A stretch of DNA of 64,000 nucleotides from a virus (IMGVR_UViG_3300044858_005176:2131-66130), one strand, 5' to 3'. Numbered from the stretch's first letter, positions 1-64,000 are shown. Translations and numbers: made by a program. Notes: generated by a model from the sequence alone, not told the origin.

Positions 1-1
1 G

Positions 2-415
2 AATGGCAACCGCATCGTCAGGGAGTATTCACCGGTGCAGTTTCGTGATCCGCACCTTGGCACCATCCATCAGAGCGAAACGAACAACAAGGCCATGTTC
101 GTCTATTGGGCCAACGACCGGATCAAGGACCGGCTTGAGGTACTGCGTTACTCGGATCCTCCGCGCTGGCATGTTCACTCCAACATCAGCAAAGAGTATA
201 TCCATCAGCTCAACAGCGAGCGTCGTAGCATCAAGGAGAGCCGCCAGACGGGGAGAAAGACCTATTACTGGAAGCAGATTCGCAAGGCCAATCACCTATT
301 TGACTGCGAGGCCATGCAGATCGTCATGGCGCTGGTGGGAGGTGTTCTTGAGGATGCGGCTGGAACCTTGGCCTCGGCTCAACAGGCTTTCAGATTGGAA
401 GAAGAGACTAAATAG
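2..415 (+). CDS. terL: Terminase large subunit, GpA-type C-terminal nuclease end (5' partial)
   Basis: Frame open from window start; ends YIHQLNSERR...YYWKQIRKANHLFDCEAMQIVMA, the typical GpA C-terminal W..IR..NH.FDC motif. Confidence 0.8.
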   Translation, partial: NGNRIVREYSPVQFRDPHLGTIHQSETNNKAMFVYWANDRIKDRLEVLRYSDPPRWHVHSNISKEYIHQLNSERRSIKESRQTGRKTYYWKQIRKANHLFDCEAMQIVMALVGGVLEDAAGTLASAQQAFRLEEETK

Positions 416-425
416 CTCGATTTGT

Positions 426-698
426 TCATTCCCTGGGCGAGTTCTTCAGCAAGATCCGTGAACTTCTTGGCCATGTTCTCCGGGCAGTGGATCGCCGACC
501 AGAGTGGTTGTGGGGTTCTCCATCAGCAGATTGTCGGTTAAGGGTGGAAAGGAACTCGGGTTTGATCTGGCCCCATGAATCAGTCAGGACAATCTCAGCC
601 TCAAGCCTGCTCCGAACCTTTGGAGGATAAGGTATCGTGTAGACAGCCTCCTTCAATTTTGCAAAGGGGAGCTTCTTCAGGTCTTTAAGGGTTTTCAT
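426..698 (-). CDS. Hypothetical protein, last gene of leftward early block
   Basis: Tightly packed ORF overlapping upstream gene; converges on terL. Confidence 0.55.
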   Translation of the reverse strand: MKTLKDLKKLPFAKLKEAVYTIPYPPKVRSRLEAEIVLTDSWGQIKPEFLSTLNRQSADGEPHNHSGRRSTARRTWPRSSRILLKNSPRE

Positions 699-1038
699 GG
701 CGTGTTTTAGTTGAATTTTCCTCGGTGGCTTTGGCGATTGCTTTATCCAGTCTGATCATGGCGTTGTGATGGGGGCCTTTCGGCATCCATTTGAGTATAT
801 CCATCAGTTCTTGAGCCGCTTCGAGTAGCTCGTGGATCGGTTGTAGGTTGGGTTTCCCGGCGAGGACATGGAGTTGGCTTAATCCGTCCAACTCAAGCTT
901 CATCCTGATATTGTTCCGGTGAACCGAAACGGTTTTTTCGCTTATGCCTAGTTTTTCCGCACTCTGTTTCCTCGTGTATCCAGCGGCGATAAGGCTAAAG
1001 ACTTCTTTTTCTCTTTCAGTGAATCCTGGATTCTTCAT
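685..1038 (-). CDS. LuxR-family HTH regulator
   Basis: FTEREKEVFSLIAAGYTRKQSAEKLGISEKTVSVHRNNIRMKL. Confidence 0.9.
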   Translation of the reverse strand: MKNPGFTEREKEVFSLIAAGYTRKQSAEKLGISEKTVSVHRNNIRMKLELDGLSQLHVLAGKPNLQPIHELLEAAQELMDILKWMPKGPHHNAMIRLDKAIAKATEENSTKTRHENP

Positions 1039-1544
1039 CTATCGTTGGGGTGTTTGGAGTATTTGTAGAGAGTGATCAGACCGCCGCCGACCAATCCTGC
1101 TGAGATCAGCAGGGTTTTCCCCTCGCTGGCGATGAGTAGGATCACCGCGATTGCCATACAGGCGATTCCCGATACCAAGTAGACAGGATCCTCGAATCCG
1201 TCCTTTTTGGCTTCCTCATGGATCTTGGTCAGGGCTGGTCCTATCTTCTGGTCGATTTGCTCCTTTTTTGCGGCCACGATTTCCCTGATCTGGTCGAAGG
1301 AAGTCTTGTGCTGATAGATGACTTGAACTTCGGGCTTGGGTTGGGGGGCTACCGGCGTGGGGAACATGGTTCCCGCAGGTCGGACGACCTTTTTGGGCAG
1401 GACTTCAGAGAGAGGGATCCAGTCCTCGCTTCCCTCGACCAGGCAGAGATCCTCGGGAACCACGCGCCCTTCATTGAGCATGGAGACGATCTGCTCCATG
1501 GTGAAGGGGCCGAAGGTATCGCCGTCCCTGTAGATAGAGATCAT
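1035..1544 (-). CDS. GYF_2 (DUF4339) domain membrane protein
   Basis: IYRDGDTFGPFTMEQIVSMLNEGRV.PEDL..VEG.EDWIPL; two C-terminal TM helices; ATG 1544 forms ATGA overlap with upstream stop. Confidence 0.8.
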   Translation of the reverse strand: MISIYRDGDTFGPFTMEQIVSMLNEGRVVPEDLCLVEGSEDWIPLSEVLPKKVVRPAGTMFPTPVAPQPKPEVQVIYQHKTSFDQIREIVAAKKEQIDQKIGPALTKIHEEAKKDGFEDPVYLVSGIACMAIAVILLIASEGKTLLISAGLVGGGLITLYKYSKHPNDR

Positions 1545-1945
1545 TTTTCGGGGGGGAAGTAGGTGAATCCCGTGAGATGCTTGGCCACCTCGGGGTAGAA
1601 TTTCCACATCTTGCCGTGTTGCTGGCACCATACATGCATTCCAACCGATTCCTCTGGGAGTGAGTTGTATTTTTCCACTTCGACTTCCATCCAGCGAATC
1701 ATGGAGTCAGATAGGGGGAGCTTGCCGGTCTCGATGGCCTCTTGCAGAAGCGATTCTACGGAAGCTGGGATGGCGACATCGACCATTTCTGTCGGGAGTT
1801 CACCTGGCATGTACCTTCGGACTGGCTTGCCCTCCTTGATTTTTCTTCGCTCGTATTCTTGATCAATGGAGTCTTGGGATCGGTTGGTTTCTCCTATCAT
1901 TTCGGATAGTGAGACTTGTAGCTGGTCGCGTTCTTCGGGTGTCAT
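1541..1945 (-). CDS. Hypothetical protein
   Basis: ATGA overlaps with both neighbours. Confidence 0.65.
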   Translation of the reverse strand: MTPEERDQLQVSLSEMIGETNRSQDSIDQEYERRKIKEGKPVRRYMPGELPTEMVDVAIPASVESLLQEAIETGKLPLSDSMIRWMEVEVEKYNSLPEESVGMHVWCQQHGKMWKFYPEVAKHLTGFTYFPPEK

Positions 1946-2268
1946 GGTCGTGGGTAGTAGCCTTCTATTGTATCGATCTGTGTGATGTTGGGGTTGCGCT
2001 CGAAGATTTCAATGGCCTCATCCTCTGTGATGTCGTGATCCAATACGGCTCTCTCTCCAATGATTTTCATGGTTCCCTCAATAAAGAAGTCTCCCTCTTT
2101 TCCGTTTAGGGTGGTGTTGTCTGAATAGGTTAGTCCTATGCAGTGATTGTTTTTGTGGCAGACAATCAGCCATTGGCCGATCTTGTCTTTGATCACCTCG
2201 TAACCATCGTGGCTCCAGAAAACTTTCTTTCCGGATTCCACGGCCTTTTTAATTTCTTCTAGTGTCAT
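1942..2268 (-). CDS. Hypothetical protein
   Basis: ATGA overlaps; lower GC than neighbours. Confidence 0.65.
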   Translation of the reverse strand: MTLEEIKKAVESGKKVFWSHDGYEVIKDKIGQWLIVCHKNNHCIGLTYSDNTTLNGKEGDFFIEGTMKIIGERAVLDHDITEDEAIEIFERNPNITQIDTIEGYYPRP

Positions 2269-4208
2269 CGTTTTTTGCGGAGTTTGGAGTTGAGGGATTT
2301 GAGGGATGAGAGGGTCGGCTTGCGGTAGGTACCGGCCTTGTAGTGCTTGCGCAGGATATCCACTGTGAGTTGCGTGGGTGAGGGGATCTTGAGCGTGGCA
2401 ATCGCCCCGCTTGTGTCAAGGTCGATGTCGATTGTCTGATGTTCGCCCCATTGCTGATGGGCTACCTGGAGTCGGTGCATCCCGTATTTCTCCCACTCTG
2501 CCAGTAGCACCTGCTCGTCGATCGTCTCCGTGCTGGCTGAGAAGTGCTTGATGGTTTCCGCCAGCAGCCATTCCAGATCGATGTCCTGTGTGGGTTCCGT
2601 GAAGAGCCTTCCATCGAGGGCCAAGCTCGCGGCATCGGCCTTCTCTGCAAAGACCTCATGGAGCCTCTCGTCGATGGATCCCTTCATGATGATCGGGTAG
2701 ATCGTCACGGGTCCGGGGCTTGAGAGTCGCCAGATGCGGTGGATGAACTGCTCATTCTCATCGAAGGCGTAGGAGAGGCCGGGCAGGATTAGATCGGAAC
2801 AATTCTCGAAGGAATGCCCCTCGCCCATGGCCTTGAGACCGGCGATGAGAATGGCGTGCTTGCCTGACTTGAACTCCGAGGCCATCTCGCCGCGATGCTC
2901 GGGCGTGGTGGTGCCGTCCAGCAGGAGAGAGGAGACACCTGCCTCCTTGAATCGTGCATGGAGGCGCATCGAGAACTCTTGGAAAGGGCTACCGATGATC
3001 ACCTGTCGGCCACGGGACATGCATTCCTGGGCGATGGAGAGGATGGCGGCCATCTTGGGAGAGAAGTCCGTCCAGCTTTTGCGAGGGCCTTCGATGCCCG
3101 TGAACGACTCGCCCAGTGCCGTCGCGTCGGGTGTTAGAGCCGCCTGACGCAGCAGCCCGATCTGCATGCCTACCTGAACGCGGCGATGCAGAGGCTTCTT
3201 GCGGTTCTTGCCGTAGAGCGGCGGATTGTCGAGGTGGTAACGATAGACTGCATGTTGGGAGGTGCCTGGGGCTACGATGACTGGTTTCACGATCTTGTTG
3301 GGGATATCCTCGCCGCAATCTGCTTTGCGGCGGCGGATAATGACTGGTGCGAGGGTCTTCCAGAGCCGGTGAACCGAGCAGATGCGGTTACTACGGCGCG
3401 TTGTATTACTGATCTTCTGGCCACGCTCCTTGGCGGCGCGTTCCTTACCGACGAAGCGCTCCGACTGAAGGAACGTCTCGGCGAAGTTTTCCCGTGCCGC
3501 ATCCGTGGGGGCATACGGCCACCGACCATAGGGGCCAGCCGCCCATGAGGCGAGCCAGAAGATAGATTCCAGCCTGTTCTTGATGGGTGTACCCGTCAGG
3601 ACAAGCCGGTACTTCGGATTAAGGAGCCGTAGAGAGTGACCGATGCGACTCTCGCTGGCTTGAAGTCGCGTCCCCTCGTCCACCACCACGCAGTCGAAGC
3701 TGTCGTGGGCATTGGCCACGCGGGCCATGGTGGGTGAGAAGACACAGGTGATGCCGCCGCGTGTCTCCCCGATGCAGGAGAAATTGGGCTTCATGCGGTT
3801 GGCCTTGGCGAAGGCCCTGCGCCTACGATTGAGGATCTTCGACTCCTTGGGTTCCCCCTTGTGTCCGAAAGTCTCGCTCCATTCGTCGGCACCATTGACC
3901 CCTAGCGCGGTGTAAGTGGTGATATAGAAGCGGGGCGGCCCCTTGTGGGGCTTGTGAAGCCCGAGCCTGTAGAAATCATCCAGCGAAGTGATCGGCCTGA
4001 GGAAGCGGCCGAAGAAGCGCGCCGCGCTGGCGGAGAGCTGCTTGTGGAGTGAGCCTGGGGCTACGATGAGGGTGCGTTGGGCATCCTTGATGACGGGGAA
4101 GGCGATGGCGGCGAGGGATTTGCCAAGTCCCTGCTCCCACGCAAGGATGGCTCCGTCATGGATGGCCGCACGGGCCAAGTCCTCTACTTGGAAGGGTTTG
4201 AGTTTCAC
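2265..4208 (-). CDS. SNF2-family (SF2) helicase/ATPase
   Basis: LKPFQ, EQGLGKS (motif I), VVDEG (II), LTGTPIKN (III), GEGHSF, QFIHRIWR (VI). Confidence 0.9.
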   Translation of the reverse strand: MKLKPFQVEDLARAAIHDGAILAWEQGLGKSLAAIAFPVIKDAQRTLIVAPGSLHKQLSASAARFFGRFLRPITSLDDFYRLGLHKPHKGPPRFYITTYTALGVNGADEWSETFGHKGEPKESKILNRRRRAFAKANRMKPNFSCIGETRGGITCVFSPTMARVANAHDSFDCVVVDEGTRLQASESRIGHSLRLLNPKYRLVLTGTPIKNRLESIFWLASWAAGPYGRWPYAPTDAARENFAETFLQSERFVGKERAAKERGQKISNTTRRSNRICSVHRLWKTLAPVIIRRRKADCGEDIPNKIVKPVIVAPGTSQHAVYRYHLDNPPLYGKNRKKPLHRRVQVGMQIGLLRQAALTPDATALGESFTGIEGPRKSWTDFSPKMAAILSIAQECMSRGRQVIIGSPFQEFSMRLHARFKEAGVSSLLLDGTTTPEHRGEMASEFKSGKHAILIAGLKAMGEGHSFENCSDLILPGLSYAFDENEQFIHRIWRLSSPGPVTIYPIIMKGSIDERLHEVFAEKADAASLALDGRLFTEPTQDIDLEWLLAETIKHFSASTETIDEQVLLAEWEKYGMHRLQVAHQQWGEHQTIDIDLDTSGAIATLKIPSPTQLTVDILRKHYKAGTYRKPTLSSLKSLNSKLRKKR

Positions 4209-4708
4209 TATGGGTTGAAGGGTAGATTGTAGGCTTTGAATATCTGTTCGGTGCGCTCGAAGATGGCTTGCTCGATCTCCGATTCATCCTCTCCGTCCTC
4301 GAAGAGATGGTTCATGGGGGCGAATCTCCGCGAGACCCAGCGCATGAGTTCGGGAATGTCGTATTGGACGCAGGAGAGTTCACCCTTGATGGCACGGGTT
4401 GAGATGTTGCCGTGCAGGCAGAAGGAGATGATCTGAAGGCATTCCGATACTTCGCCGTCGGCGAAGTAGAGAAGGAAGGGCCAAGCATCATCCAGCTTCT
4501 TCCAGTAATCTCGCACCTCGGGGATCGTGTAGAGTTCGTGGGGAGTATCGTTGTACCCATCGACCAGGAAGACAAACTTCCCCGCCAATCCCTTGGGAGG
4601 GAAGAATTGCCTCATCTTGGCGATGAAGGGCTTGATGTCCCCCTGCTCCACCTCCTCCCTGGAGACCATGACGCAGTAGAGTGTTGAGGCTGGTGCCTGG
4701 GTGGTCAT
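4208..4708 (-). CDS. CRR6/DUF1817-like protein
   Basis: DGYNDTPHELYTIPEVRDYWKKLDDAWPFLLYF resembles the CRR6 D.REL.EIPEVR.W...LD..YP core. Confidence 0.6.
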   Translation of the reverse strand: MTTQAPASTLYCVMVSREEVEQGDIKPFIAKMRQFFPPKGLAGKFVFLVDGYNDTPHELYTIPEVRDYWKKLDDAWPFLLYFADGEVSECLQIISFCLHGNISTRAIKGELSCVQYDIPELMRWVSRRFAPMNHLFEDGEDESEIEQAIFERTEQIFKAYNLPFNP

Positions 4709-4827
4709 TCTTCGTTTTCAGGACGGGAATCCATCGTCTTCTTCAGGGGTTCCGGATAACTCGAAGCTGTGCATTTTCTTCCAATAGGTTTTCGATTGTC
4801 GTCATAGGTGTTAGGAGTTGGGCGCGG

Positions 4828-5379
4828 TTAAAATTCCCAGCGGTGTTTGACCCAGAATGGGGATTCCTCGCTGGCTGATCGCAGTTGGCGTGGATAGGGT
4901 GAGTCGAGGCGTTTGGCGACAAACCCCTCAAAGAACTCGCACCCCAACTCCTTATTCTTGAGCTGCATCTTCTCCCATTGGTGGAGAGCCTGATCCTCGG
5001 GATAGCAGTCCAGGAATCTGTCAGGGAATGCTTCCATGATCGCCGCGTGGCGTTGGGAGAATGGAGTCTTATCGTAAGACTCGGGAATATAATCCAAGAC
5101 ATAGAGTTTTCCCTTCTCGACGCCGTGCCTACGGGAAAGCCCCTCGCAATCAAGCCATTCCCATTTGGAGAAGACCCGAATATCCTCCAACGCGCATTGG
5201 AATTCGCTCGCGATGGTGAGGGGTTCCCCATGCCGATTGAATATCTGGCCGGTCTTGGTATTCACCAGAGCGCGCCATCCGTTGATCTTGGGTTGGTAGA
5301 TCCACTCTCCGCGCTTGGGTCGGGCGCGGTCTAGGGGGCCTCCGTTGATGGGGCGTAGCGGGTAGGTGGGTGGTTTCAT
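4828..5379 (-). CDS. ATP-dependent ligase-like nucleotidyltransferase domain, no OB domain
   Basis: Motif I QPKINGWR, III LDCEG, IIIa YVLDY, IV EGFVAK, DSPY, V WVKHR at the C-terminus. Confidence 0.8.
   Translation of the reverse strand: MKPPTYPLRPINGGPLDRARPKRGEWIYQPKINGWRALVNTKTGQIFNRHGEPLTIASEFQCALEDIRVFSKWEWLDCEGLSRRHGVEKGKLYVLDYIPESYDKTPFSQRHAAIMEAFPDRFLDCYPEDQALHQWEKMQLKNKELGCEFFEGFVAKRLDSPYPRQLRSASEESPFWVKHRWEF
5066..5080. promoter_or_regulatory. Palindrome site 1 GTCTTA-TCG-TAAGAC (parS/operator candidate)
   Basis: Exact copy inside the ligase ORF (reads SYDKT). Confidence 0.7.
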
Positions 5380-5645
5380 GGGTAAGCGTATCCGGCATCC
5401 TTGATGATCCCGTTCATGTAGTCGGCGTATTCCTGATCGCTCACCCGCCTGGCGAATGCCTTGCGCGGCAGGGGAGAGAGGGATTGATCCTTGGCGAGCT
5501 TCATGGCCTCCTCATGGGAAGTTGCTTGAACGACCATGAGGGGGTCTGAATGGGAGAAGATGTCTCCCATCTTGCTATCGTGGATGTAGTAGAAGTCGAT
5601 GGGTGGTAGGCCAAAGATGGCCCTTCTCTCGTTTCGCTCGCTCAT
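5376..5645 (-). CDS. Hypothetical protein
   Basis: ATG 5645 overlaps upstream stop (ATGA). Confidence 0.6.
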   Translation of the reverse strand: MSERNERRAIFGLPPIDFYYIHDSKMGDIFSHSDPLMVVQATSHEEAMKLAKDQSLSPLPRKAFARRVSDQEYADYMNGIIKDAGYAYP

Positions 5646-5890
5646 TTTTCCCTGATTTCCACGCTGACCCATTCATCGCAGGTGTCCCCCGAGATCGAGA
5701 GGTTAGGGAATTCGCCCCGCAGGAGTCTGATGATGCGTTTGGCCTCAGTAATATCCGCGCTACCTGGTTCCTCTCCGCCGATATCTCCATGGTCTCTTGT
5801 ATCTAGGGAGATAACTGTTTCGTCTCCTTCAAATTCAAACCAAGTGTCTCCGATGATTTTCTTGATTTCCTGTATGGTGGGTAGGCTCAT
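5642..5890 (-). CDS. Hypothetical acidic protein
   Basis: Packed ORF directly after parB. Confidence 0.6.
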   Translation of the reverse strand: MSLPTIQEIKKIIGDTWFEFEGDETVISLDTRDHGDIGGEEPGSADITEAKRIIRLLRGEFPNLSISGDTCDEWVSVEIREK

Positions 5891-5892
5891 AA

Positions 5893-7419
5893 TTATTTGG
5901 GTTGGAGTGTGTGGGGATCAACATCGCCCCAGGTCTTGGGGGCTGGGTATTCCAGATCGACCTTGAGTTTCTCGGCCTCGGCGTCAAATCCGACCAATTT
6001 CCCGACTCGGATGTAGTCTTGGTCGCGAGAGGCGTATTCCGCCATGCCCGGTGCCATCGGGATCAGGCTCGTGAGGGAGGATTGAAGTGATTTCCAGAGC
6101 AGATTCCGTCGGTCGGTTGCGTCGGGCTTTTTCCTTCTTCCATACTTCCATCCCCATGCATCGGAGTAATCGCGGTAAGAATCCTCCACGGAGAAGACCT
6201 GCTCCCAGAGACCCTTCTCCAGATCGGGTCCGGTGACCCTGTATGCTGTCCCAAATGTGGCCACGAGCCGGTCGATGTCGATGGTGAGGGATGAGATGTC
6301 GGCCGCTTCAATGTGGGCTTCCAGCCTCTTGCGCACCTCGCTCCACCGCTTGCCTTGGTGCTGCTTGATGAGCCGCTCCCGTTTCTGATCCGGCGACTCG
6401 TTGGCGCGATCCACCTTGCCTTGGTCGGAGCGTTTCTTCAGCCAGCGGAGTGTAGGCTTCTGATCATCCACGACAAAGACTACTTCCGCACCGTCCACGG
6501 GCTTCTCGTGCATCTCGCCGTCATACTGGTAGAATCCTTTGAAACGCTGGCCCTTGACCTCGCAGTTGGCATAGACGGGCAATTTCTTCCCCCACACCTC
6601 GCAGAGCCGGTCATACTCGCTGTCGATGTAGAGGGAGAGACGCTTGTTGAAGCAGGCTCCGTTGAGGCACCTCGCGCAGTCCTTCTTCTTGCCCTCCTTG
6701 AAGTCAAAGATAAGTGCCTGCTTCGAGGAATCGGAGGCGCATCCCGGGCCGCAATCCTTCACGAAGAACTTCGGGTCATGCAGATCGAACGGGGCGCTCT
6801 CCAGCGAGGGCGACTGGCGTCGGATTTGCTCCAGAAGCTCGGCACGGGTGGAGGGGATCCCCCATGATTTCTCAAGCAGCTCCTCCTGTTCGGTTTTTGT
6901 GAGACTGCCGACCAATTCCATCATGTCGATGGAGAAGTGGTGGAAATTGCTCTCGGGGTCGCGCCATTCCTTGAGGAATTTCGGAATGACCGCCAGTAGC
7001 TTGAGTCGTCGGGCCACCCAACTCTCGGGCTTGCCCATGTGGGCCGCGATCTCGACGGCTGTATTGCCGCGTTCGTGCAGCTTGAGGAGCAACTCCGCTT
7101 CCGCCCTCGGATCGGGGTTCTCGCGCTGGAGGTTGTCCACGAGGATGGCCTTTTGGAAGGTGTCCTCGTCCATCTCGGTGACGGAGGCGCGGAGCGTCTT
7201 GAGACCGGCCACGGCGGCCGCCACGGAGCGACGCGCGCCAGCGGCGATCTCGTAGTGGCCCTTCTTCTGAGGGTGGGGGCGGACCAGGATGGCGGCCGTC
7301 TGACCGGCATTGGCCAGAGATTTCGCCAGTTCCTTCACCGCAGGATCGGTCGGCTTGGGTTGGCGGGTGTTGTGGGGGCTGATGTGCAGCTTCTCGATGG
7401 GGATGTCGATGGTATTCAT
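5893..7419 (-). CDS. parB: ParB/RepB/Spo0J-family protein (ParB N-domain, HTH, Cys cluster)
   Basis: ILVRP...YEIAAGARR..A, DNLQRE, HTH AVEIAAHMGKPESWVARRLKL; C..C....CF cluster. Confidence 0.85.
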   Translation of the reverse strand: MNTIDIPIEKLHISPHNTRQPKPTDPAVKELAKSLANAGQTAAILVRPHPQKKGHYEIAAGARRSVAAAVAGLKTLRASVTEMDEDTFQKAILVDNLQRENPDPRAEAELLLKLHERGNTAVEIAAHMGKPESWVARRLKLLAVIPKFLKEWRDPESNFHHFSIDMMELVGSLTKTEQEELLEKSWGIPSTRAELLEQIRRQSPSLESAPFDLHDPKFFVKDCGPGCASDSSKQALIFDFKEGKKKDCARCLNGACFNKRLSLYIDSEYDRLCEVWGKKLPVYANCEVKGQRFKGFYQYDGEMHEKPVDGAEVVFVVDDQKPTLRWLKKRSDQGKVDRANESPDQKRERLIKQHQGKRWSEVRKRLEAHIEAADISSLTIDIDRLVATFGTAYRVTGPDLEKGLWEQVFSVEDSYRDYSDAWGWKYGRRKKPDATDRRNLLWKSLQSSLTSLIPMAPGMAEYASRDQDYIRVGKLVGFDAEAEKLKVDLEYPAPKTWGDVDPHTLQPK

Positions 7420-7625
7420 TCTTCGTAGGGGATGTGGGGTTCGATGGTGTAGGTGATGTCCAGCAGGGAAATCATTTCCCCGTAGCAGTCGCGCCAGTAG
7501 CCTTGGGCCTCCATGAGCTTGAGGCGTTCGGCCAGATGCTCGCCCAACTCAGAGGCCGTCATGGGTTCCGGCGTCGTCGGGATGGAGTTCCCGTCATGGG
7601 CATTGGGGACGAGGAAGTATTTCAT
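7416..7625 (-). CDS. Hypothetical protein
   Basis: ATGA overlap with upstream gene; packed. Confidence 0.6.
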   Translation of the reverse strand: MKYFLVPNAHDGNSIPTTPEPMTASELGEHLAERLKLMEAQGYWRDCYGEMISLLDITYTIEPHIPYEE

Positions 7626-8281
7626 GCGGTCTTCCTTCCCTTGGTCTTGACCATGGCGATGATCGGGCAGATGCCGTCCACGGCCATGTTCTCCTCGACG
7701 GAGAGTGAGGTGTGCCGCGCCATGTGGAAGTCACTGGTTGGCTTGATGACGGCCTTGGCGGTGAGTGCCTCGGGGCAGTTGTTCTCGGCGAAGAGATTCT
7801 GGATCGCGCCGATGATCTCCTCGGCCCTATCGGCGGGGATCTTGTCGCCATCGACCTTGAGTTCAAACGCCTGACGGAAGAACTGAGCCGTTCGCTCCGC
7901 GCCGATGGCATCGAGGAGGGGTGTCTCGTCGGCGAGGGATTTGTAGCGGCTTGAGAAGGTGACGATGACTTTCTCCCCGTTGGATCCCACGGCCTCGACG
8001 GAGGAGGGGATGTCGTGCTTGCCGTGGAGGTGCTGGAAGTAGAACTCCTGGGAGAGGGTTCGGATCTCGGCTTTCTTGATTTCGAGCGATCCCTCCAGAG
8101 CTTCCAGCTCACGGGTCTCGCTGATGATGTCGCTCACGAGCCGCTGCGTGTCCTCGGTGGAGGGGAGTGCGGGGTACTCGGTGGCGGTTTTCTCCTTCTT
8201 GGCGGCGATGCCTCCAAGATTGAGCTTCTTGATGCCGACCGCAGGGGTCGGCGCTGCTTTGGGTTTGGTGGTGGTGGGCAT
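7622..8281 (-). CDS. Hypothetical protein with N-terminal coiled coil
   Basis: Strong C/G third-position codon bias; AACCC-repeat leader. Confidence 0.7.
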   Translation of the reverse strand: MPTTTKPKAAPTPAVGIKKLNLGGIAAKKEKTATEYPALPSTEDTQRLVSDIISETRELEALEGSLEIKKAEIRTLSQEFYFQHLHGKHDIPSSVEAVGSNGEKVIVTFSSRYKSLADETPLLDAIGAERTAQFFRQAFELKVDGDKIPADRAEEIIGAIQNLFAENNCPEALTAKAVIKPTSDFHMARHTSLSVEENMAVDGICPIIAMVKTKGRKTA

Positions 8282-8294
8282 GGGTTGGGTTGGG

Positions 8295-8507
8295 TTAATC
8301 TTGTGTATGAAAGTCGATTAGCAGTTCCTCGATTTTTTCGATGAACGGGACTGCTTCTATCTTCGCGTTGCCGGTGCCAGTGGTGAACCAAGACCACTCG
8401 CCGCAACAATCCATCCATTCGGCTTTGACGATTCCGTGACTTGTGGAGATGACCGATCGTTTGAGCCTTCCCTTTCGGTCGAAGTGAATGGACTTAATGC
8501 GTGTCAT
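8295..8507 (-). CDS. Hypothetical protein
   Basis: Packed ORF. Confidence 0.55.
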   Translation of the reverse strand: MTRIKSIHFDRKGRLKRSVISTSHGIVKAEWMDCCGEWSWFTTGTGNAKIEAVPFIEKIEELLIDFHTQD

Positions 8508-8749
8508 AGGACGGGGATGACGGGTTCATCCTTGTTGGTGGTGAAGAGCGCGCCGCCATCGTTCCCCTCGTCGTCCATGGAGGGGTAGATGAAGGTTCCG
8601 TCATCGAGCTTCAGGACGATGGGACGGGCGTTCCAACCCATGTCGGTCGCCGATTGCTCGTTCATGTAAAAGACGGAGGCGATCTTTCGGCCCACCAGCA
8701 ATTTGCTGGCGACTGCCGTCCAATGCTTTTCGGGGTTCTTGATGCTCAT
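8504..8749 (-). CDS. Hypothetical protein
   Basis: Packed ORF; PSMDDEGNDGGALF motif. Confidence 0.65.
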   Translation of the reverse strand: MSIKNPEKHWTAVASKLLVGRKIASVFYMNEQSATDMGWNARPIVLKLDDGTFIYPSMDDEGNDGGALFTTNKDEPVIPVL

Positions 8750-8752
8750 GGT

Positions 8753-8941
8753 CTATGGTTTGAGGGTTGTGCCTTTGGCGGGGTGGGCCTTGATGAAAGA
8801 GTCGGCGGTGAGGCGAAGTTGGTTTTCCAGATGAACAAGTGCCTCCTCCGAGACGCGGGTGAAGGGGTGGTGGGGTCGCAGTACCTTGGATCGCTCCAAG
8901 AGATAACGCTTGAGGGTGGAACGGGTGATGAGGCTGCTCAT
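8753..8941 (-). CDS. Small basic protein resembling a truncated histone fold
   Basis: LITRSTLKRYLLE...RVSEEALVHLENQL...KGTTLKP. Confidence 0.5.
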   Translation of the reverse strand: MSSLITRSTLKRYLLERSKVLRPHHPFTRVSEEALVHLENQLRLTADSFIKAHPAKGTTLKP

Positions 8942-9534
8942 AGGGATGAGAGGATGGCTTTGAGTTGCTTGTATCGGGTGGGATAGATGGCGGTGATGTC
9001 GTGGACTTGAGGGACGGCAAAGTGGTCGGCCAACCGCATGAGAGGATGGATGGCGTGGATGCGCGGATCAGGCGGCGGTGCGTGGTGGGCGAAGAGATGC
9101 CGCCGCAGGGAATCATCCAGCAGGGTGACAAACATCTCCTGCCCGCTCACAAGGATCTCCTCGGGCCTGCCTGAGACGATGCGCTCGGTAAGCGTACCGA
9201 TCTTCACATTGCGCGAGTTGATCGTGTATTCCTTGCCTGGGGTGAATCCGTCCATCTCCCTGGCGCAGGTGATATGGGTCATCTCGTCGAGCCAGCCCAT
9301 GCGCTGATGGATGCCGACAGGAGTGAGCGGTGCGAGTCGGGAACGGAGTGATCGCCTCGCGGTCTCGATGGCTTTCTTGAGGGCGGGATCGGTGCGCTTG
9401 TGTCGGAGCAGGGAGACAAGCATCCGTCGCGTCTCGGCCATCATCATCAACTCCATGGGAGTCTTCCCGGCGATGGGGGAGCGGTGGCCGCAACCGATTG
9501 ATCCGTTATCTCGTAACCAGTAATCGTGAATCAT
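8938..9534 (-). CDS. Hypothetical protein
   Basis: First ORF after terminator; ATGA overlap downstream. Confidence 0.6.
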   Translation of the reverse strand: MIHDYWLRDNGSIGCGHRSPIAGKTPMELMMMAETRRMLVSLLRHKRTDPALKKAIETARRSLRSRLAPLTPVGIHQRMGWLDEMTHITCAREMDGFTPGKEYTINSRNVKIGTLTERIVSGRPEEILVSGQEMFVTLLDDSLRRHLFAHHAPPPDPRIHAIHPLMRLADHFAVPQVHDITAIYPTRYKQLKAILSSL

Positions 9535-9540
9535 AGACAC

Positions 9541-9570
9541 AAAAAAACCCGCTTCACCGAAGCGAAGCGG
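9541..9570 (-). terminator. Intrinsic terminator (leftward)
   Basis: CCCGCTTC/GAAGCGGG stem followed by T7 on minus strand. Confidence 0.75.
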
Positions 9571-9585
9571 GTCTTACGATAAGAC
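9571..9585. promoter_or_regulatory. Palindrome site 2 GTCTTA-CGA-TAAGAC
   Basis: Intergenic, abutting the terminator stem. Confidence 0.7.
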
Positions 9586-9590
9586 TAATC

Positions 9591-9860
9591 TCATTCTGAA
9601 ATAGGGTGGTTCTTGATTAGCCACTCCACGGCGTGAAGGAGTTCATCGAAGGCCAGATAGTGAGCATGGGAAAAATACTCCTTGATGGCTTGAGCCTCGT
9701 TGGGAGGGAATTGTTCCGCGTCGAGATACCCTTCGTATTCTTCGCTCATGGAAGACTTGAGCTTTTCCAGCCGTTCCAGAATCGACTTTCTGATCCAGTA
9801 AGGATGTTTTCCTTGATCTGGATTTCTAGGATCCAGAATAGTTGGAATATCTTGGTTCAT
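9591..9860 (-). CDS. Hypothetical protein
   Basis: ATGA overlap with AAA gene; lower GC. Confidence 0.55.
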   Translation of the reverse strand: MNQDIPTILDPRNPDQGKHPYWIRKSILERLEKLKSSMSEEYEGYLDAEQFPPNEAQAIKEYFSHAHYLAFDELLHAVEWLIKNHPISE

Positions 9861-11374
9861 TTGACGATCTTGCGGGTCTTTTCCTTGGCGAAGGCTGATC
9901 CCACGGGGATGGAGGCGGGCTGGGCGCGGCCTTGGAGGCGGTTCCTGCGAGCCTCGATCTGTGCCGCCATGGTCTTGGAAGTCGGGATGGTCGCCTTGCA
10001 GATTTCCACGATATCGGAGGTGGTCGGCTCCCGCTCATGGTTGAAGGCGAATGTCGCCGCCTTGATCCATGTCTGCTCGATCTGACGGCCCGAGAAGCCG
10101 TCTGAAGACGCCGCGATGGCGTCGAGGTCGAACTCCTCGGGATCGCGTCCGCGCTCCCCGCGCACCTTGGCAATGTGGATCGACCAGATGGCCCTGCGCT
10201 CCGACTCATGGGGCAGATCCACCGACCAGCACTCCAGCCGGTCAATCACCGGATCGGGGATATTGTCGATGTCATTGGCCGTGAAGATGAAGAAGATCCC
10301 CTTGGAGTTGTCCTGCATATCCTGAAGGATCGTCTTGATGACGCGGTTGGTGGTTCCTCCGTCATGGCTTCCGCCACCGGCTCCGCTGAAGAGTCCGTCG
10401 GCCTCATCGACCCAGAGGATACAGGGGGCGACGGCGCGAGCCGTGGCGAAGGCCGTGCGCCAGTTGGCCTCGCTCTGACCGACCAGTGATCCGAAGAGCT
10501 TGGAGGCTTCCAGTCGAAGCAGTGGGATATTGAAGATACTGCCAAGAGCCTTGGCGGTGAGGGATTTGCCGGTTCCAGGTTGGCCGACCACGATGGCTCC
10601 GCGAGGGGCTTCCAGCCCGTAGGCGGCCGCCTCCTTGGTGAAGAGCTTGCGCTTCATGGAGAAGTCTTGCTTGAGGGCTTCGAGTCCGCCGATGGAGTCG
10701 AGTGAGACGGCGGGGGGAACCAGTTCCAGAAGTCCGTTCTTGGCGATGGTGTTGCTCTTCTCTCGTGCGATGATCTTGGGATCGACCGACCCACACTCCA
10801 CGATGGAGAGGGCGAAGGCATCCTCGGCCTCGCCGGTGGTCAGGCCGCTGGCCGCATCGAGGATCGCGCAGAGCGTGTTCTCATCCCCTATCTCCACCCC
10901 GTTGGTCGTGCAGATGGAGGTGAGGACGGCATGGAGGGCTTCATGGTCGGGCAGGGAGAACTCAATCGGGGTGATGAGCTTCTCCAATTCGGCCGGGATC
11001 TTGAGCGTCGAGGCGAGCACGAGCAGGGTGATCCCGCGTGCCTTGGCATTGTAGAGGGATTCCTTGAACTTGCGGATCAGGACGGCGTGCATCGGATAAT
11101 CGGGCGTCATGAAGAAATGGAAGTCACGCAGGAGCAGGAGAGAGTCGTCGGGCATGGAGAGGATGCCGTCCAGCACCTCGACGGGATCATGCAGGGCCTC
11201 CACCGATCCATCGGTGACATTCTGGCGGCCCGTGGAGATGCTCCATGCGTAGAGGGCGCGAGGTGTCTCCTTGGCGACCTCGGCCAGAAGCCTCTCGATG
11301 CGTTGCTCCTCATGGGAGACAAGGTAGAGGGCGGGATAACCGGCGCGGAGGTAGTTGATGATGCGTGTTTTCAT
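9857..11374 (-). CDS. Ycf46-like AAA+ ATPase
   Basis: Degenerate N-terminal AAA (LLRDFH) plus active AAA: GQPGTGKS, LWVDEAD, FTAN, FSGRQIE. Confidence 0.85.
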   Translation of the reverse strand: MKTRIINYLRAGYPALYLVSHEEQRIERLLAEVAKETPRALYAWSISTGRQNVTDGSVEALHDPVEVLDGILSMPDDSLLLLRDFHFFMTPDYPMHAVLIRKFKESLYNAKARGITLLVLASTLKIPAELEKLITPIEFSLPDHEALHAVLTSICTTNGVEIGDENTLCAILDAASGLTTGEAEDAFALSIVECGSVDPKIIAREKSNTIAKNGLLELVPPAVSLDSIGGLEALKQDFSMKRKLFTKEAAAYGLEAPRGAIVVGQPGTGKSLTAKALGSIFNIPLLRLEASKLFGSLVGQSEANWRTAFATARAVAPCILWVDEADGLFSGAGGGSHDGGTTNRVIKTILQDMQDNSKGIFFIFTANDIDNIPDPVIDRLECWSVDLPHESERRAIWSIHIAKVRGERGRDPEEFDLDAIAASSDGFSGRQIEQTWIKAATFAFNHEREPTTSDIVEICKATIPTSKTMAAQIEARRNRLQGRAQPASIPVGSAFAKEKTRKIVK

Positions 11375-11760
11375 GAGTTGATGATGGAGAGGATTTGTTC
11401 GCAGTCGTGGGAGGGGATCCTTTGGCTTTCCCCGATGTAGGTCTCTATTTTGAGGAGTCGGTCGGAGTCGGAGAGATTCGAGGGGGCTTCAGTCGTTTCC
11501 AGAAGCCCCTCCTCCTCCAGCCAGAATTCCAGCTTCCAGAGCAACTCCTTGGGAACCATGTCGGAATCAATCTCGTGGCCGGTCTCCTTCTGGAATTCCT
11601 CCAACTCCCCTTCGGTCAGGTTGATCGTCTCGCTGGGATTAAGACCTAGCACTATTTCCTCGTTGCGGATGGATGTGATGGTCACAAGCCCGGGCAGGTC
11701 GGTTCGGTCATCCTTTCCGGCAAACATGAGCTTCCCTGCTTCAATGGTGGTTATGGTCAT
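11371..11760 (-). CDS. Hypothetical acidic protein
   Basis: ATGA overlaps on both sides. Confidence 0.6.
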   Translation of the reverse strand: MTITTIEAGKLMFAGKDDRTDLPGLVTITSIRNEEIVLGLNPSETINLTEGELEEFQKETGHEIDSDMVPKELLWKLEFWLEEEGLLETTEAPSNLSDSDRLLKIETYIGESQRIPSHDCEQILSIINS

Positions 11761-11948
11761 GCCTGCTGATGGGTCTTGGTGGAGGTGGAGTTCATGGCGA
11801 AGTATTCGCTCTTCTTACGGCGAGAGGAGGGGACGCCGAGTGCTTTTTCGAGTTCGGCGGTGGTCTTCTCACAGGCGTTGCCGGTGAACCCCGTGGTCTC
11901 GATGGTGATGGCCCCTTGGGAATCGACGCTGATTTCTACAAGTTTCAT
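11757..11948 (-). CDS. DUF2997-like protein
   Basis: G.ITIETTGFTGNACEKTTAELEKALG; typical neighbour of Ycf46-type AAA. Confidence 0.8.
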   Translation of the reverse strand: MKLVEISVDSQGAITIETTGFTGNACEKTTAELEKALGVPSSRRKKSEYFAMNSTSTKTHQQA

Positions 11949-12391
11949 GCGATGCAGTTGAGTTTGATGGTCTCCCCGACGAGCTTCCTGCTCACGATCC
12001 AGCCCTTGGCGCGTGCGGCTTTCTCGGCGACATGGACGCCGTACATCTGCTTGATGCGAGAGAGTCCGTCGCCGAAATGCTTGCGGAGTTTCTCCCCGTC
12101 ATGCGCCCCGCTCTGGCCGTAGAAGTCGAAGAGCAGGGTGAAGGTTCCCTCTTTGACGGGATTCTTGACGACGCCGATCTCGTAGTTCACGCCTGGGAGT
12201 CGGATGGCGTGCTCACATTTGCCAAGCTGATCCTGGGTGAACCCTGCTGGCAGGGGGTAGTCTCCCACATGTCGGCCATACCAGTTGTAGGTGGTGCGGC
12301 CATGGATGAAGGCGGCTCCCAGCTCGCCGACGGCGCTTTCCAGCGCGTCAAGGTCGCGGATCTCGATGTCAATGGATGTTACATGGGACAT
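11945..12391 (-). CDS. DUF1257 (Ycf35)-like protein
   Basis: MSHVTSIDIEIRDLDALESAV.ELG...YEIG...IKQMYG...A..KGW. Confidence 0.8.
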   Translation of the reverse strand: MSHVTSIDIEIRDLDALESAVGELGAAFIHGRTTYNWYGRHVGDYPLPAGFTQDQLGKCEHAIRLPGVNYEIGVVKNPVKEGTFTLLFDFYGQSGAHDGEKLRKHFGDGLSRIKQMYGVHVAEKAARAKGWIVSRKLVGETIKLNCIA

Positions 12392-12656
12392 GGTTGTTCT
12401 CCTCGATGGTCTGGACTAGGGTGAGGGCATCCTGCAACAGATCCATCATGATGGATCGGTCGCATTCGGCGAAGTAAGCGGCGGCTTCAAGCACGATCCG
12501 CAGTTCTTCCACGGGGTTTGTTGGTTTTGGCATGGGATAGGATGTCGCGCCACGCGCTGCCGATATACTTCTCGAACTCCACGGGGTAGGCCATCATCAG
12601 GCCCAGGAGGTGTCGTTTGAACTCGGTGTCACGGGCTTTCTTTTCAGCTTTGGTTT

Positions 12657-12959
12657 TCATGAGTCGTGAGTCTTATCGTAAGACCGCGCCATGTTCTCGA
12701 AACCATTCTCGTAGTTCCACTCGGCGCAGTCGAAGAGCTGACGCTCGAAGTCGAGGCACTCGTCGCGGCTCTCGTGTCTCCAGAGAACGGGGGAGAGAGA
12801 TCCGTCCTCAAGGACGATCTGCACGCCCCACTGCTGGTTCCGCTCGTCCCACTCGATGACCGATGCGCGGCGGATGGTCAGCTTGCCGATGGTGGCAAGG
12901 GGGAGTGCGTCGGTATGCAGGCACCGCATGGTGCCGTCTGCTGGGAAGGAGAGAATCAC
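12657..12959 (-). CDS. Hypothetical protein of the AAA/DUF1257 module
   Basis: DGTMRCLHTDALPLATIGKLTIRRASVIEWD...QW pattern; overlaps upstream gene. Confidence 0.6.
   Translation of the reverse strand: MILSFPADGTMRCLHTDALPLATIGKLTIRRASVIEWDERNQQWGVQIVLEDGSLSPVLWRHESRDECLDFERQLFDCAEWNYENGFENMARSYDKTHDS
12670..12684. promoter_or_regulatory. Palindrome site 3 GTCTTA-TCG-TAAGAC
   Basis: At 3' end of ORF 12657-12959 (reads SYDKT). Confidence 0.7.
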
Positions 12960-13153
12960 AGGGTCGGTTGTCTCTTGAGCTTGTCGAAGATACTATGGCG
13001 TTTTACAAGGAAATCAGCCACTCGGTCGGCGTTGTCATTGTCAAAGACCAGATGGCCGCACTCGGCATTGACGGCCTGCTTGATCTCCTCGATCAAGCTG
13101 GTCGGAGCATCTTCGGGGATGTGCAGGAAGCAGGGGATGACGCGGTAGTTCAT
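12956..13153 (-). CDS. Hypothetical protein
   Basis: Packed ORF. Confidence 0.5.
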   Translation of the reverse strand: MNYRVIPCFLHIPEDAPTSLIEEIKQAVNAECGHLVFDNDNADRVADFLVKRHSIFDKLKRQPTL

Positions 13154-13268
13154 GAGAAGTAGAGGGTGGTGATCCTCACGAAGAGGATGGTCAGGATGAA
13201 TGCCAGCAGGAGGCAGAGCCTCACGAAGGGGTAAAAGAGGGGGTGGTTGGTGATGTCGGGCGGGTTTT

Positions 13269-14144
13269 TCATGCGGCCTTGGAGAGCTTGCGGGTGGAGG
13301 ATCCGAACTGAAGGGCGATGTTGTGGGCTTGGGCGGCGGCCAACTGGCGCGTCACCTTGCTGTCGCGCAACCGCTCGGAGGTGAAGTTGAGCTTGCTACG
13401 GGCGGCGTTGAAGACCTGGTTGATTTGGGGATCGTTGTTGATGTTGAGCATGGGGACGCGATCCAGATACTCCTGGAGCTTGGCAAGCGGCCCCTTGCGC
13501 TTCTCGCTGTCGATGATCGGCCCGTCACCGGCGAGGCTCTCGGCGGTGTCGGCGATGAGGGTCAGCATCGTGTTGAGGATGGTGCGGCGCACCTGCTCGC
13601 TGACATTGGCGAGACGGGTCTCGTATTCGGCGGCGAGCTTCTTGCCAAGATCGTCGGTGAAGGCGTCGGCGATGAATTGGTTGGGCTGGGGCATGGGCAG
13701 AACCCCGAACTTGAAGTCAAAGGCCGAGGCGATGGATTCGCGGCTTGGGTAATCCTCCACGCGGAAGGTGCCGTTCTTATCAATGCGCTCCTGCTCCATG
13801 ATGAGATCCCAGTTGTCCATGAACTCCTGTGCCAGACGGCGATGCTCGGCGGCGTGCTTCTCCATGACGGAGAGCCAATGCTCGCGCTCCCCGAGGACGA
13901 CCAAGCGGATGTTGCCGATGCCCTCGAAGGTGAGCCGGTGGTGATCCTTGCGGGCGCGCGCCTCGGCCTTGGAGATGGCGGCTAGGTGGTCGCCGTAGAG
14001 TTGCTTGACCACACGGGCGGCGTTCTTGCCCATGCGATGGGCCTCCACGAGACCCTCGGTGAGTTCCTCGTCGGTCTTGGATGTCCCTGGTCGGCTGATC
14101 TTGATGGATGCCTGCCAGAGGTTGTTAACATTCGGCGTGTTCAT
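13269..14144 (-). CDS. DUF3150-like helical protein
   Basis: F.VEDYPSRESIASAFDF.F; helical; upstream of the AAA module. Confidence 0.55.
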   Translation of the reverse strand: MNTPNVNNLWQASIKISRPGTSKTDEELTEGLVEAHRMGKNAARVVKQLYGDHLAAISKAEARARKDHHRLTFEGIGNIRLVVLGEREHWLSVMEKHAAEHRRLAQEFMDNWDLIMEQERIDKNGTFRVEDYPSRESIASAFDFKFGVLPMPQPNQFIADAFTDDLGKKLAAEYETRLANVSEQVRRTILNTMLTLIADTAESLAGDGPIIDSEKRKGPLAKLQEYLDRVPMLNINNDPQINQVFNAARSKLNFTSERLRDSKVTRQLAAAQAHNIALQFGSSTRKLSKAA

Positions 14145-14346
14145 GTTGGGCGATGATTTGTTCGGTTTGTTCCACTAACTCCTCGTGATGCTCATGGACG
14201 GCCCTTACCAAGCCGTCGAAGTCCTCGGATGGCCCGAAGGCATGGGCCAGATCGAAAACCTTCCCCACATGGAGTCCGTAGCTCTCGGCAAGCTGGGTCA
14301 GGTAGTCGGTGCGATTGGCGAATCCGTTGCGCTCGTAGGGGTTCAT
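14125..14346 (-). CDS. Hypothetical protein
   Basis: MNPYERNGFANRTDYL..LAESYG...FGPSEDFDGLV. Confidence 0.65.
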   Translation of the reverse strand: MNPYERNGFANRTDYLTQLAESYGLHVGKVFDLAHAFGPSEDFDGLVRAVHEHHEELVEQTEQIIAQHEHAEC

Positions 14347-15512
14347 GCGACGGCCTCCTCTTTCTTTTCTTCAGCCTTGGGCTTGGGCTTGGTTGTCCCG
14401 TCCACCCTCATGGGCATGAGGATCGTCAGGATGTCGGGATGGATGGCGGAGGTGAACACCCCTGGGGAGGTCTCCCCGATGAGGGTCAGCGTGCCGCATC
14501 GGTTGGCGACCGCGTCGGTGAGGTAGCGCGGGTCGAAGGCAATGGTTTCGACATCCCCCTTGACCACGGCGGGGCTTGAGAACTCGGCCCCGCCCGAGGA
14601 GAAGGTGAACTTCACCTCGCCTGGCCGGAAGGAGAGCCTCACGCTCTGACCCTTGGCCTCGCGCCCCTTGGGGGTGAACTTGGCGAGCAGGGATCGGACG
14701 GCCTCCGAGTCGAAGCGCACGACAGACTTGCCCTGTTCGGGAATGACTTGCCTCCACTTGGGTAAGTGGGCGTCGAGTAACTTGGAAACGAGTCTTATGG
14801 TAAGACTGCCTTTCTTCTCGAAGATCGCACTTCCGCCAGTCGCGCCATTATCACGCGAGTCGAGTCGGATCGTCATGCCCTCTTCCAGTAGTCGGCAGGT
14901 CTCCTTGGGAACGATGATGTCGCGCTGGACGGGGGCGATGTTGCGGTGGAGGAAGAGGCGACGGCCATCGGTGGCCACGGCGTTGCCATCGTCACTCCAG
15001 AGCATCCCTCGTAGGTTGTGACGGGTCTCGTCGTCGCTGACGCAGTTGATCCCCAGCGAGACGGCCTTCACGAAGGAATCGGCGGCGACCGGCTGGGAGA
15101 GGGATGTCACCGACGGCTCCGCGTCGAACTCGGCGGCGGAAATCCCACCGGCCACGGGGATGGTGGCGGCCATCCCGTCACAGGTGATCCCGATATGGGT
15201 GGCGGTCAGTTCCACGATGCTCCCCTTGTCGGCACTTTTGACGGCTTGGCCGAAGAGATCGGAGGGGAGCAGGAAGGCGGCGGTCTCCCGCGCCAGAGCC
15301 ATCTGGGCGAGCTTTCGGGCGATGGCACTCCTTGGCTTGCCCGACGGGATGGAGATGGTCAGCCATCTGTCCAGATCGGTGGCCGTGAAGTGAACTCCCT
15401 CTGCATCCCTCTTCACTAGGATAGAGGAGCAGGAGGGGCGGATGGAGTTGGACTTGGCCACGCGCCCGAGACGGCGCACGATTTCCAACAGGGTGGTTTG
15501 AGGGACTTGCAT
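14343..15512 (-). CDS. dnaN: DNA polymerase III beta sliding clamp-like protein
   Basis: ATDLD, VATDGRRL, PKWRQVIP, IAFDPRYLTDA, ILMPMR. Confidence 0.85.
   Translation of the reverse strand: MQVPQTTLLEIVRRLGRVAKSNSIRPSCSSILVKRDAEGVHFTATDLDRWLTISIPSGKPRSAIARKLAQMALARETAAFLLPSDLFGQAVKSADKGSIVELTATHIGITCDGMAATIPVAGGISAAEFDAEPSVTSLSQPVAADSFVKAVSLGINCVSDDETRHNLRGMLWSDDGNAVATDGRRLFLHRNIAPVQRDIIVPKETCRLLEEGMTIRLDSRDNGATGGSAIFEKKGSLTIRLVSKLLDAHLPKWRQVIPEQGKSVVRFDSEAVRSLLAKFTPKGREAKGQSVRLSFRPGEVKFTFSSGGAEFSSPAVVKGDVETIAFDPRYLTDAVANRCGTLTLIGETSPGVFTSAIHPDILTILMPMRVDGTTKPKPKAEEKKEEAVA
14792..14806. promoter_or_regulatory. Palindrome site 4 GTCTTA-TGG-TAAGAC
   Basis: Inside the dnaN-like gene. Confidence 0.7.
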
Positions 15513-15514
15513 GG

Positions 15515-15691
15515 TCAGGGCTTGATGTAGGCGTTCAGGCCGATGGTGACGGGCTTCCCGTTCACTTGGGCGGTCGTGGTGATGTTGCCGCCGGTGGTGG
15601 CGACTACCAGCGTCTTGCCGCTGGCAGAGGGTCGGGGCTTCTCAAGCGGGATCTCGATGGTCAGGGTGTTGTTGGCGATGGTGGCTTTCAT
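15515..15691 (-). CDS. Small beta-rich hypothetical protein
   Basis: PSASGKTLVVATTGGN; ATG 15691 lies after the terminator. Confidence 0.7.
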   Translation of the reverse strand: MKATIANNTLTIEIPLEKPRPSASGKTLVVATTGGNITTTAQVNGKPVTIGLNAYIKP

Positions 15692-15735
15692 GGGGTGGGT
15701 GGTGGAAGTGACGGACGGCTTTTCAACAGGTAGGC

Positions 15736-15767
15736 AAAAAAAGTGCCGCCCTCTGCGCGGGGCGGCG
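15736..15767 (-). terminator. Intrinsic terminator (leftward)
   Basis: GCCGCCC/GGGCGGC stem followed by T7 on minus strand. Confidence 0.65.
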
Positions 15768-15806
15768 TTGCGGCTCATTTACAAGGTCTGGAGCGTTGAC
15801 CTGATT

Positions 15807-16727
15807 CTATGCGGCGGCCTTCTTGCCCTTCTTCACTCCCTTCGGGGAAGGGGTGATCCCGCTCTCGGCGAGCTGTCCAGCCAACTCGATGATACGGGCG
15901 GCGACAATCGCCTGGTCGTCGGGTGAGAGATCGGCAAAGGCCAACTCCACCTCGTCGAGGGTGGCCAGCACATCGGCGGCGGTGATGCCGACAGGCTCGG
16001 CATCTTCGCCAAGCGGCTCGTCAAGCTGGGCGACGACCTCAGCCAATCCCTTGGATGGGGATTCGGGCGCGGGGTGTCCGGCATTGGCGTCGGCAATCTC
16101 GGGATCGCTCTTGGCGTTGGCGGCCTGGGCGGCGGCCTCGGCCTTCAATGCCTCGTTCTCGGCCTTGACTCGGGCCAATTCCTCGGCCTCGGCCTCGGCT
16201 CGGGCCTTGGCATCGGCCTCGGCCTTCTCCTTGGCGGCGGCGACCTTGGCCTCGGCCTCGGTGCGCTCGGCGCTGGTCACGCCATGCTCGTAGATGCTGG
16301 CGAGTTCCTCGTCGGGTTCGCCACCGGCACGGATGACGGCGACGACCTCCTCGACGGAGAGCTTCTTGCGGCTCTTGGCCGTCTGCACGCGGCAGATGTT
16401 GAAGCAATCCGCGTGGGAGAGCTGGTCGTACTCGTCCTCCTTGAGCTGTCCGGCCTCGACCAGATCGAAGACCTTGGCGGCGTAGGAGGCGTTGCTGATG
16501 GTGCCCTTCTTGATGCCAGCGGCGATCAGGAGGGGGAAGATGCCTTTATCCTTCTTGGTCAGGCCGCTCTCGATTGCTCGGAACAGCTTGCCCATTGCGG
16601 AGAAGGCGCGTTGACCGGCACTCGCCTCGATACGGAAGCGGGTGATGCGGTCGGCCTGGGCCATGCCCTCGACCTCGGAATAGGAGAGGAACGGCACAGG
16701 AATCTCTGACTTGAGCTTTTTAGCCAT
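15807..16727 (-). CDS. Hypothetical protein, possibly DNA-binding, with Ala/Glu coiled coil
   Basis: Strong codon bias; directly downstream of the 39-bp palindrome. Confidence 0.75.
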   Translation of the reverse strand: MAKKLKSEIPVPFLSYSEVEGMAQADRITRFRIEASAGQRAFSAMGKLFRAIESGLTKKDKGIFPLLIAAGIKKGTISNASYAAKVFDLVEAGQLKEDEYDQLSHADCFNICRVQTAKSRKKLSVEEVVAVIRAGGEPDEELASIYEHGVTSAERTEAEAKVAAAKEKAEADAKARAEAEAEELARVKAENEALKAEAAAQAANAKSDPEIADANAGHPAPESPSKGLAEVVAQLDEPLGEDAEPVGITAADVLATLDEVELAFADLSPDDQAIVAARIIELAGQLAESGITPSPKGVKKGKKAAA

Positions 16728-16750
16728 GTTAGTGTGGGGTTGAACCCGTT

Positions 16751-16789
16751 ACCCATGAGCGAGTCTTACGATAAGACTCGCTCATGGGT
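16751..16789. promoter_or_regulatory. Perfect 39-bp palindrome containing site 5 (GTCTTA-CGA-TAAGAC)
   Basis: ACCCATGAGCGAGTCTTA-CGA-TAAGACTCGCTCATGGGT, 18-bp arms. Confidence 0.85.
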
Positions 16790-16887
16790 TGAGAGGTAGA
16801 ACATGGACGGGTGAAGCCATGTTCCGAAGGTCACTCACACGCATCACCGACGGGTAATGCGGAAAAAAAATTAAAAATTGGCCGCCC

Positions 16888-17484
16888 TTATTCGGGGCGG
16901 CGGTGATCCAAGGGATAGCCAGCGGTATAGATCCTGCTCGGCGTCCAAAATCCTCGGCGGCTATGCTGGCCGCTCGAGTTCTGCCAGATGCCCGGGGTGA
17001 TGTAGTTCCTGGGCTTTTCTTCCCTTGGCTTGAGAATCTCGGCGGCGGCGGTTTCCATCTCGGCGGCGGCGGTCTCGCCGCATCGTTCCTTCACAATCTG
17101 GGCGAAGCGCAACACGCTGGCCGGATCAGTATTAGGCACAATCTTAAAGGTATATTCACCGGCGGCACACTTCAGGAAGGAGATGGCCATTTTTTGCTCC
17201 TGCGATTTTCCCGTCTTGCTCACCTTGAAGCGGGGCGGGCTGAAGGATAGGAACATCTTCCCCTGCTCCATGCTGAAGGCTTGATCGCGAGTCTTACGAT
17301 AAGACTGCCGCGCGGCGCGCGCGGCGGCGCGGATGGCGGCGCGGCGCGCGTCAAATGCGGCGGCGGCGCGCAAGGCGGCGGCGGCGCGGTCGTCACTACT
17401 TGTCCAGGCGGCGACCGGAACGGCGGCGGCATGGAAAAGGCGGTCGGATGCTGAAGGCACGGGGCGGATTTTTTGTAGTTTCAT
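16888..17484 (-). CDS. Ala/Arg-rich hypothetical protein
   Basis: ATG 17484 lies just downstream of the hairpin; atypical GCC/GCG/CGC-rich codons. Confidence 0.6.
   Translation of the reverse strand: MKLQKIRPVPSASDRLFHAAAVPVAAWTSSDDRAAAALRAAAAFDARRAAIRAAARAARQSYRKTRDQAFSMEQGKMFLSFSPPRFKVSKTGKSQEQKMAISFLKCAAGEYTFKIVPNTDPASVLRFAQIVKERCGETAAAEMETAAAEILKPREEKPRNYITPGIWQNSSGQHSRRGFWTPSRIYTAGYPLDHRRPE
17291..17305. promoter_or_regulatory. Palindrome site 6 GTCTTA-CGA-TAAGAC
   Basis: Inside ORF (reads SYRKT). Confidence 0.7.
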
Positions 17485-17498
17485 AAGATGAAGGCACG

Positions 17499-17531
17499 AA
17501 AAAGGCGCGCGCATTTACGCGCGCGCCTTTT
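17499..17531. terminator. Bidirectional-type terminator hairpin
   Basis: AAAAGGCGCGCGC-ATTTAC-GCGCGCGCCTTTT. Confidence 0.7.
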
Positions 17532-17538
17532 CTTGAAA

Positions 17539-18294
17539 TTAAAGGGAAGACATATCGGCGGCCAGCATGGCGGCATCTAGTGAATTGAAGTCAAAGGCAT
17601 AGCGGCGAAGAGAGGCGGCGCGATCTTGCCAAGCGGAGCGGCGATTGTCGCCGCTTGTCGCAACATCTAAAACGGGACAATCCACGGCGAGCGGATCGCG
17701 CGCGCAAATCATGCGGCGGATTGTTTGCAAGTGATAACGCAAAGAGGCGCGCCGTTTGCGCGATTTATCGGCGGAGAAGGCGCGAAACGCGCGAGCGCGC
17801 AAATCGCGCGCAAGGCTGGCAAGCTTCAACCGCTCCGGCGCGCCGCGATAAGAGGCGCGCGGAGTGAGTGAGCGCGCAAAGTGAATCTCTTCTAGTTCAT
17901 CCTCGCGGCCCTTGTCGTGATTCCCTCCGTTCATGCGGAGAAGATCGCGCACAGATCGGAAAATCTCCGCGATCCCGTCTTCTTTTAAGTGAATGCCAGC
18001 CGCTATCAGGGCAAAGACTTCTTGAGCCGCGTCTTGCTTATCCTGCAAGGAAAGGCGGCGCGCTGGCCGCGCGTTCCATGCCGCGCGCCGTTGCGCGCGC
18101 GTCACCTTGCCAACCTTTGCGGGCGCGGTATCTTTGCGCGCCTTTGGATTTTCGATCCTATAGATGACGATTGACGCAAGGCGCGCCGACTCTTCATCTG
18201 GTGCGCGGAGGAAGGCAATCTCTTGCCTTCCTTCCTTTCGCTCCTTTTTGCTAGGGGTGACGATGTTAGTGAATTGGATTGTTGTAGTTTCCAT
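17539..18294 (-). CDS. First early gene; Arg-rich protein with a sigma-region-2-like segment
   Basis: DKQDAAQEVF...IFRSVRDLLR; start at ATG 18294 (or 18312). Confidence 0.55.
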   Translation of the reverse strand: METTTIQFTNIVTPSKKERKEGRQEIAFLRAPDEESARLASIVIYRIENPKARKDTAPAKVGKVTRAQRRAAWNARPARRLSLQDKQDAAQEVFALIAAGIHLKEDGIAEIFRSVRDLLRMNGGNHDKGREDELEEIHFARSLTPRASYRGAPERLKLASLARDLRARAFRAFSADKSRKRRASLRYHLQTIRRMICARDPLAVDCPVLDVATSGDNRRSAWQDRAASLRRYAFDFNSLDAAMLAADMSSL

Positions 18295-18321
18295 AGGCTG
18301 AAAATATCGCATGAAATTGCT

Positions 18322-18487
18322 CTATTTACTAGGGAAAACCGCTCCGCGCGTTCGCGCGTTCTTTCGCTTTCCCCTTCCTATTTACTAGGGAAAACCGCTC
18401 CGCGCGTTCGCGCGTTCTTTCGCTTTCCCCTTCCTATTTACTAGGGAAAACCGCTCCGCGCGTTCGCGCGTTCTTTCGCTTTCCCCT
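18322..18487. repeat. Three tandem 56-bp repeats with internal hairpin
   Basis: CTATTTACTAGGGAAAACCGCTCCGCGCGTTCGCGCGTTCTTTCGCTTTCCCCTTC units start at 18322, 18378, 18434. Confidence 0.95.
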
Positions 18488-18512
18488 CCGCGCGTTCACC
18501 CAGGCCCAGGAC

Positions 18513-18720
18513 AACTAAACATAGTTATGTATAACTAAACATACCACCCAGGAAAAATTTTGCTGAAAACTAACCCGTCGGTGATTTAGGTGAGCTAAAC
18601 TAATCCGTCGGTTAATTTAGTAAGTTATTTAACAAGCTTTTCAAAATTGCGGCATGAATTGAACGCGAATTGAACGCGGATTGAACACGGAGGGCCAGTT
18701 GTTCAATTCCCCGTCGGTAA
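18513..18720. repeat. AT-rich region with short direct repeats (possible packaging/end site)
   Basis: AACTAAACATA x2; AAACTAA(C/T)CCGTCGGT..TTTAG x2; G(A/G)ATTGAAC(G/A)C x3; CCGTCGGT x3. Confidence 0.7.
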
Positions 18721-18726
18721 ATCGCG

Positions 18727-18750
18727 GTTGACCGGCATCCTCTGGTTATG
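18727..18750 (+). promoter_or_regulatory. GTTGAC-N15-ATG element
   Basis: Precedes the gpW-like gene. Confidence 0.65.
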
Positions 18751-18996
18751 GCGTCACTCGAATGGATGGAAATTTACCGCTCCTACTCCCCTGAGGAGTT
18801 GGAGAGCGAAATCTTAATGCTCAAAGCCCAGGCCACTCTCTACACGAGCCAAAGCATCGGGGAAAAATCCCACACCAAAGACTTGGTGATGGTTCAGAAC
18901 CGGCTTCAAGCCGCCATCCGCGTCCGCAACGAGCGGGTCAATCTCTACTCCAATCCCTCCTACGGAGTTGCCGATTTCTCCAACGGGGTGAACTAA
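18748..18996 (+). CDS. Head completion/adaptor protein (gpW-like)
   Basis: 82 aa, helix-hairpin-helix pattern, immediately upstream of a lambda-type portal. Confidence 0.55.
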   Translation: MASLEWMEIYRSYSPEELESEILMLKAQATLYTSQSIGEKSHTKDLVMVQNRLQAAIRVRNERVNLYSNPSYGVADFSNGVN

Positions 18997-18997
18997 G

Positions 18998-20695
18998 ATG
19001 AACTTACTCGACCGCGCCATCTCCTTTGTCTCACCAGAAGCCGGTGTCCGTCGCGGAGTCGCGCGCGAGCAGTTGCGGCTCTTCGGCTACGATGCCGCCA
19101 TGCCAGGGGTGAAGCGTGGCCGCTCCGGATCCGCGCAAAAGAACGCCTCCAGCGAGAACTGGCGCTCCGCCCGTGACCGCATCGCCCTGATGTGGGATGC
19201 CCGTGATGTGACGCGCAACTTCGCCATCCTGCGCGGCATGGTGGCGCGCATCACCCAATATGTCTGCGACGGAACCTCCTATATCTCGCAGACGGGTGAC
19301 GACCAGGTGGACGCGGCCTATCAGAACTACTTCAATCAATGGGCCAGAAGCGCCGACCTGACCGGCCGCCACAACTTCGGTGATCTTGTCACGATGGCCT
19401 TCTGGGCCATGCTTGTGGATGGGGATCATGGCTGGAACATCCTCACCCTGCCCGACTCCCGTGGGATGCAGCGTATCCAGCTCCAAGCCATCGAATCCGA
19501 CCGGATCGGAAACCCCTACAATCCCGCCGAGACCAACCAAGGAAATAAGATCGGCGGCATCGAGGTCGATGAGCAGGGCAGGCCCATCAACTACTCCATC
19601 TACAAGAGAAGTCGCCTCACCGTCCAATACACCCACGAGCAGGACATCCCAGCCTCCCAATTCATCCATCTCTTTGATCCCCAGCGGGTCGATCAGTATC
19701 GTGGTGTCACGGCTCTAGCCACCGCCATCGCCCCTGCCCGCGATCTCTACGAAATCTACGAGTTCGAGAAGCAGGCCGCTAAATGGCAGGTCGGCCATGC
19801 CGGTGTCATCAAGGTAGCCGATCCGTTCAAGAACAATTCCGTCTCCCAATGGGACGACCGCAAGAGCGAAACAGGAACCGGCCCCGGCACGATGGAGATG
19901 GTGCCCGGCAAGATCCTGCGGCTCACCCAAGGCGAGGATGTGACCTTCAGCCCTGGCACGAACCGGCCCAACGGCGCATTCCTCAATCTCGTCCAGACCA
20001 TGATCAGGGAAATGTCCATGGGCATGAATATGCCCTACGGCTTCCTCTACGACATGAGTACCTTCGGAGGTCATGCCAGCCGCATCGAGATCGCCCAAGC
20101 CCAGCGGTGCATCCGACGCTACCAGAGGCTTCTCAAGGAGCAGGCGCTGGATCCCGTCCGCGATGCGGTGTTGAGCCTCGGCATTGCCCTCGGTGAACTC
20201 CCCTCCCACCCCTCTTGGCAGAATGGCCGATGGGGATTCGGATCCTCGCTCTCGGGCGACTACGGCAACGACACCGCCGCCAATATGCAGAGGCTCCAGA
20301 TGGGACTGGTCACGGCCAGCGACCTCATTAGCGAGACGGGTCAGACCTTCGAGGAAGTGGTTCGGCGACAGGCTACCGAAGTCCAGTATATGCAGAGGGT
20401 TGCCAGCGAGACGGGTGTGCCCATTGAGCTGATGAGCCAGCGTCTGGCCGGTGCGACCGATCAGCTTGCGGCCATGAACACGCCGCCCCAGCCCCCGTCG
20501 AGCCTCATGGAGACGGGAACCGATGTCAAACCGCTCCTCGACATCCTCAAGAATGTGGGTGAGGGGATCATGGATCGCCAAAGCGCCATCACCTCCATCG
20601 TCAGCCTCTACGGCCTCAATCCCGCCGAGGTGGATAAAATGGTGCCTCAGCAGGGCAAGAAGGAAGAGCCATCAGTCAAAACGGAGGAAGAATAA
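18998..20695 (+). CDS. Portal protein, lambda family
   Basis: MNLLDRAISFVSP, YDAA, LQAIESDRI, GIEVDEQGRP..Y, HLFDPQRVDQYRGV. Confidence 0.92.
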   Translation: MNLLDRAISFVSPEAGVRRGVAREQLRLFGYDAAMPGVKRGRSGSAQKNASSENWRSARDRIALMWDARDVTRNFAILRGMVARITQYVCDGTSYISQTGDDQVDAAYQNYFNQWARSADLTGRHNFGDLVTMAFWAMLVDGDHGWNILTLPDSRGMQRIQLQAIESDRIGNPYNPAETNQGNKIGGIEVDEQGRPINYSIYKRSRLTVQYTHEQDIPASQFIHLFDPQRVDQYRGVTALATAIAPARDLYEIYEFEKQAAKWQVGHAGVIKVADPFKNNSVSQWDDRKSETGTGPGTMEMVPGKILRLTQGEDVTFSPGTNRPNGAFLNLVQTMIREMSMGMNMPYGFLYDMSTFGGHASRIEIAQAQRCIRRYQRLLKEQALDPVRDAVLSLGIALGELPSHPSWQNGRWGFGSSLSGDYGNDTAANMQRLQMGLVTASDLISETGQTFEEVVRRQATEVQYMQRVASETGVPIELMSQRLAGATDQLAAMNTPPQPPSSLMETGTDVKPLLDILKNVGEGIMDRQSAITSIVSLYGLNPAEVDKMVPQQGKKEEPSVKTEEE

Positions 20696-23600
20696 TGGAA
20701 CTCAACGACACAGCCAAAGCCGTCTGGAGGCATTACTACAAGGGGGCCAAGAAGGTCCTACGCTCTACAAAGGGAAAGCTTGGTGGCGATCTTGAGGGCT
20801 ACATGCCATCTGACAGAAATCGCTCGAAGTTTGGGTTGGTATGGAGGGGAACGCACAAGGGAGAGGTCGAGACTATTGCCGAACAGGGCAGTTTTAAGAG
20901 CAAGTGGACGAACCCCAATTTCCCCAATCGTCCGCGCACCTATGTCGCTGGAAGTGCAACCAAGCCAGAAGCATACGCCATCACTTCTGCCGCTCATCTT
21001 GGGGGACAATCGGATTCCACGGGATTTCCTTCTTCTGTGGGAGGGCTTTTGGATCGGGAAAAAAGCCTTCCCCATGCGCGTATCTACGGGATCGCCCCTC
21101 ATGTAGAGCGCCGCGCTGACCGAAAGGTGAGGGGTTGGGTTGGCGACTCTGCCGCAACAGCCCCTATTCGTGGAGGCATCAATCGCAATGAAGTCCGCGC
21201 TTTATTGAAACCCACGGGGGTCAAGGAGGATAAAAACAAATGGGGTGAAGTCAGAGGCAGGAGCGTGCTCTGGAAACCCACACCCCTTGGCGACATCCAG
21301 AAGAAAAACTTCTCCGCTCTGAAAGAATTTACCATGAAAAAACGATTCAAAAAAGTTGTCAAAAACCTCAAGACTGGCCGCACCAAGACCGTTCGGTATG
21401 GTCAGGCTGGTCAGGCCAAGGACGGAGGCGATCGCATCCGTCCAGGCACCTCCAAGGGTGACGCTTACTGCGCCCGATCCAATTCCATCAAGGGGGATTG
21501 GAGGGATGACCCGAATTCACCCAATAACTTGAGCCGTCGCAAATGGAAATGCCGTGGAAGCAAATCCATGAAGAAGCTCTCAAGGTTGACGCTTGGCCTC
21601 AAGGGTATGAAGCAATTCCAGTCTTACCATAAGACTCCGTCAGAGGAGCGAGGTGATTTCATCAAAACAGGGATCCTCTCTGCTGGCGTGGCCGGTGGCT
21701 TGGGGCTTGCGGGACTGGCCCTGCGCAACTCCGTGGGAAAGATCGAACGCGCCGAGATCGCTCGTAATGCCGTCAATCGGGTCGTGGCTGCCCAGCGAAA
21801 TTCCAAGGCCAACAGCGCGGTCAATCCCGCAGTCCAAACGATGACTCAGGATGCCTCCATTGCGGCTCAAAAAGTCAGGGAGAAAAAGGTCGCTTCCCTG
21901 AAAAAACAGGACAAGGGATTCACCAAGATGGTCAAGCAGGCACAAAAGAACCCCAATCTGTCCCCCCTCGAAAAAGAGGAATACGCCAAGGGTCATGCCA
22001 GATGGCGTGAAAAAAACGCGCGCTACACGGCATTCGAGACGGCAACCGTCATCCGCCAGAAGCGCGACACGCTTTCCAAGGTGCGTGACGCCGCCCAGCT
22101 TGCCGGTGGTCTGGGAGTTCTTGGAGCGGCGGGATACGCGGGATACCGCGCCCATGGTCTCTACAAATTGGGCAAGGCCCAGATCCCTGCCATTTCGGAA
22201 GTCATCCAGAAGGAAGCCCCAAGCGTGGCTCGCTACGCCAAGGCTACGTTCCGCTCCGTGAACAAAAGTGCCAACAAGGTTGGCAAGACGGCCGGAACCA
22301 TCAATGAAAACGTCCCTGCCATCCGCAAGTCGATTGCCGATGGGCCGCTTGGACGATTCCCATGGCAGAGCAAAAAGCTGAGTGCCAAGTATTTCGAGGA
22401 AGAGCGCAAGAGCGCAAAGAGTCGCCTTGCCGTCGCGGGAGTTCTCGGCGCAGGAGTCGGGCTTGGCATAGCCGCCGCGCCCGGCCTTCGCCGCATCGAG
22501 AAGGTTGCCAAGAAGACAATCCGCTCCGCAGGGAATGTCGCCGACCGGCTCGCCTCCACTCAGGACAATCTCCGCCATTCCACTTCCATCTACGCCGACA
22601 TGGGAAGGATTTATTCCAAGATCAAGCCCGAAGTGATGGGAGGGGTGCATAACATCCTCCACCCCATCCAGACCCTCAAGGAGACCCGTGCGGCCTTCAA
22701 GGCCGGTCTGGCTGGCCAGAAAACCTATCCGAAGGCCCAGCGTCCAGCATGGGCCTTGAACGCCAAGCTGAAGCTCCGCGAGTTTGACGAAAAGAAATCC
22801 AGCGTTGGCCGCAAGATTGCCGTCGGTGCCGCGATCGGCGGCGGTGCGCTGGCCGGTGGAGTGCTTGGAGCAAGGACTCTCCCGAGGCTGATTTCTAGGG
22901 GCCGTCCGATGCGTGAAGGCGAATCGCTGATGGGCAAGGTCGTCTATAGCTATCAGGGCAAGACAACCCCTGCCGAAATCTATCATCTCCCTGATGGCAA
23001 GAATCTCAGAGGCATCCTGCACCGCGCTGGCAAGCGCGAGGGGATGACCGGCAAGATGGCTCGTGGGGCCATGAAGGTGGATGATTTCCTCGGAATCCCC
23101 CAGCGTCATTACGCCGTTGGAGTGGGATCTGGCCGTGTCGCCGAGGTCTCCAAGACCCATGGCCGCCGCATCATCCCCGAAGAGAAGCTGGGGAAGATCA
23201 TGGTCGATAGCGAAGGAACCATCCTGAAGGATCCCCATGGGCCCCGGCCCCATGTCGAAGGGGGCATCCATACGAATGCCAAGGAAATCGAGGGGATGAA
23301 CAGCCGCTACGAAGCCGCCCAAAGCGATCCTCGCTTCAAGAGGGGGTCCATCAATCCAGCCACTTGCAACAACTGTGAAAGCTATGCTCGCGGTATCGCT
23401 GGTCAGGGCTTCCGCTCCCGACAGGTCTCGGCCATCTATGGAGGTGCCGCTGGTGGTGCCCTCCTCGGAGGAGGTGCGGTAGCCGCCTTGACTCGCAAGA
23501 AGAAGAAGGAATTCGATTTTGAAATCACCGAGGGAGGCGTCCCCTTCACGGGGAAGATCGCCCGTGACCGCTTCATCAAGCGCATTCACGAGGACGACCT

Positions 23601-25440
23601 CAACCGCCGTGACTCCAACATGGCCAAGGCGGCCTTGGCCTCCGGTGCGGCAGGAGCACTCACGGGATCTACTTCCAAATCCAGACTCATCCGCGCCGCT
23701 CTCGCGGCAGGGGCCGGTGTGACGGGGGTGGCTGGTATTCGCCAGATCACCCAGCGTGACATCTACGGCGAACGCTCCCGAACCGGCAAGCGTGCCGAAC
23801 TGCTCCCAGCAGTCGGCGCAGTCGGCGCCGCAGGAGCCATCCTTGCCAAGAAAGCCAAGCTGTTCTCATGGGAACTCCTTCGACTTGCCGAAGAGCGCAA
23901 GAAGCTTCAGCGAGTCACCCGTCCGATCATGAAAAAACAACCCGTCCAATCCGAAAGCTGGGATGAGGGTCTCTCCGTCATCCGCGCGGTTCGCAACGCC
24001 ACGGGCATGGACAAGTCTCCGAAGCAACCCGTGAAGTTCTTTGAGCAGAAGAAATCGCTCAACCCCTATCTCGGAGCCGCCGTCTCGGGTGGACTCTCTG
24101 GAGGATCCCTGGGTGCGCTCTCCATTCTCCGCAGGGGGACATCGCTCCGCTCGGCGGCAGCATCGGCTGGCAAGTTGGGCGCGGTCTCCGCTGGAATTGT
24201 CGGCGGCGGTGCCCTGATCGGTAGCAAGATCATCGGCAATCCTCGTTCCGAAGAATCCACTCCCTTCACCAAGCGTGCCGCCATTGGCGGTGCCATCACG
24301 GGAGCGGCGGCGGGATTGGCCGGAGGGATTGCCCTTCGCAAGACCCGTGGGGGCGCTCGTCTGCTTGTCGATGCCTCCAAGTCATGGCGACCAGCCGTGG
24401 CCATCCGCAAGGCCCCTGTTGCCGGGGCAGTCGGCATCGGCACCATCGGCGGCGCTCTCTACGGCGGCGGCATGGGTGCCGATGAGGGTCAGCAGGTGGA
24501 TACGCTCATCAACCTGAAAAAGGACATGAAGAAGTCCAAGGAATTCGGCTACCAGAATCAGCCTCGCCGCGCAGGAACGGCCACATACATGCCCGATGGG
24601 ACGACCAAGTGGACACGCGATCGCGGCACCTTCGCCCAGCCTGTTCGCGCGAAATTCGGTCTGGAAGGGCCGATGATGAGAATTAGCTCAGTGACCGGCA
24701 AGCCCACCACTCCTGGCGATCCCGAGGGCATCGTCCCATCCTTCACTCAGGCCCAGATGGTCAAAGGCTTCTACAACAAGGGTAAGGAGATCAACAAGTG
24801 GGGAGGCCGTGGTGCCGGTCTGCTTGGTGACGCAGGAAGCGTGCTGGCCGGTCAGGAGAGGGCGCGTGACGCATCCGGTCGGGTCAAGAAACGCGAATGG
24901 GAAAAGAGTTGGTTCCGCAATGCCGTGGGATCTGCCGCCGCCGCCGCTGGTCTGGCCGGAGCCGCCTATGTCACAACCAAGACTCCCTTTGGGCAAAAAC
25001 ACATGCTCCCCAGGTTGAGGAGTGTGGTCAAGTACGGCGAGAGCAAGGGGGTCAGTCTTCTTACCGCCAATCTCAACAAGCTCAAGCAGTTCGATGATTG
25101 GGCCGCCTACCACGGCTGGGATGTGCGCGATCCTCGCGGCCGCTCGGCCCGGGTCTTTGCACCCGGCTCGCGCGCCCGTTCACGCCGCGAAAAGGAATGG
25201 CATGAGAAGAAAGATAACCGCGAAACCCTTTACAAGGCCGCTGTGGTCGGGGCGATCGGCCTCGGAGCCGCCGCAGGATATGCCGGAACCCGCATCGCTG
25301 GTGGCCTGCCCGTCATTCCACGCTCCGTGAAGAGCGTCTTCAAAGCCAAACCGATCAGCGTGGAGGCCGCCGAAGAGCAACTCAAAGCGGCCAAGCTCCG
25401 CGCCAACGCCAGCAACATCACACCCTTCCCAAGGAGTTAA
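20695..25440 (+). CDS. 1581-aa modular head-cargo polyprotein (ART-like, DUF6321-like, LRAT-like, glycine-zipper modules)
   Basis: Coupled to portal (TAATG); very basic; repeated GxxxG hydrophobic helices; modules end in K/R-E/Q-F-type motifs. Confidence 0.75.
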   Translation: MELNDTAKAVWRHYYKGAKKVLRSTKGKLGGDLEGYMPSDRNRSKFGLVWRGTHKGEVETIAEQGSFKSKWTNPNFPNRPRTYVAGSATKPEAYAITSAAHLGGQSDSTGFPSSVGGLLDREKSLPHARIYGIAPHVERRADRKVRGWVGDSAATAPIRGGINRNEVRALLKPTGVKEDKNKWGEVRGRSVLWKPTPLGDIQKKNFSALKEFTMKKRFKKVVKNLKTGRTKTVRYGQAGQAKDGGDRIRPGTSKGDAYCARSNSIKGDWRDDPNSPNNLSRRKWKCRGSKSMKKLSRLTLGLKGMKQFQSYHKTPSEERGDFIKTGILSAGVAGGLGLAGLALRNSVGKIERAEIARNAVNRVVAAQRNSKANSAVNPAVQTMTQDASIAAQKVREKKVASLKKQDKGFTKMVKQAQKNPNLSPLEKEEYAKGHARWREKNARYTAFETATVIRQKRDTLSKVRDAAQLAGGLGVLGAAGYAGYRAHGLYKLGKAQIPAISEVIQKEAPSVARYAKATFRSVNKSANKVGKTAGTINENVPAIRKSIADGPLGRFPWQSKKLSAKYFEEERKSAKSRLAVAGVLGAGVGLGIAAAPGLRRIEKVAKKTIRSAGNVADRLASTQDNLRHSTSIYADMGRIYSKIKPEVMGGVHNILHPIQTLKETRAAFKAGLAGQKTYPKAQRPAWALNAKLKLREFDEKKSSVGRKIAVGAAIGGGALAGGVLGARTLPRLISRGRPMREGESLMGKVVYSYQGKTTPAEIYHLPDGKNLRGILHRAGKREGMTGKMARGAMKVDDFLGIPQRHYAVGVGSGRVAEVSKTHGRRIIPEEKLGKIMVDSEGTILKDPHGPRPHVEGGIHTNAKEIEGMNSRYEAAQSDPRFKRGSINPATCNNCESYARGIAGQGFRSRQVSAIYGGAAGGALLGGGAVAALTRKKKKEFDFEITEGGVPFTGKIARDRFIKRIHEDDLNRRDSNMAKAALASGAAGALTGSTSKSRLIRAALAAGAGVTGVAGIRQITQRDIYGERSRTGKRAELLPAVGAVGAAGAILAKKAKLFSWELLRLAEERKKLQRVTRPIMKKQPVQSESWDEGLSVIRAVRNATGMDKSPKQPVKFFEQKKSLNPYLGAAVSGGLSGGSLGALSILRRGTSLRSAAASAGKLGAVSAGIVGGGALIGSKIIGNPRSEESTPFTKRAAIGGAITGAAAGLAGGIALRKTRGGARLLVDASKSWRPAVAIRKAPVAGAVGIGTIGGALYGGGMGADEGQQVDTLINLKKDMKKSKEFGYQNQPRRAGTATYMPDGTTKWTRDRGTFAQPVRAKFGLEGPMMRISSVTGKPTTPGDPEGIVPSFTQAQMVKGFYNKGKEINKWGGRGAGLLGDAGSVLAGQERARDASGRVKKREWEKSWFRNAVGSAAAAAGLAGAAYVTTKTPFGQKHMLPRLRSVVKYGESKGVSLLTANLNKLKQFDDWAAYHGWDVRDPRGRSARVFAPGSRARSRREKEWHEKKDNRETLYKAAVVGAIGLGAAAGYAGTRIAGGLPVIPRSVKSVFKAKPISVEAAEEQLKAAKLRANASNITPFPRS
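21621..21635. promoter_or_regulatory. Palindrome site 7 GTCTTA-CCA-TAAGAC
   Basis: Inside polyprotein (reads SYHKT). Confidence 0.7.
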
Positions 25441-25442
25441 GA

Positions 25443-26450
25443 ATGAAAACCGACAAAAACTGGGGATCCATCGCCCGTGCCGCCGCCGAGCGGAGTCACA
25501 AGTCCGAACTCACCGAGCGGACCGCCGCTCTGAAGAAGGCCCACGAAAAGATCGAGGAGTTGGAAAGCCGACTGGATGTTGTCAGCGCCCTTGCCTCTAA
25601 GAAGCCGGTCAAGAAGTCGCTTGTGCCAGTCGAGTTGGACGGGGGGCAGGCCACCGCCGTCATCTGTGCCTCCGACTGGCATGTGGAGGAAAGCGTCTCC
25701 TCCAATTCCACCAACGGCCTCAATGAGTTCAATCTTTCGATTGCCGAGGATCGCATCAAGAAATTCTTCTCGAGTGCCATCCGTCTTACCGAGATCCAAC
25801 GAAATGGTGCCGACATCGAGGACTGCATCCTCTGGTTGGGGGGCGATTTGATGAGTGGCTACATTCATGAGGAATTGCAGGAAACCAACTCCCTCTCGCC
25901 GACCGAGACCATTCTCTGGCTCAAGGGCAGGCTCGAGGAGGGCATCGCGTATGTCCGCAAGAACTTCAAGACCACCACGATAGTATGCAGCTATGGGAAT
26001 CACGGTCGCACCACCAAGAAACCAAGGCATGCCACCGGCTTCCAGAACAGCTACGAGTGGCTTCTCTACAGCATCCTTTCCCAGCAGATCACGGGTGATG
26101 ACATCTCCTGGGTGGTGGCCGACAGCTATCTCAGCTTTGTGAAACTCTATGGCAAGACCCTGCGCTTTCACCATGGCGATCAACTCCGCTACCAAGGCGG
26201 AGTCGGTGGCCTGACCATTCCGGTCGAGAAGGCCATCGCAAGCTGGAACCGCGCGCGGGTGGCGGATCTGGATGTCTTTGGGCATTGGCACACGCAGCAA
26301 CAAAATCCGAAGTGGATCTCCAACGGCAGCCTTATTGGGTTTAATGCCTATGCGGTGAGCATCAAGGCCGCCTATGAAAAGCCTCAGCAGACATACTTCC
26401 TGTATGACCGCGACCGAGGCCGAACCATCACAGCCCCCATTATCCTATGA
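25443..26450 (+). CDS. Calcineurin-like metallophosphoesterase
   Basis: SDWH, GGD, GNHGR, HHGD, GHWH. Confidence 0.88.
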   Translation: MKTDKNWGSIARAAAERSHKSELTERTAALKKAHEKIEELESRLDVVSALASKKPVKKSLVPVELDGGQATAVICASDWHVEESVSSNSTNGLNEFNLSIAEDRIKKFFSSAIRLTEIQRNGADIEDCILWLGGDLMSGYIHEELQETNSLSPTETILWLKGRLEEGIAYVRKNFKTTTIVCSYGNHGRTTKKPRHATGFQNSYEWLLYSILSQQITGDDISWVVADSYLSFVKLYGKTLRFHHGDQLRYQGGVGGLTIPVEKAIASWNRARVADLDVFGHWHTQQQNPKWISNGSLIGFNAYAVSIKAAYEKPQQTYFLYDRDRGRTITAPIIL

Positions 26451-26878
26451 AGTGGAAGAAACTTGTCTGCCGTCAGAACTCGCGCGTCTATTCCTGGCCT
26501 GCGGGCTGGGATACGTCAGAGTCCATCGCCGAACAACTGGAGTGCAGTGCCGAGCGGGTGCGTGAGCATCTGGCTCCCAGCATCAAGGCGGGGGAGGTCG
26601 AGATGAAGAGCTTCATGGTCTGGGATCGGGATACCGGCCGCAAGGTATCCAAGACCGGCTTCCGCATCGTGGAAAAGTCGCAAGATCGACAGGAATCCGT
26701 CGAAACTGGCTCGAAACGCCCCAATAGGTGGCCGTTCTACGAGGGGGCCAAGATCGTGCGACCCGATTCCCCCAAGCGCATTGGGGTGATCAAGGCTGGG
26801 CGGATCCATTGGTCAGACGGGAAGGTGACCGTCCCGAATTCCCCTAGCCAACGCTCCAAGCTCCGCTTGTCCAAGTGA
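26447..26878 (+). CDS. Hypothetical protein (possible winged HTH)
   Basis: ESIAEQLECSAERVREHL; ATGA overlap. Confidence 0.6.
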   Translation: MKWKKLVCRQNSRVYSWPAGWDTSESIAEQLECSAERVREHLAPSIKAGEVEMKSFMVWDRDTGRKVSKTGFRIVEKSQDRQESVETGSKRPNRWPFYEGAKIVRPDSPKRIGVIKAGRIHWSDGKVTVPNSPSQRSKLRLSK

Positions 26879-27249
26879 AGGCTCCCAACGAGCATTGCGT
26901 TCCGGTGGAAATCTACCGTGACGAGTGCTGGATCGTCTGGCCGGTGGATCACCGATCGGCCTTGGCGTGGCTTCATCGCCGTGGGTTTAAGAAGCCCAAG
27001 CATGTGCATGAACTTCGAGGGGCCGATGGCCTCTGTGTGCGAACCAAGTCAGCCAGCGTCATCTTCTTGACCGAATGGAAATCGACTCCCTCGATGCATG
27101 GCGTCCTGGCTCATGAAACCCTCCATGCAGCCCGAGACATCCTCAATAGCCGAGGCGTCCGCGAGAAGAGGAAGCATGAGGAGGCCACTACCTATTTGCA
27201 ACAATACCTGGTGGAAAAAATCCTCCAGCGACTTTTGCGCAAGAGTTGA
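26875..27249 (+). CDS. HExxH metallopeptidase-like protein
   Basis: VLAHETLHAA...HEEATTY. Confidence 0.65.
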   Translation: MKAPNEHCVPVEIYRDECWIVWPVDHRSALAWLHRRGFKKPKHVHELRGADGLCVRTKSASVIFLTEWKSTPSMHGVLAHETLHAARDILNSRGVREKRKHEEATTYLQQYLVEKILQRLLRKS

Positions 27250-27270
27250 CGCAGGGGGGAGGTGGGTATG
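27245..27270 (+). promoter_or_regulatory. GTTGAC-N17-ATG element
   Basis: Precedes ATG 27268. Confidence 0.6.
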
Positions 27271-28059
27271 AACCACATGACCCGCCTTAAAGAACTTTCC
27301 GCTCGTTGCACAGTTAAAGAATTCAAGACTCCAGAGGAAAGCTATGGGCATGGATCTGAAGGTGATGCCGCGAGAGTCATCCTTCCGATTGCGGCTGGCG
27401 CGGTTATTGGCGGCAGGGCATCTCACCTTGTCGAGGGTGGAGTAAGACGAAAAGGGCTAACACCTTTTATCAAAAGATCGGAAGAGGTGGTCAGGAATCA
27501 TCCAGGTATGTCAGAGGCTTCTTCCAAAAGGTTTGTTAAGATTGCAGATGCAGCTTCGGCTCGGGTCCTAAAGGCAGGCCGCTACGCCGGTGCAGGAACG
27601 ATGGTTGCTGGTGTTGCTGCTGGCGTTGGCGCGGGGCTAAAATGGCAACGTGCGGCCGCTAACCGCCGCGCGCAAAACAAGAACCTCTCTGCAAAGACCC
27701 GCCTGACAGAACTTTCTCGCAAGTGTGAGTTCGGCCTCTTCACGACCAATCGCCCCAAGTATAACGAGGTGGGCCAGTTCGAGGGGATGGACAGGAGCCT
27801 CAACCCCGTAGGAATCGCCGCAGGGGCCGCTGGCCTCGGTGCCGCTGGCCTCGGTGCCGCCGCTGGCCACAAGGCCATCATGAACCGCTATGGTCAGGAT
27901 GGTGTGAAGCAAGCCTACACGGCCGCTGCCGGTGATGCTCTTTCAGCCGCCAAGGGCGGTATCTCCTCGGGGGCTTCCGCACTCGGCAAGAACATCCCAC
28001 GCGGTGGGTTCGGATCCAAGGTGCGCGGCCTGCTGGCCACCCTTGCCAAGCTCCGCTAA
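27268..28059 (+). CDS. Second glycine-zipper head-cargo protein (two modules)
   Basis: RLKELSARCTVKEF and KNLSAKTRLTELSRKCEF; GxxxG helices. Confidence 0.7.
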   Translation: MNHMTRLKELSARCTVKEFKTPEESYGHGSEGDAARVILPIAAGAVIGGRASHLVEGGVRRKGLTPFIKRSEEVVRNHPGMSEASSKRFVKIADAASARVLKAGRYAGAGTMVAGVAAGVGAGLKWQRAAANRRAQNKNLSAKTRLTELSRKCEFGLFTTNRPKYNEVGQFEGMDRSLNPVGIAAGAAGLGAAGLGAAAGHKAIMNRYGQDGVKQAYTAAAGDALSAAKGGISSGASALGKNIPRGGFGSKVRGLLATLAKLR

Positions 28060-28065
28060 TAAGCC

Positions 28066-28314
28066 ATGCCGGACAATCGCCCCAGGAATTCGATGGGTCA
28101 GTATGAGACTCCGCAAGGAGGTCCCTCCACGGGGGCCTTTCAAGCGGCCTACAACCCCGCCGTGATCGAGCAGGAGAACCGCCGCCGCGCCACCATCCTC
28201 GCGGCCGTCCGAAGGATCAAGGGGGTCGAGCAGACTGTCCCTACCGACACTCCTAGTAACTCGACGATGATGTCATTCAAGGAACGCCTCAAGGAATTGG
28301 CAATGAGGAAATAA
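28066..28314 (+). CDS. Small putative head protein
   Basis: RPRNSMGQY motif; C-terminal RLKELA. Confidence 0.6.
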   Translation: MPDNRPRNSMGQYETPQGGPSTGAFQAAYNPAVIEQENRRRATILAAVRRIKGVEQTVPTDTPSNSTMMSFKERLKELAMRK

Positions 28315-28554
28315 ATGGAGGAGTCCGTCGATCTTTCAAAGATGAGTCGGGGGACAATGAACGGCCATCACCTGAGGATCTTTGTGGATGAGGATTTCGA
28401 CTGCCTGAAGTTCTCGGCCAGCGAAGTCCGTGAGGCCATCAAGGTCTACAATAAGCGCAAGGGGATCAAGACCTACACCCACGGCGAGTGGGAGAAGCGC
28501 AAGATCCGCGCCAATGTCAGGGAAATTCAAAGCAAGAAGGCCAAGCAATTATGA
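28315..28554 (+). CDS. Hypothetical protein
   Basis: Abuts previous stop. Confidence 0.55.
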   Translation: MEESVDLSKMSRGTMNGHHLRIFVDEDFDCLKFSASEVREAIKVYNKRKGIKTYTHGEWEKRKIRANVREIQSKKAKQL

Positions 28555-28657
28555 ACACACGCTAAAGAAACGCCCGTGGAGCCGAGGACTGATTGCGCAG
28601 GGAGGAATACCGGAGGCGCATCGGATCAAGTAGGCCTCCCACGGGCCATTCTCTTCC

Positions 28658-28682
28658 GTTGACGGGGGTGCCATTGGGCATG
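28658..28682 (+). promoter_or_regulatory. GTTGAC-N16-ATG element
   Basis: Points to protease start ATG 28680. Confidence 0.65.
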
Positions 28683-29933
28683 AAGGAATTCTCCTCTCCG
28701 AATCTTGAACTCTCAGGCCGCGTCGATCCCGTCAATGGGGTCATCCACGGGGTCTCCGTCATCACCAGTGGCGTCACCGCCCGTGGCCACAACCTTGAGG
28801 TGGACATGAAGACGCTCCACCAACTCCTGGAATGCGGCCAGAAGATGGGCACGGTTCCCGTTAAGTGGAATCACCGCTCCGGTGCCGATGCAGTCGCCGG
28901 TTATATCGACAACTTCCGTATCGAAGGGGAGAAGCTCCTGGGCGACTGGCATCTCCTCAAGAGCCATTCCCAATACGAGCAGGCCATGGAAATGGCCGCT
29001 CGCATGCCCAAGAATGTGGGCCTTTCTGCGGCGTTCATGGGCGATGATGAAAAGCTCTCCGGTGGCAAGATGGCTGCCCGATGCCACGAACTCATTTCCA
29101 TCGATGTCGTGGCAACTCCAGCGGCCAATCCGACCGGTCTTTTTGAGGCCAAAGTTGACAACGCTACCATGAAGGAAACGCTTATGGACAACCAGAACAC
29201 AACCCAGCCCGAAGGTGCCGACCCGTCGCTTGCCGATGTGATGGCCGCCATCTCCACCATCAACGAGCGCCTCGACAAGCAGGATGCTCTCAACGCTCAA
29301 CTGCACCAGCAGGATAACGAGAACGATGACCTTACCATCGAGGATCTACTGACCCTGACTCCCGAACAGGTCAGCCAACTCGTCGCCGAGGGCCATCTCT
29401 CCGAGGAGGATGCCGCCGGTATCGCGGCACTCCAGGCCGAATACACCGCCGGTGACGAGGAGGGTTCTGAGGCCGAAGAGTCTTCCGAGGCCGGATCGAC
29501 CGAAGGTGCCGAGGCAGGGGTTGGAGCAGGAGCCGCCGCTGGCGAGTTCTCCGCTCTCCAAAATTCCGTCCGCGAGCTTTCCGCGCGCTTCGAGCGCGAG
29601 GATGCCACCCGCGAGAACGCCGAGATTGAGCATCATTTCTCGGTCATCGAGGGGAACCTCAAGGAACTTTCCAGCGAGAATGCTTCCCTCAAGGAACTTA
29701 ACGATCGTCTCTCCACCCAGAACGAGGCCATGCGCCACGCCCTGAAGACCGGCATCCGTCCTCTGGCATTCTCTGCCGAGGGTGAGGCCGTCACCGGCAC
29801 TCCCGGCAAGGTTCACGAGTTCACCGGTCTGGTGAAGAAGTACCGCGACCTGGGCAAGACCGATGCCGAGGCCATCCGCTTCGCTCACAAGGACAACCCT
29901 GAGGCCCACGCCGATTATCTCCGCAATCTCTAA
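28680..29933 (+). CDS. Prohead protease (HK97/clan SH-like) fused to acidic scaffold
   Basis: VKWNH (His), VGLSA (Ser), ELISIDVVATPAANPTGLF; coiled-coil acidic C-half; upstream of capsid genes. Confidence 0.8.
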   Translation: MKEFSSPNLELSGRVDPVNGVIHGVSVITSGVTARGHNLEVDMKTLHQLLECGQKMGTVPVKWNHRSGADAVAGYIDNFRIEGEKLLGDWHLLKSHSQYEQAMEMAARMPKNVGLSAAFMGDDEKLSGGKMAARCHELISIDVVATPAANPTGLFEAKVDNATMKETLMDNQNTTQPEGADPSLADVMAAISTINERLDKQDALNAQLHQQDNENDDLTIEDLLTLTPEQVSQLVAEGHLSEEDAAGIAALQAEYTAGDEEGSEAEESSEAGSTEGAEAGVGAGAAAGEFSALQNSVRELSARFEREDATRENAEIEHHFSVIEGNLKELSSENASLKELNDRLSTQNEAMRHALKTGIRPLAFSAEGEAVTGTPGKVHEFTGLVKKYRDLGKTDAEAIRFAHKDNPEAHADYLRNL

Positions 29934-29954
29934 TCCAACAACCAACCAATCATC

Positions 29955-30311
29955 ATGAACTTCAACAACGTCGTCAGCGGCAACGCTGCATCTGATCTCT
30001 CGGGCAAGGAAGACCTCGCCCTCAAACTCACCGCCAGCGGGTTCGACCTGGCTGGTGCCACCGATCGCGTCATCGGAACGCTCCTTCGCGGAGCGGTCGC
30101 CGGTAAGGCCGTCGATGTCTTCCTCAACAAGATCGGCCTCCGCTACGTGGCCGTCGGCAATGCCACCGCCATCGCCATCGGCGACGAGCTGGAGCAGGCC
30201 GCTGGAGGAACCTTCGTCAAGAAAACCACCGGCACTGCGGTCGCCCTCGCATTCGAGGCGGCTCCCGCAAGCTCCAACAACGGCGGAAAGATCCGCGCGA
30301 TCCTTCTCTAA
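29955..30311 (+). CDS. Capsid decoration/cement protein (DUF2190-like)
   Basis: 118 aa Gly/Ala beta-rich, AIAIGDEL...G.F, between scaffold and capsid. Confidence 0.7.
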   Translation: MNFNNVVSGNAASDLSGKEDLALKLTASGFDLAGATDRVIGTLLRGAVAGKAVDVFLNKIGLRYVAVGNATAIAIGDELEQAAGGTFVKKTTGTAVALAFEAAPASSNNGGKIRAILL

Positions 30312-30336
30312 CACATTCAACCGAGGATAACACATC

Positions 30337-31293
30337 ATGTACAACACAACCGATTCCGTCCCCCGTCAGGACATCTCCACCCTCCTCATGGAGGCCGTCC
30401 ACCAGGACCAGCACTTCATCGCGCAGAACGTCCTGCCCATCTACGGCAGCGAGCGCGAGGTGGGTCGCTATCCCAAGTTCCGCCTCGGTAAGGGTGAACT
30501 CCTCAAGAAGGAGAGCCAGAAGCGCAACTCCACCGGCACCTACAACGAAAGCGACGAGAGCTTCGAGTGGGACAGCTACCAGACCGAGGAATACGGTCAC
30601 GAGAAGCGTGTCGACGACAAGGTCTCCAAGCAGATGCGCGATTTCTTCGACGCTCAGATGGTGACTGCCAAGTTCTGCATGAACAAGGTCATGCTCGACT
30701 ACGAGGTTCAGGCCGCTTCCGCGCTCATGGATCCCGCCACCTTCGCCAACACCAATGGCACGGTCGCCTACACCGAGAGCAATCTCAACACCATCGATCT
30801 CCCTCAGGACATCAATGCGGCGCTTGAGAAGATGACGCTCATCGGAGAGTCCCCGAACACCATGATCCTGTCCCTGCAGGTCTTCAACCGCCTCAAGAGG
30901 AGCAAGCTCCTTCAGACCTACCTCTACGGGTTCCTCAACACCACGCAGGGCGGTGCCAACATCACCACCCAGACGATCTCGGCTGCCTTCGGCATCCCGA
31001 ATATCGTCATCGCCAAGAAGAGCATCGACACCGCCATCAAGGGCAAGACTGCCGTGGCTCCTGTCTGGGGCAACGACTACATCTGGATCGGAGATGTCCA
31101 GGGTGGCGACTTCATGGCCGGTGGCGCAGGCCGCACCATCATCTGGGACGCGGACAGCGAGGGCGGCTTGTTCACGACGGATCAGTACCGCGACGAGGCT
31201 CGTCGTGGCGACAAGATCCGCGTGCGCTCCAACCGCACCGTCAAGATCATCAACCCCAACGCTGGCTACCTCATCGGAACCCAGTGGGCCTAA
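30337..31293 (+). CDS. Major capsid protein
   Basis: 318 aa, position and strong codon bias; FIAQNVLP, PNTMIL, AGYLI C-terminus; followed by terminator. Confidence 0.85.
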   Translation: MYNTTDSVPRQDISTLLMEAVHQDQHFIAQNVLPIYGSEREVGRYPKFRLGKGELLKKESQKRNSTGTYNESDESFEWDSYQTEEYGHEKRVDDKVSKQMRDFFDAQMVTAKFCMNKVMLDYEVQAASALMDPATFANTNGTVAYTESNLNTIDLPQDINAALEKMTLIGESPNTMILSLQVFNRLKRSKLLQTYLYGFLNTTQGGANITTQTISAAFGIPNIVIAKKSIDTAIKGKTAVAPVWGNDYIWIGDVQGGDFMAGGAGRTIIWDADSEGGLFTTDQYRDEARRGDKIRVRSNRTVKIINPNAGYLIGTQWA

Positions 31294-31300
31294 TACTTGT

Positions 31301-31903
31301 GTGAGGGCACATCAAAACCCCCGATCCGGCCAGCCCGGGTCGGGGGTTTTTCGTTTGGTGGCGCTTACCGGATACGCCGGTAGTGGCAAGAGCGAGGCGG
31401 CTCGATACCTGGTCGAGCGCCATCATTTCGTGCGGCTGCGTTATGCGGCTCCCATGAAGAAAATGATCATGACCCTCCTGGTGGAAAGCGGGGTCGGTCC
31501 CATCACCGCGAGGGAGATGATCGACGGGAAGCTCAAGGAAACGCCTTCCCCCGTCCTTGCCGGTCATTCACCGCGCTTCGCCCTGCAAACATTGGGTACA
31601 GAGTGGGGTCGCAACATCCTGGCTCGCGACTTCTGGCGGCGGCTCCTCATGGGGCGCGTGGAAGCTGAGGTCGCCAAGGGGAACTCCGTAGTCATCGATG
31701 ATGTGCGTTTCTTCTGCGAGGCCCGTGAGCTTCGGGCGAGGGGATTCACCCTCTTGAGGATCCAGCGCCCCGGTGTCGAACGAGGAGAACATTCCAGCGA
31801 GGATCAGTCATTCCCCGTTGATCATGTCATCCAGAACGATGAATCCATCCCGACTCTCCATGAGCGGCTTGAGGAAAAGTTGACCTCCTCCCATGGGGTA
31901 TGA
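31301..31903 (+). CDS. Deoxynucleoside monophosphate kinase (start uncertain: 31301, 31355 or 31358)
   Basis: LTGYAGSGKS, SPRFALQTLGTEWGR, VVIDDVRF..E, HSSE. Confidence 0.85.
   Translation: MRAHQNPRSGQPGSGVFRLVALTGYAGSGKSEAARYLVERHHFVRLRYAAPMKKMIMTLLVESGVGPITAREMIDGKLKETPSPVLAGHSPRFALQTLGTEWGRNILARDFWRRLLMGRVEAEVAKGNSVVIDDVRFFCEARELRARGFTLLRIQRPGVERGEHSSEDQSFPVDHVIQNDESIPTLHERLEEKLTSSHGV
31314..31356 (+). terminator. Intrinsic terminator after major capsid gene
   Basis: AAAACCCCCGATCCGG-CCAGC-CCGGGTCGGGGGTTTTTCGTTT. Confidence 0.85.
31879..31902 (+). promoter_or_regulatory. GTTGAC-N15-ATG element
   Basis: Precedes ATG 31900. Confidence 0.6.
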
Positions 31904-32040
31904 GCGACATCGACAACTGCCTGGATAAGCTGGCCGCGGTCATCAAGGAGCGGGATGAGGCAAGAGCCGAAGTCGAAAGGCTTCGCTCCGAACTCGCCAC
32001 CGCAACCCAACATATATCGGGAGCCAATGAACTTCGATGA
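31900..32040 (+). CDS. 46-aa coiled-coil peptide (not in ORF track)
   Basis: MSDIDNCLDKLAAVIKERDEARAEVERLRSELATATQHISGANELR; ATGA overlap plus upstream element. Confidence 0.6.
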   Translation: MSDIDNCLDKLAAVIKERDEARAEVERLRSELATATQHISGANELR

Positions 32041-32380
32041 CTCTTTCTCTCAGGGGGACACTGCCGCTTTTAACGAAATGGCTTCCCCTATCCTCCTGGA
32101 AGGCCAGTCCGTCCGCGCCATCGTCTCTCCCATGAATGGATACACCACCGAGAGTGACGGCAATGGAGGCTTCTCCAGGGTCGAGGGGGCCAAGGTAGAA
32201 GTCCTCTCAAGCGACATGGCCGTTGCCCAGAACTGGTCGGGGCCGCGTGTCGGCATGCTGGTCACTATCCCGACAACACCTCCCCAGCACTACCGCGTCA
32301 CGGGGATCCGAAACAACGGATTCACCACCACTCTCACCTGTGGTTCCACCTCTGGAACCGCGCCACGCGCTCAATTCTAA
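32027..32380 (+). CDS. Head-tail joining protein (gpFII-like)
   Basis: Position and beta-rich pattern, PRVGMLVTI...YRVTGI. Confidence 0.6.
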   Translation: MNFDDSFSQGDTAAFNEMASPILLEGQSVRAIVSPMNGYTTESDGNGGFSRVEGAKVEVLSSDMAVAQNWSGPRVGMLVTIPTTPPQHYRVTGIRNNGFTTTLTCGSTSGTAPRAQF

Positions 32381-32769
32381 TGAATGTCCGATCCCTGATC
32401 GAGGTCGAGATGGCTGCCGCCCTCTCTTCAAGCAATGTCATTGACTGCCCTGCCCTTCCAGGCTCCGCAGATGGGGTCAGGCCTGACCGTTATGTCTCGG
32501 TCGTGGCCACGGAAGCCGAGCATCGAGGTTGCGCTCATCTGGTGACCTTGGAATTCCGCGTGGTGGCCCCTGCTGCTGATGCGATTGACTCCATGAGGGA
32601 TACGACCGATGCCGTCTATCTCTGGGCAACCGGCGAGGATTCTCCACTGAAGGAGTATCAGGCCAACGGGCTAGAGATTTTCGGCCATTCACCGGCCAAT
32701 CTCAAGAGCGAGGTGCGCGATTTTCAGAGGGCCGAGATCCTGGAGTTCAAGGTCGGGGCTAAAGCCTAG
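32380..32769 (+). CDS. Tail completion/terminator protein
   Basis: Size and position before tube genes. Confidence 0.5.
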   Translation: MNVRSLIEVEMAAALSSSNVIDCPALPGSADGVRPDRYVSVVATEAEHRGCAHLVTLEFRVVAPAADAIDSMRDTTDAVYLWATGEDSPLKEYQANGLEIFGHSPANLKSEVRDFQRAEILEFKVGAKA

Positions 32770-32796
32770 TTGACATCCCACATAAAGAGTATCATG
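32769..32796 (+). promoter_or_regulatory. GTTGAC-N16-ATCATG element (19-nt variant)
   Basis: GAGT-ATC sits at the usual spacing; ATG at 32794. Confidence 0.55.
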
Positions 32797-33141
32797 AGCA
32801 TCGCAAATAAACCAATCAACATGGCCGGTTTTATTTTTGGAACCGGCAACACAGACCTTCTTCAGGTTTCGGTTGAAAAATCCTACAGCACCCAGATCGA
32901 CATCGTCAGCGGCACGGGTGAGCTGGAGGATATTGTCTACGGCGGCGAGGAACATAAAATCACCGCCACCAAGGTAAGTGGGGACGGGTCCGAGGCTCCC
33001 GCAATCGGATCTGCATTCACCGCCGGTGGCGCAAATGGATTTGTCACTAAGGTTTCTACGCTCAAGAGCAATGAGGATGTGGAAAAATTCCAAGTTGAGG
33101 CAATCGGCTTCCCTAGCATTCCTAACACTGTAACCCCCTAA
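32794..33141 (+). CDS. Minimal tail tube-like protein A
   Basis: Beta-rich; paralog of next gene (APAIG / SNED). Confidence 0.55.
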   Translation: MSIANKPINMAGFIFGTGNTDLLQVSVEKSYSTQIDIVSGTGELEDIVYGGEEHKITATKVSGDGSEAPAIGSAFTAGGANGFVTKVSTLKSNEDVEKFQVEAIGFPSIPNTVTP

Positions 33142-33153
33142 TCCTGTAAAATT

Positions 33154-33477
33154 ATGGCACTCCAATCATTCAACGGTAAAAACGTAGGGGCAGATGGCGT
33201 TACAGTCTCCGGAATCACCAATGTCACCCAGATCACCGACACTGAGGAATATGGAAACATTGCTCGCGCCAAGGGATCTGATGGTGAGGTTAAGGCCATC
33301 TTCATGTCCAAAGGCACCTACACCTCTCAGGTGAGCGGCTATACCTCCACGATTGCAGCGCCTGCTCTAGGTGCGGATATTACCGGTGTGGGTGGCAACC
33401 AGCGGATCATGTCCTCGCAGCTTGAGGCCTCCAACCAAGACTTCGCCAAGGTGACGGTCACCGGCAAGGGCATCTAA
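33154..33477 (+). CDS. Minimal tail tube-like protein B
   Basis: Paralog of previous gene (APALG / SNQD). Confidence 0.55.
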   Translation: MALQSFNGKNVGADGVTVSGITNVTQITDTEEYGNIARAKGSDGEVKAIFMSKGTYTSQVSGYTSTIAAPALGADITGVGGNQRIMSSQLEASNQDFAKVTVTGKGI

Positions 33478-33480
33478 GCC

Positions 33481-34284
33481 TTGTCGGATCACCACTATAT
33501 CTTCGATCAGCGCTTTGCGGAGAGCTTCCTGCACTCCGCAAAGCCTCATCGTGTTTTCGGAATAAGCCTCAAGCCATTTTCCAACTGGCATCGACTTCAG
33601 CTTGAATGGATCGACTCCAAGGTTCTGCTCGGTGGGGCTCAGAAGTGGGATCTCTATCTGGCGGCCAGAATCTGCTCGACGGAATATCCCCGGGTCGCCC
33701 CGAATCCCCGTCGGGGAAATCTGGCCGACTTGCTGTGGCATTTCTCCCATTGGCACAGGAATTCAAGCAGGGAATTGATGGCGTTCTACGCCTACATCGA
33801 GGATTTTTCCGCTCCTCCCAAGCTCTGGGGAGGGAAGGGATCCTCCATGAAAAAGCTCTCCGAGGCTTACGAGGATCTCCATCGGCTCACCGGAAATCCC
33901 TCCCACCTTCAGAGCGCAAGGGAAGCTGCTTATCAGGCATTCCTTCAGGAGAACCAGGATACCCAGATTGATGATACCCTCTCTCAGGTGGCCTACTACT
34001 GCAAGCTGACGGGGAGGCCTCCCCATGAGGCTTGGAACATGCCGATTGGGGAATTGGCATGGATGAATATCGCCTTTGCAAAGATGGATGGTGCAAAAGT
34101 CGACATCTGGACGCCGATGGATGAGGAGCACTTCCAAAAGCATCTACTCACCCGCCAGCAGAAGATCGCCGAGATCGCCAAGGAGATCGAGCAGGATCAT
34201 CCCGAAACGTCAGCCAAGCTCTCCATGCCACTCGCCGCAGTGAAGTATTGGCAGCAGGTCGTAGATCGCACCTCGAAGGGTTGA
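33481..34284 (+). CDS. Tail assembly chaperone-like protein
   Basis: Helical, EAWNMPIGEL motif, directly before tape measure. Confidence 0.55.
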   Translation: MSDHHYIFDQRFAESFLHSAKPHRVFGISLKPFSNWHRLQLEWIDSKVLLGGAQKWDLYLAARICSTEYPRVAPNPRRGNLADLLWHFSHWHRNSSRELMAFYAYIEDFSAPPKLWGGKGSSMKKLSEAYEDLHRLTGNPSHLQSAREAAYQAFLQENQDTQIDDTLSQVAYYCKLTGRPPHEAWNMPIGELAWMNIAFAKMDGAKVDIWTPMDEEHFQKHLLTRQQKIAEIAKEIEQDHPETSAKLSMPLAAVKYWQQVVDRTSKG

Positions 34285-34303
34285 CGCTGGTGGAGGGAGT
34301 ATG
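34280..34303 (+). promoter_or_regulatory. GTTGAC-N15-ATG element
   Basis: Precedes tape measure gene. Confidence 0.65.
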
Positions 34304-37300
34304 GCCCAACAGAGAAATATCAACCCGCCTTCCGCCGCCTGGGGAACCTTTAAGGCCTTGGTTGGCGATGTGGTCGGGCCGATGGCAGTCCTGGGGATCG
34401 CCGCCCAAAAGATCACCTCTTCCATTGCCCAAAGCGCCCTCAATGCTCAAAAGCTCAAGGAGGCCATCACTGCATCGGCCGGTGCGGAGACCCTGCGCAA
34501 ACAGTTTGAAGGGTTGGGTATGTCGGCCGCTCAGGCCAGCATTAAGGTGGCCGCGCTTGCCAAGGTGGCGGCCGAGGGGCCGTTTGATCTTCCCTCACTA
34601 GGGGCTGCTGCCAAAAACCTGCAAGTCGTCGGGGGTGCCGCGCTCAATACCTCGGCCAATCTCCGCAAGGTGGCCGACATGGCCGCCGCCGCAGGAACTC
34701 CTATCGATACGATGGCGACGGCTTATGCCAAGCTCATGGCCTCACTCAAGGGGGGTGGGGGAGCAGAAGCCGCCGCGCAGATGGCAGGACTAGGCGCAAT
34801 CTCAGCGGAAACCGCCCAGAAGATCGCTGATCTGACGGCCAGTGGAGCATCCTTCTCGGAGAAGATGGCGGTCATCTCGTCCGATCTGAAGCAATCCGCA
34901 GGTGCGGCCAAGGCCCTGGATGGGACGCTTGCCGGGCTACAGGCCAAGCTGGCCGCCCTCCAATCTGCGAACGCTCTCGAGATCGGCGACATGTTCTTGG
35001 AGGGGGAGAAGGCCGCCACGCGCGCTCAGATTGCCTTTGAGAAACTCAAGGGAAGTATCGACAAGATTGCTTCCTCTCAAGTGGCGGCACTCTCTGGAGC
35101 ATTTAATTCACTCAAGGAGTCGGTCGCAGAATTCCTATCCAGTTCCTCTAGCGTCGCTGTCATAGGCACGACGCTTCAAGCGGTCTTCGCGGCCGCCGCA
35201 GGTGTTCTAGCCGCCACTATTGTGGCCTTAGGGGGGCTCGCCGCCACACTCTTGAGAATGGGGGCCAGCGCCTTCACGGCCGCCGGTGGGATGAATGCCC
35301 TCTCGGCAGCCACTCGGGCGTGGACCGGCCTTGGCATGGGTGCCTTGGGTGGAATCACAGCGATTATCACGGCATTGATCCTCTTTGGAGGCAGGGCACT
35401 CCAAACCGCCCGCGAACTCGATGTCTTAATCCAGAAGAACAAGGAGCTGGCGGATGCTGGGAATGCCACATCCTCCAAACTGGAAGCCAAGATCCCCAAG
35501 GTCAGGGGTGGGACTGTCGAGGATAAGCAGGTCGCCATGGAGGAAGCCGATGCCTCGGTGGCCGCCGCCGAGGAGCGGGTGAGCAATGCCAAGAAGGCTC
35601 GTGCGCAGGAGGACCAGAATGATACTGGCTGGAATAGGATCAAGACATTGGACTTTTTCGGAGTCATGGCCAATCAGCGTCAAATTTCTGCGGAGGGTGA
35701 AGTGGGATTGGCGCAGAACGATCTTAATAGGAAGAAGAATGCCCGTTCCGAAATCGCCTCCATCACTCGGCTCGGGATGTCCAGGGAGGATCTCCAGAAG
35801 CAATTTGCTCGCAATGACCTCACCGAGAACATCCGCAACTCGGCATTCGATCGCCTGCAAGCCTCAGCCGATCCCGAGGCCGCCGCGAGGATGGCATCCG
35901 ATGAACTGGCGCGTGCCACAAAAAAAGATGACGCCAATCAAATCGCATCCAAGGCATCCTTTGAAGAGCGCCAACGAATCAACGATTCTCGTGGCAAGGT
36001 CACGACCGCAGAGGGGGCACAGGCAAAAGATACCGCCCTAACCGAACTCGCAAGCCTCACGACCACCACGGAGAGTGGGGGTCTTCAGAAACAGATCGAT
36101 TACCGCAAGGCCCTTGTCATGGAGCAAGGGGATGTCAAAAGCGAGGGGGATGCCGCGCAAAAGGAACTTGAGGCTAGGAAAAAAGAAAAGAATGCCGTGA
36201 TCGATAAGTATTCCGGCAATGGGGTGCAGTATGGCGAAGGGAAAGAAAGGCTGGATGCGGCGAATGCCGAGATCGAGGCGGCCAGAAAGAAGGTAGCTGA
36301 GATCGATGCCAGAAAGCAGAATGTCGCGGCCCGATCCGGAGGCCTTGATCTCTCGGGCGAGGCCATTCAAAAACTGGAAATCGAGCGGGATGCCGCCCTC
36401 AAGAAGGAGGATCCTAACAAATCCACCGCCGAGAAGGAGGAGGCCCGCATCAAGAAGCAGGCCGCCGATGAAGCTGTTGCCGCCCAGCGGCGTTCCATCG
36501 CAACCCAGCGCGAGCGCGCCAACCTAGAATCCAATCTCGCGGGTCTCTCGGACACCGGTGCCAACGAGGAATTCAAGATTAAGGCGGAGAGCGACCAACA
36601 GCGCACCAACGACCAGCGCGCCCTTGTTGCCGCGCAAAACGTGGCGGCGAAAGACGCTGAATACTCTGCCGCGCGCGGAACCCCTCAGGAAGAGCAGAAG
36701 CGCCAGGAACTCGAGGCCGCGCGCACCCAAGCCGCCGAGGCGGGGGTCAATGGTCGGGGTGTGGCTGAAATCCAAGCCCAGCTCGACATCCAGAAACAGA
36801 TCGTGGCCACCAAACTCCAAGCCGCCAAGGTAGCAGAAGCCGGGGCCAAGGCCGAGTACGATGCCGCCATGAGGAGGCTCAATGTCGAGCAACAAATCTC
36901 CCAACTGAAAATCGCTCAGGCAAAAAGCAAGATGGATGGATCGGATTTCAAGGGGAAAACCGAGTCAAAAATCAAGATGGAGGCTTCGGAGAAGGAGCTT
37001 TCCACCCAAGAGAAAGCCCTCAAGGCATCCCAAGCCCGAGATGCCGCCGAGGCCGCAGTCAATGCAGATCCCAGCGAGGCAAACAAGAAGTCTCTCGATG
37101 CAGCGAATCAAGCTGCTGCCGCCGCTGGGGTGGGGAATCGTCGCACCCGTGATGTCGAGGGGGATGTGACGGCGGCAAAAAAGGATCTCGCCGATAAAAA
37201 TTCTCAAGAGGCCGCTGTGTTGTCCGATACCCGTGACTCGCTGAAGATCCAATCCCTTCGCGCTACTGAGAACTATGGGCCTGGATCTCAGAGGGAGGCG

Positions 37301-37648
37301 GCCAAAAAGGAAGCGGATGCGCTTGAAGACAAAAAGGCCAAGCAGGCTCGCGTTGCGGAACTCGGCGCGTCAGGGATTACTGATACCGACACGGCGAACA
37401 AGATCGCCGACATCGAGGTTAAGCGCAATCGCCTCACCAAGGACATCCAAGAGCAGGGAAATGTGCCGGTGAGTTCCATGGCTCGTATCGGCGGTGCGGC
37501 TGGATTTGCCGGGATGGTGAACACCGATCAAGAAAAGAACAGGAGACTGGAGGAACTCAATAAGGAACAGAATAAAATCATTAGCAAGATGGAGCAAACG
37601 ATGAAGGATTCCTACAATTTGGCCGTGAGGCTTGCTGGGAACGACTAA
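34301..37648 (+). CDS. Tail tape measure protein
   Basis: 1115 aa Ala-rich helical, PFDLPSL, TM segments, C-terminal SSMARIGG. Confidence 0.85.
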   Translation: MAQQRNINPPSAAWGTFKALVGDVVGPMAVLGIAAQKITSSIAQSALNAQKLKEAITASAGAETLRKQFEGLGMSAAQASIKVAALAKVAAEGPFDLPSLGAAAKNLQVVGGAALNTSANLRKVADMAAAAGTPIDTMATAYAKLMASLKGGGGAEAAAQMAGLGAISAETAQKIADLTASGASFSEKMAVISSDLKQSAGAAKALDGTLAGLQAKLAALQSANALEIGDMFLEGEKAATRAQIAFEKLKGSIDKIASSQVAALSGAFNSLKESVAEFLSSSSSVAVIGTTLQAVFAAAAGVLAATIVALGGLAATLLRMGASAFTAAGGMNALSAATRAWTGLGMGALGGITAIITALILFGGRALQTARELDVLIQKNKELADAGNATSSKLEAKIPKVRGGTVEDKQVAMEEADASVAAAEERVSNAKKARAQEDQNDTGWNRIKTLDFFGVMANQRQISAEGEVGLAQNDLNRKKNARSEIASITRLGMSREDLQKQFARNDLTENIRNSAFDRLQASADPEAAARMASDELARATKKDDANQIASKASFEERQRINDSRGKVTTAEGAQAKDTALTELASLTTTTESGGLQKQIDYRKALVMEQGDVKSEGDAAQKELEARKKEKNAVIDKYSGNGVQYGEGKERLDAANAEIEAARKKVAEIDARKQNVAARSGGLDLSGEAIQKLEIERDAALKKEDPNKSTAEKEEARIKKQAADEAVAAQRRSIATQRERANLESNLAGLSDTGANEEFKIKAESDQQRTNDQRALVAAQNVAAKDAEYSAARGTPQEEQKRQELEAARTQAAEAGVNGRGVAEIQAQLDIQKQIVATKLQAAKVAEAGAKAEYDAAMRRLNVEQQISQLKIAQAKSKMDGSDFKGKTESKIKMEASEKELSTQEKALKASQARDAAEAAVNADPSEANKKSLDAANQAAAAAGVGNRRTRDVEGDVTAAKKDLADKNSQEAAVLSDTRDSLKIQSLRATENYGPGSQREAAKKEADALEDKKAKQARVAELGASGITDTDTANKIADIEVKRNRLTKDIQEQGNVPVSSMARIGGAAGFAGMVNTDQEKNRRLEELNKEQNKIISKMEQTMKDSYNLAVRLAGND

Positions 37649-37649
37649 T

Positions 37650-38429
37650 ATGCAACTGTTCAGCACTAATTCAGGCCAGATTGATGGAAACGAGGGTTAC
37701 ATCAAGCAGTATGTAAGCCGTGACTCAAAAAAACGGCTCTTTAGGGAAACCGTGATCACAAGGATCTACCTGGCACGATCTCAGTTCCCTGCAATCACGT
37801 CAGATATTCCATGGCCATCGTATCCGGCAGGACTATCGGGAATCATGGCAACGCATGAAAATGGGATTTATCGTGTTGATTACACGTTTCAGACCACGCC
37901 TAACCAGGCGGGATCCCAAATGTCGAATGAATTCTCGGCCATCACTGGGTCAAATGAAACGTATGAGTTGATGGGTTCCCTTACTCAAGAGCCCATCACT
38001 TCCCATCCGAAAATCGGCACAATGCTGAATCTTTACGCCAAGCCCGGTAGGGTGAAAGATGGAAAGGTCTTGTGGAAAGAGACATTGCCAAACGGAGGTA
38101 CTAACGGAACCGATCGGGATGGAAATGCTATCACCAACGCCAACCCATTCGCCAATGTCGATTCCTACCTGGAAGTAGGGGCGACCTTCTCCGCATCTAA
38201 AACAGTAAATTACCGAGGATTGAACCTAAACTTGCATAATGTAGGAAAGATTGCCGCATCATCAATTATCGGAACATTGCCTCCTGCTCCTGAGGGTGAT
38301 GGCAGGAATTGGCTCTATGCAGGATGCTCCATGCAGCAGAGGGGCTATGCCTATACCTACACAGTAAAATATCTACTCTCTGGCCCGGGGGGGTGGAACC
38401 GAGACATCTACGGGTTTCAGGAGCAATAA
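37650..38429 (+). CDS. Distal tail/hub protein A
   Basis: After tape measure; EPITSHPKI, GTDRDGN..NP; paralog of next gene. Confidence 0.55.
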   Translation: MQLFSTNSGQIDGNEGYIKQYVSRDSKKRLFRETVITRIYLARSQFPAITSDIPWPSYPAGLSGIMATHENGIYRVDYTFQTTPNQAGSQMSNEFSAITGSNETYELMGSLTQEPITSHPKIGTMLNLYAKPGRVKDGKVLWKETLPNGGTNGTDRDGNAITNANPFANVDSYLEVGATFSASKTVNYRGLNLNLHNVGKIAASSIIGTLPPAPEGDGRNWLYAGCSMQQRGYAYTYTVKYLLSGPGGWNRDIYGFQEQ

Positions 38430-38434
38430 GTCAC

Positions 38435-39196
38435 ATGAGCATTCCATCAAAAACGATTGGATCACTTCCAGTAGGGCGCGTCCATAGCGTCTCCTATACC
38501 AAGGGGAAATGGACATGCACGATTGCAAGGGATGGGTTTCAAAATCAATTCAACGAAGATGAGGTTTCGTTGCCTTCAGTGGGTCAATACCGCTGGGTTC
38601 CCGTGCGGAGTGAAATGGAAGACTTGGGTGAGGGGGTATCTACTCGCTATGACATCTATGAAAGTGGGTCTGATTTCGTTACTGGTGGACCGGCCTCTGC
38701 GGAATGGGGAGTAGCGGCCAGAGAGACATGGGGAATGTCAGTCTCACTAAACCTGATGCCGCTCTCCATGCATAAAAAAATAAGTTATCTCAAAAATACC
38801 TACAAGGGGAGGCTTCAGGATGGGGAATGGATCTGGCCGGAATACGATCCCACCGGCAGGAGTAGCCGCAGCGGAACGGACAGGGCTGGGAATTTCATTG
38901 TCGGGATCAATCCCATGTATGGCGTGCAGGAGTTTTTAAGCCCAACATGTTCCCTTACCAAAACAAAGGTATTGCCGGGGGCTTATATGGAACTGGGTGG
39001 GGGCTTGGGGCAAATCCAGGATCCTCCTGAATCGGCTCCCGTTTCACTCCCGCGTGGAAGGGCTGGGTCAGGTGCCTCTGAGCACCAGTATTGGCTCAAG
39101 TCGGCAGATGCCGTTTCCATCCACGGCAATGATCATGAAATTACCGAGACGTGGGATTTTTCTCCCCATGGGTGGAATAGTTTCATCTACAGCTAA
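38435..39196 (+). CDS. Distal tail/hub protein B
   Basis: MPLSMHKKI, GTDRAGN..NP. Confidence 0.55.
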   Translation: MSIPSKTIGSLPVGRVHSVSYTKGKWTCTIARDGFQNQFNEDEVSLPSVGQYRWVPVRSEMEDLGEGVSTRYDIYESGSDFVTGGPASAEWGVAARETWGMSVSLNLMPLSMHKKISYLKNTYKGRLQDGEWIWPEYDPTGRSSRSGTDRAGNFIVGINPMYGVQEFLSPTCSLTKTKVLPGAYMELGGGLGQIQDPPESAPVSLPRGRAGSGASEHQYWLKSADAVSIHGNDHEITETWDFSPHGWNSFIYS

Positions 39197-39197
39197 A

Positions 39198-39686
39198 ATG
39201 ATCGTCCTAGCCTACAAGAAAAATAAACCGGAACCGCTTATTCGGCCCGACTCAACGCGTACTCCGAGGCGGTCCTTTCGTGGCGCTTTTTATACGGAAG
39301 GGTTTCTTGATCGAAACGAGTTCCGTTGCAAGATTGACCGGGGGTTTGTGAATGGTATCGAGCCGATGATCGGTAATAAAAAAATATCAGATGAGGGTGC
39401 TGTTTTTCAATATCCGATCTCTTTTGATGCCTACGAGCGCGCTTATATCGGGGTAATCATCAAATTGAAGCCCAATGGAGCTATGATGGCCACCAACCAA
39501 GCGTCGGCCCAAAACAATCTCATCATCGGCCTGCAAGCAAGTATCTTTCCTCCTGCCAACGCGCACTTTCATCCGGTTGCAATCTGGCACAAAACGCATG
39601 GGCTCCACCAGCTTGTCTACCATGATCTGCTCCATATCTCCATCAAGCAGTTCGGGAAACCCCGCAGCCTCATCTTTGCCTCATGA
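39198..39686 (+). CDS. Tail tip protein A
   Basis: GFVNGIEP; paralog of next gene. Confidence 0.5.
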   Translation: MIVLAYKKNKPEPLIRPDSTRTPRRSFRGAFYTEGFLDRNEFRCKIDRGFVNGIEPMIGNKKISDEGAVFQYPISFDAYERAYIGVIIKLKPNGAMMATNQASAQNNLIIGLQASIFPPANAHFHPVAIWHKTHGLHQLVYHDLLHISIKQFGKPRSLIFAS

Positions 39687-40729
39687 TCATCCTTATTCCT
39701 GAACGGAAGAAAGAAAAACTGAAGAAGCCCCCCATCAAGACTCCTTCGGCCCTCACCGGCCATGCATGGGAGACGGGGGTTTTATTCAAGGACGGGGCAT
39801 GGCATTTCTCTGTGGCACCCGGGTTTGTCAATGGCATTGATCCGAGGGTTCCGCGCGCCGAGGATGATGTTCGTGCAACTGCCAGGAATGGAACCGCTCA
39901 GGCCATCAATCCACGATACAACCGAACGGGAAGGCTTATTGAGGGGGCTGAAATTGGCCTTCTCGAAAACCCTGTTATCAAAATCAAGTCTAGTGATGTA
40001 AGGGATCCTAGGGATCCCTATGCTTCTGGGGGCGCTCTCAAAAAGGAAAAAATCCCACAGTTTTTCTATGCAATAGGTCTTCGCAGGGAAACGGCGCTTA
40101 ATGTTGGTTCCAGTAATTTCGACTCCATTAGAATCAACTTGGATGATTTGACCGATTCTGGAAATGGGCCTAGTATTGTCAAATGCGATGTATGGATCGC
40201 CATGGCGCGCGCCACAACCAAACTTAGTGTGGACTTGCCAGGCAACTTGGTCACGGGCCAGATCGTGGACTACAGCGTGGGGTACAATACGGACAACTTG
40301 GCGGCCAAGGGGGAGCGCGCACGACTATTGTTTGGACCAATCCTTCCGGAGGATTCGTCGCCACCTACATTCGAGGAGCGCTTGGCAGGGTCCTTTGGGG
40401 ACGTAGGCGAGGATAGAATCCTTGTCTCAACCATCTACTGGCTATCACCGGCCACGGGCGGTACGTCGTTTACTGAAGAGGAGGATGGCATCCCCAAGTG
40501 GACGCCGTTCATCAAGCACAACCTCTTTTACAACCTCTGCTACAAGCAGAAGAATCTGGTTCCGCGAAACGTGACCGACCCTGGCCTTGATCCCTTCCTG
40601 GCATGGTTCGTAGGTCGCTACACTTTTGTTCCAGCGGGAACAATGGGGTCGATCGCGGCTGAGGGGGATCGTATTATCTCCGCCCTCTGGAATGATACTG
40701 ACGGGAGGGGGGACTTCTGGACAGCATGA
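39683..40729 (+). CDS. Tail tip protein B
   Basis: GFVNGIDP. Confidence 0.5.
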   Translation: MIILIPERKKEKLKKPPIKTPSALTGHAWETGVLFKDGAWHFSVAPGFVNGIDPRVPRAEDDVRATARNGTAQAINPRYNRTGRLIEGAEIGLLENPVIKIKSSDVRDPRDPYASGGALKKEKIPQFFYAIGLRRETALNVGSSNFDSIRINLDDLTDSGNGPSIVKCDVWIAMARATTKLSVDLPGNLVTGQIVDYSVGYNTDNLAAKGERARLLFGPILPEDSSPPTFEERLAGSFGDVGEDRILVSTIYWLSPATGGTSFTEEEDGIPKWTPFIKHNLFYNLCYKQKNLVPRNVTDPGLDPFLAWFVGRYTFVPAGTMGSIAAEGDRIISALWNDTDGRGDFWTA

Positions 40730-40926
40730 GTGCCGTCGATCAATACGGGGCAAATAAAATAGCCCGCGCTCGAGGGCGCCTCGCGGAGGAAGGGGCTGTG
40801 AGTGCCGTTCCATTACTTGATCCCCTGTTTCCTTACACGGTCGTGGCTCCACCAATCCAATACTTCAGGCAATTTGTCAGGGATGATGATCCTCCTACCG
40901 ACGATTTGCCGCCTATGGGGTGGTAG
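40726..40926 (+). CDS. Small tail-region protein
   Basis: ATGA overlap. Confidence 0.5.
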   Translation: MSAVDQYGANKIARARGRLAEEGAVSAVPLLDPLFPYTVVAPPIQYFRQFVRDDDPPTDDLPPMGW

Positions 40927-40949
40927 TTGACGCCGACCGATAGGGCATG
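40926..40949 (+). promoter_or_regulatory. GTTGAC-N15-ATG element
   Basis: Precedes ATG 40947. Confidence 0.65.
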
Positions 40950-43556
40950 CCATCCCCATCGGTTATTTACTGCGATCTAAAGAACGGGAAGGCCGCGTCT
41001 ACTGTCTCGGGAACCCAAATCACATGGCCGACTTTTATCGCTGGAGGAAACCTGAGTTATGCGCTGCGGTTTTTGGAGAGCGACGCGGCGCTTGGCTTCC
41101 TCGAAAAGGATCAGGATGTCGCCTCGATCCGTGTCGCCTTGGGGTATAAGCAGCAATACCCTACCTCGGGACGATTCAAGATCCGGGTAGGAAGCAACCA
41201 ACTCACTCCCTTCCTGGATTACTCCTGCGGACCGCGCGAAATCAAAGCGGCGCTGGATTCCCTCTCCCCTAGCGACCCGTTCATTGTTGAGTCCGTCGGA
41301 AAATCCTTTCTGATCCGCAAGCAATCCGGTGGGGCCGTCACCCTGTCCGCCGCCTCCAACACGCTTTATCCATTCTGTTTCGTCGCCTTTGACGGATCAC
41401 TGATCAACGGGTCATGGGTTTACCGGATGGTTTTTCGGATCGCTCCGCTCGCTTTCACTGATCTTCCCTATCAATCGCTTCCCGATTCCCCGTCCTCTTC
41501 AGTGATTCAGAACGGAGGAATCGATCCGTCAGGAACAGTTGTTTGGAACACGATCCAAAAACTCTATATCCCACCGACATTTCGAGGAACCTTTCAGCTT
41601 CAAAGGGGACTCTCTCGCACGGCCCTCCTAGACATCACGGACGGGGCCGCTCAGGTAGCAACGGCGCTTAATGATATTCTCAAGGTTGAAGTAGATCCAT
41701 TTGGAAAGAAAGCTGAAGTGGCAGTCACTAATCCCACCTCATTTGTCCTCCATATCGAGTTCAAGGGGGCTCTTGCGGGGGTGGATGTTCCCGTCTTGGG
41801 GGTCAATGTCTATTCGGCACCTCCTGGGGATTGGGGATTCAATCTCAATCTCGATACTCCGGAACTTCGGTCCGCGCTGTCCGACACTCAGGCCCTGCAG
41901 CTCCAATTCGAGGCGGAAGCCGATTTCTTCACCTCCAGGCCGATTCAAGGTCAGCCGCTCCCTCCCACAATACGCAGGAAGCTCTGGAGCGATACCGTCA
42001 CCATCACGCGCCCCCTGATCTTCAGCGAGTTCTCCACTACGGGGATGATCGACTGGCTGAGGCCGCCATCGGGTAGGGATTACATCCCATTCACTCCGGA
42101 TCAGGTCATCACGGGCCAGCAAAATTACACCGCAGTGATCGGAGATGGCGCGGCCACGACGTTTGCTATCCCTCATCACTTGGACTCGGATGATCTGGCG
42201 GCGGTTTCTGTGAGAGAGAATCGTGCGGGGGGTAAGCTGCTTTCCCCGTCTTCCTATGAGGTGACAATCTTGGACGCGGGATCGGTGGAATTGGAATTCG
42301 CAACTCCACCACTGCCCAATTCACTTTCTGTCACGATCCTTGCGGCTGGGCCAAAAAGCGCTTTCCAAACCCACACTCATACGATCCAGCAGATCGTGAC
42401 CCTTGACGACACGCTCACGCGGATCAGCGAGCGCCTCGCCTACATCGAATCACTCATCCCGAAGTCCTCGACCATCGTGAGTGTCTCCACCACCATGCCG
42501 GATCAAAAAAACGTCCTGCCACCCTTTGGAGAACTCCTCCCCGATCTGTCACTCGAGAACACGACGGTCTCGATTGCTTCCCAGATTGTTTCAGCGCCAT
42601 CTTCCGGTGGTACTACGCCACCGCCCGTGGTTATCCCGGGAACAGACCTTCAGGAACAAAACCAGAAGGCTGCCGCCGAATTGGAAAAAATCAAAGCTCA
42701 GATCGAGGCCGCCAAGCAGGCCGCCCTGGATGCGGCAGCGGCGGCAAAGGAGCAGGCTCTCAAAACCGCCACCGTGGCTGCAAAACAAGACTCCACCTTG
42801 CTTACTACACTCTCCATTCCCTTCATCGGAACTACCGCAGATCCCAAAATATGGCCCGTTACCCGATCGGGATCGAAGCCTCCTCGTCTTCCACGCGCGA
42901 TACAGGGAACTCCCGTCAATACCGCATCCCTTCCTGCGGGGGCCGGAGTTTACAGGGCCACCGCCCCCATCACGCTCCCCCCTGCACCAGGTCGGAAAAC
43001 CGCGCTGGTTCCCGTCAATGGGGTCTTCGCGTCAGACGGGACGATCTACTATCGGGCCACTCAATGGAAATCGGGAGGATGGTATGCCTCGGACATGGAT
43101 CGGGAACTCTATCGCACGCTGATTTCTGAAAGCTCCTTCCCAAGCGAATCCACCCTCTCGGCCTCGCTTGAGACCAACACTGCGCTGATCACTTCTGGAT
43201 TTGACGCGCTGGGGGTCTCCTACGGCTGTGAATATATCCTGCAAGTCCTGGCCATTCCGCTCGCCGCTCAAGATCCCGGGGTGGGGGCAGCCGCCTCTGC
43301 GGCCGTCATCCTTGAGACGCCTCTCACTTTCTCGATGGCCTCGGAAAAACGCCAGTTCACGATCACGATGAAGCGCAATGGATCCAAATCCACCGCAATG
43401 GTCTACGGGGCTTCGGTCGAGGGTGATCCGGTTCCTCAGGGGGATTTCACCCTGTCGGTTAGGCTCACGGCGTTCGACATCGACGACTCCTCGGCCAATC
43501 CGACCGGCAAGGTCTCGCTCTGGATGCCAGCCTCCCAAATCACCATCATCCGCTGA
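40947..43556 (+). CDS. Tail fibre/baseplate adaptor protein
   Basis: IGDGAATTFAIPHHL domain, HTHTIQQI fibre motif, coiled coil. Confidence 0.65.
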   Translation: MPSPSVIYCDLKNGKAASTVSGTQITWPTFIAGGNLSYALRFLESDAALGFLEKDQDVASIRVALGYKQQYPTSGRFKIRVGSNQLTPFLDYSCGPREIKAALDSLSPSDPFIVESVGKSFLIRKQSGGAVTLSAASNTLYPFCFVAFDGSLINGSWVYRMVFRIAPLAFTDLPYQSLPDSPSSSVIQNGGIDPSGTVVWNTIQKLYIPPTFRGTFQLQRGLSRTALLDITDGAAQVATALNDILKVEVDPFGKKAEVAVTNPTSFVLHIEFKGALAGVDVPVLGVNVYSAPPGDWGFNLNLDTPELRSALSDTQALQLQFEAEADFFTSRPIQGQPLPPTIRRKLWSDTVTITRPLIFSEFSTTGMIDWLRPPSGRDYIPFTPDQVITGQQNYTAVIGDGAATTFAIPHHLDSDDLAAVSVRENRAGGKLLSPSSYEVTILDAGSVELEFATPPLPNSLSVTILAAGPKSAFQTHTHTIQQIVTLDDTLTRISERLAYIESLIPKSSTIVSVSTTMPDQKNVLPPFGELLPDLSLENTTVSIASQIVSAPSSGGTTPPPVVIPGTDLQEQNQKAAAELEKIKAQIEAAKQAALDAAAAAKEQALKTATVAAKQDSTLLTTLSIPFIGTTADPKIWPVTRSGSKPPRLPRAIQGTPVNTASLPAGAGVYRATAPITLPPAPGRKTALVPVNGVFASDGTIYYRATQWKSGGWYASDMDRELYRTLISESSFPSESTLSASLETNTALITSGFDALGVSYGCEYILQVLAIPLAAQDPGVGAAASAAVILETPLTFSMASEKRQFTITMKRNGSKSTAMVYGASVEGDPVPQGDFTLSVRLTAFDIDDSSANPTGKVSLWMPASQITIIR

Positions 43557-43560
43557 CGCC

Positions 43561-44559
43561 ATGCTTATCTCCACGCTCGATAAAATCGACCAGCTTCCCC
43601 AGCCTGCCCTCGGCCTGCTGGGTGCGGTTCATACGGCCACCGTGACCAACCTGAGCGGGGTGCTGGTCAATGGGGATTTCCCGCCTGCTTCTTCGACCAA
43701 GGGACAGGTTTTCCTCAACAATGTGACCACTCCACTCTCCATTCCGGCAGGGGGGAACTATCCCGCCAGGGCGCTGAATCAAGGGGATCATGTGGCCTCG
43801 AACGGAACGCTCTACTACAAGGTGGTCAATAAGCGCTCGATCACGCGCCAAATCACTTCCGTTTCCAATGGCGTCTTTACCACGGCGATGGATTCTCCGC
43901 TTCTTGAGGATGGCCTCGTGGTTACTCCCGAGGGATTTTCATCTCCTCAGGGGTTCTCGAACGGCACCGAGTATGCCATCTCCTATTCTGGAGAAAATAC
44001 ATTCAGCCTTCGTGGTCAAGGTGCTGCCATCCTGCCTGCGTCGGCTTCCATCGCGGGTTGGATCCATTCCAAGAAAACCAACTCATTCTACCCTGCGGCA
44101 TTTGAGAGGACTGCCTATTCGGTCAGCTTTACCCCTCAGAGCCTGGCCATCGGATCCTCATTTACTCTGACGAAAGCCTTCACGTTCCGAGCCATCGGAG
44201 CGTCCACCGCAGCAGTGTATTCGGTGATCTTCGAGTTCGGAGTCAGGCGCAATACCACCTCCCCCGCGCCCGTGGGGTCGAACATCGCTGGATATGACTT
44301 CCTGCCTCCTGCCCTTGAGCAGGAAGTCGTGCTGACTGATGTGACTTCCCGCCATACCCTCGGCATTCAGTTTGTCAAAACACCCTCCGGGATGAATGGC
44401 CAGAGACTGATTTACTCCAAGAGCTTGGCGCTGATACCGGGTACCTATCCGGTGGATACCGAGGACTTCATCCTGAGGATCAGGATCGGCCAGTTCGACA
44501 TCCAGGAGGATACCGACACTCAAGGCTATGTCGGGTATCTCATTCAGGATCCTTCGTAA
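43561..44559 (+). CDS. Tail protein paralogous to C-terminus of the previous gene
   Basis: ASNGTLYY, FYPAAFERTAY, DFILRIRIGQFDI. Confidence 0.6.
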   Translation: MLISTLDKIDQLPQPALGLLGAVHTATVTNLSGVLVNGDFPPASSTKGQVFLNNVTTPLSIPAGGNYPARALNQGDHVASNGTLYYKVVNKRSITRQITSVSNGVFTTAMDSPLLEDGLVVTPEGFSSPQGFSNGTEYAISYSGENTFSLRGQGAAILPASASIAGWIHSKKTNSFYPAAFERTAYSVSFTPQSLAIGSSFTLTKAFTFRAIGASTAAVYSVIFEFGVRRNTTSPAPVGSNIAGYDFLPPALEQEVVLTDVTSRHTLGIQFVKTPSGMNGQRLIYSKSLALIPGTYPVDTEDFILRIRIGQFDIQEDTDTQGYVGYLIQDPS

Positions 44560-44561
44560 TC

Positions 44562-44585
44562 GTTGACGGGAAGGGGATGGGTATG
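44562..44585 (+). promoter_or_regulatory. GTTGAC-N15-ATG element
   Basis: Precedes ATG 44583. Confidence 0.65.
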
Positions 44586-45374
44586 CCCGTTCCTGTCATC
44601 AATAAAACTCAAAGCGCCTTGACCTTCGGGTTGGGCCAGCCGTTTTCGTTCAGCTTTTCAGCCACGAACTCTCCGACCGAGTGGGCCATATTGCCCGAGG
44701 AAGTCATTCCTCATGGGTTCGTATTTAACACCAAAACGGGCGTTCTCTCAGGATCGGGGCAGATGCCTGGAATATGGATCATCACCCTGACTGCCAGCAA
44801 TGGGGATGGAGATAGTGTGTCAGAAGTATTTACCATTGGTGTGTTTGATACCGCTGGGCGCAAGGAGATATTCAAGAGTGTCAGCATCAACACGGATACC
44901 TGGGTAGCTACTTTTCCCGATCCTGCTACGGCGCGCGCGGCTGATGTCGTTCGAGGGCTGGTTGCTCTTGAGGCCTCCGCTACTCAGGCCAGGTATGGGG
45001 ATGATCTTCTCTTGAAGATCACTTTCACATCCGGTGGATCCGAGGCCCAGCTCCCTCTCGTCGGTGCGAGATTTGCCATGAAGGGGATGGATACCGAAGC
45101 GCCATTCCTGACCACATCGGAGGGGTCGTTCCGAAGGACCAGCTCGATTGCAGCAGGGCAGTTCATTCAGAACTATTGGCTCCATGTCTCGATGGAGAAT
45201 CCTGCTCTTTCGGATTTCCTAATGGATTATGAAAACGACATCACCACGGAAGTCAATGTGAGCTGCGAGCTGGAAATGATGTTTGAACGTCCAGAGACGG
45301 CGGCCGGGCCTCTCCTCCAAAAAGTGACCACTGTGCCATTCCTGATGAGGGTGAGGCGCGATTCCGTGAGGTAG
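44583..45374 (+). CDS. Tail protein with cadherin/He_PIG-like Ig domain
   Basis: PHGFVFNTKTGVLSG....G...ITLTASN. Confidence 0.65.
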   Translation: MPVPVINKTQSALTFGLGQPFSFSFSATNSPTEWAILPEEVIPHGFVFNTKTGVLSGSGQMPGIWIITLTASNGDGDSVSEVFTIGVFDTAGRKEIFKSVSINTDTWVATFPDPATARAADVVRGLVALEASATQARYGDDLLLKITFTSGGSEAQLPLVGARFAMKGMDTEAPFLTTSEGSFRRTSSIAAGQFIQNYWLHVSMENPALSDFLMDYENDITTEVNVSCELEMMFERPETAAGPLLQKVTTVPFLMRVRRDSVR

Positions 45375-45378
45375 GTTT

Positions 45379-48207
45379 ATGGCAACCACAAGCCTCAATG
45401 GTGGGTCGATTTTCACCGCGCTGATTCCCCTCTATGTCACCGCGCCGGTTGCTGGTACCTTTAAGATTGGTAGGCTGAATGTCGATGATGTCTTTCAGGT
45501 TTCTGTTAATGGGGGTGCATGGGACAACTACATTGTGGAAACAAAGCTGTATTTTTCCGCAGGGGAAACAAAGCGCATTGCCCTGTGGTATCAAAATACC
45601 GCCTGGAGCGGATCGTATCTTGACCTTCAATTCTCGGGAGAGAGTGCCGCGAGTGTTTCGCCCTGGATTTATGGATCCCAAGACACTTCTTCCTTTATTT
45701 CCATCAAATGCCTTCCCTCGAGTGAGCTTCTGACTCTTGCAGGCAGGCTTCCGAACGATCTGCCATCGGTCCCGAACACGACCACAATAGGCGGGTTCTC
45801 CGGACTGATTTACTATACCAGGCAAAATAATGGGAATGGCACCACCGGCGCTCCTCCTAATCTGGCTCCAGTTGGGGTTGGCCAGAACTCGGCCTTGCCT
45901 GCGGATCCGTCGGGATATTTCACCTCAAGTGCGATCAATTTCTGGACCGATCTGCGCCCGTTTTCTCGTCCTTCTGGGACAGTCGAATGGCCGGCGATTA
46001 CGAGGGTTGCAAAGATTTCTCAGACTATCACTCTGGCATCGATCTCATCGAAAGCCCCTAACGCGGTTCCATTCACGGTCACGGCTACGGCAAGTAGTGG
46101 GCTGCCTGTCACGCTCTCGGTGCAGAGTGGTTCCGATGTTGCCACGATCTCTGGCAATACGATCACCCTGACGGGCCAGACCGGTACTGTTACCATCGCC
46201 GCCAATCAGTCAGGGGATGCCAGCTACACTGCCGCTACTCAAGTCACCAGGAGCTTCACTGTCGCCAAGCTTCCGCAGACCATCACTCTGGCATCAATCT
46301 CATCGAAAGCCCCTAACGCGGTTCCATTCACGGTGGCTGGCTTGGCAAGCAGTGGCCTGCCGGTCACGCTCTCGGTGAAGAGTGGCCCTGCCACGATCTC
46401 TGGCAATACGATCACGCTGACAGGTCAGACCGGAACTGTGGTTATTGCCGCCAATCAGCCAGGGGATGACAACTACACTGCCGCAATAGAAGTCACAAGG
46501 AGCTTCACTGTCACGAAACTCTCGCAGACCATCACTCTGGCATCAATCTCATCGAAAGCCCCTAACGCGGTTCCATTCACGGTGGCTGGCTTGGCAAGCA
46601 GTGGCCTGCCGGTCACGCTCTCGGTGGAGAGTGGTTCCGATGTCGCCACGATCTCTGGCAATACCATCACACTGACAGGTCAGACCGGCCAAGTTACCAT
46701 CGCCGCTAATCAGTCAGGAGACGCCAACTACACTGCCGCAACAGAAGTCACGACGAGCTTTGCTGTTGCGAAGCTCTCGCAGAGCATCACTCTGGCATCG
46801 ATCTCCTCCAAAGCTCCTTGGGAGGCACCATTCGCGGTCACGGCTACCTCAAGCAGTGGGCTGCCCGTCGCTCTCTCGGTGAAAAGTGGTGACGCCGTTG
46901 CCGCAATCTCTGGGAATACCATCACGCTGACCGGCAAGACTGGCACGGTGACCATTGCTGCCAATCAGTCAGGGGGGATCAATCACGATGCCGCTCCGGA
47001 GGTTACGAGATCCTTCTCCGTTGAGTTTCCCGTCGTGGCTACTGTGCGACTGAGGAAAAATCAGTTCTCGATAACCGATCCCTACAACGATGTCACCCTT
47101 GCTGGCGGAAATTATCGCTTCGCACGATGGAAAAAAGAGGGAACCATCCCACCCGGATTAAACTGGGAGGGAAACAATGAGGGGTTGAGATTTTGGGGCA
47201 CGCCAGCGGTCGCGGGGACATTCACGGCCACTTTTGAGGGGCCGTACTTGCCGAACTTCTTTTCAAGCGCCACCGTAGGCTCTAGCGGAGGCAACACCGT
47301 CTGCGGCATCAATGGAACTAAAAATGGAGGCATTTTAGTTACTGCATTCTCAATCCGTTTTGTCGTTACGGAAGTCATCGAACAAAACCCCGTAATCGAT
47401 GGCGTCCAGTTCTTTGGGCCAAGGACTTATGGAGAGGCCCTTAGCGGAGTCCTCCAGGGAAAGCTTGCTCGAAGGAGCGAATGGGGTTCTGACAAGAGAT
47501 GCATTGGTTCAAGGCCATTCACCGAAAATATCTCTGACTCCTCCTCGGCGAGAAATCTGACCACTCCTGCTACGGATAATTTCCTGATCTGGAATTATAC
47601 GGCACCTGCCTCCAGGACTGCTCAGGATGGCGCATCTGTCTATGTTCTGAGAAACGACCAGCTTGAAGAAGACGATATTACTGGGGCTGATTGGGTAGTC
47701 TCGGATTCCTCGGGCATGACATTCCCTGGTGAATCAACTCTGGATACGCTGAATGCGCGCCGTCAGATCATTCTTCCAGAAACCCCCACGGATTACGCAA
47801 CTTTTAACGGGGATCCTTTTGATGGGGAAAAGTGGAGAATAATAATGGACGCCGAGATCCCTCTTTCGGCGAACTCGAGATCCTTCGGTGACTTCTTTCT
47901 GCATGAGGATTTCAAGGGGGTGATTAAAATCAACTTCTGGACTTCGATCGACGGCCGCATCTCTAACTACCCATGGGCCTCCTTCGGGCTGAAGATGTTT
48001 TTCGGGATCATGGAGAACGGGATCGCTCAATATCGAAATCCCGATCCTGGCATGACGCTCGGTTATGATGTGGCTTCCACGAGCGCGGAGGTATTCAACT
48101 CAAGTCTGGTAACTGAAGGTAAACGTGGCGTCTTCAACCTGACATGCGCCGCGCTTCCTCCCAATTCCTCGGCCAAGGCTCACTTGAAAATCATCGCATT
48201 AAAATGA
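45379..48207 (+). CDS. Receptor-binding/adhesin-like protein with four Ig-like repeats
   Basis: N-terminal PA14-like VDD motif; QTITLASISSKAP repeats. Confidence 0.7.
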   Translation: MATTSLNGGSIFTALIPLYVTAPVAGTFKIGRLNVDDVFQVSVNGGAWDNYIVETKLYFSAGETKRIALWYQNTAWSGSYLDLQFSGESAASVSPWIYGSQDTSSFISIKCLPSSELLTLAGRLPNDLPSVPNTTTIGGFSGLIYYTRQNNGNGTTGAPPNLAPVGVGQNSALPADPSGYFTSSAINFWTDLRPFSRPSGTVEWPAITRVAKISQTITLASISSKAPNAVPFTVTATASSGLPVTLSVQSGSDVATISGNTITLTGQTGTVTIAANQSGDASYTAATQVTRSFTVAKLPQTITLASISSKAPNAVPFTVAGLASSGLPVTLSVKSGPATISGNTITLTGQTGTVVIAANQPGDDNYTAAIEVTRSFTVTKLSQTITLASISSKAPNAVPFTVAGLASSGLPVTLSVESGSDVATISGNTITLTGQTGQVTIAANQSGDANYTAATEVTTSFAVAKLSQSITLASISSKAPWEAPFAVTATSSSGLPVALSVKSGDAVAAISGNTITLTGKTGTVTIAANQSGGINHDAAPEVTRSFSVEFPVVATVRLRKNQFSITDPYNDVTLAGGNYRFARWKKEGTIPPGLNWEGNNEGLRFWGTPAVAGTFTATFEGPYLPNFFSSATVGSSGGNTVCGINGTKNGGILVTAFSIRFVVTEVIEQNPVIDGVQFFGPRTYGEALSGVLQGKLARRSEWGSDKRCIGSRPFTENISDSSSARNLTTPATDNFLIWNYTAPASRTAQDGASVYVLRNDQLEEDDITGADWVVSDSSGMTFPGESTLDTLNARRQIILPETPTDYATFNGDPFDGEKWRIIMDAEIPLSANSRSFGDFFLHEDFKGVIKINFWTSIDGRISNYPWASFGLKMFFGIMENGIAQYRNPDPGMTLGYDVASTSAEVFNSSLVTEGKRGVFNLTCAALPPNSSAKAHLKIIALK
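46021..47025 (+). repeat. Four tandem 249-255 bp Ig-domain coding repeats
   Basis: Units start at 46021, 46276, 46525, 46780 with long stretches of nucleotide identity. Confidence 0.9.
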
Positions 48208-49166
48208 CACCCTGCTGCACAGACATACTAAAGGAGGTTCCATGCCCTCAGCCAGGAGAGGGGCCTATCTGGTTTCAGTGCGCCTACGGGTCATGTCATG
48301 CCGGGGTGGGTCACGTTGTTCTAAGGGCTAATGATGGAACGGTCCTTTATGACGGGGATCCGACCGGAGGAAACTCCAAAAAGATATATATTCAATTCAA
48401 CGCCGCTACACTTAACTCGCTCGGCGGATCTATGGAGGTCACCTATAAGCCTGGGGATAAAGCGTGGCTGAGTCATTTATGCAGCAGAGCTACATTTAAT
48501 TGGGGCTACTATGGTAGTGATACAGTCGTGGGAACGGCTTATTTGGATAATCACGGAGGTCCAAACGACAAGGGTGGCAATGGATGGGAAAGACTCAATA
48601 CGTTTTCTATTCCTGCCGGGTCGGTGTCGGTTCTGTCCGTTGCATCGACTTCCTCCCAAAGAACCGTCTGCTATGAGGTCATTCCATCTTGCGGCCCTTG
48701 CGCCAATCAGCAACCGACCGGAATATGGACTCCTGCCGCCTCAAGTCAATGCGGTACATTCACTCAATTCGATTACGGCACAGATCCCTTGTGCCCCCCG
48801 TTCTCAAGGGTGGTAACTGGCCCACCTTGCTTTTCGGTTTACAAGGTTGGTGGATTAGGGAGCAATCCAGGATACGGATCTACCTGCAGTGGCTGTGGCC
48901 CTGTATTTGTCGGTAATATCACAGCCGCTACTGGAGCAGGCTCTACGGTTACTGTGGAGTGCGGCCCAGTCAATAAACTAAACAGCGTCGAGGCAGTTGG
49001 CGTGAATCCTTCCGGAGTTGTCGTCTGCTACAAAAACGTCCGGTCTACTGAATGGGCGGGGACGGGTAGATCAATCACCGTCAGCTACGATGATTGCATA
49101 AATCAAGTGTTTAGTGCGGCAACAAGCGAATGGTGCGGATACAATTACCCATTTCCTGCGGTCTAA
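48204..49166 (+). CDS. Cysteine-rich tail-region protein
   Basis: 18 Cys in 320 aa; ATGA overlap. Confidence 0.65.
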   Translation: MTPCCTDILKEVPCPQPGEGPIWFQCAYGSCHAGVGHVVLRANDGTVLYDGDPTGGNSKKIYIQFNAATLNSLGGSMEVTYKPGDKAWLSHLCSRATFNWGYYGSDTVVGTAYLDNHGGPNDKGGNGWERLNTFSIPAGSVSVLSVASTSSQRTVCYEVIPSCGPCANQQPTGIWTPAASSQCGTFTQFDYGTDPLCPPFSRVVTGPPCFSVYKVGGLGSNPGYGSTCSGCGPVFVGNITAATGAGSTVTVECGPVNKLNSVEAVGVNPSGVVVCYKNVRSTEWAGTGRSITVSYDDCINQVFSAATSEWCGYNYPFPAV

Positions 49167-49681
49167 TGACAACTATTAGGCTCAATATCGAGCGGGTGAC
49201 CGAATCCAAGTTGGTCATTTATGATGAGGCAAGGAATATCTTGTTTACCTCGAATATCACCGCCAATGAAATCGAGGCCGATCTCCCTCTCGGTGCCGCT
49301 GCGTGGTTCAATATATGGGCATTCTCCAACGGCAAATGGTCGATAGAATTTGGAGGGGTTCCCAAAGTCATCAATGCTGGGCTTGAAATAAATCCGCAAG
49401 TCGCTGAACACGATTTGTCGGTTTCTAATGGGGTAGGCACCGAGCTGAAGGGCCTCTTAAATCGTATCGGGATCACCTCTTCCCCTACATGCTCGTGCAA
49501 TCGCCGCGCCGTCGAAATGGATTCACGAGGGATTGAATGGTGCGAGCAAAACATCCCAACCATCGTCGCTTGGCTAAGGGAAGAAGCGGGTAAAAGAGGC
49601 CTTCCTTTCGTGGACCTGGCAGGAACAACCATCGTCAAACTGGCGATACGAAGGGCCAAGAAGAAGGCTGATGCCAGTTGA
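49166..49681 (+). CDS. Hypothetical protein with TCSC..R...M....WC domain
   Basis: GVGTELKGLL..IGITSSPTCSCNRRA.EMD; TAATG coupling. Confidence 0.65.
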   Translation: MTTIRLNIERVTESKLVIYDEARNILFTSNITANEIEADLPLGAAAWFNIWAFSNGKWSIEFGGVPKVINAGLEINPQVAEHDLSVSNGVGTELKGLLNRIGITSSPTCSCNRRAVEMDSRGIEWCEQNIPTIVAWLREEAGKRGLPFVDLAGTTIVKLAIRRAKKKADAS

Positions 49682-49701
49682 CGTTTTTGTCAGTGGGCAT
49701 G
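49677..49701 (+). promoter_or_regulatory. GTTGAC-N16-ATG element
   Basis: Precedes ATG 49699. Confidence 0.65.
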
Positions 49702-50082
49702 CAGTTAGCTATCTCAACTAAAACTCTTGCTTGGGTGGGATCATCACAACTTTCCCTGCGTCGGGGTGATCTGCTTCCGATTGAGGTGGTTTTTTTGGAA
49801 GGTGATAAAGCGATCGAACTTCCTTATGAGGCAACGGGCAGGCTGGCGCTGAAGTCCACTCCTAGCGGATCTTTCCTTGCGCAGGCCAATTCGTGGACCA
49901 AAATCGGGATTGGTGATCAAGCGGCCTATGTCTTCGACCTGAATCTCAATACAGAAGCAATGGCCGCCGCCATCGGATCTAGTGCCTCCATCAGCTTGCT
50001 CATGGAGCTGGAATGGGTTGTCGGGTTGTATCGTTACTCCTCTCCTGCTCTCGCCGTCACGATTGAACAATCGCTGATCTAG
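49699..50082 (+). CDS. BppU-like fibre anchor protein
   Basis: LRRGDLLPIEVVF...FDLNLNTE, similar to segments of the 40947 and 44583 products. Confidence 0.55.
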   Translation: MQLAISTKTLAWVGSSQLSLRRGDLLPIEVVFLEGDKAIELPYEATGRLALKSTPSGSFLAQANSWTKIGIGDQAAYVFDLNLNTEAMAAAIGSSASISLLMELEWVVGLYRYSSPALAVTIEQSLI

Positions 50083-50090
50083 TTTTGGGG

Positions 50091-50115
50091 GTTGACAGGG
50101 GGTGGTTCTGGTATG
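50091..50115 (+). promoter_or_regulatory. GTTGAC-N16-ATG element
   Basis: Precedes ATG 50113. Confidence 0.65.
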
Positions 50116-50511
50116 AACCCGGACACAACTTCCATCGCTGGATATTCCAAAACCGTCGGCGCAGATGCCGAGGTCTTTCTCGACGCTCAACAGAGGCCGG
50201 TAGCCGTTTCCGAGGAACATCCTCTGCCGGTAAAAATCGTTGCGGGATTGGAGCTTGAGTTTAAGAACGACCTGGGAAACCCGCTTCCGGTCACTGGTCC
50301 CCTCACCGATGCCCAACTGCGCGCTACACCCCTGCCAGTTTCGACTAGCTTCACGATCCCGCCGCACAATGACGTTGAGATCGCATACAGCCTCACGGCA
50401 TTTCCGTCTAAGCCCACCTACATGACGTTCCGGCTGAATGGCACGGCGGTATTCTGGCTCATGTTTACCTACGACGCCGCTGGGAACCTGACTCGTATCC
50501 AGCCCGATTAA
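50113..50511 (+). CDS. Virion/fibre accessory protein
   Basis: GNPLPVTGPLTDAQLRATPLPV; FTYDAAGNL. Confidence 0.6.
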   Translation: MNPDTTSIAGYSKTVGADAEVFLDAQQRPVAVSEEHPLPVKIVAGLELEFKNDLGNPLPVTGPLTDAQLRATPLPVSTSFTIPPHNDVEIAYSLTAFPSKPTYMTFRLNGTAVFWLMFTYDAAGNLTRIQPD

Positions 50512-50524
50512 ACAGCCGTAGAAT

Positions 50525-52321
50525 ATGGCTAATCTTTACTACAACGCCGCAGTTGATACGGCATGGGACACGCTAGGTAACTGGTGGAATGATGCCTCGT
50601 TTACCACTCCTGCGGCGGCTCTTCCTGCTACTGGGGATACTGTGTATATAACAGCCCCGATGACTGGCGGCCCATCTACGTCAGTAACGCTTGATCACAT
50701 CTACGTTAATACTGGTTATGTAGACTTTACTGGAGCAATAGGAGATGCCACGTTTAATGTCGGCTACAACGTCGGCCCAGTCACAGGCAACGCCACGTTC
50801 AACGACAATAGCTACAGCGCCAACATAGTAACAGGAGATGCCGAGTTCAACGACTCTAGCCACAACGGTAGCACAGTCACAGGCAACGCCACGTTCAACG
50901 ACAATAGCTTCAGCTACGGCACAGTCACAGGCAACGCCACGTTCAACGACAATAGCTACAACGCCGGCACAGTCAATGGAAATGCCACATATAACGGCGG
51001 GTTCACTGGCTGGGTTTGGGGATTTAACACTTACTTTATTGGTGGGTTAAGTACGCAAGGATACCTCAACTCCGAAGGCATTGGCGTTTTTAATGGCTTG
51101 TTCTACTTTAACGGGAAAACCCTACCGACCGATGGAATACTAAGGGTTAGAACTACTGGTGATGACAACACCGGCAATGGCTCTACCCAATTCCCGTTTG
51201 CTTCAGCTAATAGCGCATTTTCGGCAGCGTATGCTTCCAATTACGGCCCGCAAGTGCCTTGGACTATAGATCTGGGTGAGGGTAACTTCGGTGACGTTAA
51301 TGTAACTAATAATTTGGGGTACGGTGATCTCTTAATCTCCGTGGTGGGTATTCCTAATGGTTCGGTGCTGGGTGGTATTAGTCTTCCTCAGAGGTTCACA
51401 AACCTAACCCTAACAGATGTCCAAGCGGGTGGCATCGCTAGTACCCCGAATTTCTTTGCCTACCTAACTCTTGTACGTTCGGATGTAGGCAATATCTACC
51501 TTGACGGGGGATGGAGTGGCGGTAGTAGCGTAACGCTTGCTGACTCATCGGCTGGAAATATATATGTCAGCAGTACATATAGTACCGACTCTATCACTCT
51601 TACAAACTCCACCGCTGCTAATCTTGAGGTTAGAAGTAACTACGGATTGTCTAGCGGGGTAACTCTTACAAACTCCTCGGCATGGAATATCATCTACTAT
51701 GCTTATCAAGGAAACAATGGCGTAACTCTCTACAATTCCACAGCAGGTGACATTGCTATTTCGGCCTACGATTACGTATCTGGTTCTGTTTACTTACAGG
51801 GAACTTCCTCGGCGGGTACTATTACCGGCGATAACTTGCTTTGGATTAATGGCAGTCTCATGACTGGTTGGGGGCCGGATCTCGCGTGGTGGATTGGGTG
51901 GCCAGTCTACCTCATCAACGGGGTTCAACATAGCGGACTCAATCAGGATGGAAATGGCGTGGGCTCTGATGGTTACAAGTACATCAACGCAACTCGGGTG
52001 GTTTACGCATATAGTCTTCCTGCCGCAAACCAAGTACTCTCTGGAGTCGCCTATGGAGAGGGACTAACGGGAACACATACTGAAGCAACTATCCCCAATG
52101 CTCCGCAGGCGTGGGGCAATTACACTTACTACGCTCAAGGTGATGTCGTCAGCGAAGGTGGATTCCTTTGGCTACTAGCTAATACGGGCGGTTGGACAGT
52201 CGGTGGTCGCCCTAGCCTCGGATACGGGTGGCAGAAACTTTCAACAGGTGGCGGCGCATCCGCTCCGCAACCCATCAATCTCGCCCAACTCGTCGGGCTT
52301 CCCCCATTCATTCAACTCTAA
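50525..52321 (+). CDS. Beta-helical tail spike/fibre protein
   Basis: WDTLGNWW N-terminus, 16-aa VTGNATFNDNS repeats, VTLTNSSA repeats; low GC. Confidence 0.7.
   Translation: MANLYYNAAVDTAWDTLGNWWNDASFTTPAAALPATGDTVYITAPMTGGPSTSVTLDHIYVNTGYVDFTGAIGDATFNVGYNVGPVTGNATFNDNSYSANIVTGDAEFNDSSHNGSTVTGNATFNDNSFSYGTVTGNATFNDNSYNAGTVNGNATYNGGFTGWVWGFNTYFIGGLSTQGYLNSEGIGVFNGLFYFNGKTLPTDGILRVRTTGDDNTGNGSTQFPFASANSAFSAAYASNYGPQVPWTIDLGEGNFGDVNVTNNLGYGDLLISVVGIPNGSVLGGISLPQRFTNLTLTDVQAGGIASTPNFFAYLTLVRSDVGNIYLDGGWSGGSSVTLADSSAGNIYVSSTYSTDSITLTNSTAANLEVRSNYGLSSGVTLTNSSAWNIIYYAYQGNNGVTLYNSTAGDIAISAYDYVSGSVYLQGTSSAGTITGDNLLWINGSLMTGWGPDLAWWIGWPVYLINGVQHSGLNQDGNGVGSDGYKYINATRVVYAYSLPAANQVLSGVAYGEGLTGTHTEATIPNAPQAWGNYTYYAQGDVVSEGGFLWLLANTGGWTVGGRPSLGYGWQKLSTGGGASAPQPINLAQLVGLPPFIQL
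50745..50995 (+). repeat. 48-bp (16-aa) tandem coding repeats
   Basis: CAGTCACAGGCAACGCCACGTTCAACGACAATAGCT near 50777, 50873 and 50921, plus degenerate copies. Confidence 0.85.
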
Positions 52322-52346
52322 CCTCTAACCCCATTAACCCCAAGCC

Positions 52347-52766
52347 ATGAACCTCATCGCCCCTATTACAATCACCATCGCGGATCGTCCCGCGATGCCC
52401 AATCACCCTGCACCTGAACCCCGCGAGGTCACGATCAACTCGCTCACCCTGCGTCAGGCGATCGACGACCCGATTGCCAAGAAGGTCACAGTTCTCTTCT
52501 ACGAGACCCGTTTCCCCGTGACGATCTGGGAGGGTGAATCCTACGACGAGGCTGGCAACTGGACTCAGGAGCAACTGGAAGCCGCGATCTCTGCCGCCGT
52601 TGCCGCTGATGCCGTCAATGTCGTGACAGAGGGGATGGCTTTCCCAACTCAGCCCTCCGAGGCCGAACGCAAGGCCCAAGGCGAACGCATGAGGGCCGCA
52701 TTCCCGAACGGCTTCCCCCGTCCCGCTTGGATTCCGGCTCCGCAAGCACCAGCACCCGCAAAGTAA
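52347..52766 (+). CDS. Hypothetical protein (possible fibre chaperone)
   Basis: IWEGESYDEAGNWTQEQ; strong codon bias. Confidence 0.65.
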   Translation: MNLIAPITITIADRPAMPNHPAPEPREVTINSLTLRQAIDDPIAKKVTVLFYETRFPVTIWEGESYDEAGNWTQEQLEAAISAAVAADAVNVVTEGMAFPTQPSEAERKAQGERMRAAFPNGFPRPAWIPAPQAPAPAK

Positions 52767-52777
52767 ATACCCATGAG

Positions 52778-53059
52778 ATGAGCATCGATGAAGTCCGCAA
52801 CCAGACCGGGGTAAAGATCACTGTCGCAGAGTTAATCGCGGGAGTGGCCCTGATCATCACTGCCTTCTCGGCGCTCAATGGCTGGATCGTTCTCCCTGAG
52901 CAAGTTCGCTCGCTTAAGGAGGCCGATACGGCTCAGAGCGCGCGCATCGCGGCCATCGAGTTGTCAGCGCAGCAGAGGGCCGAGGTCCTGGCTCGCATCG
53001 ACGAGCGAACGCTGGAGATCAAGAAGGCGATAGACGCCCAAGCCGCAAAGCAAAAATGA
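52778..53059 (+). CDS. Single-TM coiled-coil lysis-region protein
   Basis: TM helix followed by LARIDER. Confidence 0.6.
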   Translation: MSIDEVRNQTGVKITVAELIAGVALIITAFSALNGWIVLPEQVRSLKEADTAQSARIAAIELSAQQRAEVLARIDERTLEIKKAIDAQAAKQK

Positions 53060-53571
53060 GACTCTGCCTCATCCTTCTCTGCGCGGTCGCCCTCTCTGGC
53101 TGCTCGGCCAGGCCTGAGCCTCGCTACACTGCACCTGCGCTTGCCTCGGTCTCGGTGCCTCTGCAGCGTGCTCACGATGCTGTCAAGGTGGCCCGTGATC
53201 GACTCGAGGCCGGGGATGTCCCAGCCGCCCGCGCCGCCATCGCCATCGCTGATGCCAAGGTGGAGGAATCCTCCCGTGCCCTGGAGGCCAAGGATGCCGA
53301 GGTAGGCCAGCTCGTCCAAGCCGTTGCGGATCGGGATGTGACCATCTCCGCGCAGCGGAAGGAGCTTCACCAAGTCGCCAAGGAGCGCGACATCATCCCA
53401 TACCTCTGCGCCATCGCCATGGCTCTCTGGCTTATGGGGCTCTCCGATGCCATTCCCGTCCTCAGTCAGTATCGCATCTGGCTTAAGGGTGCCGCTTTTG
53501 TCATTGGGTTCGGTGCTGGCTACGGCGCGGGTCGCATCGTGGTACGCTCTATAGCGGGATTTCTGCCATGA
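53056..53571 (+). CDS. Lipoprotein with C-terminal TM helices (u-spanin candidate)
   Basis: Lipobox ALSG-C, coiled coil, two C-terminal hydrophobic segments. Confidence 0.55.
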   Translation: MRLCLILLCAVALSGCSARPEPRYTAPALASVSVPLQRAHDAVKVARDRLEAGDVPAARAAIAIADAKVEESSRALEAKDAEVGQLVQAVADRDVTISAQRKELHQVAKERDIIPYLCAIAMALWLMGLSDAIPVLSQYRIWLKGAAFVIGFGAGYGAGRIVVRSIAGFLP

Positions 53572-53912
53572 ACCTCCGATCTATCCTCCGATCCATCCAC
53601 CAATGGGCGGATCTGCTGATCCTCCTCCCGATTACGCTTCTCCTGTTCGTATCCGGTAACAACTGGATCCGTCTCCTCGATCCTACTGCCTCTGTGGTGG
53701 AGTTAGGGACTCTCAGTATCTTGATTTTCAACCTGGTCTGTCTCTTTGCCATCTCCTCCTCGGCCTATTTCCTCTATTCGCTCTGGTTTAAGGACTACTT
53801 CACGGGTGAATGGTGGGCGAAACTGACTCGCTGGCAGGCCGTCAAGGCACACCTCATTCTATGGACTACTGTATTGCTGCTCTCTGCTTATGTGCTGCTG
53901 CGCAATCTCTAG
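53568..53912 (+). CDS. Holin candidate (3 TM)
   Basis: Three hydrophobic helices, directly before endolysin. Confidence 0.6.
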   Translation: MNLRSILRSIHQWADLLILLPITLLLFVSGNNWIRLLDPTASVVELGTLSILIFNLVCLFAISSSAYFLYSLWFKDYFTGEWWAKLTRWQAVKAHLILWTTVLLLSAYVLLRNL

Positions 53913-54379
53913 CCGGTGACGGGGACAGGTTGGTGGCATACGCTAGGACGCACCTGGCGGTGAGGGAGACAACGCCCAACCGCTCTTCTGACATCGACCG
54001 GTGGAACGCGGCGGCCGGTGCTCCGCTTGGTAGTCCTTATTGCGCGAGCTTCGTAACCGCGATGCACGCGGAAATGGGGATTCCTGCCGTTCGCTCCGCA
54101 TGGGCTCCGGCATGGTTCCCTGCAACCAAGAGGGTTCCAGCCGCCGCTATCGGCGCGGGTGATGTCTTCGGGCTTTATTTCCCGCTCAAGGGTCGCATCG
54201 CGCATGTCGGCTTCGTCCAGGGTAAGAAAGGGAATTTCCTGACGACGATCGAAGCCAATACTTCTCCCGATGCGGTCATGGGGTCAGCCGCCGACCGCGA
54301 TGGGCAGGGGGTTTATTCTCGCAGGAGGCCAATTTCGCTCATGGGTGCGCGCCGGAATTCTTACTCAAGGTTCTGGTGA
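53861..54379 (+). CDS. CHAP-domain endolysin with N-terminal signal-like peptide
   Basis: PYCASFV, HVGFV, TIEANT. Confidence 0.82.
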   Translation: MDYCIAALCLCAAAQSLAGDGDRLVAYARTHLAVRETTPNRSSDIDRWNAAAGAPLGSPYCASFVTAMHAEMGIPAVRSAWAPAWFPATKRVPAAAIGAGDVFGLYFPLKGRIAHVGFVQGKKGNFLTTIEANTSPDAVMGSAADRDGQGVYSRRRPISLMGARRNSYSRFW

Positions 54380-54556
54380 TTCTTCCAGAGTGATTCCATT
54401 CTTCTTCAAATGCTGGGTGAGCAAATGGGCCACCAATCCCGATAGGGTACGGCCATCTCTTCGGGCCACGATCATTGCCTTTTTTTTGATCGAGGGTCTG
54501 AGTGCTATGCCTACGGGGGACGCTAGATCCTTGGTGCGGCTTGGTAACTTCTTCAT
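54365..54556 (-). CDS. Ribbon-helix-helix repressor A
   Basis: VGIALRPSIKKKAMIVARRDGRTLSGLVAHLL. Confidence 0.7.
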   Translation of the reverse strand: MKKLPSRTKDLASPVGIALRPSIKKKAMIVARRDGRTLSGLVAHLLTQHLKKNGITLEESPEP

Positions 54557-54662
54557 GCAAGTAGTTTCGCGTGATTATTAAAAATTGTCAATTTTTCAAG
54601 AATAAGCAGGCCGCTTAGATTTTAGTTGCAAAGACATAACAGGAATTATTAAGAATGTAGGC
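54557..54662. promoter_or_regulatory. AT-rich divergent promoter/operator region
   Basis: ATTATTAA(A/G)AAT twice; TTGACA on minus strand and TTGCAA on plus strand. Confidence 0.6.
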
Positions 54663-54824
54663 GTGCCAAGACCAATCGTACCACCATCCAAACGCGCTCG
54701 TGTAACGGGAATCTCACTTCCGCCAGCTCTAGCGGCCTCCGCCAGGAAATATGCCACCTCCACTGGCAAGTCGCTCTCGGGGCTGATTCGTGAACTCCTC
54801 ATCGCCCACCTCAAGAACTCGTGA
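54663..54824 (+). CDS. Ribbon-helix-helix repressor B (53 aa, not in ORF track)
   Basis: MPRPIVPPSKRARVTGISLPPALAASARKYATSTGKSLSGLIRELLIAHLKNS; GTGA overlap with next gene. Confidence 0.75.
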   Translation: MPRPIVPPSKRARVTGISLPPALAASARKYATSTGKSLSGLIRELLIAHLKNS

Positions 54825-55078
54825 AGGGCCTCAAAAAAAAGGAACTCGCCGAACAAATGGGTCACTCGTCGACATTTGTGAGCGCGATGTGCCGATGCGG
54901 TTACATCATGAAGTACGGCTCCAGGACAACCCTCAAACACGCCTATGCTTGGCTGGCCGACCGATCCGCCGCCGGACGACCATTTCGGGTTTCGGAGGCG
55001 TATCCTGCCTTGGCTTTGCCGAAGTCAGCGCGCTCACGCAAGAATCAAGATCCTCAGCCTGAAGCCGCGTGTAAATAG
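54821..55078 (+). CDS. Excisionase/Cro-like HTH protein
   Basis: LKKKELAEQMGHSSTFVSAM; adjacent to integrase. Confidence 0.55.
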   Translation: MKGLKKKELAEQMGHSSTFVSAMCRCGYIMKYGSRTTLKHAYAWLADRSAAGRPFRVSEAYPALALPKSARSRKNQDPQPEAACK

Positions 55079-56054
55079 CATGAATCTCAGAACTAGCATG
55101 ACCAATAAACCTCCGCGCCTGTTGTTCATTCACGCCCGCCCTCGCCAATCGCGTGATGACCGTCACGCGGGTGGAGTGAAAACTGAAATGCAATCCCAGC
55201 CCTTGAAGGATGCGCCCCCAATCACGCGAGGCGTTCCGATGGAAGGCCCAAGTGTGAGTCAGTCCCGCCTCCTTCAGCTTGAGGAGGAGTGCTTTAACCG
55301 CTGGCAGCATCTTGGTGGTGTGCATTCTTCCGCGCTTCAGGCGGAAGGTGATCTTGTCACCCTTAAAATCCACCATGGAGAGGGGGAGGCTGGTTTCGGA
55401 CAACCTGCACCCTTGATTGATTGCGATAGTCCAACTGATCTCCCTCCAATCGGGGATGGGGGGGAAGGTAGCCTCAACTATCGCGCGTTCCTCGTCGCTA
55501 ATCTCCGGCTTCTCCTCAACCTTTTCGGCCTTGATTCCCATACGAGCGGCTGGATTCCGGACGATATACTCGCGCGCGACGGCCTCATTCAGGATCTTCC
55601 TCAAGATCCTCAGATCGAAGAGGGCGGTGTTCAGCTTCACCTTGGCGCAAGCGTTCCTCTTCCTTTTATTCTTGTTATCGGCGTTCTGCCTCCAGCCCAG
55701 ATAGTCGAAGCAATCCCTCCGGCTGATCTCGGAAGCGGATCGGATCTTTTTCAGGGTGAAGTATTCAAGAAGGTTTCGCCAAGCCCCGCTGTAACTCTCG
55801 AGCGTCAAATCTTGGTTCTTATGGGTGACATCCAGCCATGGCTGAACCCACGCGGAAAGATCGCGATCAGAGCGTTCGGAGGGCGCGGCTCCTCGCTCAG
55901 CGAACTCCTTGGCGGCCCTCAGGCGTCGAGCTTCACGGGTCTCATGGACAGAATCAACCCGCTTTCCGGTGGATTCCTGCCTCAGTCTGCCAGTATCATC
56001 AATGAACTTGATCCACCAGAAAGGGCTGCGCGCCCGCTTGTAAAGGGATGCCAT
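54933..56054 (-). CDS. int: Tyrosine integrase
   Basis: MASLYKR..SPFWWIKF arm domain; GCRLSE, HSTR, GH.S..IH.IY. Confidence 0.92.
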   Translation of the reverse strand: MASLYKRARSPFWWIKFIDDTGRLRQESTGKRVDSVHETREARRLRAAKEFAERGAAPSERSDRDLSAWVQPWLDVTHKNQDLTLESYSGAWRNLLEYFTLKKIRSASEISRRDCFDYLGWRQNADNKNKRKRNACAKVKLNTALFDLRILRKILNEAVAREYIVRNPAARMGIKAEKVEEKPEISDEERAIVEATFPPIPDWREISWTIAINQGCRLSETSLPLSMVDFKGDKITFRLKRGRMHTTKMLPAVKALLLKLKEAGLTHTWAFHRNASRDWGRILQGLGLHFSFHSTRVTVITRLARAGVNEQQARRFIGHASSEIHAIYTRLQAEDLDSCVSALTSAKPRQDTPPKPEMVVRRRIGRPAKHRRV

Positions 56055-56221
56055 AGTGTAGCCAGTGTAGCTTTTGGCCAAAAAAAAGCAAATAGTTACA
56101 GAGAGAACCTAAAAGGTTCTAAAAGTTCTACACAGAGAGGACATAATTCATGGTTCAAATCCATGCGGGGCAGCCACTGTATTTATCAGGCTCTAGCGGG
56201 TAGTGTAGCTAAAAGTGTAGC
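56055..56221. other. attP: tRNA-3'-end core flanked by arm-type repeats
   Basis: Core CATGG-TTCAAAT-CCATG-CGGGGCA-G-CCA at 56149-56176; AGTGTAGC at 56055, 56064, 56202, 56214. Confidence 0.8.
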
Positions 56222-56245
56222 TACATTTCATGGAAGGAGGGGGCT

Positions 56246-56902
56246 ATGAGCAATCCCACCGGTGAGTATGAGGACCATGTAGCGCGGCAAAATACGGCCT
56301 ACATCCTGGCCTTTGAGGAGTTCGAGGCAGGATTATCGGCTGAAGAAAGGGCTCTTTTAAGGGGGGCGGCCACTCCGGACATTGAGGATCACCAAGCTGA
56401 TTCCTCAAAGAGGCTGGTCTTTGGCATCGACCGCGATGTGGCTGATTCCTCTAAGGCTTCTTATCTCCCCGATCTGGCTTCAGAGATCGACACGGTTGCC
56501 GATGAGGTCCAGGAGAGGTGGGGGGTATCAAGGAAGGCCGCCATGGAAATCGCGGCATGGGTTGACTCTCGTATCGCAACTGAAGCTGAATCTCGCAAGG
56601 CCGCTCTGATCGTCAAAATCAGCGGTGTTTTCCTCCACTGCGCCAACGTGCGCCTTCTTGCGGCCGGACTGGCCTACGCGGCCGATTTGGCTTTGACCTA
56701 CGGTATGGGGACTATGGAGGCATGGGCCTCCAAACACGGACTCTCTCGGGCAGCGGTGAGCAAAAATGCGCGCTTCTGGAAGCGAGAGCTGGGGTTGCCT
56801 GGTGGCAGCCACATGAGAAAAGAAGAAATCTGCGCCTCTTACAGCGAGGCGCAAAAAACAAAACACTGGAGACACAAAACGTATGGAAATAAAACTGATT
56901 GA
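56246..56902 (+). CDS. Protein with C-terminal sigma-region-4-like HTH
   Basis: TMEAWASKHGLSRAAVSKNARFWKRELG; GGAGG upstream. Confidence 0.6.
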   Translation: MSNPTGEYEDHVARQNTAYILAFEEFEAGLSAEERALLRGAATPDIEDHQADSSKRLVFGIDRDVADSSKASYLPDLASEIDTVADEVQERWGVSRKAAMEIAAWVDSRIATEAESRKAALIVKISGVFLHCANVRLLAAGLAYAADLALTYGMGTMEAWASKHGLSRAAVSKNARFWKRELGLPGGSHMRKEEICASYSEAQKTKHWRHKTYGNKTD

Positions 56903-57518
56903 TGACATGGCCCCCGCTCTCAAGTGGGTGGACAACGGCTTGGCTATTCCGGCTGACACATCCAAGGATGAAGTCGCTGCGATCCTGAAGAACTTCAGCT
57001 TCTGGCAAAATGCTAGCGCTGTCGCTCTTGCCGATGTTCTGGCCTTCGCCTCCTCCAAGGGGTATCTCGATCAACTGGAGCTAGTCTTCGCCGAGTGCGG
57101 ATTGACTCCTACGGATGTATCCCGCGCATTGGCCATCAGTGATGTTCCTCGGGGGTTGCGCTCCGAAAAGTTGAGCGCGGAACACTATTTTGTGGTGGCC
57201 CGCATGACCATGGATCAGCAAACAAAGTGGCTGGCCGCTGCGGAAAAAAACAGCCTCAGCGCCCTCGAACTCAAGCGATCGATCGAGGCCGGTCGGGTGC
57301 TGACCAAGGAGGAGATTGCGGAACTCTCCGGCAAGGGGAGCGGAATCGTGAACTACCATGGTATCGTGAATCAATGGGGTCGCTGGTCGTCCAAGGTCGG
57401 TGGTGTTCAAGGGATCACGGCATGGCCGACTCCGGTGCTACGGCAGTGGCTCGCTGATGTTTCACCAATCGTCGAGGCGGTTGAGGCCGCAAAGGCCGCT
57501 TTGAACGACAGAAAATGA
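56883..57518 (+). CDS. Hypothetical helical protein
   Basis: LSAEHY..VA....QTKWL..AEKNSLSALELKRSI. Confidence 0.65.
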   Translation: MEIKLIDDMAPALKWVDNGLAIPADTSKDEVAAILKNFSFWQNASAVALADVLAFASSKGYLDQLELVFAECGLTPTDVSRALAISDVPRGLRSEKLSAEHYFVVARMTMDQQTKWLAAAEKNSLSALELKRSIEAGRVLTKEEIAELSGKGSGIVNYHGIVNQWGRWSSKVGGVQGITAWPTPVLRQWLADVSPIVEAVEAAKAALNDRK

Positions 57519-57797
57519 GCGAACTAGAGCAAATCGCCCATGATTTAGCCGTGGCCCTGTCCGCCTTGCGGATGGGGCGCGGTCAGCCTAATGGGATCGT
57601 CGATGAGGCCGTCCAAGAGGCCCTGGAGGCCTACGACCGCTACAGGAGCAACGAGGATTCAATAGTGACGACAGGAGAGGTGTCATGAATCTGATCAAAC
57701 GACTATGGCGTTGGTACTGTGCCGCCTGCGGCTACACGACCAATGAAACGAAGAGGGAAGAGCCTCGGTTCCGTTCTTCACTTCCAGGGAAGAAGCT

Positions 57798-57998
57798 GTG
57801 AGCTGCGAAGGTCATCACCTGTCCAAATACGCGGCCAAAAAAGCAGCCGAGCGCATCGCCACGAACGATGCCTCGGCTCAGCCGGTCGTCCTAAAATGCA
57901 CCCGCTGTGCAGGCTGGAATGTCTCCGATCTTTCGGACGCCCGTTACTTCATCAATGCCCTCGTTGAGGGGCTAACTTCAAAACAACCAAATGAATGA
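57798..57998 (+). CDS. Small Cys-containing protein
   Basis: C..H and CTRC; packed with neighbours. Confidence 0.45.
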   Translation: MSCEGHHLSKYAAKKAAERIATNDASAQPVVLKCTRCAGWNVSDLSDARYFINALVEGLTSKQPNE

Positions 57999-58061
57999 TC
58001 AGATCCTTTCTGCGCTCACCGGACTTGTGCTGGTGGTCCTTTACTTCACCACGCCAAAGAC

Positions 58062-58322
58062 ATGAAAACCAATCGAAAGCTGGGTAAGTGGTACGCCTCA
58101 CCTAAGGGTGGGTTCCCGGGCATCGAGTTCCGCGACGGATATAAAAAGCTCTGCTCTGTGGAGATGTCTTCTCTCGCAAACAATCCTGAGCCAGGAACCA
58201 GCGCTCTGTGGCTCGGAGTCAATGGCCACCGCATGCATCTGATGCGCGAACAAGTCGAGGCCCTTCAGTGGGTTTTGGAAACATGGTTGTGTGAGGGGGG
58301 CTTCAAAAAAGAGCAAAAATGA
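58062..58322 (+). CDS. Hypothetical protein
   Basis: ATGA overlap with primase. Confidence 0.6.
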   Translation: MKTNRKLGKWYASPKGGFPGIEFRDGYKKLCSVEMSSLANNPEPGTSALWLGVNGHRMHLMREQVEALQWVLETWLCEGGFKKEQK

Positions 58323-59554
58323 TCGATATTGCTGATACTAAGCGGCGGATGCCTTTGAGGGCGATCATGGAACGGGATGGAATGTCGTTCCGAAATGCTG
58401 GCTCGTCCTTGATCGCTATCTGTCCCTTTCACGAGGAGGGAACTCCTTCCCTTCATCTGCATGAAACGATGGATGGGGGATGGTTCAAATGCTTTGGCTG
58501 CGACGCCAAGGGTGATGCTCTTTCCTATCTGAAGCAACGCCACAATATGAATGTCAAGGCGGCTCTTGAATACATGGGCGGAAGATCAACTTCCATGCCG
58601 ATCAATGTTCCGGTAGCGCGTCCAGCAGTTGAGCCGGTGGTGATTGAGCCTTTGACCGATCTCACGGAATGGATGGGGGCTTGTGATCTCATGGGCAATG
58701 AGCAGGCCTATGGATGGGCCGAGTGGAGGGGATTGCGCGTGGAGGTCATGCAGTGGGCCGCCAAGGAACGTCTGTGCGGAACTGTCCTTTATCAAGGGGA
58801 TTGGAGGGAGGCTTTTGCGATCCGCCGCGCCGATGGGGCTATGCTTGGCGAACACATACGCCTTGCTCCTAATTCAAGGGGAAATATTTCTCCGAAGGCC
58901 TCTTGGAGGTATCGGCCCGCCGGTATTGGTGCATGGCCATTTGCCGTACTGCCTAAGTCTGGAATCTCCTCGGTCAAATATGTCTTTGTCACAGAGGGGC
59001 AGTGGGATGCCCTGGCTCTCGTCGATGTCATGGAGTGGGAGCAGGCGTGGCCGGATTCCATTGCGCTTTTTGGAATGAGGGGGGCAACAAGTTGGAAAAA
59101 ACTAATGGAATACAAGTTTGGGACGAACTCGGTATTCTTCTTGATAGCGGATCACGATAAGGCCGGGGAGGGTTGGCATTCAGCCGAGGGATCCATCTCT
59201 TGCAAGCTCGAGGACATGGGATTTCGGGTCATTGGCTTCTGGCCTTACGATGGGATCAAGGATCTCAATGATTGTGTAAAAAATCTCGATGAGAATGGGA
59301 AGAAACACTTCCGAGATGTCCTGAGATCGAAGATCGGGACAAAGAAGAAAGAGCCACGGCCTACATTTAGACAATGGCTTGAGGCTCAAAAGAATCGTGA
59401 GGATGCTATTGGTGCCATCGGGCGGGAAATTAAAAGGGGAATGAAGCTGCCGCCAGCCCGCGCTCCTTTCTGGAAATGGCAGACGTTTGCCAGGGAAATG
59501 AATTGGGATCTCGATGTCTTTGGAACTGCTTGGGAGGAATACAAAAAACTATGA
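58319..59554 (+). CDS. DNA primase (CHC2 zinc finger plus TOPRIM)
   Basis: CPFHEE.TPS, FKCFGC, VTEGQWD, IADHD.AG, KDLND. Confidence 0.9.
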   Translation: MIDIADTKRRMPLRAIMERDGMSFRNAGSSLIAICPFHEEGTPSLHLHETMDGGWFKCFGCDAKGDALSYLKQRHNMNVKAALEYMGGRSTSMPINVPVARPAVEPVVIEPLTDLTEWMGACDLMGNEQAYGWAEWRGLRVEVMQWAAKERLCGTVLYQGDWREAFAIRRADGAMLGEHIRLAPNSRGNISPKASWRYRPAGIGAWPFAVLPKSGISSVKYVFVTEGQWDALALVDVMEWEQAWPDSIALFGMRGATSWKKLMEYKFGTNSVFFLIADHDKAGEGWHSAEGSISCKLEDMGFRVIGFWPYDGIKDLNDCVKNLDENGKKHFRDVLRSKIGTKKKEPRPTFRQWLEAQKNREDAIGAIGREIKRGMKLPPARAPFWKWQTFAREMNWDLDVFGTAWEEYKKL

Positions 59555-60093
59555 GCCAAATAATGGCTGGTGCGCCCTCACCGGAAAACGAATCCACAGG
59601 AATGCAGGGGATCCATGAGGTCCTAACCGGTCGGTTAGGTGCCAGATATGGAGCTATTCCTGTGATTCCGATGCCTCAAGAGAATGAACTGATCATTGGA
59701 TTCGTTCAGTCATTGGCTCATCACCTTAAAGGAAAGGGTTTATATCGCCGCGATCGCCTCGTGATGATTCCTAACTACGAGCAGGGAAGGCTTATCATCA
59801 TGACCGAGAATCACTTCTGCGTCTGGAGTCAAAAGTTCGTAGTGACCAGTAAGGAGAAGCGGACCAAGGACGGGGAAATTTACACCGTCATGAAGGATAT
59901 GCCGACAGATTCTGCTAAAAAAACGCTCGAGTCCGACATGTTTATCTACTCTTTAGGAAGAATTGACGAAGTGCATGGGGTTCCTATGCCGAAGCTGTCC
60001 GGTGAAAATATTTCTCTGATGGAATCTGGATACGACGAGGAACTCAAGGTCTTCACATTTAACCCATACCAACCCCAAAATACAAATGAATGA
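59551..60093 (+). CDS. N-terminal part of a primase-associated helicase
   Basis: Coupled to primase; ends near SGYDEELKVF. Confidence 0.55.
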   Translation: MSQIMAGAPSPENESTGMQGIHEVLTGRLGARYGAIPVIPMPQENELIIGFVQSLAHHLKGKGLYRRDRLVMIPNYEQGRLIIMTENHFCVWSQKFVVTSKEKRTKDGEIYTVMKDMPTDSAKKTLESDMFIYSLGRIDEVHGVPMPKLSGENISLMESGYDEELKVFTFNPYQPQNTNE

Positions 60094-60871
60094 TGAACTA
60101 AAACTGGAACGAGAACTAGCCGTATCACAGGCCCAAGTAAAAGAGATCCGATCCGCACTAGGTGATGACGGCAGGAGAACTCACAAGGAAATCCTTGAAA
60201 TGGCATTCAAGGCTTCTGGATGGAAGGTCTGGAAGGATAAATATATCGACCTGCGAAACGCTCACATTGCCGAGGGTCAAGACCCCGCTGGCACAATATG
60301 GGAACACGCAGACAAGTTGCAGAAAGAGTTGAAAGAAGCAAAGGCCGAGATCGCAAAGCTAAATCACCAACTCCTAAAAACAGAATCCGACTTGCTCCAA
60401 TCACAGGACATCAATTCGTTCCTAGAGGCCGAGTTTGGCATTGCTTGCAATCGAGCGGGAAAAGCAGAGGCAGAATCAGAGTCCCGCCGTCAGTCACTAG
60501 CCTTTGCTCTGAATGAGATTAAAAAATCCGAGGCAGAAGCCGAGTTATACAAAAAGAGCGTCAAAGCCTATGTCCATGCCTGCGAACCAATTCGAGGAAT
60601 GGCTGACAAGCTGGGTCTTCGGCTAGGTGAGTGCATAATCCAACATGGCGTTCCTCTACTATTGGAAAGCCACAAGAAAGCCGTGGCCGAGGTCGAAAGG
60701 CTCAGGGAGCTTCTGAACCTAGCGATTGAGATTGCTGACAATCTAAAAAAATACGCACAAATGCCCCTGACAAGCGATTTCCCACAAATCGCTGTTGATA
60801 GTCTTATGTCTCTCAAAGCAGTCCCCTACCTGGCCAATGCATCGGAGGAGGGGATGAATCCAACCCTCTAG
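60086..60871 (+). CDS. Coiled-coil cassette protein
   Basis: ERELA, KAEAE and AEVERL repeats. Confidence 0.6.
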   Translation: MNDELKLERELAVSQAQVKEIRSALGDDGRRTHKEILEMAFKASGWKVWKDKYIDLRNAHIAEGQDPAGTIWEHADKLQKELKEAKAEIAKLNHQLLKTESDLLQSQDINSFLEAEFGIACNRAGKAEAESESRRQSLAFALNEIKKSEAEAELYKKSVKAYVHACEPIRGMADKLGLRLGECIIQHGVPLLLESHKKAVAEVERLRELLNLAIEIADNLKKYAQMPLTSDFPQIAVDSLMSLKAVPYLANASEEGMNPTL

Positions 60872-61037
60872 GAGAAAGAACCTACGAGGTTCGCATCAAC
60901 AGCGAAGTAATTACTACTTTCAAGCACAAGCGAAGCGATGGACTTGGGGCTTGCTTACTTGAAGCGTCAAAAGCAGTAGAACGATCTAAATGGAATGCAG
61001 TAGAAAAACTTATACAGAAAATCAACTCCAACCAAAA

Positions 61038-61217
61038 ATGAAAACCACCGACACACCACGCACAGATGCCGCTCGTGAGCCATACTATGACGGCAAAACC
61101 TCAGACTGGGTGCATTACACAATCTGCCGAATGATTGAACGAGAACTCGCCGCATCCAAAGCCGAGGTCGAAAGGCTCCGTAAAGAAATAGCCTTCAGAG
61201 AACAGTCAACAAAATGA
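61038..61217 (+). CDS. MKTTDTPRTD cassette protein 1
   Basis: CCAACCAAAAATG leader; ELAASKAEVERL. Confidence 0.6.
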   Translation: MKTTDTPRTDAAREPYYDGKTSDWVHYTICRMIERELAASKAEVERLRKEIAFREQSTK

Positions 61218-61507
61218 TCCCCGAATGGCGAGAGCTTGGGCCAGACGAGGAACTCCACACAGGGGATCAAGTCCAAGCAAAGCACCACGATAGGCTACAC
61301 GGAGTATGGCTTGATGTTTTCCCATACGAGGTGGGTGCAATGCCTATAGACCATGAGGCGTTCAGATACCGCACCCGCCGCCCGTTGCCAAAGCAGGAAG
61401 GAGAACAGCCCTATTGCTCGCGATGCAAATACAACCACGCTTTCCCCTGCGAAGGGAGCCTAGCGGGAGTGCCATTGAAAAAAGTGATCTTCCCCAACCA
61501 AAAATGA
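61214..61507 (+). CDS. Hypothetical protein
   Basis: WRELGPDE...GD...YRTRRPLP; ATGA overlaps. Confidence 0.55.
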   Translation: MIPEWRELGPDEELHTGDQVQAKHHDRLHGVWLDVFPYEVGAMPIDHEAFRYRTRRPLPKQEGEQPYCSRCKYNHAFPCEGSLAGVPLKKVIFPNQK

Positions 61508-62061
61508 AAACCACCGACACACCACGAACCGATGCCGCAAGATTGAAGCTTGGGCAGGAGCTAGAGCGTGAGCTAAAGGCATCTAAAGCCGAGGTCGCCC
61601 GACTCCAGAATGAGCTAGACGCAACTTGCAATGCTGAAGAACTGCGGCAGGAACGCGAGACGAGGAAGAGAGCCGAGGCCGAGGTCGCAAGGCTCAACAA
61701 CATCTTGGAGAATACCAGAATGTCTAGGGACACCATGATTGAAGACAGGAATCTCTTAGATCAAGAACTCGCCGCATCACAGGCCGAGGTCGAGAGGCTT
61801 AAAAGGGAGTTGGACGCTTGGGACTACGGAACCCGCGCAAAACGAGAGCAGGAAGCAAGGAAGAAGGCAGAGGCCGAGGTCGAGAGGCTTCGATCGCAGC
61901 TCGCAAGATCCGTCGAGATTGCTGAAACAGCGTGTAAGTACCTAGATACTGGCGGCTGGAATGAGGACGAGATGTATTCTGGAAAAGATGGATGGGTAAC
62001 GGAGACGGAGATAGATGAGGTGTGTGCCACCCTCGCCGTACTCAAATCTGAAATCAAATGA
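61504..62061 (+). CDS. MKTTDTPRTD cassette protein 2
   Basis: Four AEV(A/E)RL units. Confidence 0.6.
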   Translation: MKTTDTPRTDAARLKLGQELERELKASKAEVARLQNELDATCNAEELRQERETRKRAEAEVARLNNILENTRMSRDTMIEDRNLLDQELAASQAEVERLKRELDAWDYGTRAKREQEARKKAEAEVERLRSQLARSVEIAETACKYLDTGGWNEDEMYSGKDGWVTETEIDEVCATLAVLKSEIK

Positions 62062-62177
62062 CAACCGACACACCACGAACGAATTCCTGCCCCCATTGCG
62101 GGGTTAATGAATCACGCATCCGGCCCTGCCTGCGAACTCTACAAAAACTCGTCAACTTTAACAATCCGATCCTCTAA
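62058..62177 (+). CDS. MTTDTPRT cassette peptide 3 with CPHCG
   Basis: ATGA overlap; same 5' module as 61038 and 61504. Confidence 0.45.
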   Translation: MTTDTPRTNSCPHCGVNESRIRPCLRTLQKLVNFNNPIL

Positions 62178-62381
62178 ACCACCATGCCTAAACCCATCCC
62201 TTCCTACAGCATCCGTTTCACCAAGAAAGAGTTGTCGATCATCACCCACACCCTGGATCTCCTTCTCCAAGAGATGGAGGATCTGGAGGCCCTAAGACCA
62301 AGGAAAGGTACGAGGCCATTATTACGCTCTACCAAAAGCTGATGCCCGCCACCCTATCCTCTTTCACGACATCCACCTAAC

Positions 62382-63554
62382 ATGAATACTTGCCCTTACT
62401 ATGAATGGTCTCTGGAGGAATCTCGAGACTACCTTCGCGAACTTCTGTCGGAATTTCCGTTCGCTGATATTTCCGAAGATGGAAACTCTAGGTCTCTCGC
62501 TGTCCAGATCGCAGCCATGCTTTCTCAGTTCTGTTGCTCGATGCTTCCTCCTGGGGCATCGCGCATGGGTGTTATTTACAACGCAAACTCGCAACGATCG
62601 GGAAAATCTCTATTAGCGAAAATTGCCATCACCCCAGTTCATGGGCCATTCACTCCCTCAACATGGAAGTCCAACGAGGATGAGCTAAACAAGGTAATTG
62701 ATTCTGCCGTTTTGGCCGGTCAAACTTATCTATGCTTCGATAATGTTAGGGGTTATCTGGCTTCGCAAACCCTTGAGGCCATAATGACTGCTCCGGAATG
62801 GACGGGTCGTATTCTAGGTAAAACGGAAATGTTTAGGGCTACCAATCGCCTGACGCTATTTGTTACCGGAAATGACTGCATTCTTTCTCCCGACTTGGAT
62901 CATCGAACCCTCCTTTGTGATCTCTACGTTCCTGAAGGCGATGTGCAGACTCGCAATCCCTCGTTGGTAATCGACGATACCTGGCTCATGAATTGGGAAA
63001 ACCGAAAGCGCATTCTCTCTGCTCTTTGGGGGTTGGTCAGGTCATGGCACGCAGCGGGTATGCCTACCGCGACTTCCTTTGGGTTCAAGCCGAGATTGGG
63101 GTTCGAACGCTGGGGAGAGCTTGTTGGAGGGATCGTGGGGCATGCTGGGTTCGGAAACTGTCTCGAGCGGCCGGTCAGCGATACCTCGGGGGACAGCGAG
63201 AGCAGGAATATCAGAAAAATGATTCAGTCTCTCATGGCTGAAGCCATACACGACCGGCAGGAGTTCACATTCCAGAAGATCGTCAATATCTGCCACGATA
63301 ACGACATCTTTGATTGGATGCTGGATGGCCGTGCAAATCAGGAGGGAGATTTTGTTCTTAGTATGAAGTCAAAGAGCAAGTTTAGCCTCACTTTAGCGCG
63401 TTATGCTCCAAGTATCGATAACTCGGTTGGAAAATCAACCCAACGAGAACCTCGACGTTATATCATTGATGAAAAGGAAATTTTATTTGGATGCCAAGGT
63501 CAGTTTAGGCATAAGCGCTATTTCATTCAGCAGCCCGAAGGCACTGTTCAATAA
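62382..63554 (+). CDS. SF3-like helicase ATPase domain
   Basis: LLSEFPF, Walker A QRSGKS, Walker B CFDN, motif C VTGN. Confidence 0.8.
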   Translation: MNTCPYYEWSLEESRDYLRELLSEFPFADISEDGNSRSLAVQIAAMLSQFCCSMLPPGASRMGVIYNANSQRSGKSLLAKIAITPVHGPFTPSTWKSNEDELNKVIDSAVLAGQTYLCFDNVRGYLASQTLEAIMTAPEWTGRILGKTEMFRATNRLTLFVTGNDCILSPDLDHRTLLCDLYVPEGDVQTRNPSLVIDDTWLMNWENRKRILSALWGLVRSWHAAGMPTATSFGFKPRLGFERWGELVGGIVGHAGFGNCLERPVSDTSGDSESRNIRKMIQSLMAEAIHDRQEFTFQKIVNICHDNDIFDWMLDGRANQEGDFVLSMKSKSKFSLTLARYAPSIDNSVGKSTQREPRRYIIDEKEILFGCQGQFRHKRYFIQQPEGTVQ

Positions 63555-63654
63555 TAGACAGATTCCCTGCAACCCATTGGTATTGGTATGCTCATACCTT
63601 GCCAATGGGTTTTTTCTGCATAGATAAGATCATTATTATGAGATACTTGTGATG

Positions 63655-63930
63655 CGGCAAGGTTGTTTTTACCTTGCCCTAAGACCTTGACCTTCGCAAG
63701 ATGCTATAAATGAATTGGTTATGTAATTGAGGTCAAGGTGGTCAAGGTGGGCATAGGTTTATCTACATGTGGAAAAAAACCAAAGATGCATTATTGCGGA
63801 AATTTCTATATTGGAGTGGCAAAAAACCTATGCCCACCTTGACCACCTTGACCTGGTGTTTCCAAATCATTATCAGATCAAGGGTTGTATATGGTCAAGG
63901 TTGTCGCAGTGGTTCATTTCAACCTGTGCA
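63655..63930. repeat. Putative replication origin: 31-bp perfect inverted repeat plus CAAGGT iterons
   Basis: 63730-63760 is the exact reverse complement of 63824-63854; 63-bp AT-rich spacer. Confidence 0.75.
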
Positions 63931-64000
63931 GGTAAATCACCACCATGGTGGTTAAAGGAATCTATTTACATGGTTAATCGACAGGTTAGCCGTAGGCCTA

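What the first reader, a model, noticed from the sequence alone, without database searches (positions are those of the whole stretch)
20695..25440. Head-cargo polyprotein of about 11 modules punctuated by a recurring Phe motif
Seen: the ORF is coupled to the portal and reads as short unrelated modules, most with a GxxxG/AxxxG hydrophobic helix flanked by basic residues. Each ends in a similar junction: KNFSALKEF|T (F 21328), KKLSRL..MKQF|Q (21616), RYTAF|E (22033), KKLSAKYF|E (22393), LNAKLKLREF|D (22783), KKKEF|D (23512), KAKLF|S, PVKFF|E (24037), KKSKEF|G (24544), LTANLNKLKQF|D (25090). Established: prohead proteases process internal head proteins (T4 gp21 with IPI-III). Inference: one gene is packaged into the prohead and cut into about 11 ejected effectors, namely membrane-inserting peptides plus enzymes, giving an expandable delivery array.
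Basis: partly seen in the sequence, partly recalled or inferred. Interest (0 to 1): 0.9.

Follow-up and report, generated by a model that had tools for sequence, protein, structure and literature searches.

The report
Phage polyprotein with repeated Phe-ending linkers
A giant gene next to the portal gene of an uncultured Verrucomicrobia phage is a chain of swappable protein cassettes joined by one short conserved linker ending in phenylalanine, which is probably where the phage's own head protease cuts it into separate pieces.

Summary
ORF 20695-25440 (1581 aa) overlaps the portal stop codon (TAATG) and has 10 junctions of the type basic-x-Phe|acidic/small. Relatives show the full linker, about [NK]-[LF]-S-A-[KR]-L-[KR]-x-[LIM]-[KR]-[EQFY]-[FL]|[DEGSAN].

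Of 237 architecture breakpoints against 105 homologs, 167 lie within 10 aa of a junction Phe, where about 13% is expected. The closest relative lacks exactly one 89-aa cassette plus one linker.

Pfam domains in relatives (DUF6321, InPase) sit between linkers, and DUF6321 sits at different places in different proteins. The same motif occurs in a second small Gly-zipper protein (27262-28059) and at both ends of the neighbouring protease-scaffold protein (28680-29933). That protein's N-domain has the T4 gp21/herpes assemblin fold, with invariant His65 and Ser116.

Packaging, cleavage and ejection are inferred, not shown. The closest known concepts are polyvalent phage proteins and T4 internal proteins with their capsid-targeting leader. 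I class this as a new variant of a known kind. All six genomic relatives found are in Verrucomicrobiota.

The parts
18998..20695 (+). Portal protein (lambda family). Its stop codon overlaps the polyprotein start.
   Evidence: PF05136 E 7.4e-51 and phrog_21. TAATG overlap plus GGAGG upstream.
20695..25440 (+). Polyprotein P0001, 1581 aa, 11 modules (A-K) separated by 10 Phe-ending linkers.
20695..21330 (+). Module A (aa 1-212). Soluble, possibly an ADP-ribosyltransferase-like fold. Ends ...KKNFSALKEF|.
   Evidence: AF2 pLDDT 61.8. VIA best Z 5.3, but most of the 50 rows are ART-fold proteins. Foldseek finds nothing at E<=1e-3. Present in about 10 of 91 homologs.
21331..21618 (+). Module B (aa 213-308). 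A DUF6321-like cassette that is absent from the closest relative.
   Evidence: tblastn matches free-standing small ORFs in 12 phage records over aa 227-300. The 89-aa cassette is missing in P0002. DUF6321 is bracketed by linkers in P0012, P0005 and P0004. Pfam does not hit P0001 itself.
21619..22035 (+). Module C (aa 309-447). A Gly-zipper stretch at 325-343 followed by a helical part. Ends RYTAF|.
   Evidence: HSP ends at 441 and starts at 447.
22036..22785 (+). Modules D (aa 448-567) and E (aa 568-697). Each starts with a Gly-zipper stretch. P0002 has a single 160-aa D/E-type segment instead.
22786..23514 (+). Module F (aa 698-940). Gly-zipper stretches at both ends around an LRAT/NlpC-P60-like His...NNC-E core.
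   Evidence: BLASTP to P0084, E 3e-4, over the segment where P0084 hits Pfam LRAT. No direct Pfam hit.
23515..24546 (+). Modules G (aa 941-1057), H (aa 1058-1116, variable) and I (aa 1117-1284). This is the conserved Gly-zipper-rich core, with 7 hydrophobic stretches.
   Evidence: Covered by 70 or more of 91 homologs, except H..
24547..25437 (+). Modules J (aa 1285-1466) and K (aa 1467-1581). The most conserved part. A locus with only these two modules plus a leader exists (L011, 286 aa).
   Evidence: Invariant blocks RDASGR..KREWEK.WF and GWDVRDPRGRSARVFAPGSR..
27262..28059 (+). Second, small polyprotein-like ORF (265 aa). It has a leader ending ...LKELSARCTVKEF| and an internal linker ...RLTELSRKCEF|, each followed by Gly-zipper stretches.
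   Evidence: Syntenic ORFs are present in L003, L004, L007, L008 and L013.
28680..29933 (+). Prohead protease (aa 1 to about 150, assemblin fold) fused to an acidic coiled-coil scaffold. Conserved Phe at the N-terminus (MKEF|) and near the C-terminus (K.HEF|).
   Evidence: AF2 pLDDT 73. Foldseek: T4 gp21 5jbl_A, E 3.7e-4, probability 1.00, followed by herpesvirus proteases. H65 and S116 invariant, F4 and F381 at least 90% conserved in 30 sequences.
30337..31293 (+). Major head protein.
   Evidence: phrog_1005 E 2.1e-38. tblastn to major capsid proteins of 16 phage records at 22-26% identity.

Best explanation
The gene encodes a head-associated polyprotein built from exchangeable cassettes. Each cassette carries a linker of about 12 aa, an amphipathic stretch that ends in [KR]-x-[FL].

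Proposed mechanism, with each step marked shown or inferred.
1. The gene is translated together with the portal gene (the overlap is shown; coupling is inferred).
2. The protein enters the prohead (inferred).
3. The neighbouring assemblin-fold Ser/His protease cuts after the Phe or Leu of each linker (inferred). It also trims the leader of the small Gly-zipper protein and its own two ends (inferred).
4. The linker may first act as a targeting leader, like the T4 capsid-targeting sequence (inferred).
5. The released pieces leave with the DNA (inferred).

The conserved Gly-zipper core (G, I, J, K) would be membrane-active entry proteins. The variable N-terminal cassettes (A, B, F; InPase in relatives) would be accessory enzymes or effectors.

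Shown here: the modularity, the conservation of the linker, cassette gain, loss and shuffling at the linkers, and the protease fold with its conserved residues.
For: Linker statistics.
- P0001 has 8 hits against 0.21 in shuffles.
- 71,686 aa of homolog sequence that does not BLAST-align to P0001 has 24 hits of 12 bits or more against 1.7 in shuffles.
- 104 further family representatives not used to build the matrix have 105 hits in 62 of 104 proteins against 5.25 in shuffles.

Borders and cassettes.
- 167 of 237 breakpoints lie within 10 aa of a junction Phe. Ten random non-junction Phe give a mean of 35 and a maximum of 83 in 2000 draws.
- P0002 lacks one 89-aa cassette, with the breakpoints inside the linkers.
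- DUF6321 is tightly bracketed by linkers and sits at different positions in P0012/P0005 and in P0004.

Constraint at protein level.
- The longest DNA match shared by any two junctions is 10 nt or less, and synonymous codons vary.
- At junction 1466, P1 is F, L or Y in 81 of 81 aligned homologs.

Same motif in other head-module proteins.
- It occurs in the small ORF's leader and at an internal site.
- It occurs at the protease's ends: F4 and F381 are at least 90% conserved, and F4 lies in a low-pLDDT stretch (F381 sits just after one).

Protease. The fold is that of T4 gp21, and H65 and S116 are invariant.

Gene order. Portal, polyprotein, small Gly-zipper protein, protease-scaffold and MCP keep this order in L003, L004, L007, L008, L009 and L013.

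Precedent. T4 internal proteins are diverse cargo that share only a capsid-targeting sequence (PMC3012670, passages). SPN3US head and ejection proteins are cut by the prohead protease at a motif (PMC10052503, passages).
Against: - There is no direct evidence of packaging, cleavage or ejection.
- P1 Phe/Leu differs from the specificities recalled for assemblin-fold proteases (T4 L/I-x-E; giant phages A-x-E, the latter seen).
- F447 is not recognised by the matrix.
- 70 of 237 breakpoints are not at junctions. They cluster near 540/611-624, 1038 and 1342-1372.
- 42 of 104 further family members have no hit of 10 bits or more.
- The distant loci L010, L011 and L012 have none of 9 bits or more in the homologous ORF. 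Their junctions keep only x-x-[FL]|G/D.
- N-terminal leaders are not enriched: 19 of 191 proteins against about 21 expected from site density.
- The protease matches no Pfam or NCBIfam protease model.
Confidence: 0.55

Rival explanations
1. The protein stays in one piece in the virion. The linkers are amphipathic hinge or docking helices, either repeated scaffold- or capsid-binding peptides for avidity or interfacial helices before each membrane segment. They are not cut.
For: - The linker has an i, i+4, i+7 hydrophobic pattern and in modules C-F precedes a Gly-zipper stretch by 11-19 aa.
- ORF 28066-28314 and its L007 homolog end in a half-motif (..RLKEL.. and ..RLTEL..) with no Phe after it, which looks like a C-terminal tag.
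- The N4 virion RNA polymerase is a giant packaged protein that is not processed (PMC5512222, passage).
Against: - The most conserved positions are P1 (F/L/Y) and P1' (D/E/G/S), which persist even where the helix part has decayed.
- The motif also sits at the extreme N-terminus of the soluble protease and before soluble modules (B, J, K).
Confidence: 0.2
2. The polyprotein is cut at the linkers, but by another enzyme: its own LRAT/NlpC-P60-like module F, the small HExxH protein (26875-27249), or a host protease.
For: - Polyvalent proteins are predicted to process themselves through embedded peptidases (PMC5512222, passages).
- Module F has a His...Cys core.
- ORF 26875-27249 carries an HETLH sequence.
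Against: - Module F is covered by only about 8-12 of 91 homologs, while the linkers run through the whole family.
- ORFs 25443-27249 are absent between the polyprotein and the small ORF in L003, L004, L007 and L008.
- The assemblin-fold protease is present in all of those loci.
Confidence: 0.08
3. The linker similarity is only a trace of how cassettes spread, by duplication and recombination together with their flanks. It has no function of its own.
For: - The cassette indel in P0002 has its breakpoints inside the linkers.
- Modules D and E look like a tandem duplication.
Against: - No shared DNA stretch longer than 10 nt exists among the junctions in the window.
- The linker consensus is kept at orthologous junctions where the flanking modules are only 35-50% identical.
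- The motif is also found on unrelated proteins, the protease and the small ORF.
Confidence: 0.07
4. The protein is not head cargo. It might be a membrane protein made in the infected cell (exclusion or lysis) or a tail or entry component assembled outside the head.
For: - It has many hydrophobic stretches.
- Weak sub-threshold Pfam rows point to pore formers: ApoL 0.0039, SctB2 0.028, holin 0.2.
- There is no MuF or other known head-protein domain.
Against: - The gene overlaps the portal gene and lies inside a conserved head-gene block ending with protease-scaffold and MCP.
- Relatives carry InPase, described mainly in phage polyvalent proteins thought to be packaged.
Confidence: 0.1

Closest known systems
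Polyvalent proteins of phages and conjugative elements (Iyer et al. 2017, PMC5512222; abstract and passages read)
   Same: - Many unrelated domains in one phage polypeptide.
- Encoded beside portal and packaging genes.
- Proposed to be packaged and delivered with the DNA.
- The InPase domain (PF18823) occurs in homologs P0005, P0012 and P0016.
- Extensive mosaicism.
   Different: - Here the domains are separated by one conserved Phe-ending linker.
- Most modules carry Gly-zipper hydrophobic stretches.
- No embedded Zn-peptidase was found.
- Processing is proposed to occur in trans by the prohead protease.
- In the passages I read the paper describes no such linker. Its supplementary architecture lists could not be seen.
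T4 internal proteins (IPI-III, Alt) with capsid-targeting sequence and gp21 protease
   Same: - Diverse cargo that shares only a short conserved leader.
- An assemblin-fold prohead protease.
- A possible ADP-ribosyltransferase-like cargo, as with Alt (recalled).
   Different: - In T4 the cargo proteins are separate small genes, not one ORF.
- The T4 site is L/I-x-E (recalled), whereas here P1 is Phe or Leu.
- There is no sequence homology.
Ejection and inner-body proteins of phiKZ-like giant phages (SPN3US gp245 substrates)
   Same: Head-internal ejected proteins are cut at a recurring motif, sometimes at several sites in one protein (PMC10052503, passages).
   Different: - In those phages the cleavages mostly remove N-terminal propeptides that are discarded.
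- They are not arrays of retained functional cassettes.
- The motif there is A-x-E.
Ejectosome proteins of podoviruses (P22 gp7/16/20, T7 gp14/15/16)
   Same: Capsid-stored proteins with membrane-active parts that build a DNA conduit (abstracts).
   Different: - They are separate genes with no linker motif.
- No homology was detected.
- The tail type of this phage is not established.
Capsid-internal polyprotein maturation in other viruses (for example retroviral Gag; recalled)
   Same: One precursor is cut inside the assembled particle by a co-packaged protease at short, similar sites.
   Different: The lineage and protease class are unrelated. This is an analogy only.

Membership tests
Polyvalent proteins (Iyer et al. 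2017) | 2 to 15 distinct domains in one polypeptide encoded by a phage or plasmid | tested here: met
   11 modules. Module borders are confirmed by homolog breakpoints and by cassette indels.
Polyvalent proteins (Iyer et al. 2017) | Genomic context with portal and terminase packaging genes | tested here: met
   The start codon overlaps the portal stop. The same order is found in L003, L004, L007, L008, L009 and L013.
Polyvalent proteins (Iyer et al. 2017) | Carries conflict-type effector domains catalogued in that study | tested here: inconclusive
   P0001 has no Pfam hit. Homologs carry InPase. Modules A and F have only weak ART-like and LRAT-like signals.
Assemblin-fold prohead proteases (T4 gp21, HK97 gp4, herpesvirus) - for ORF 28680-29933 | Assemblin or gp21 fold | tested here: met
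   Foldseek: 5jbl_A, E 3.7e-4, probability 1.00, TMt 0.52. Next come the HCMV, KSHV and HSV proteases. The N-domain pLDDT is mostly 80-94.
Assemblin-fold prohead proteases - for ORF 28680-29933 | Conserved catalytic Ser and His | tested here: inconclusive
   H65 and S116 are invariant in 30 sequences. Their superposition on the gp21 catalytic residues was not checked.
Assemblin-fold prohead proteases - for ORF 28680-29933 | Match to a curated protease family model (Pfam or NCBIfam) | tested here: not met
   No protease family at E<=5 in Pfam and none in NCBIfam. The PDB profile search gave only coiled-coil noise.
T4 capsid-targeting-sequence cargo system | Short conserved leader on otherwise unrelated cargo | tested here: met
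   The same linker or leader precedes unrelated modules and also occurs on the small ORF and the protease. This is an analogy, not homology.
T4 capsid-targeting-sequence cargo system | Cleavage after L/I-x-E by the prohead protease | tested here: not met
   P1 is Phe, Leu or Tyr, not Glu. Cleavage itself cannot be tested here.
ADP-ribosyltransferase fold - module A | ART fold with an NAD-binding core | tested here: inconclusive
   Model pLDDT 61.8. VIA best Z 5.3, with most rows ART-fold proteins. Foldseek PDB and BFVD give nothing at E<=1e-3. Atlas lead Arr, 0.88. Catalytic residues were not examined.
LRAT / NlpC-P60 - module F | His...Cys (NCE-type) catalytic core and a match to the family model | tested here: inconclusive
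   No Pfam hit on module F. BLASTP E 3e-4 to the part of P0084 that hits PF04970 at E 1.6e-5.
DUF6321 (PF19846) - module B | Match to the Pfam model | tested here: inconclusive
   No hit on aa 213-308 at E<=5. P0001 aa 248-441 aligns to P0005 aa 657-826, which overlaps P0005's DUF6321 at aa 625-697. Free-standing relatives exist in 12 phage records.

The most novel reading that the evidence does not exclude
These phages would have a plug-and-play cargo system. Any domain flanked by the 12-aa Phe-ending linker would be carried into the prohead as part of one portal-coupled polyprotein, cut free by the assemblin-fold protease and ejected with the DNA. The array would have grown from a minimal form, a leader plus modules J-K (as in the 286-aa L011 protein), by repeated cassette insertion at the cleavage site. 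That would make it a tailed-phage counterpart of capsid-internal polyprotein maturation, and it would imply a P1-Phe/Leu specificity for this protease fold.
Probability: 0.45. Interest if true: 0.85.

Novelty: new variant of a known kind. Interest (0 to 1): 0.68.

Why it matters
If the linkers are protease sites, the family gives a simple, readable rule for what a phage loads into its head and delivers to the host.

- It would give a natural library of delivered effectors. The family has 492 clusters at 50% identity with E<=1e-3, and their cassettes differ.
- It would give a defined tag that could be tested for packaging foreign proteins.
- It would extend the known specificity of assemblin-fold proteases.
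- It would open a poorly known host group. All 6 genomic loci found are in Verrucomicrobiota, including a prophage-like locus in the isolate Verrucomicrobium sp. BvORR034.

Tried and rejected
Searches that found nothing.
- Whole-protein Pfam and NCBIfam, and PHROGs apart from one weak row, phrog_33643 at E 0.0025.
- Per-module Pfam at E<=5 gave only sub-threshold rows.
- megablast of 18000-31500 against GenBank phages: no match.
- tblastn of the protease against phages: no match.
- PDB profile search with the protease alignment: coiled-coil noise only.
- Atlas search of modules J-K: best score 0.77, uninformative.
- A single-protein scan of genome contigs found nothing. The alignment scan found 6 loci.

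Analyses that did not work well.
- Residue enrichment at all-vs-all HSP ends gave Phe 2.6-fold. I set it aside because BLAST tends to end alignments on high-scoring identities.
- Cutting all homologs at seed-matrix sites and clustering the pieces failed. It gave a mean of only 1.6 cuts per protein, and single linkage chained the core into one group.
- The search for shorter or split forms returned 14 proteins, mostly from contigs of 1-10 kb that are probably truncated.
- The N-terminal leader test showed no enrichment: 19 of 191 against about 21 expected.

Complex prediction. Protease domain (aa 10-152) with polyprotein aa 1446-1485 gave no verdict (score 0.02, mark 0.32). I count it neither for nor against.

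Ideas rejected.
- A DNA-level repeat as the source of the motif.
- Module F or the HExxH ORF as the general processing enzyme, because most relatives lack them.

Literature. Searches found no paper describing such a linker or a tailed-phage cassette polyprotein. DUF6321 occurs in 0 papers. A sixth search, on phages of Verrucomicrobia and virion proteomes, was about hosts, not the linker, and listed nothing on this family. Only listings and abstracts were seen, except passages of PMC5512222, PMC10052503 and PMC3012670. Supplements were closed, so the polyvalent-protein architecture lists could not be checked.

Full report
**What is there.** ORF 20695-25440 (+) encodes 1581 aa. It starts on the last base of the stop codon of a lambda-family portal gene (PF05136, E 7.4e-51). 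The overlap reads TAATG, with GGAGG upstream. The protein is rich in Ala, Gly, Lys and Arg and has 38 Phe. The one exception is that the junction Phe of PVKFF|E is F1116 at 24040, not 24037. Fourteen Gly/Ala-rich uncharged stretches of 15-25 aa lie in 8 of the 11 modules. In modules C-F the first stretch begins 11-19 aa after a junction.

**Is the motif more than chance?**
- A simple pattern, [KR].F[DEQSTGN], occurs 11 times against 2.7 in shuffles.
- I seeded a position matrix with the ten sites plus two sites in ORF 27262-28059, then rebuilt it four times from non-redundant hits in 91 homologs with P0001 left out.
There are 8 hits of 8 bits or more, against a mean of 0.21 and a maximum of 2 in 300 shuffles. 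F447 fails.
- Across 84 ORFs of the window there are 8 hits in this ORF, 2 in ORF 27262-28059 and 6 in the other 82 ORFs. The 83 ORFs other than this one (18,894 aa) together have 8 hits against 3.5 expected from shuffles.
- The seed matrix finds 24 sites of 12 bits or more in 71,686 aa of homolog sequence that does not BLAST-align to P0001, against 1.7 in shuffles.
- The refined matrix finds 105 sites in 62 of 104 further family representatives that played no part in building it, against 5.25 in shuffles.

**The fuller motif.** Windows of homologs aligned to each junction show what P0001 partly hides. The linker is about 12 aa: [NK]-[LF]-S-A-[KR]-L-[KR]-x-[LIM]-[KR]-[EQFY]-[FL], followed by D, E, G, S, A or N. 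Examples are LSAKLRGLKEF|G, AFSAKLKRLREL|D and NLASRLRAIKFF|E. At junction 1466, P1 is F, L or Y in 81 of 81 aligned homologs. In the most distant members only x-x-[FL]|G/D remains. Junctions in the window share no DNA stretch longer than 10 nt, and synonymous codons vary, so the constraint acts on the protein.

**The junctions are module borders.**
- The word-indexed search returned 91 large homologs of 884-2622 aa, and they are mosaic.
- More than 70 of the 91 cover aa 941-1057 and 1117-1540. Only 2-15 cover any part of aa 1-940.
- I extracted 237 architecture breakpoints (insertions, deletions, replacements and order changes) from comparisons with 105 homologs. Of these, 167 lie within 10 aa of a junction Phe, while 13.3% of the protein lies that close.
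- Ten randomly chosen non-junction Phe capture a mean of 35 and at most 83 in 2000 draws.
- The 70 exceptions cluster near 540/611-624, 1038 and 1342-1372.
- The closest relative, P0002 (79-94% identical across its three aligned blocks), lacks exactly 89 aa: module B plus one linker. The breakpoints lie inside the linkers, KKNF[SALKEF...KKL]SRLT....
- In P0012 and P0005 the Pfam domain DUF6321 begins 13 aa after one linker and ends 12 aa before the next. In P0004 the same domain sits at a different place in the chain, again between Phe sites. InPase ends 33 aa before a linker.
- Module B also exists as a free-standing small ORF in 12 phage records, for example an 84-codon gene in Roseobacter phage CRP-7.
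- In L011 the gene after the portal is only 286 aa: a leader ending ..RRLREL|G plus modules J-K. This suggests that the arrays grew by cassette insertion.

**Neighbours.**
- Gene order is kept in L003, L004, L007, L008, L009 and L013: portal, polyprotein, small Gly-zipper protein, protease-scaffold, a 118-196-aa protein, then MCP.
- The small protein (27262-28059) has a leader ending ..LKELSARCTVKEF| and an internal ..RLTELSRKCEF|, each followed by Gly-zipper stretches.
- ORF 28680-29933 has no family-model match. Its AlphaFold model from a 30-sequence alignment has pLDDT 73, with the N-domain mostly 80-94.
- That model matches the T4 gp21 capsid assembly protease (5jbl_A, E 3.7e-4, probability 1.00) and then herpesvirus proteases.
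- H65 and S116 are invariant. The rest of the protein is an acidic coiled coil, as in scaffold fusions.
- F4 (..LKEF|..KFF|..YEF|) is at least 90% conserved and lies in a low-confidence segment; F381 (K.HEF|E) is equally conserved and lies just after one. This fits self-trimming sites.

**Module identities (weak).**
- Module A: model pLDDT 61.8. No Foldseek hit at E<=1e-3 in PDB or BFVD. The exhaustive VIA search gives best Z 5.3, yet most of its 50 rows are ADP-ribosyltransferase-fold proteins. An Atlas lead to Arr scored 0.88.
- Module F aligns (E 3e-4) to the part of P0084 that matches Pfam LRAT.
- I treat both as leads only.

**Range.** A profile of the core finds 492 clusters (50% identity representatives) at E<=1e-3 and 198 at E<=1e-30, out of 1.84 billion proteins. 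No GenBank phage shares the core. All 6 loci found in species-representative genomes are Verrucomicrobiota. Three lie on contigs of 120 kb to 1.9 Mb, so they are likely prophages.

**Interpretation.** The pattern has three parts.
- One conserved short peptide sits at every border between unrelated cassettes.
- The same peptide sits on a neighbouring head-module protein and at both ends of the protease.
- An assemblin-fold protease is always present in the same gene block.

This is the pattern expected of processing sites, possibly doubling as a targeting leader as in T4. I give it 0.55. It remains inference, because nothing here shows packaging, cutting or ejection. The P1 Phe/Leu differs from the sites known for this protease fold. 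The complex prediction gave no verdict (listed only under Tried and rejected). The main rival is an uncut protein whose linkers are docking or hinge helices.

**Comparison with what is known.** The gene fits the definition of a polyvalent protein (PMC5512222, passages). It works like T4 internal-protein loading, with three differences: a fixed Phe-ending linker, Gly-zipper modules, and concatenation into one ORF. My literature searches found no description of this arrangement.

Noticed in passing
window 25443-27249 (+): Three ORFs lie between the polyprotein and the small Gly-zipper ORF and are absent at that place in L003, L004, L007 and L008. They are a 335-aa protein matching phrog_284 'exonuclease' (E 3.1e-39), a 143-aa ORF, and a 124-aa protein (phrog_1365) with an HETLH (HExxH-like) sequence. 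This looks like an inserted block.
   Followed up: partly
window 28066-28314 (+); L007 13543-14715: A small protein (82 aa) ends in a half-linker, ..SFKERLKELAMRK, with no Phe. Its L007 homolog is 390 aa and ends ..GRLTELSAWSKTLRKASKG. It could be a C-terminal tag version of the motif.
   Followed up: partly
window 21640-23589 (-): A 649-codon antisense ORF lies inside the polyprotein gene. It is probably a by-product of the Gly/Ala-rich, GC-rich coding strand and not a gene.
   Followed up: no
L010 (Verrucomicrobium sp. BvORR034), L011, L013: Relatives of the head-gene block lie on contigs of 120 kb, 250 kb and 1.95 Mb of Verrucomicrobiota genomes. Temperate members therefore probably exist, one of them in a cultured isolate.
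   Followed up: partly
L014 2940-3194 (Roseobacter phage CRP-7 gp65): A free-standing 84-codon homolog of module B sits among small ORFs about 0.5 kb upstream of the large terminase gene. Similar small ORFs occur in 10 Vibrio phage records; in 7 of the 10 the match lies within about 100 bases of the end of the record.
   Followed up: partly
window 30953-31903 (+): The frame overlapping the end of the MCP gene contains a Walker-A-like GYAGSGKS stretch. A shorter real gene, a kinase or NTPase-like protein, probably starts downstream of the MCP stop.
   Followed up: no
window 1-18312 (-): The left arm is transcribed in the opposite direction. It carries replication-type genes: a helicase (phrog_62), a ParB-like protein, an ATPase (phrog_8638) and a DNA polymerase processivity factor (phrog_947). 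No large terminase was identified next to the portal.
   Followed up: no
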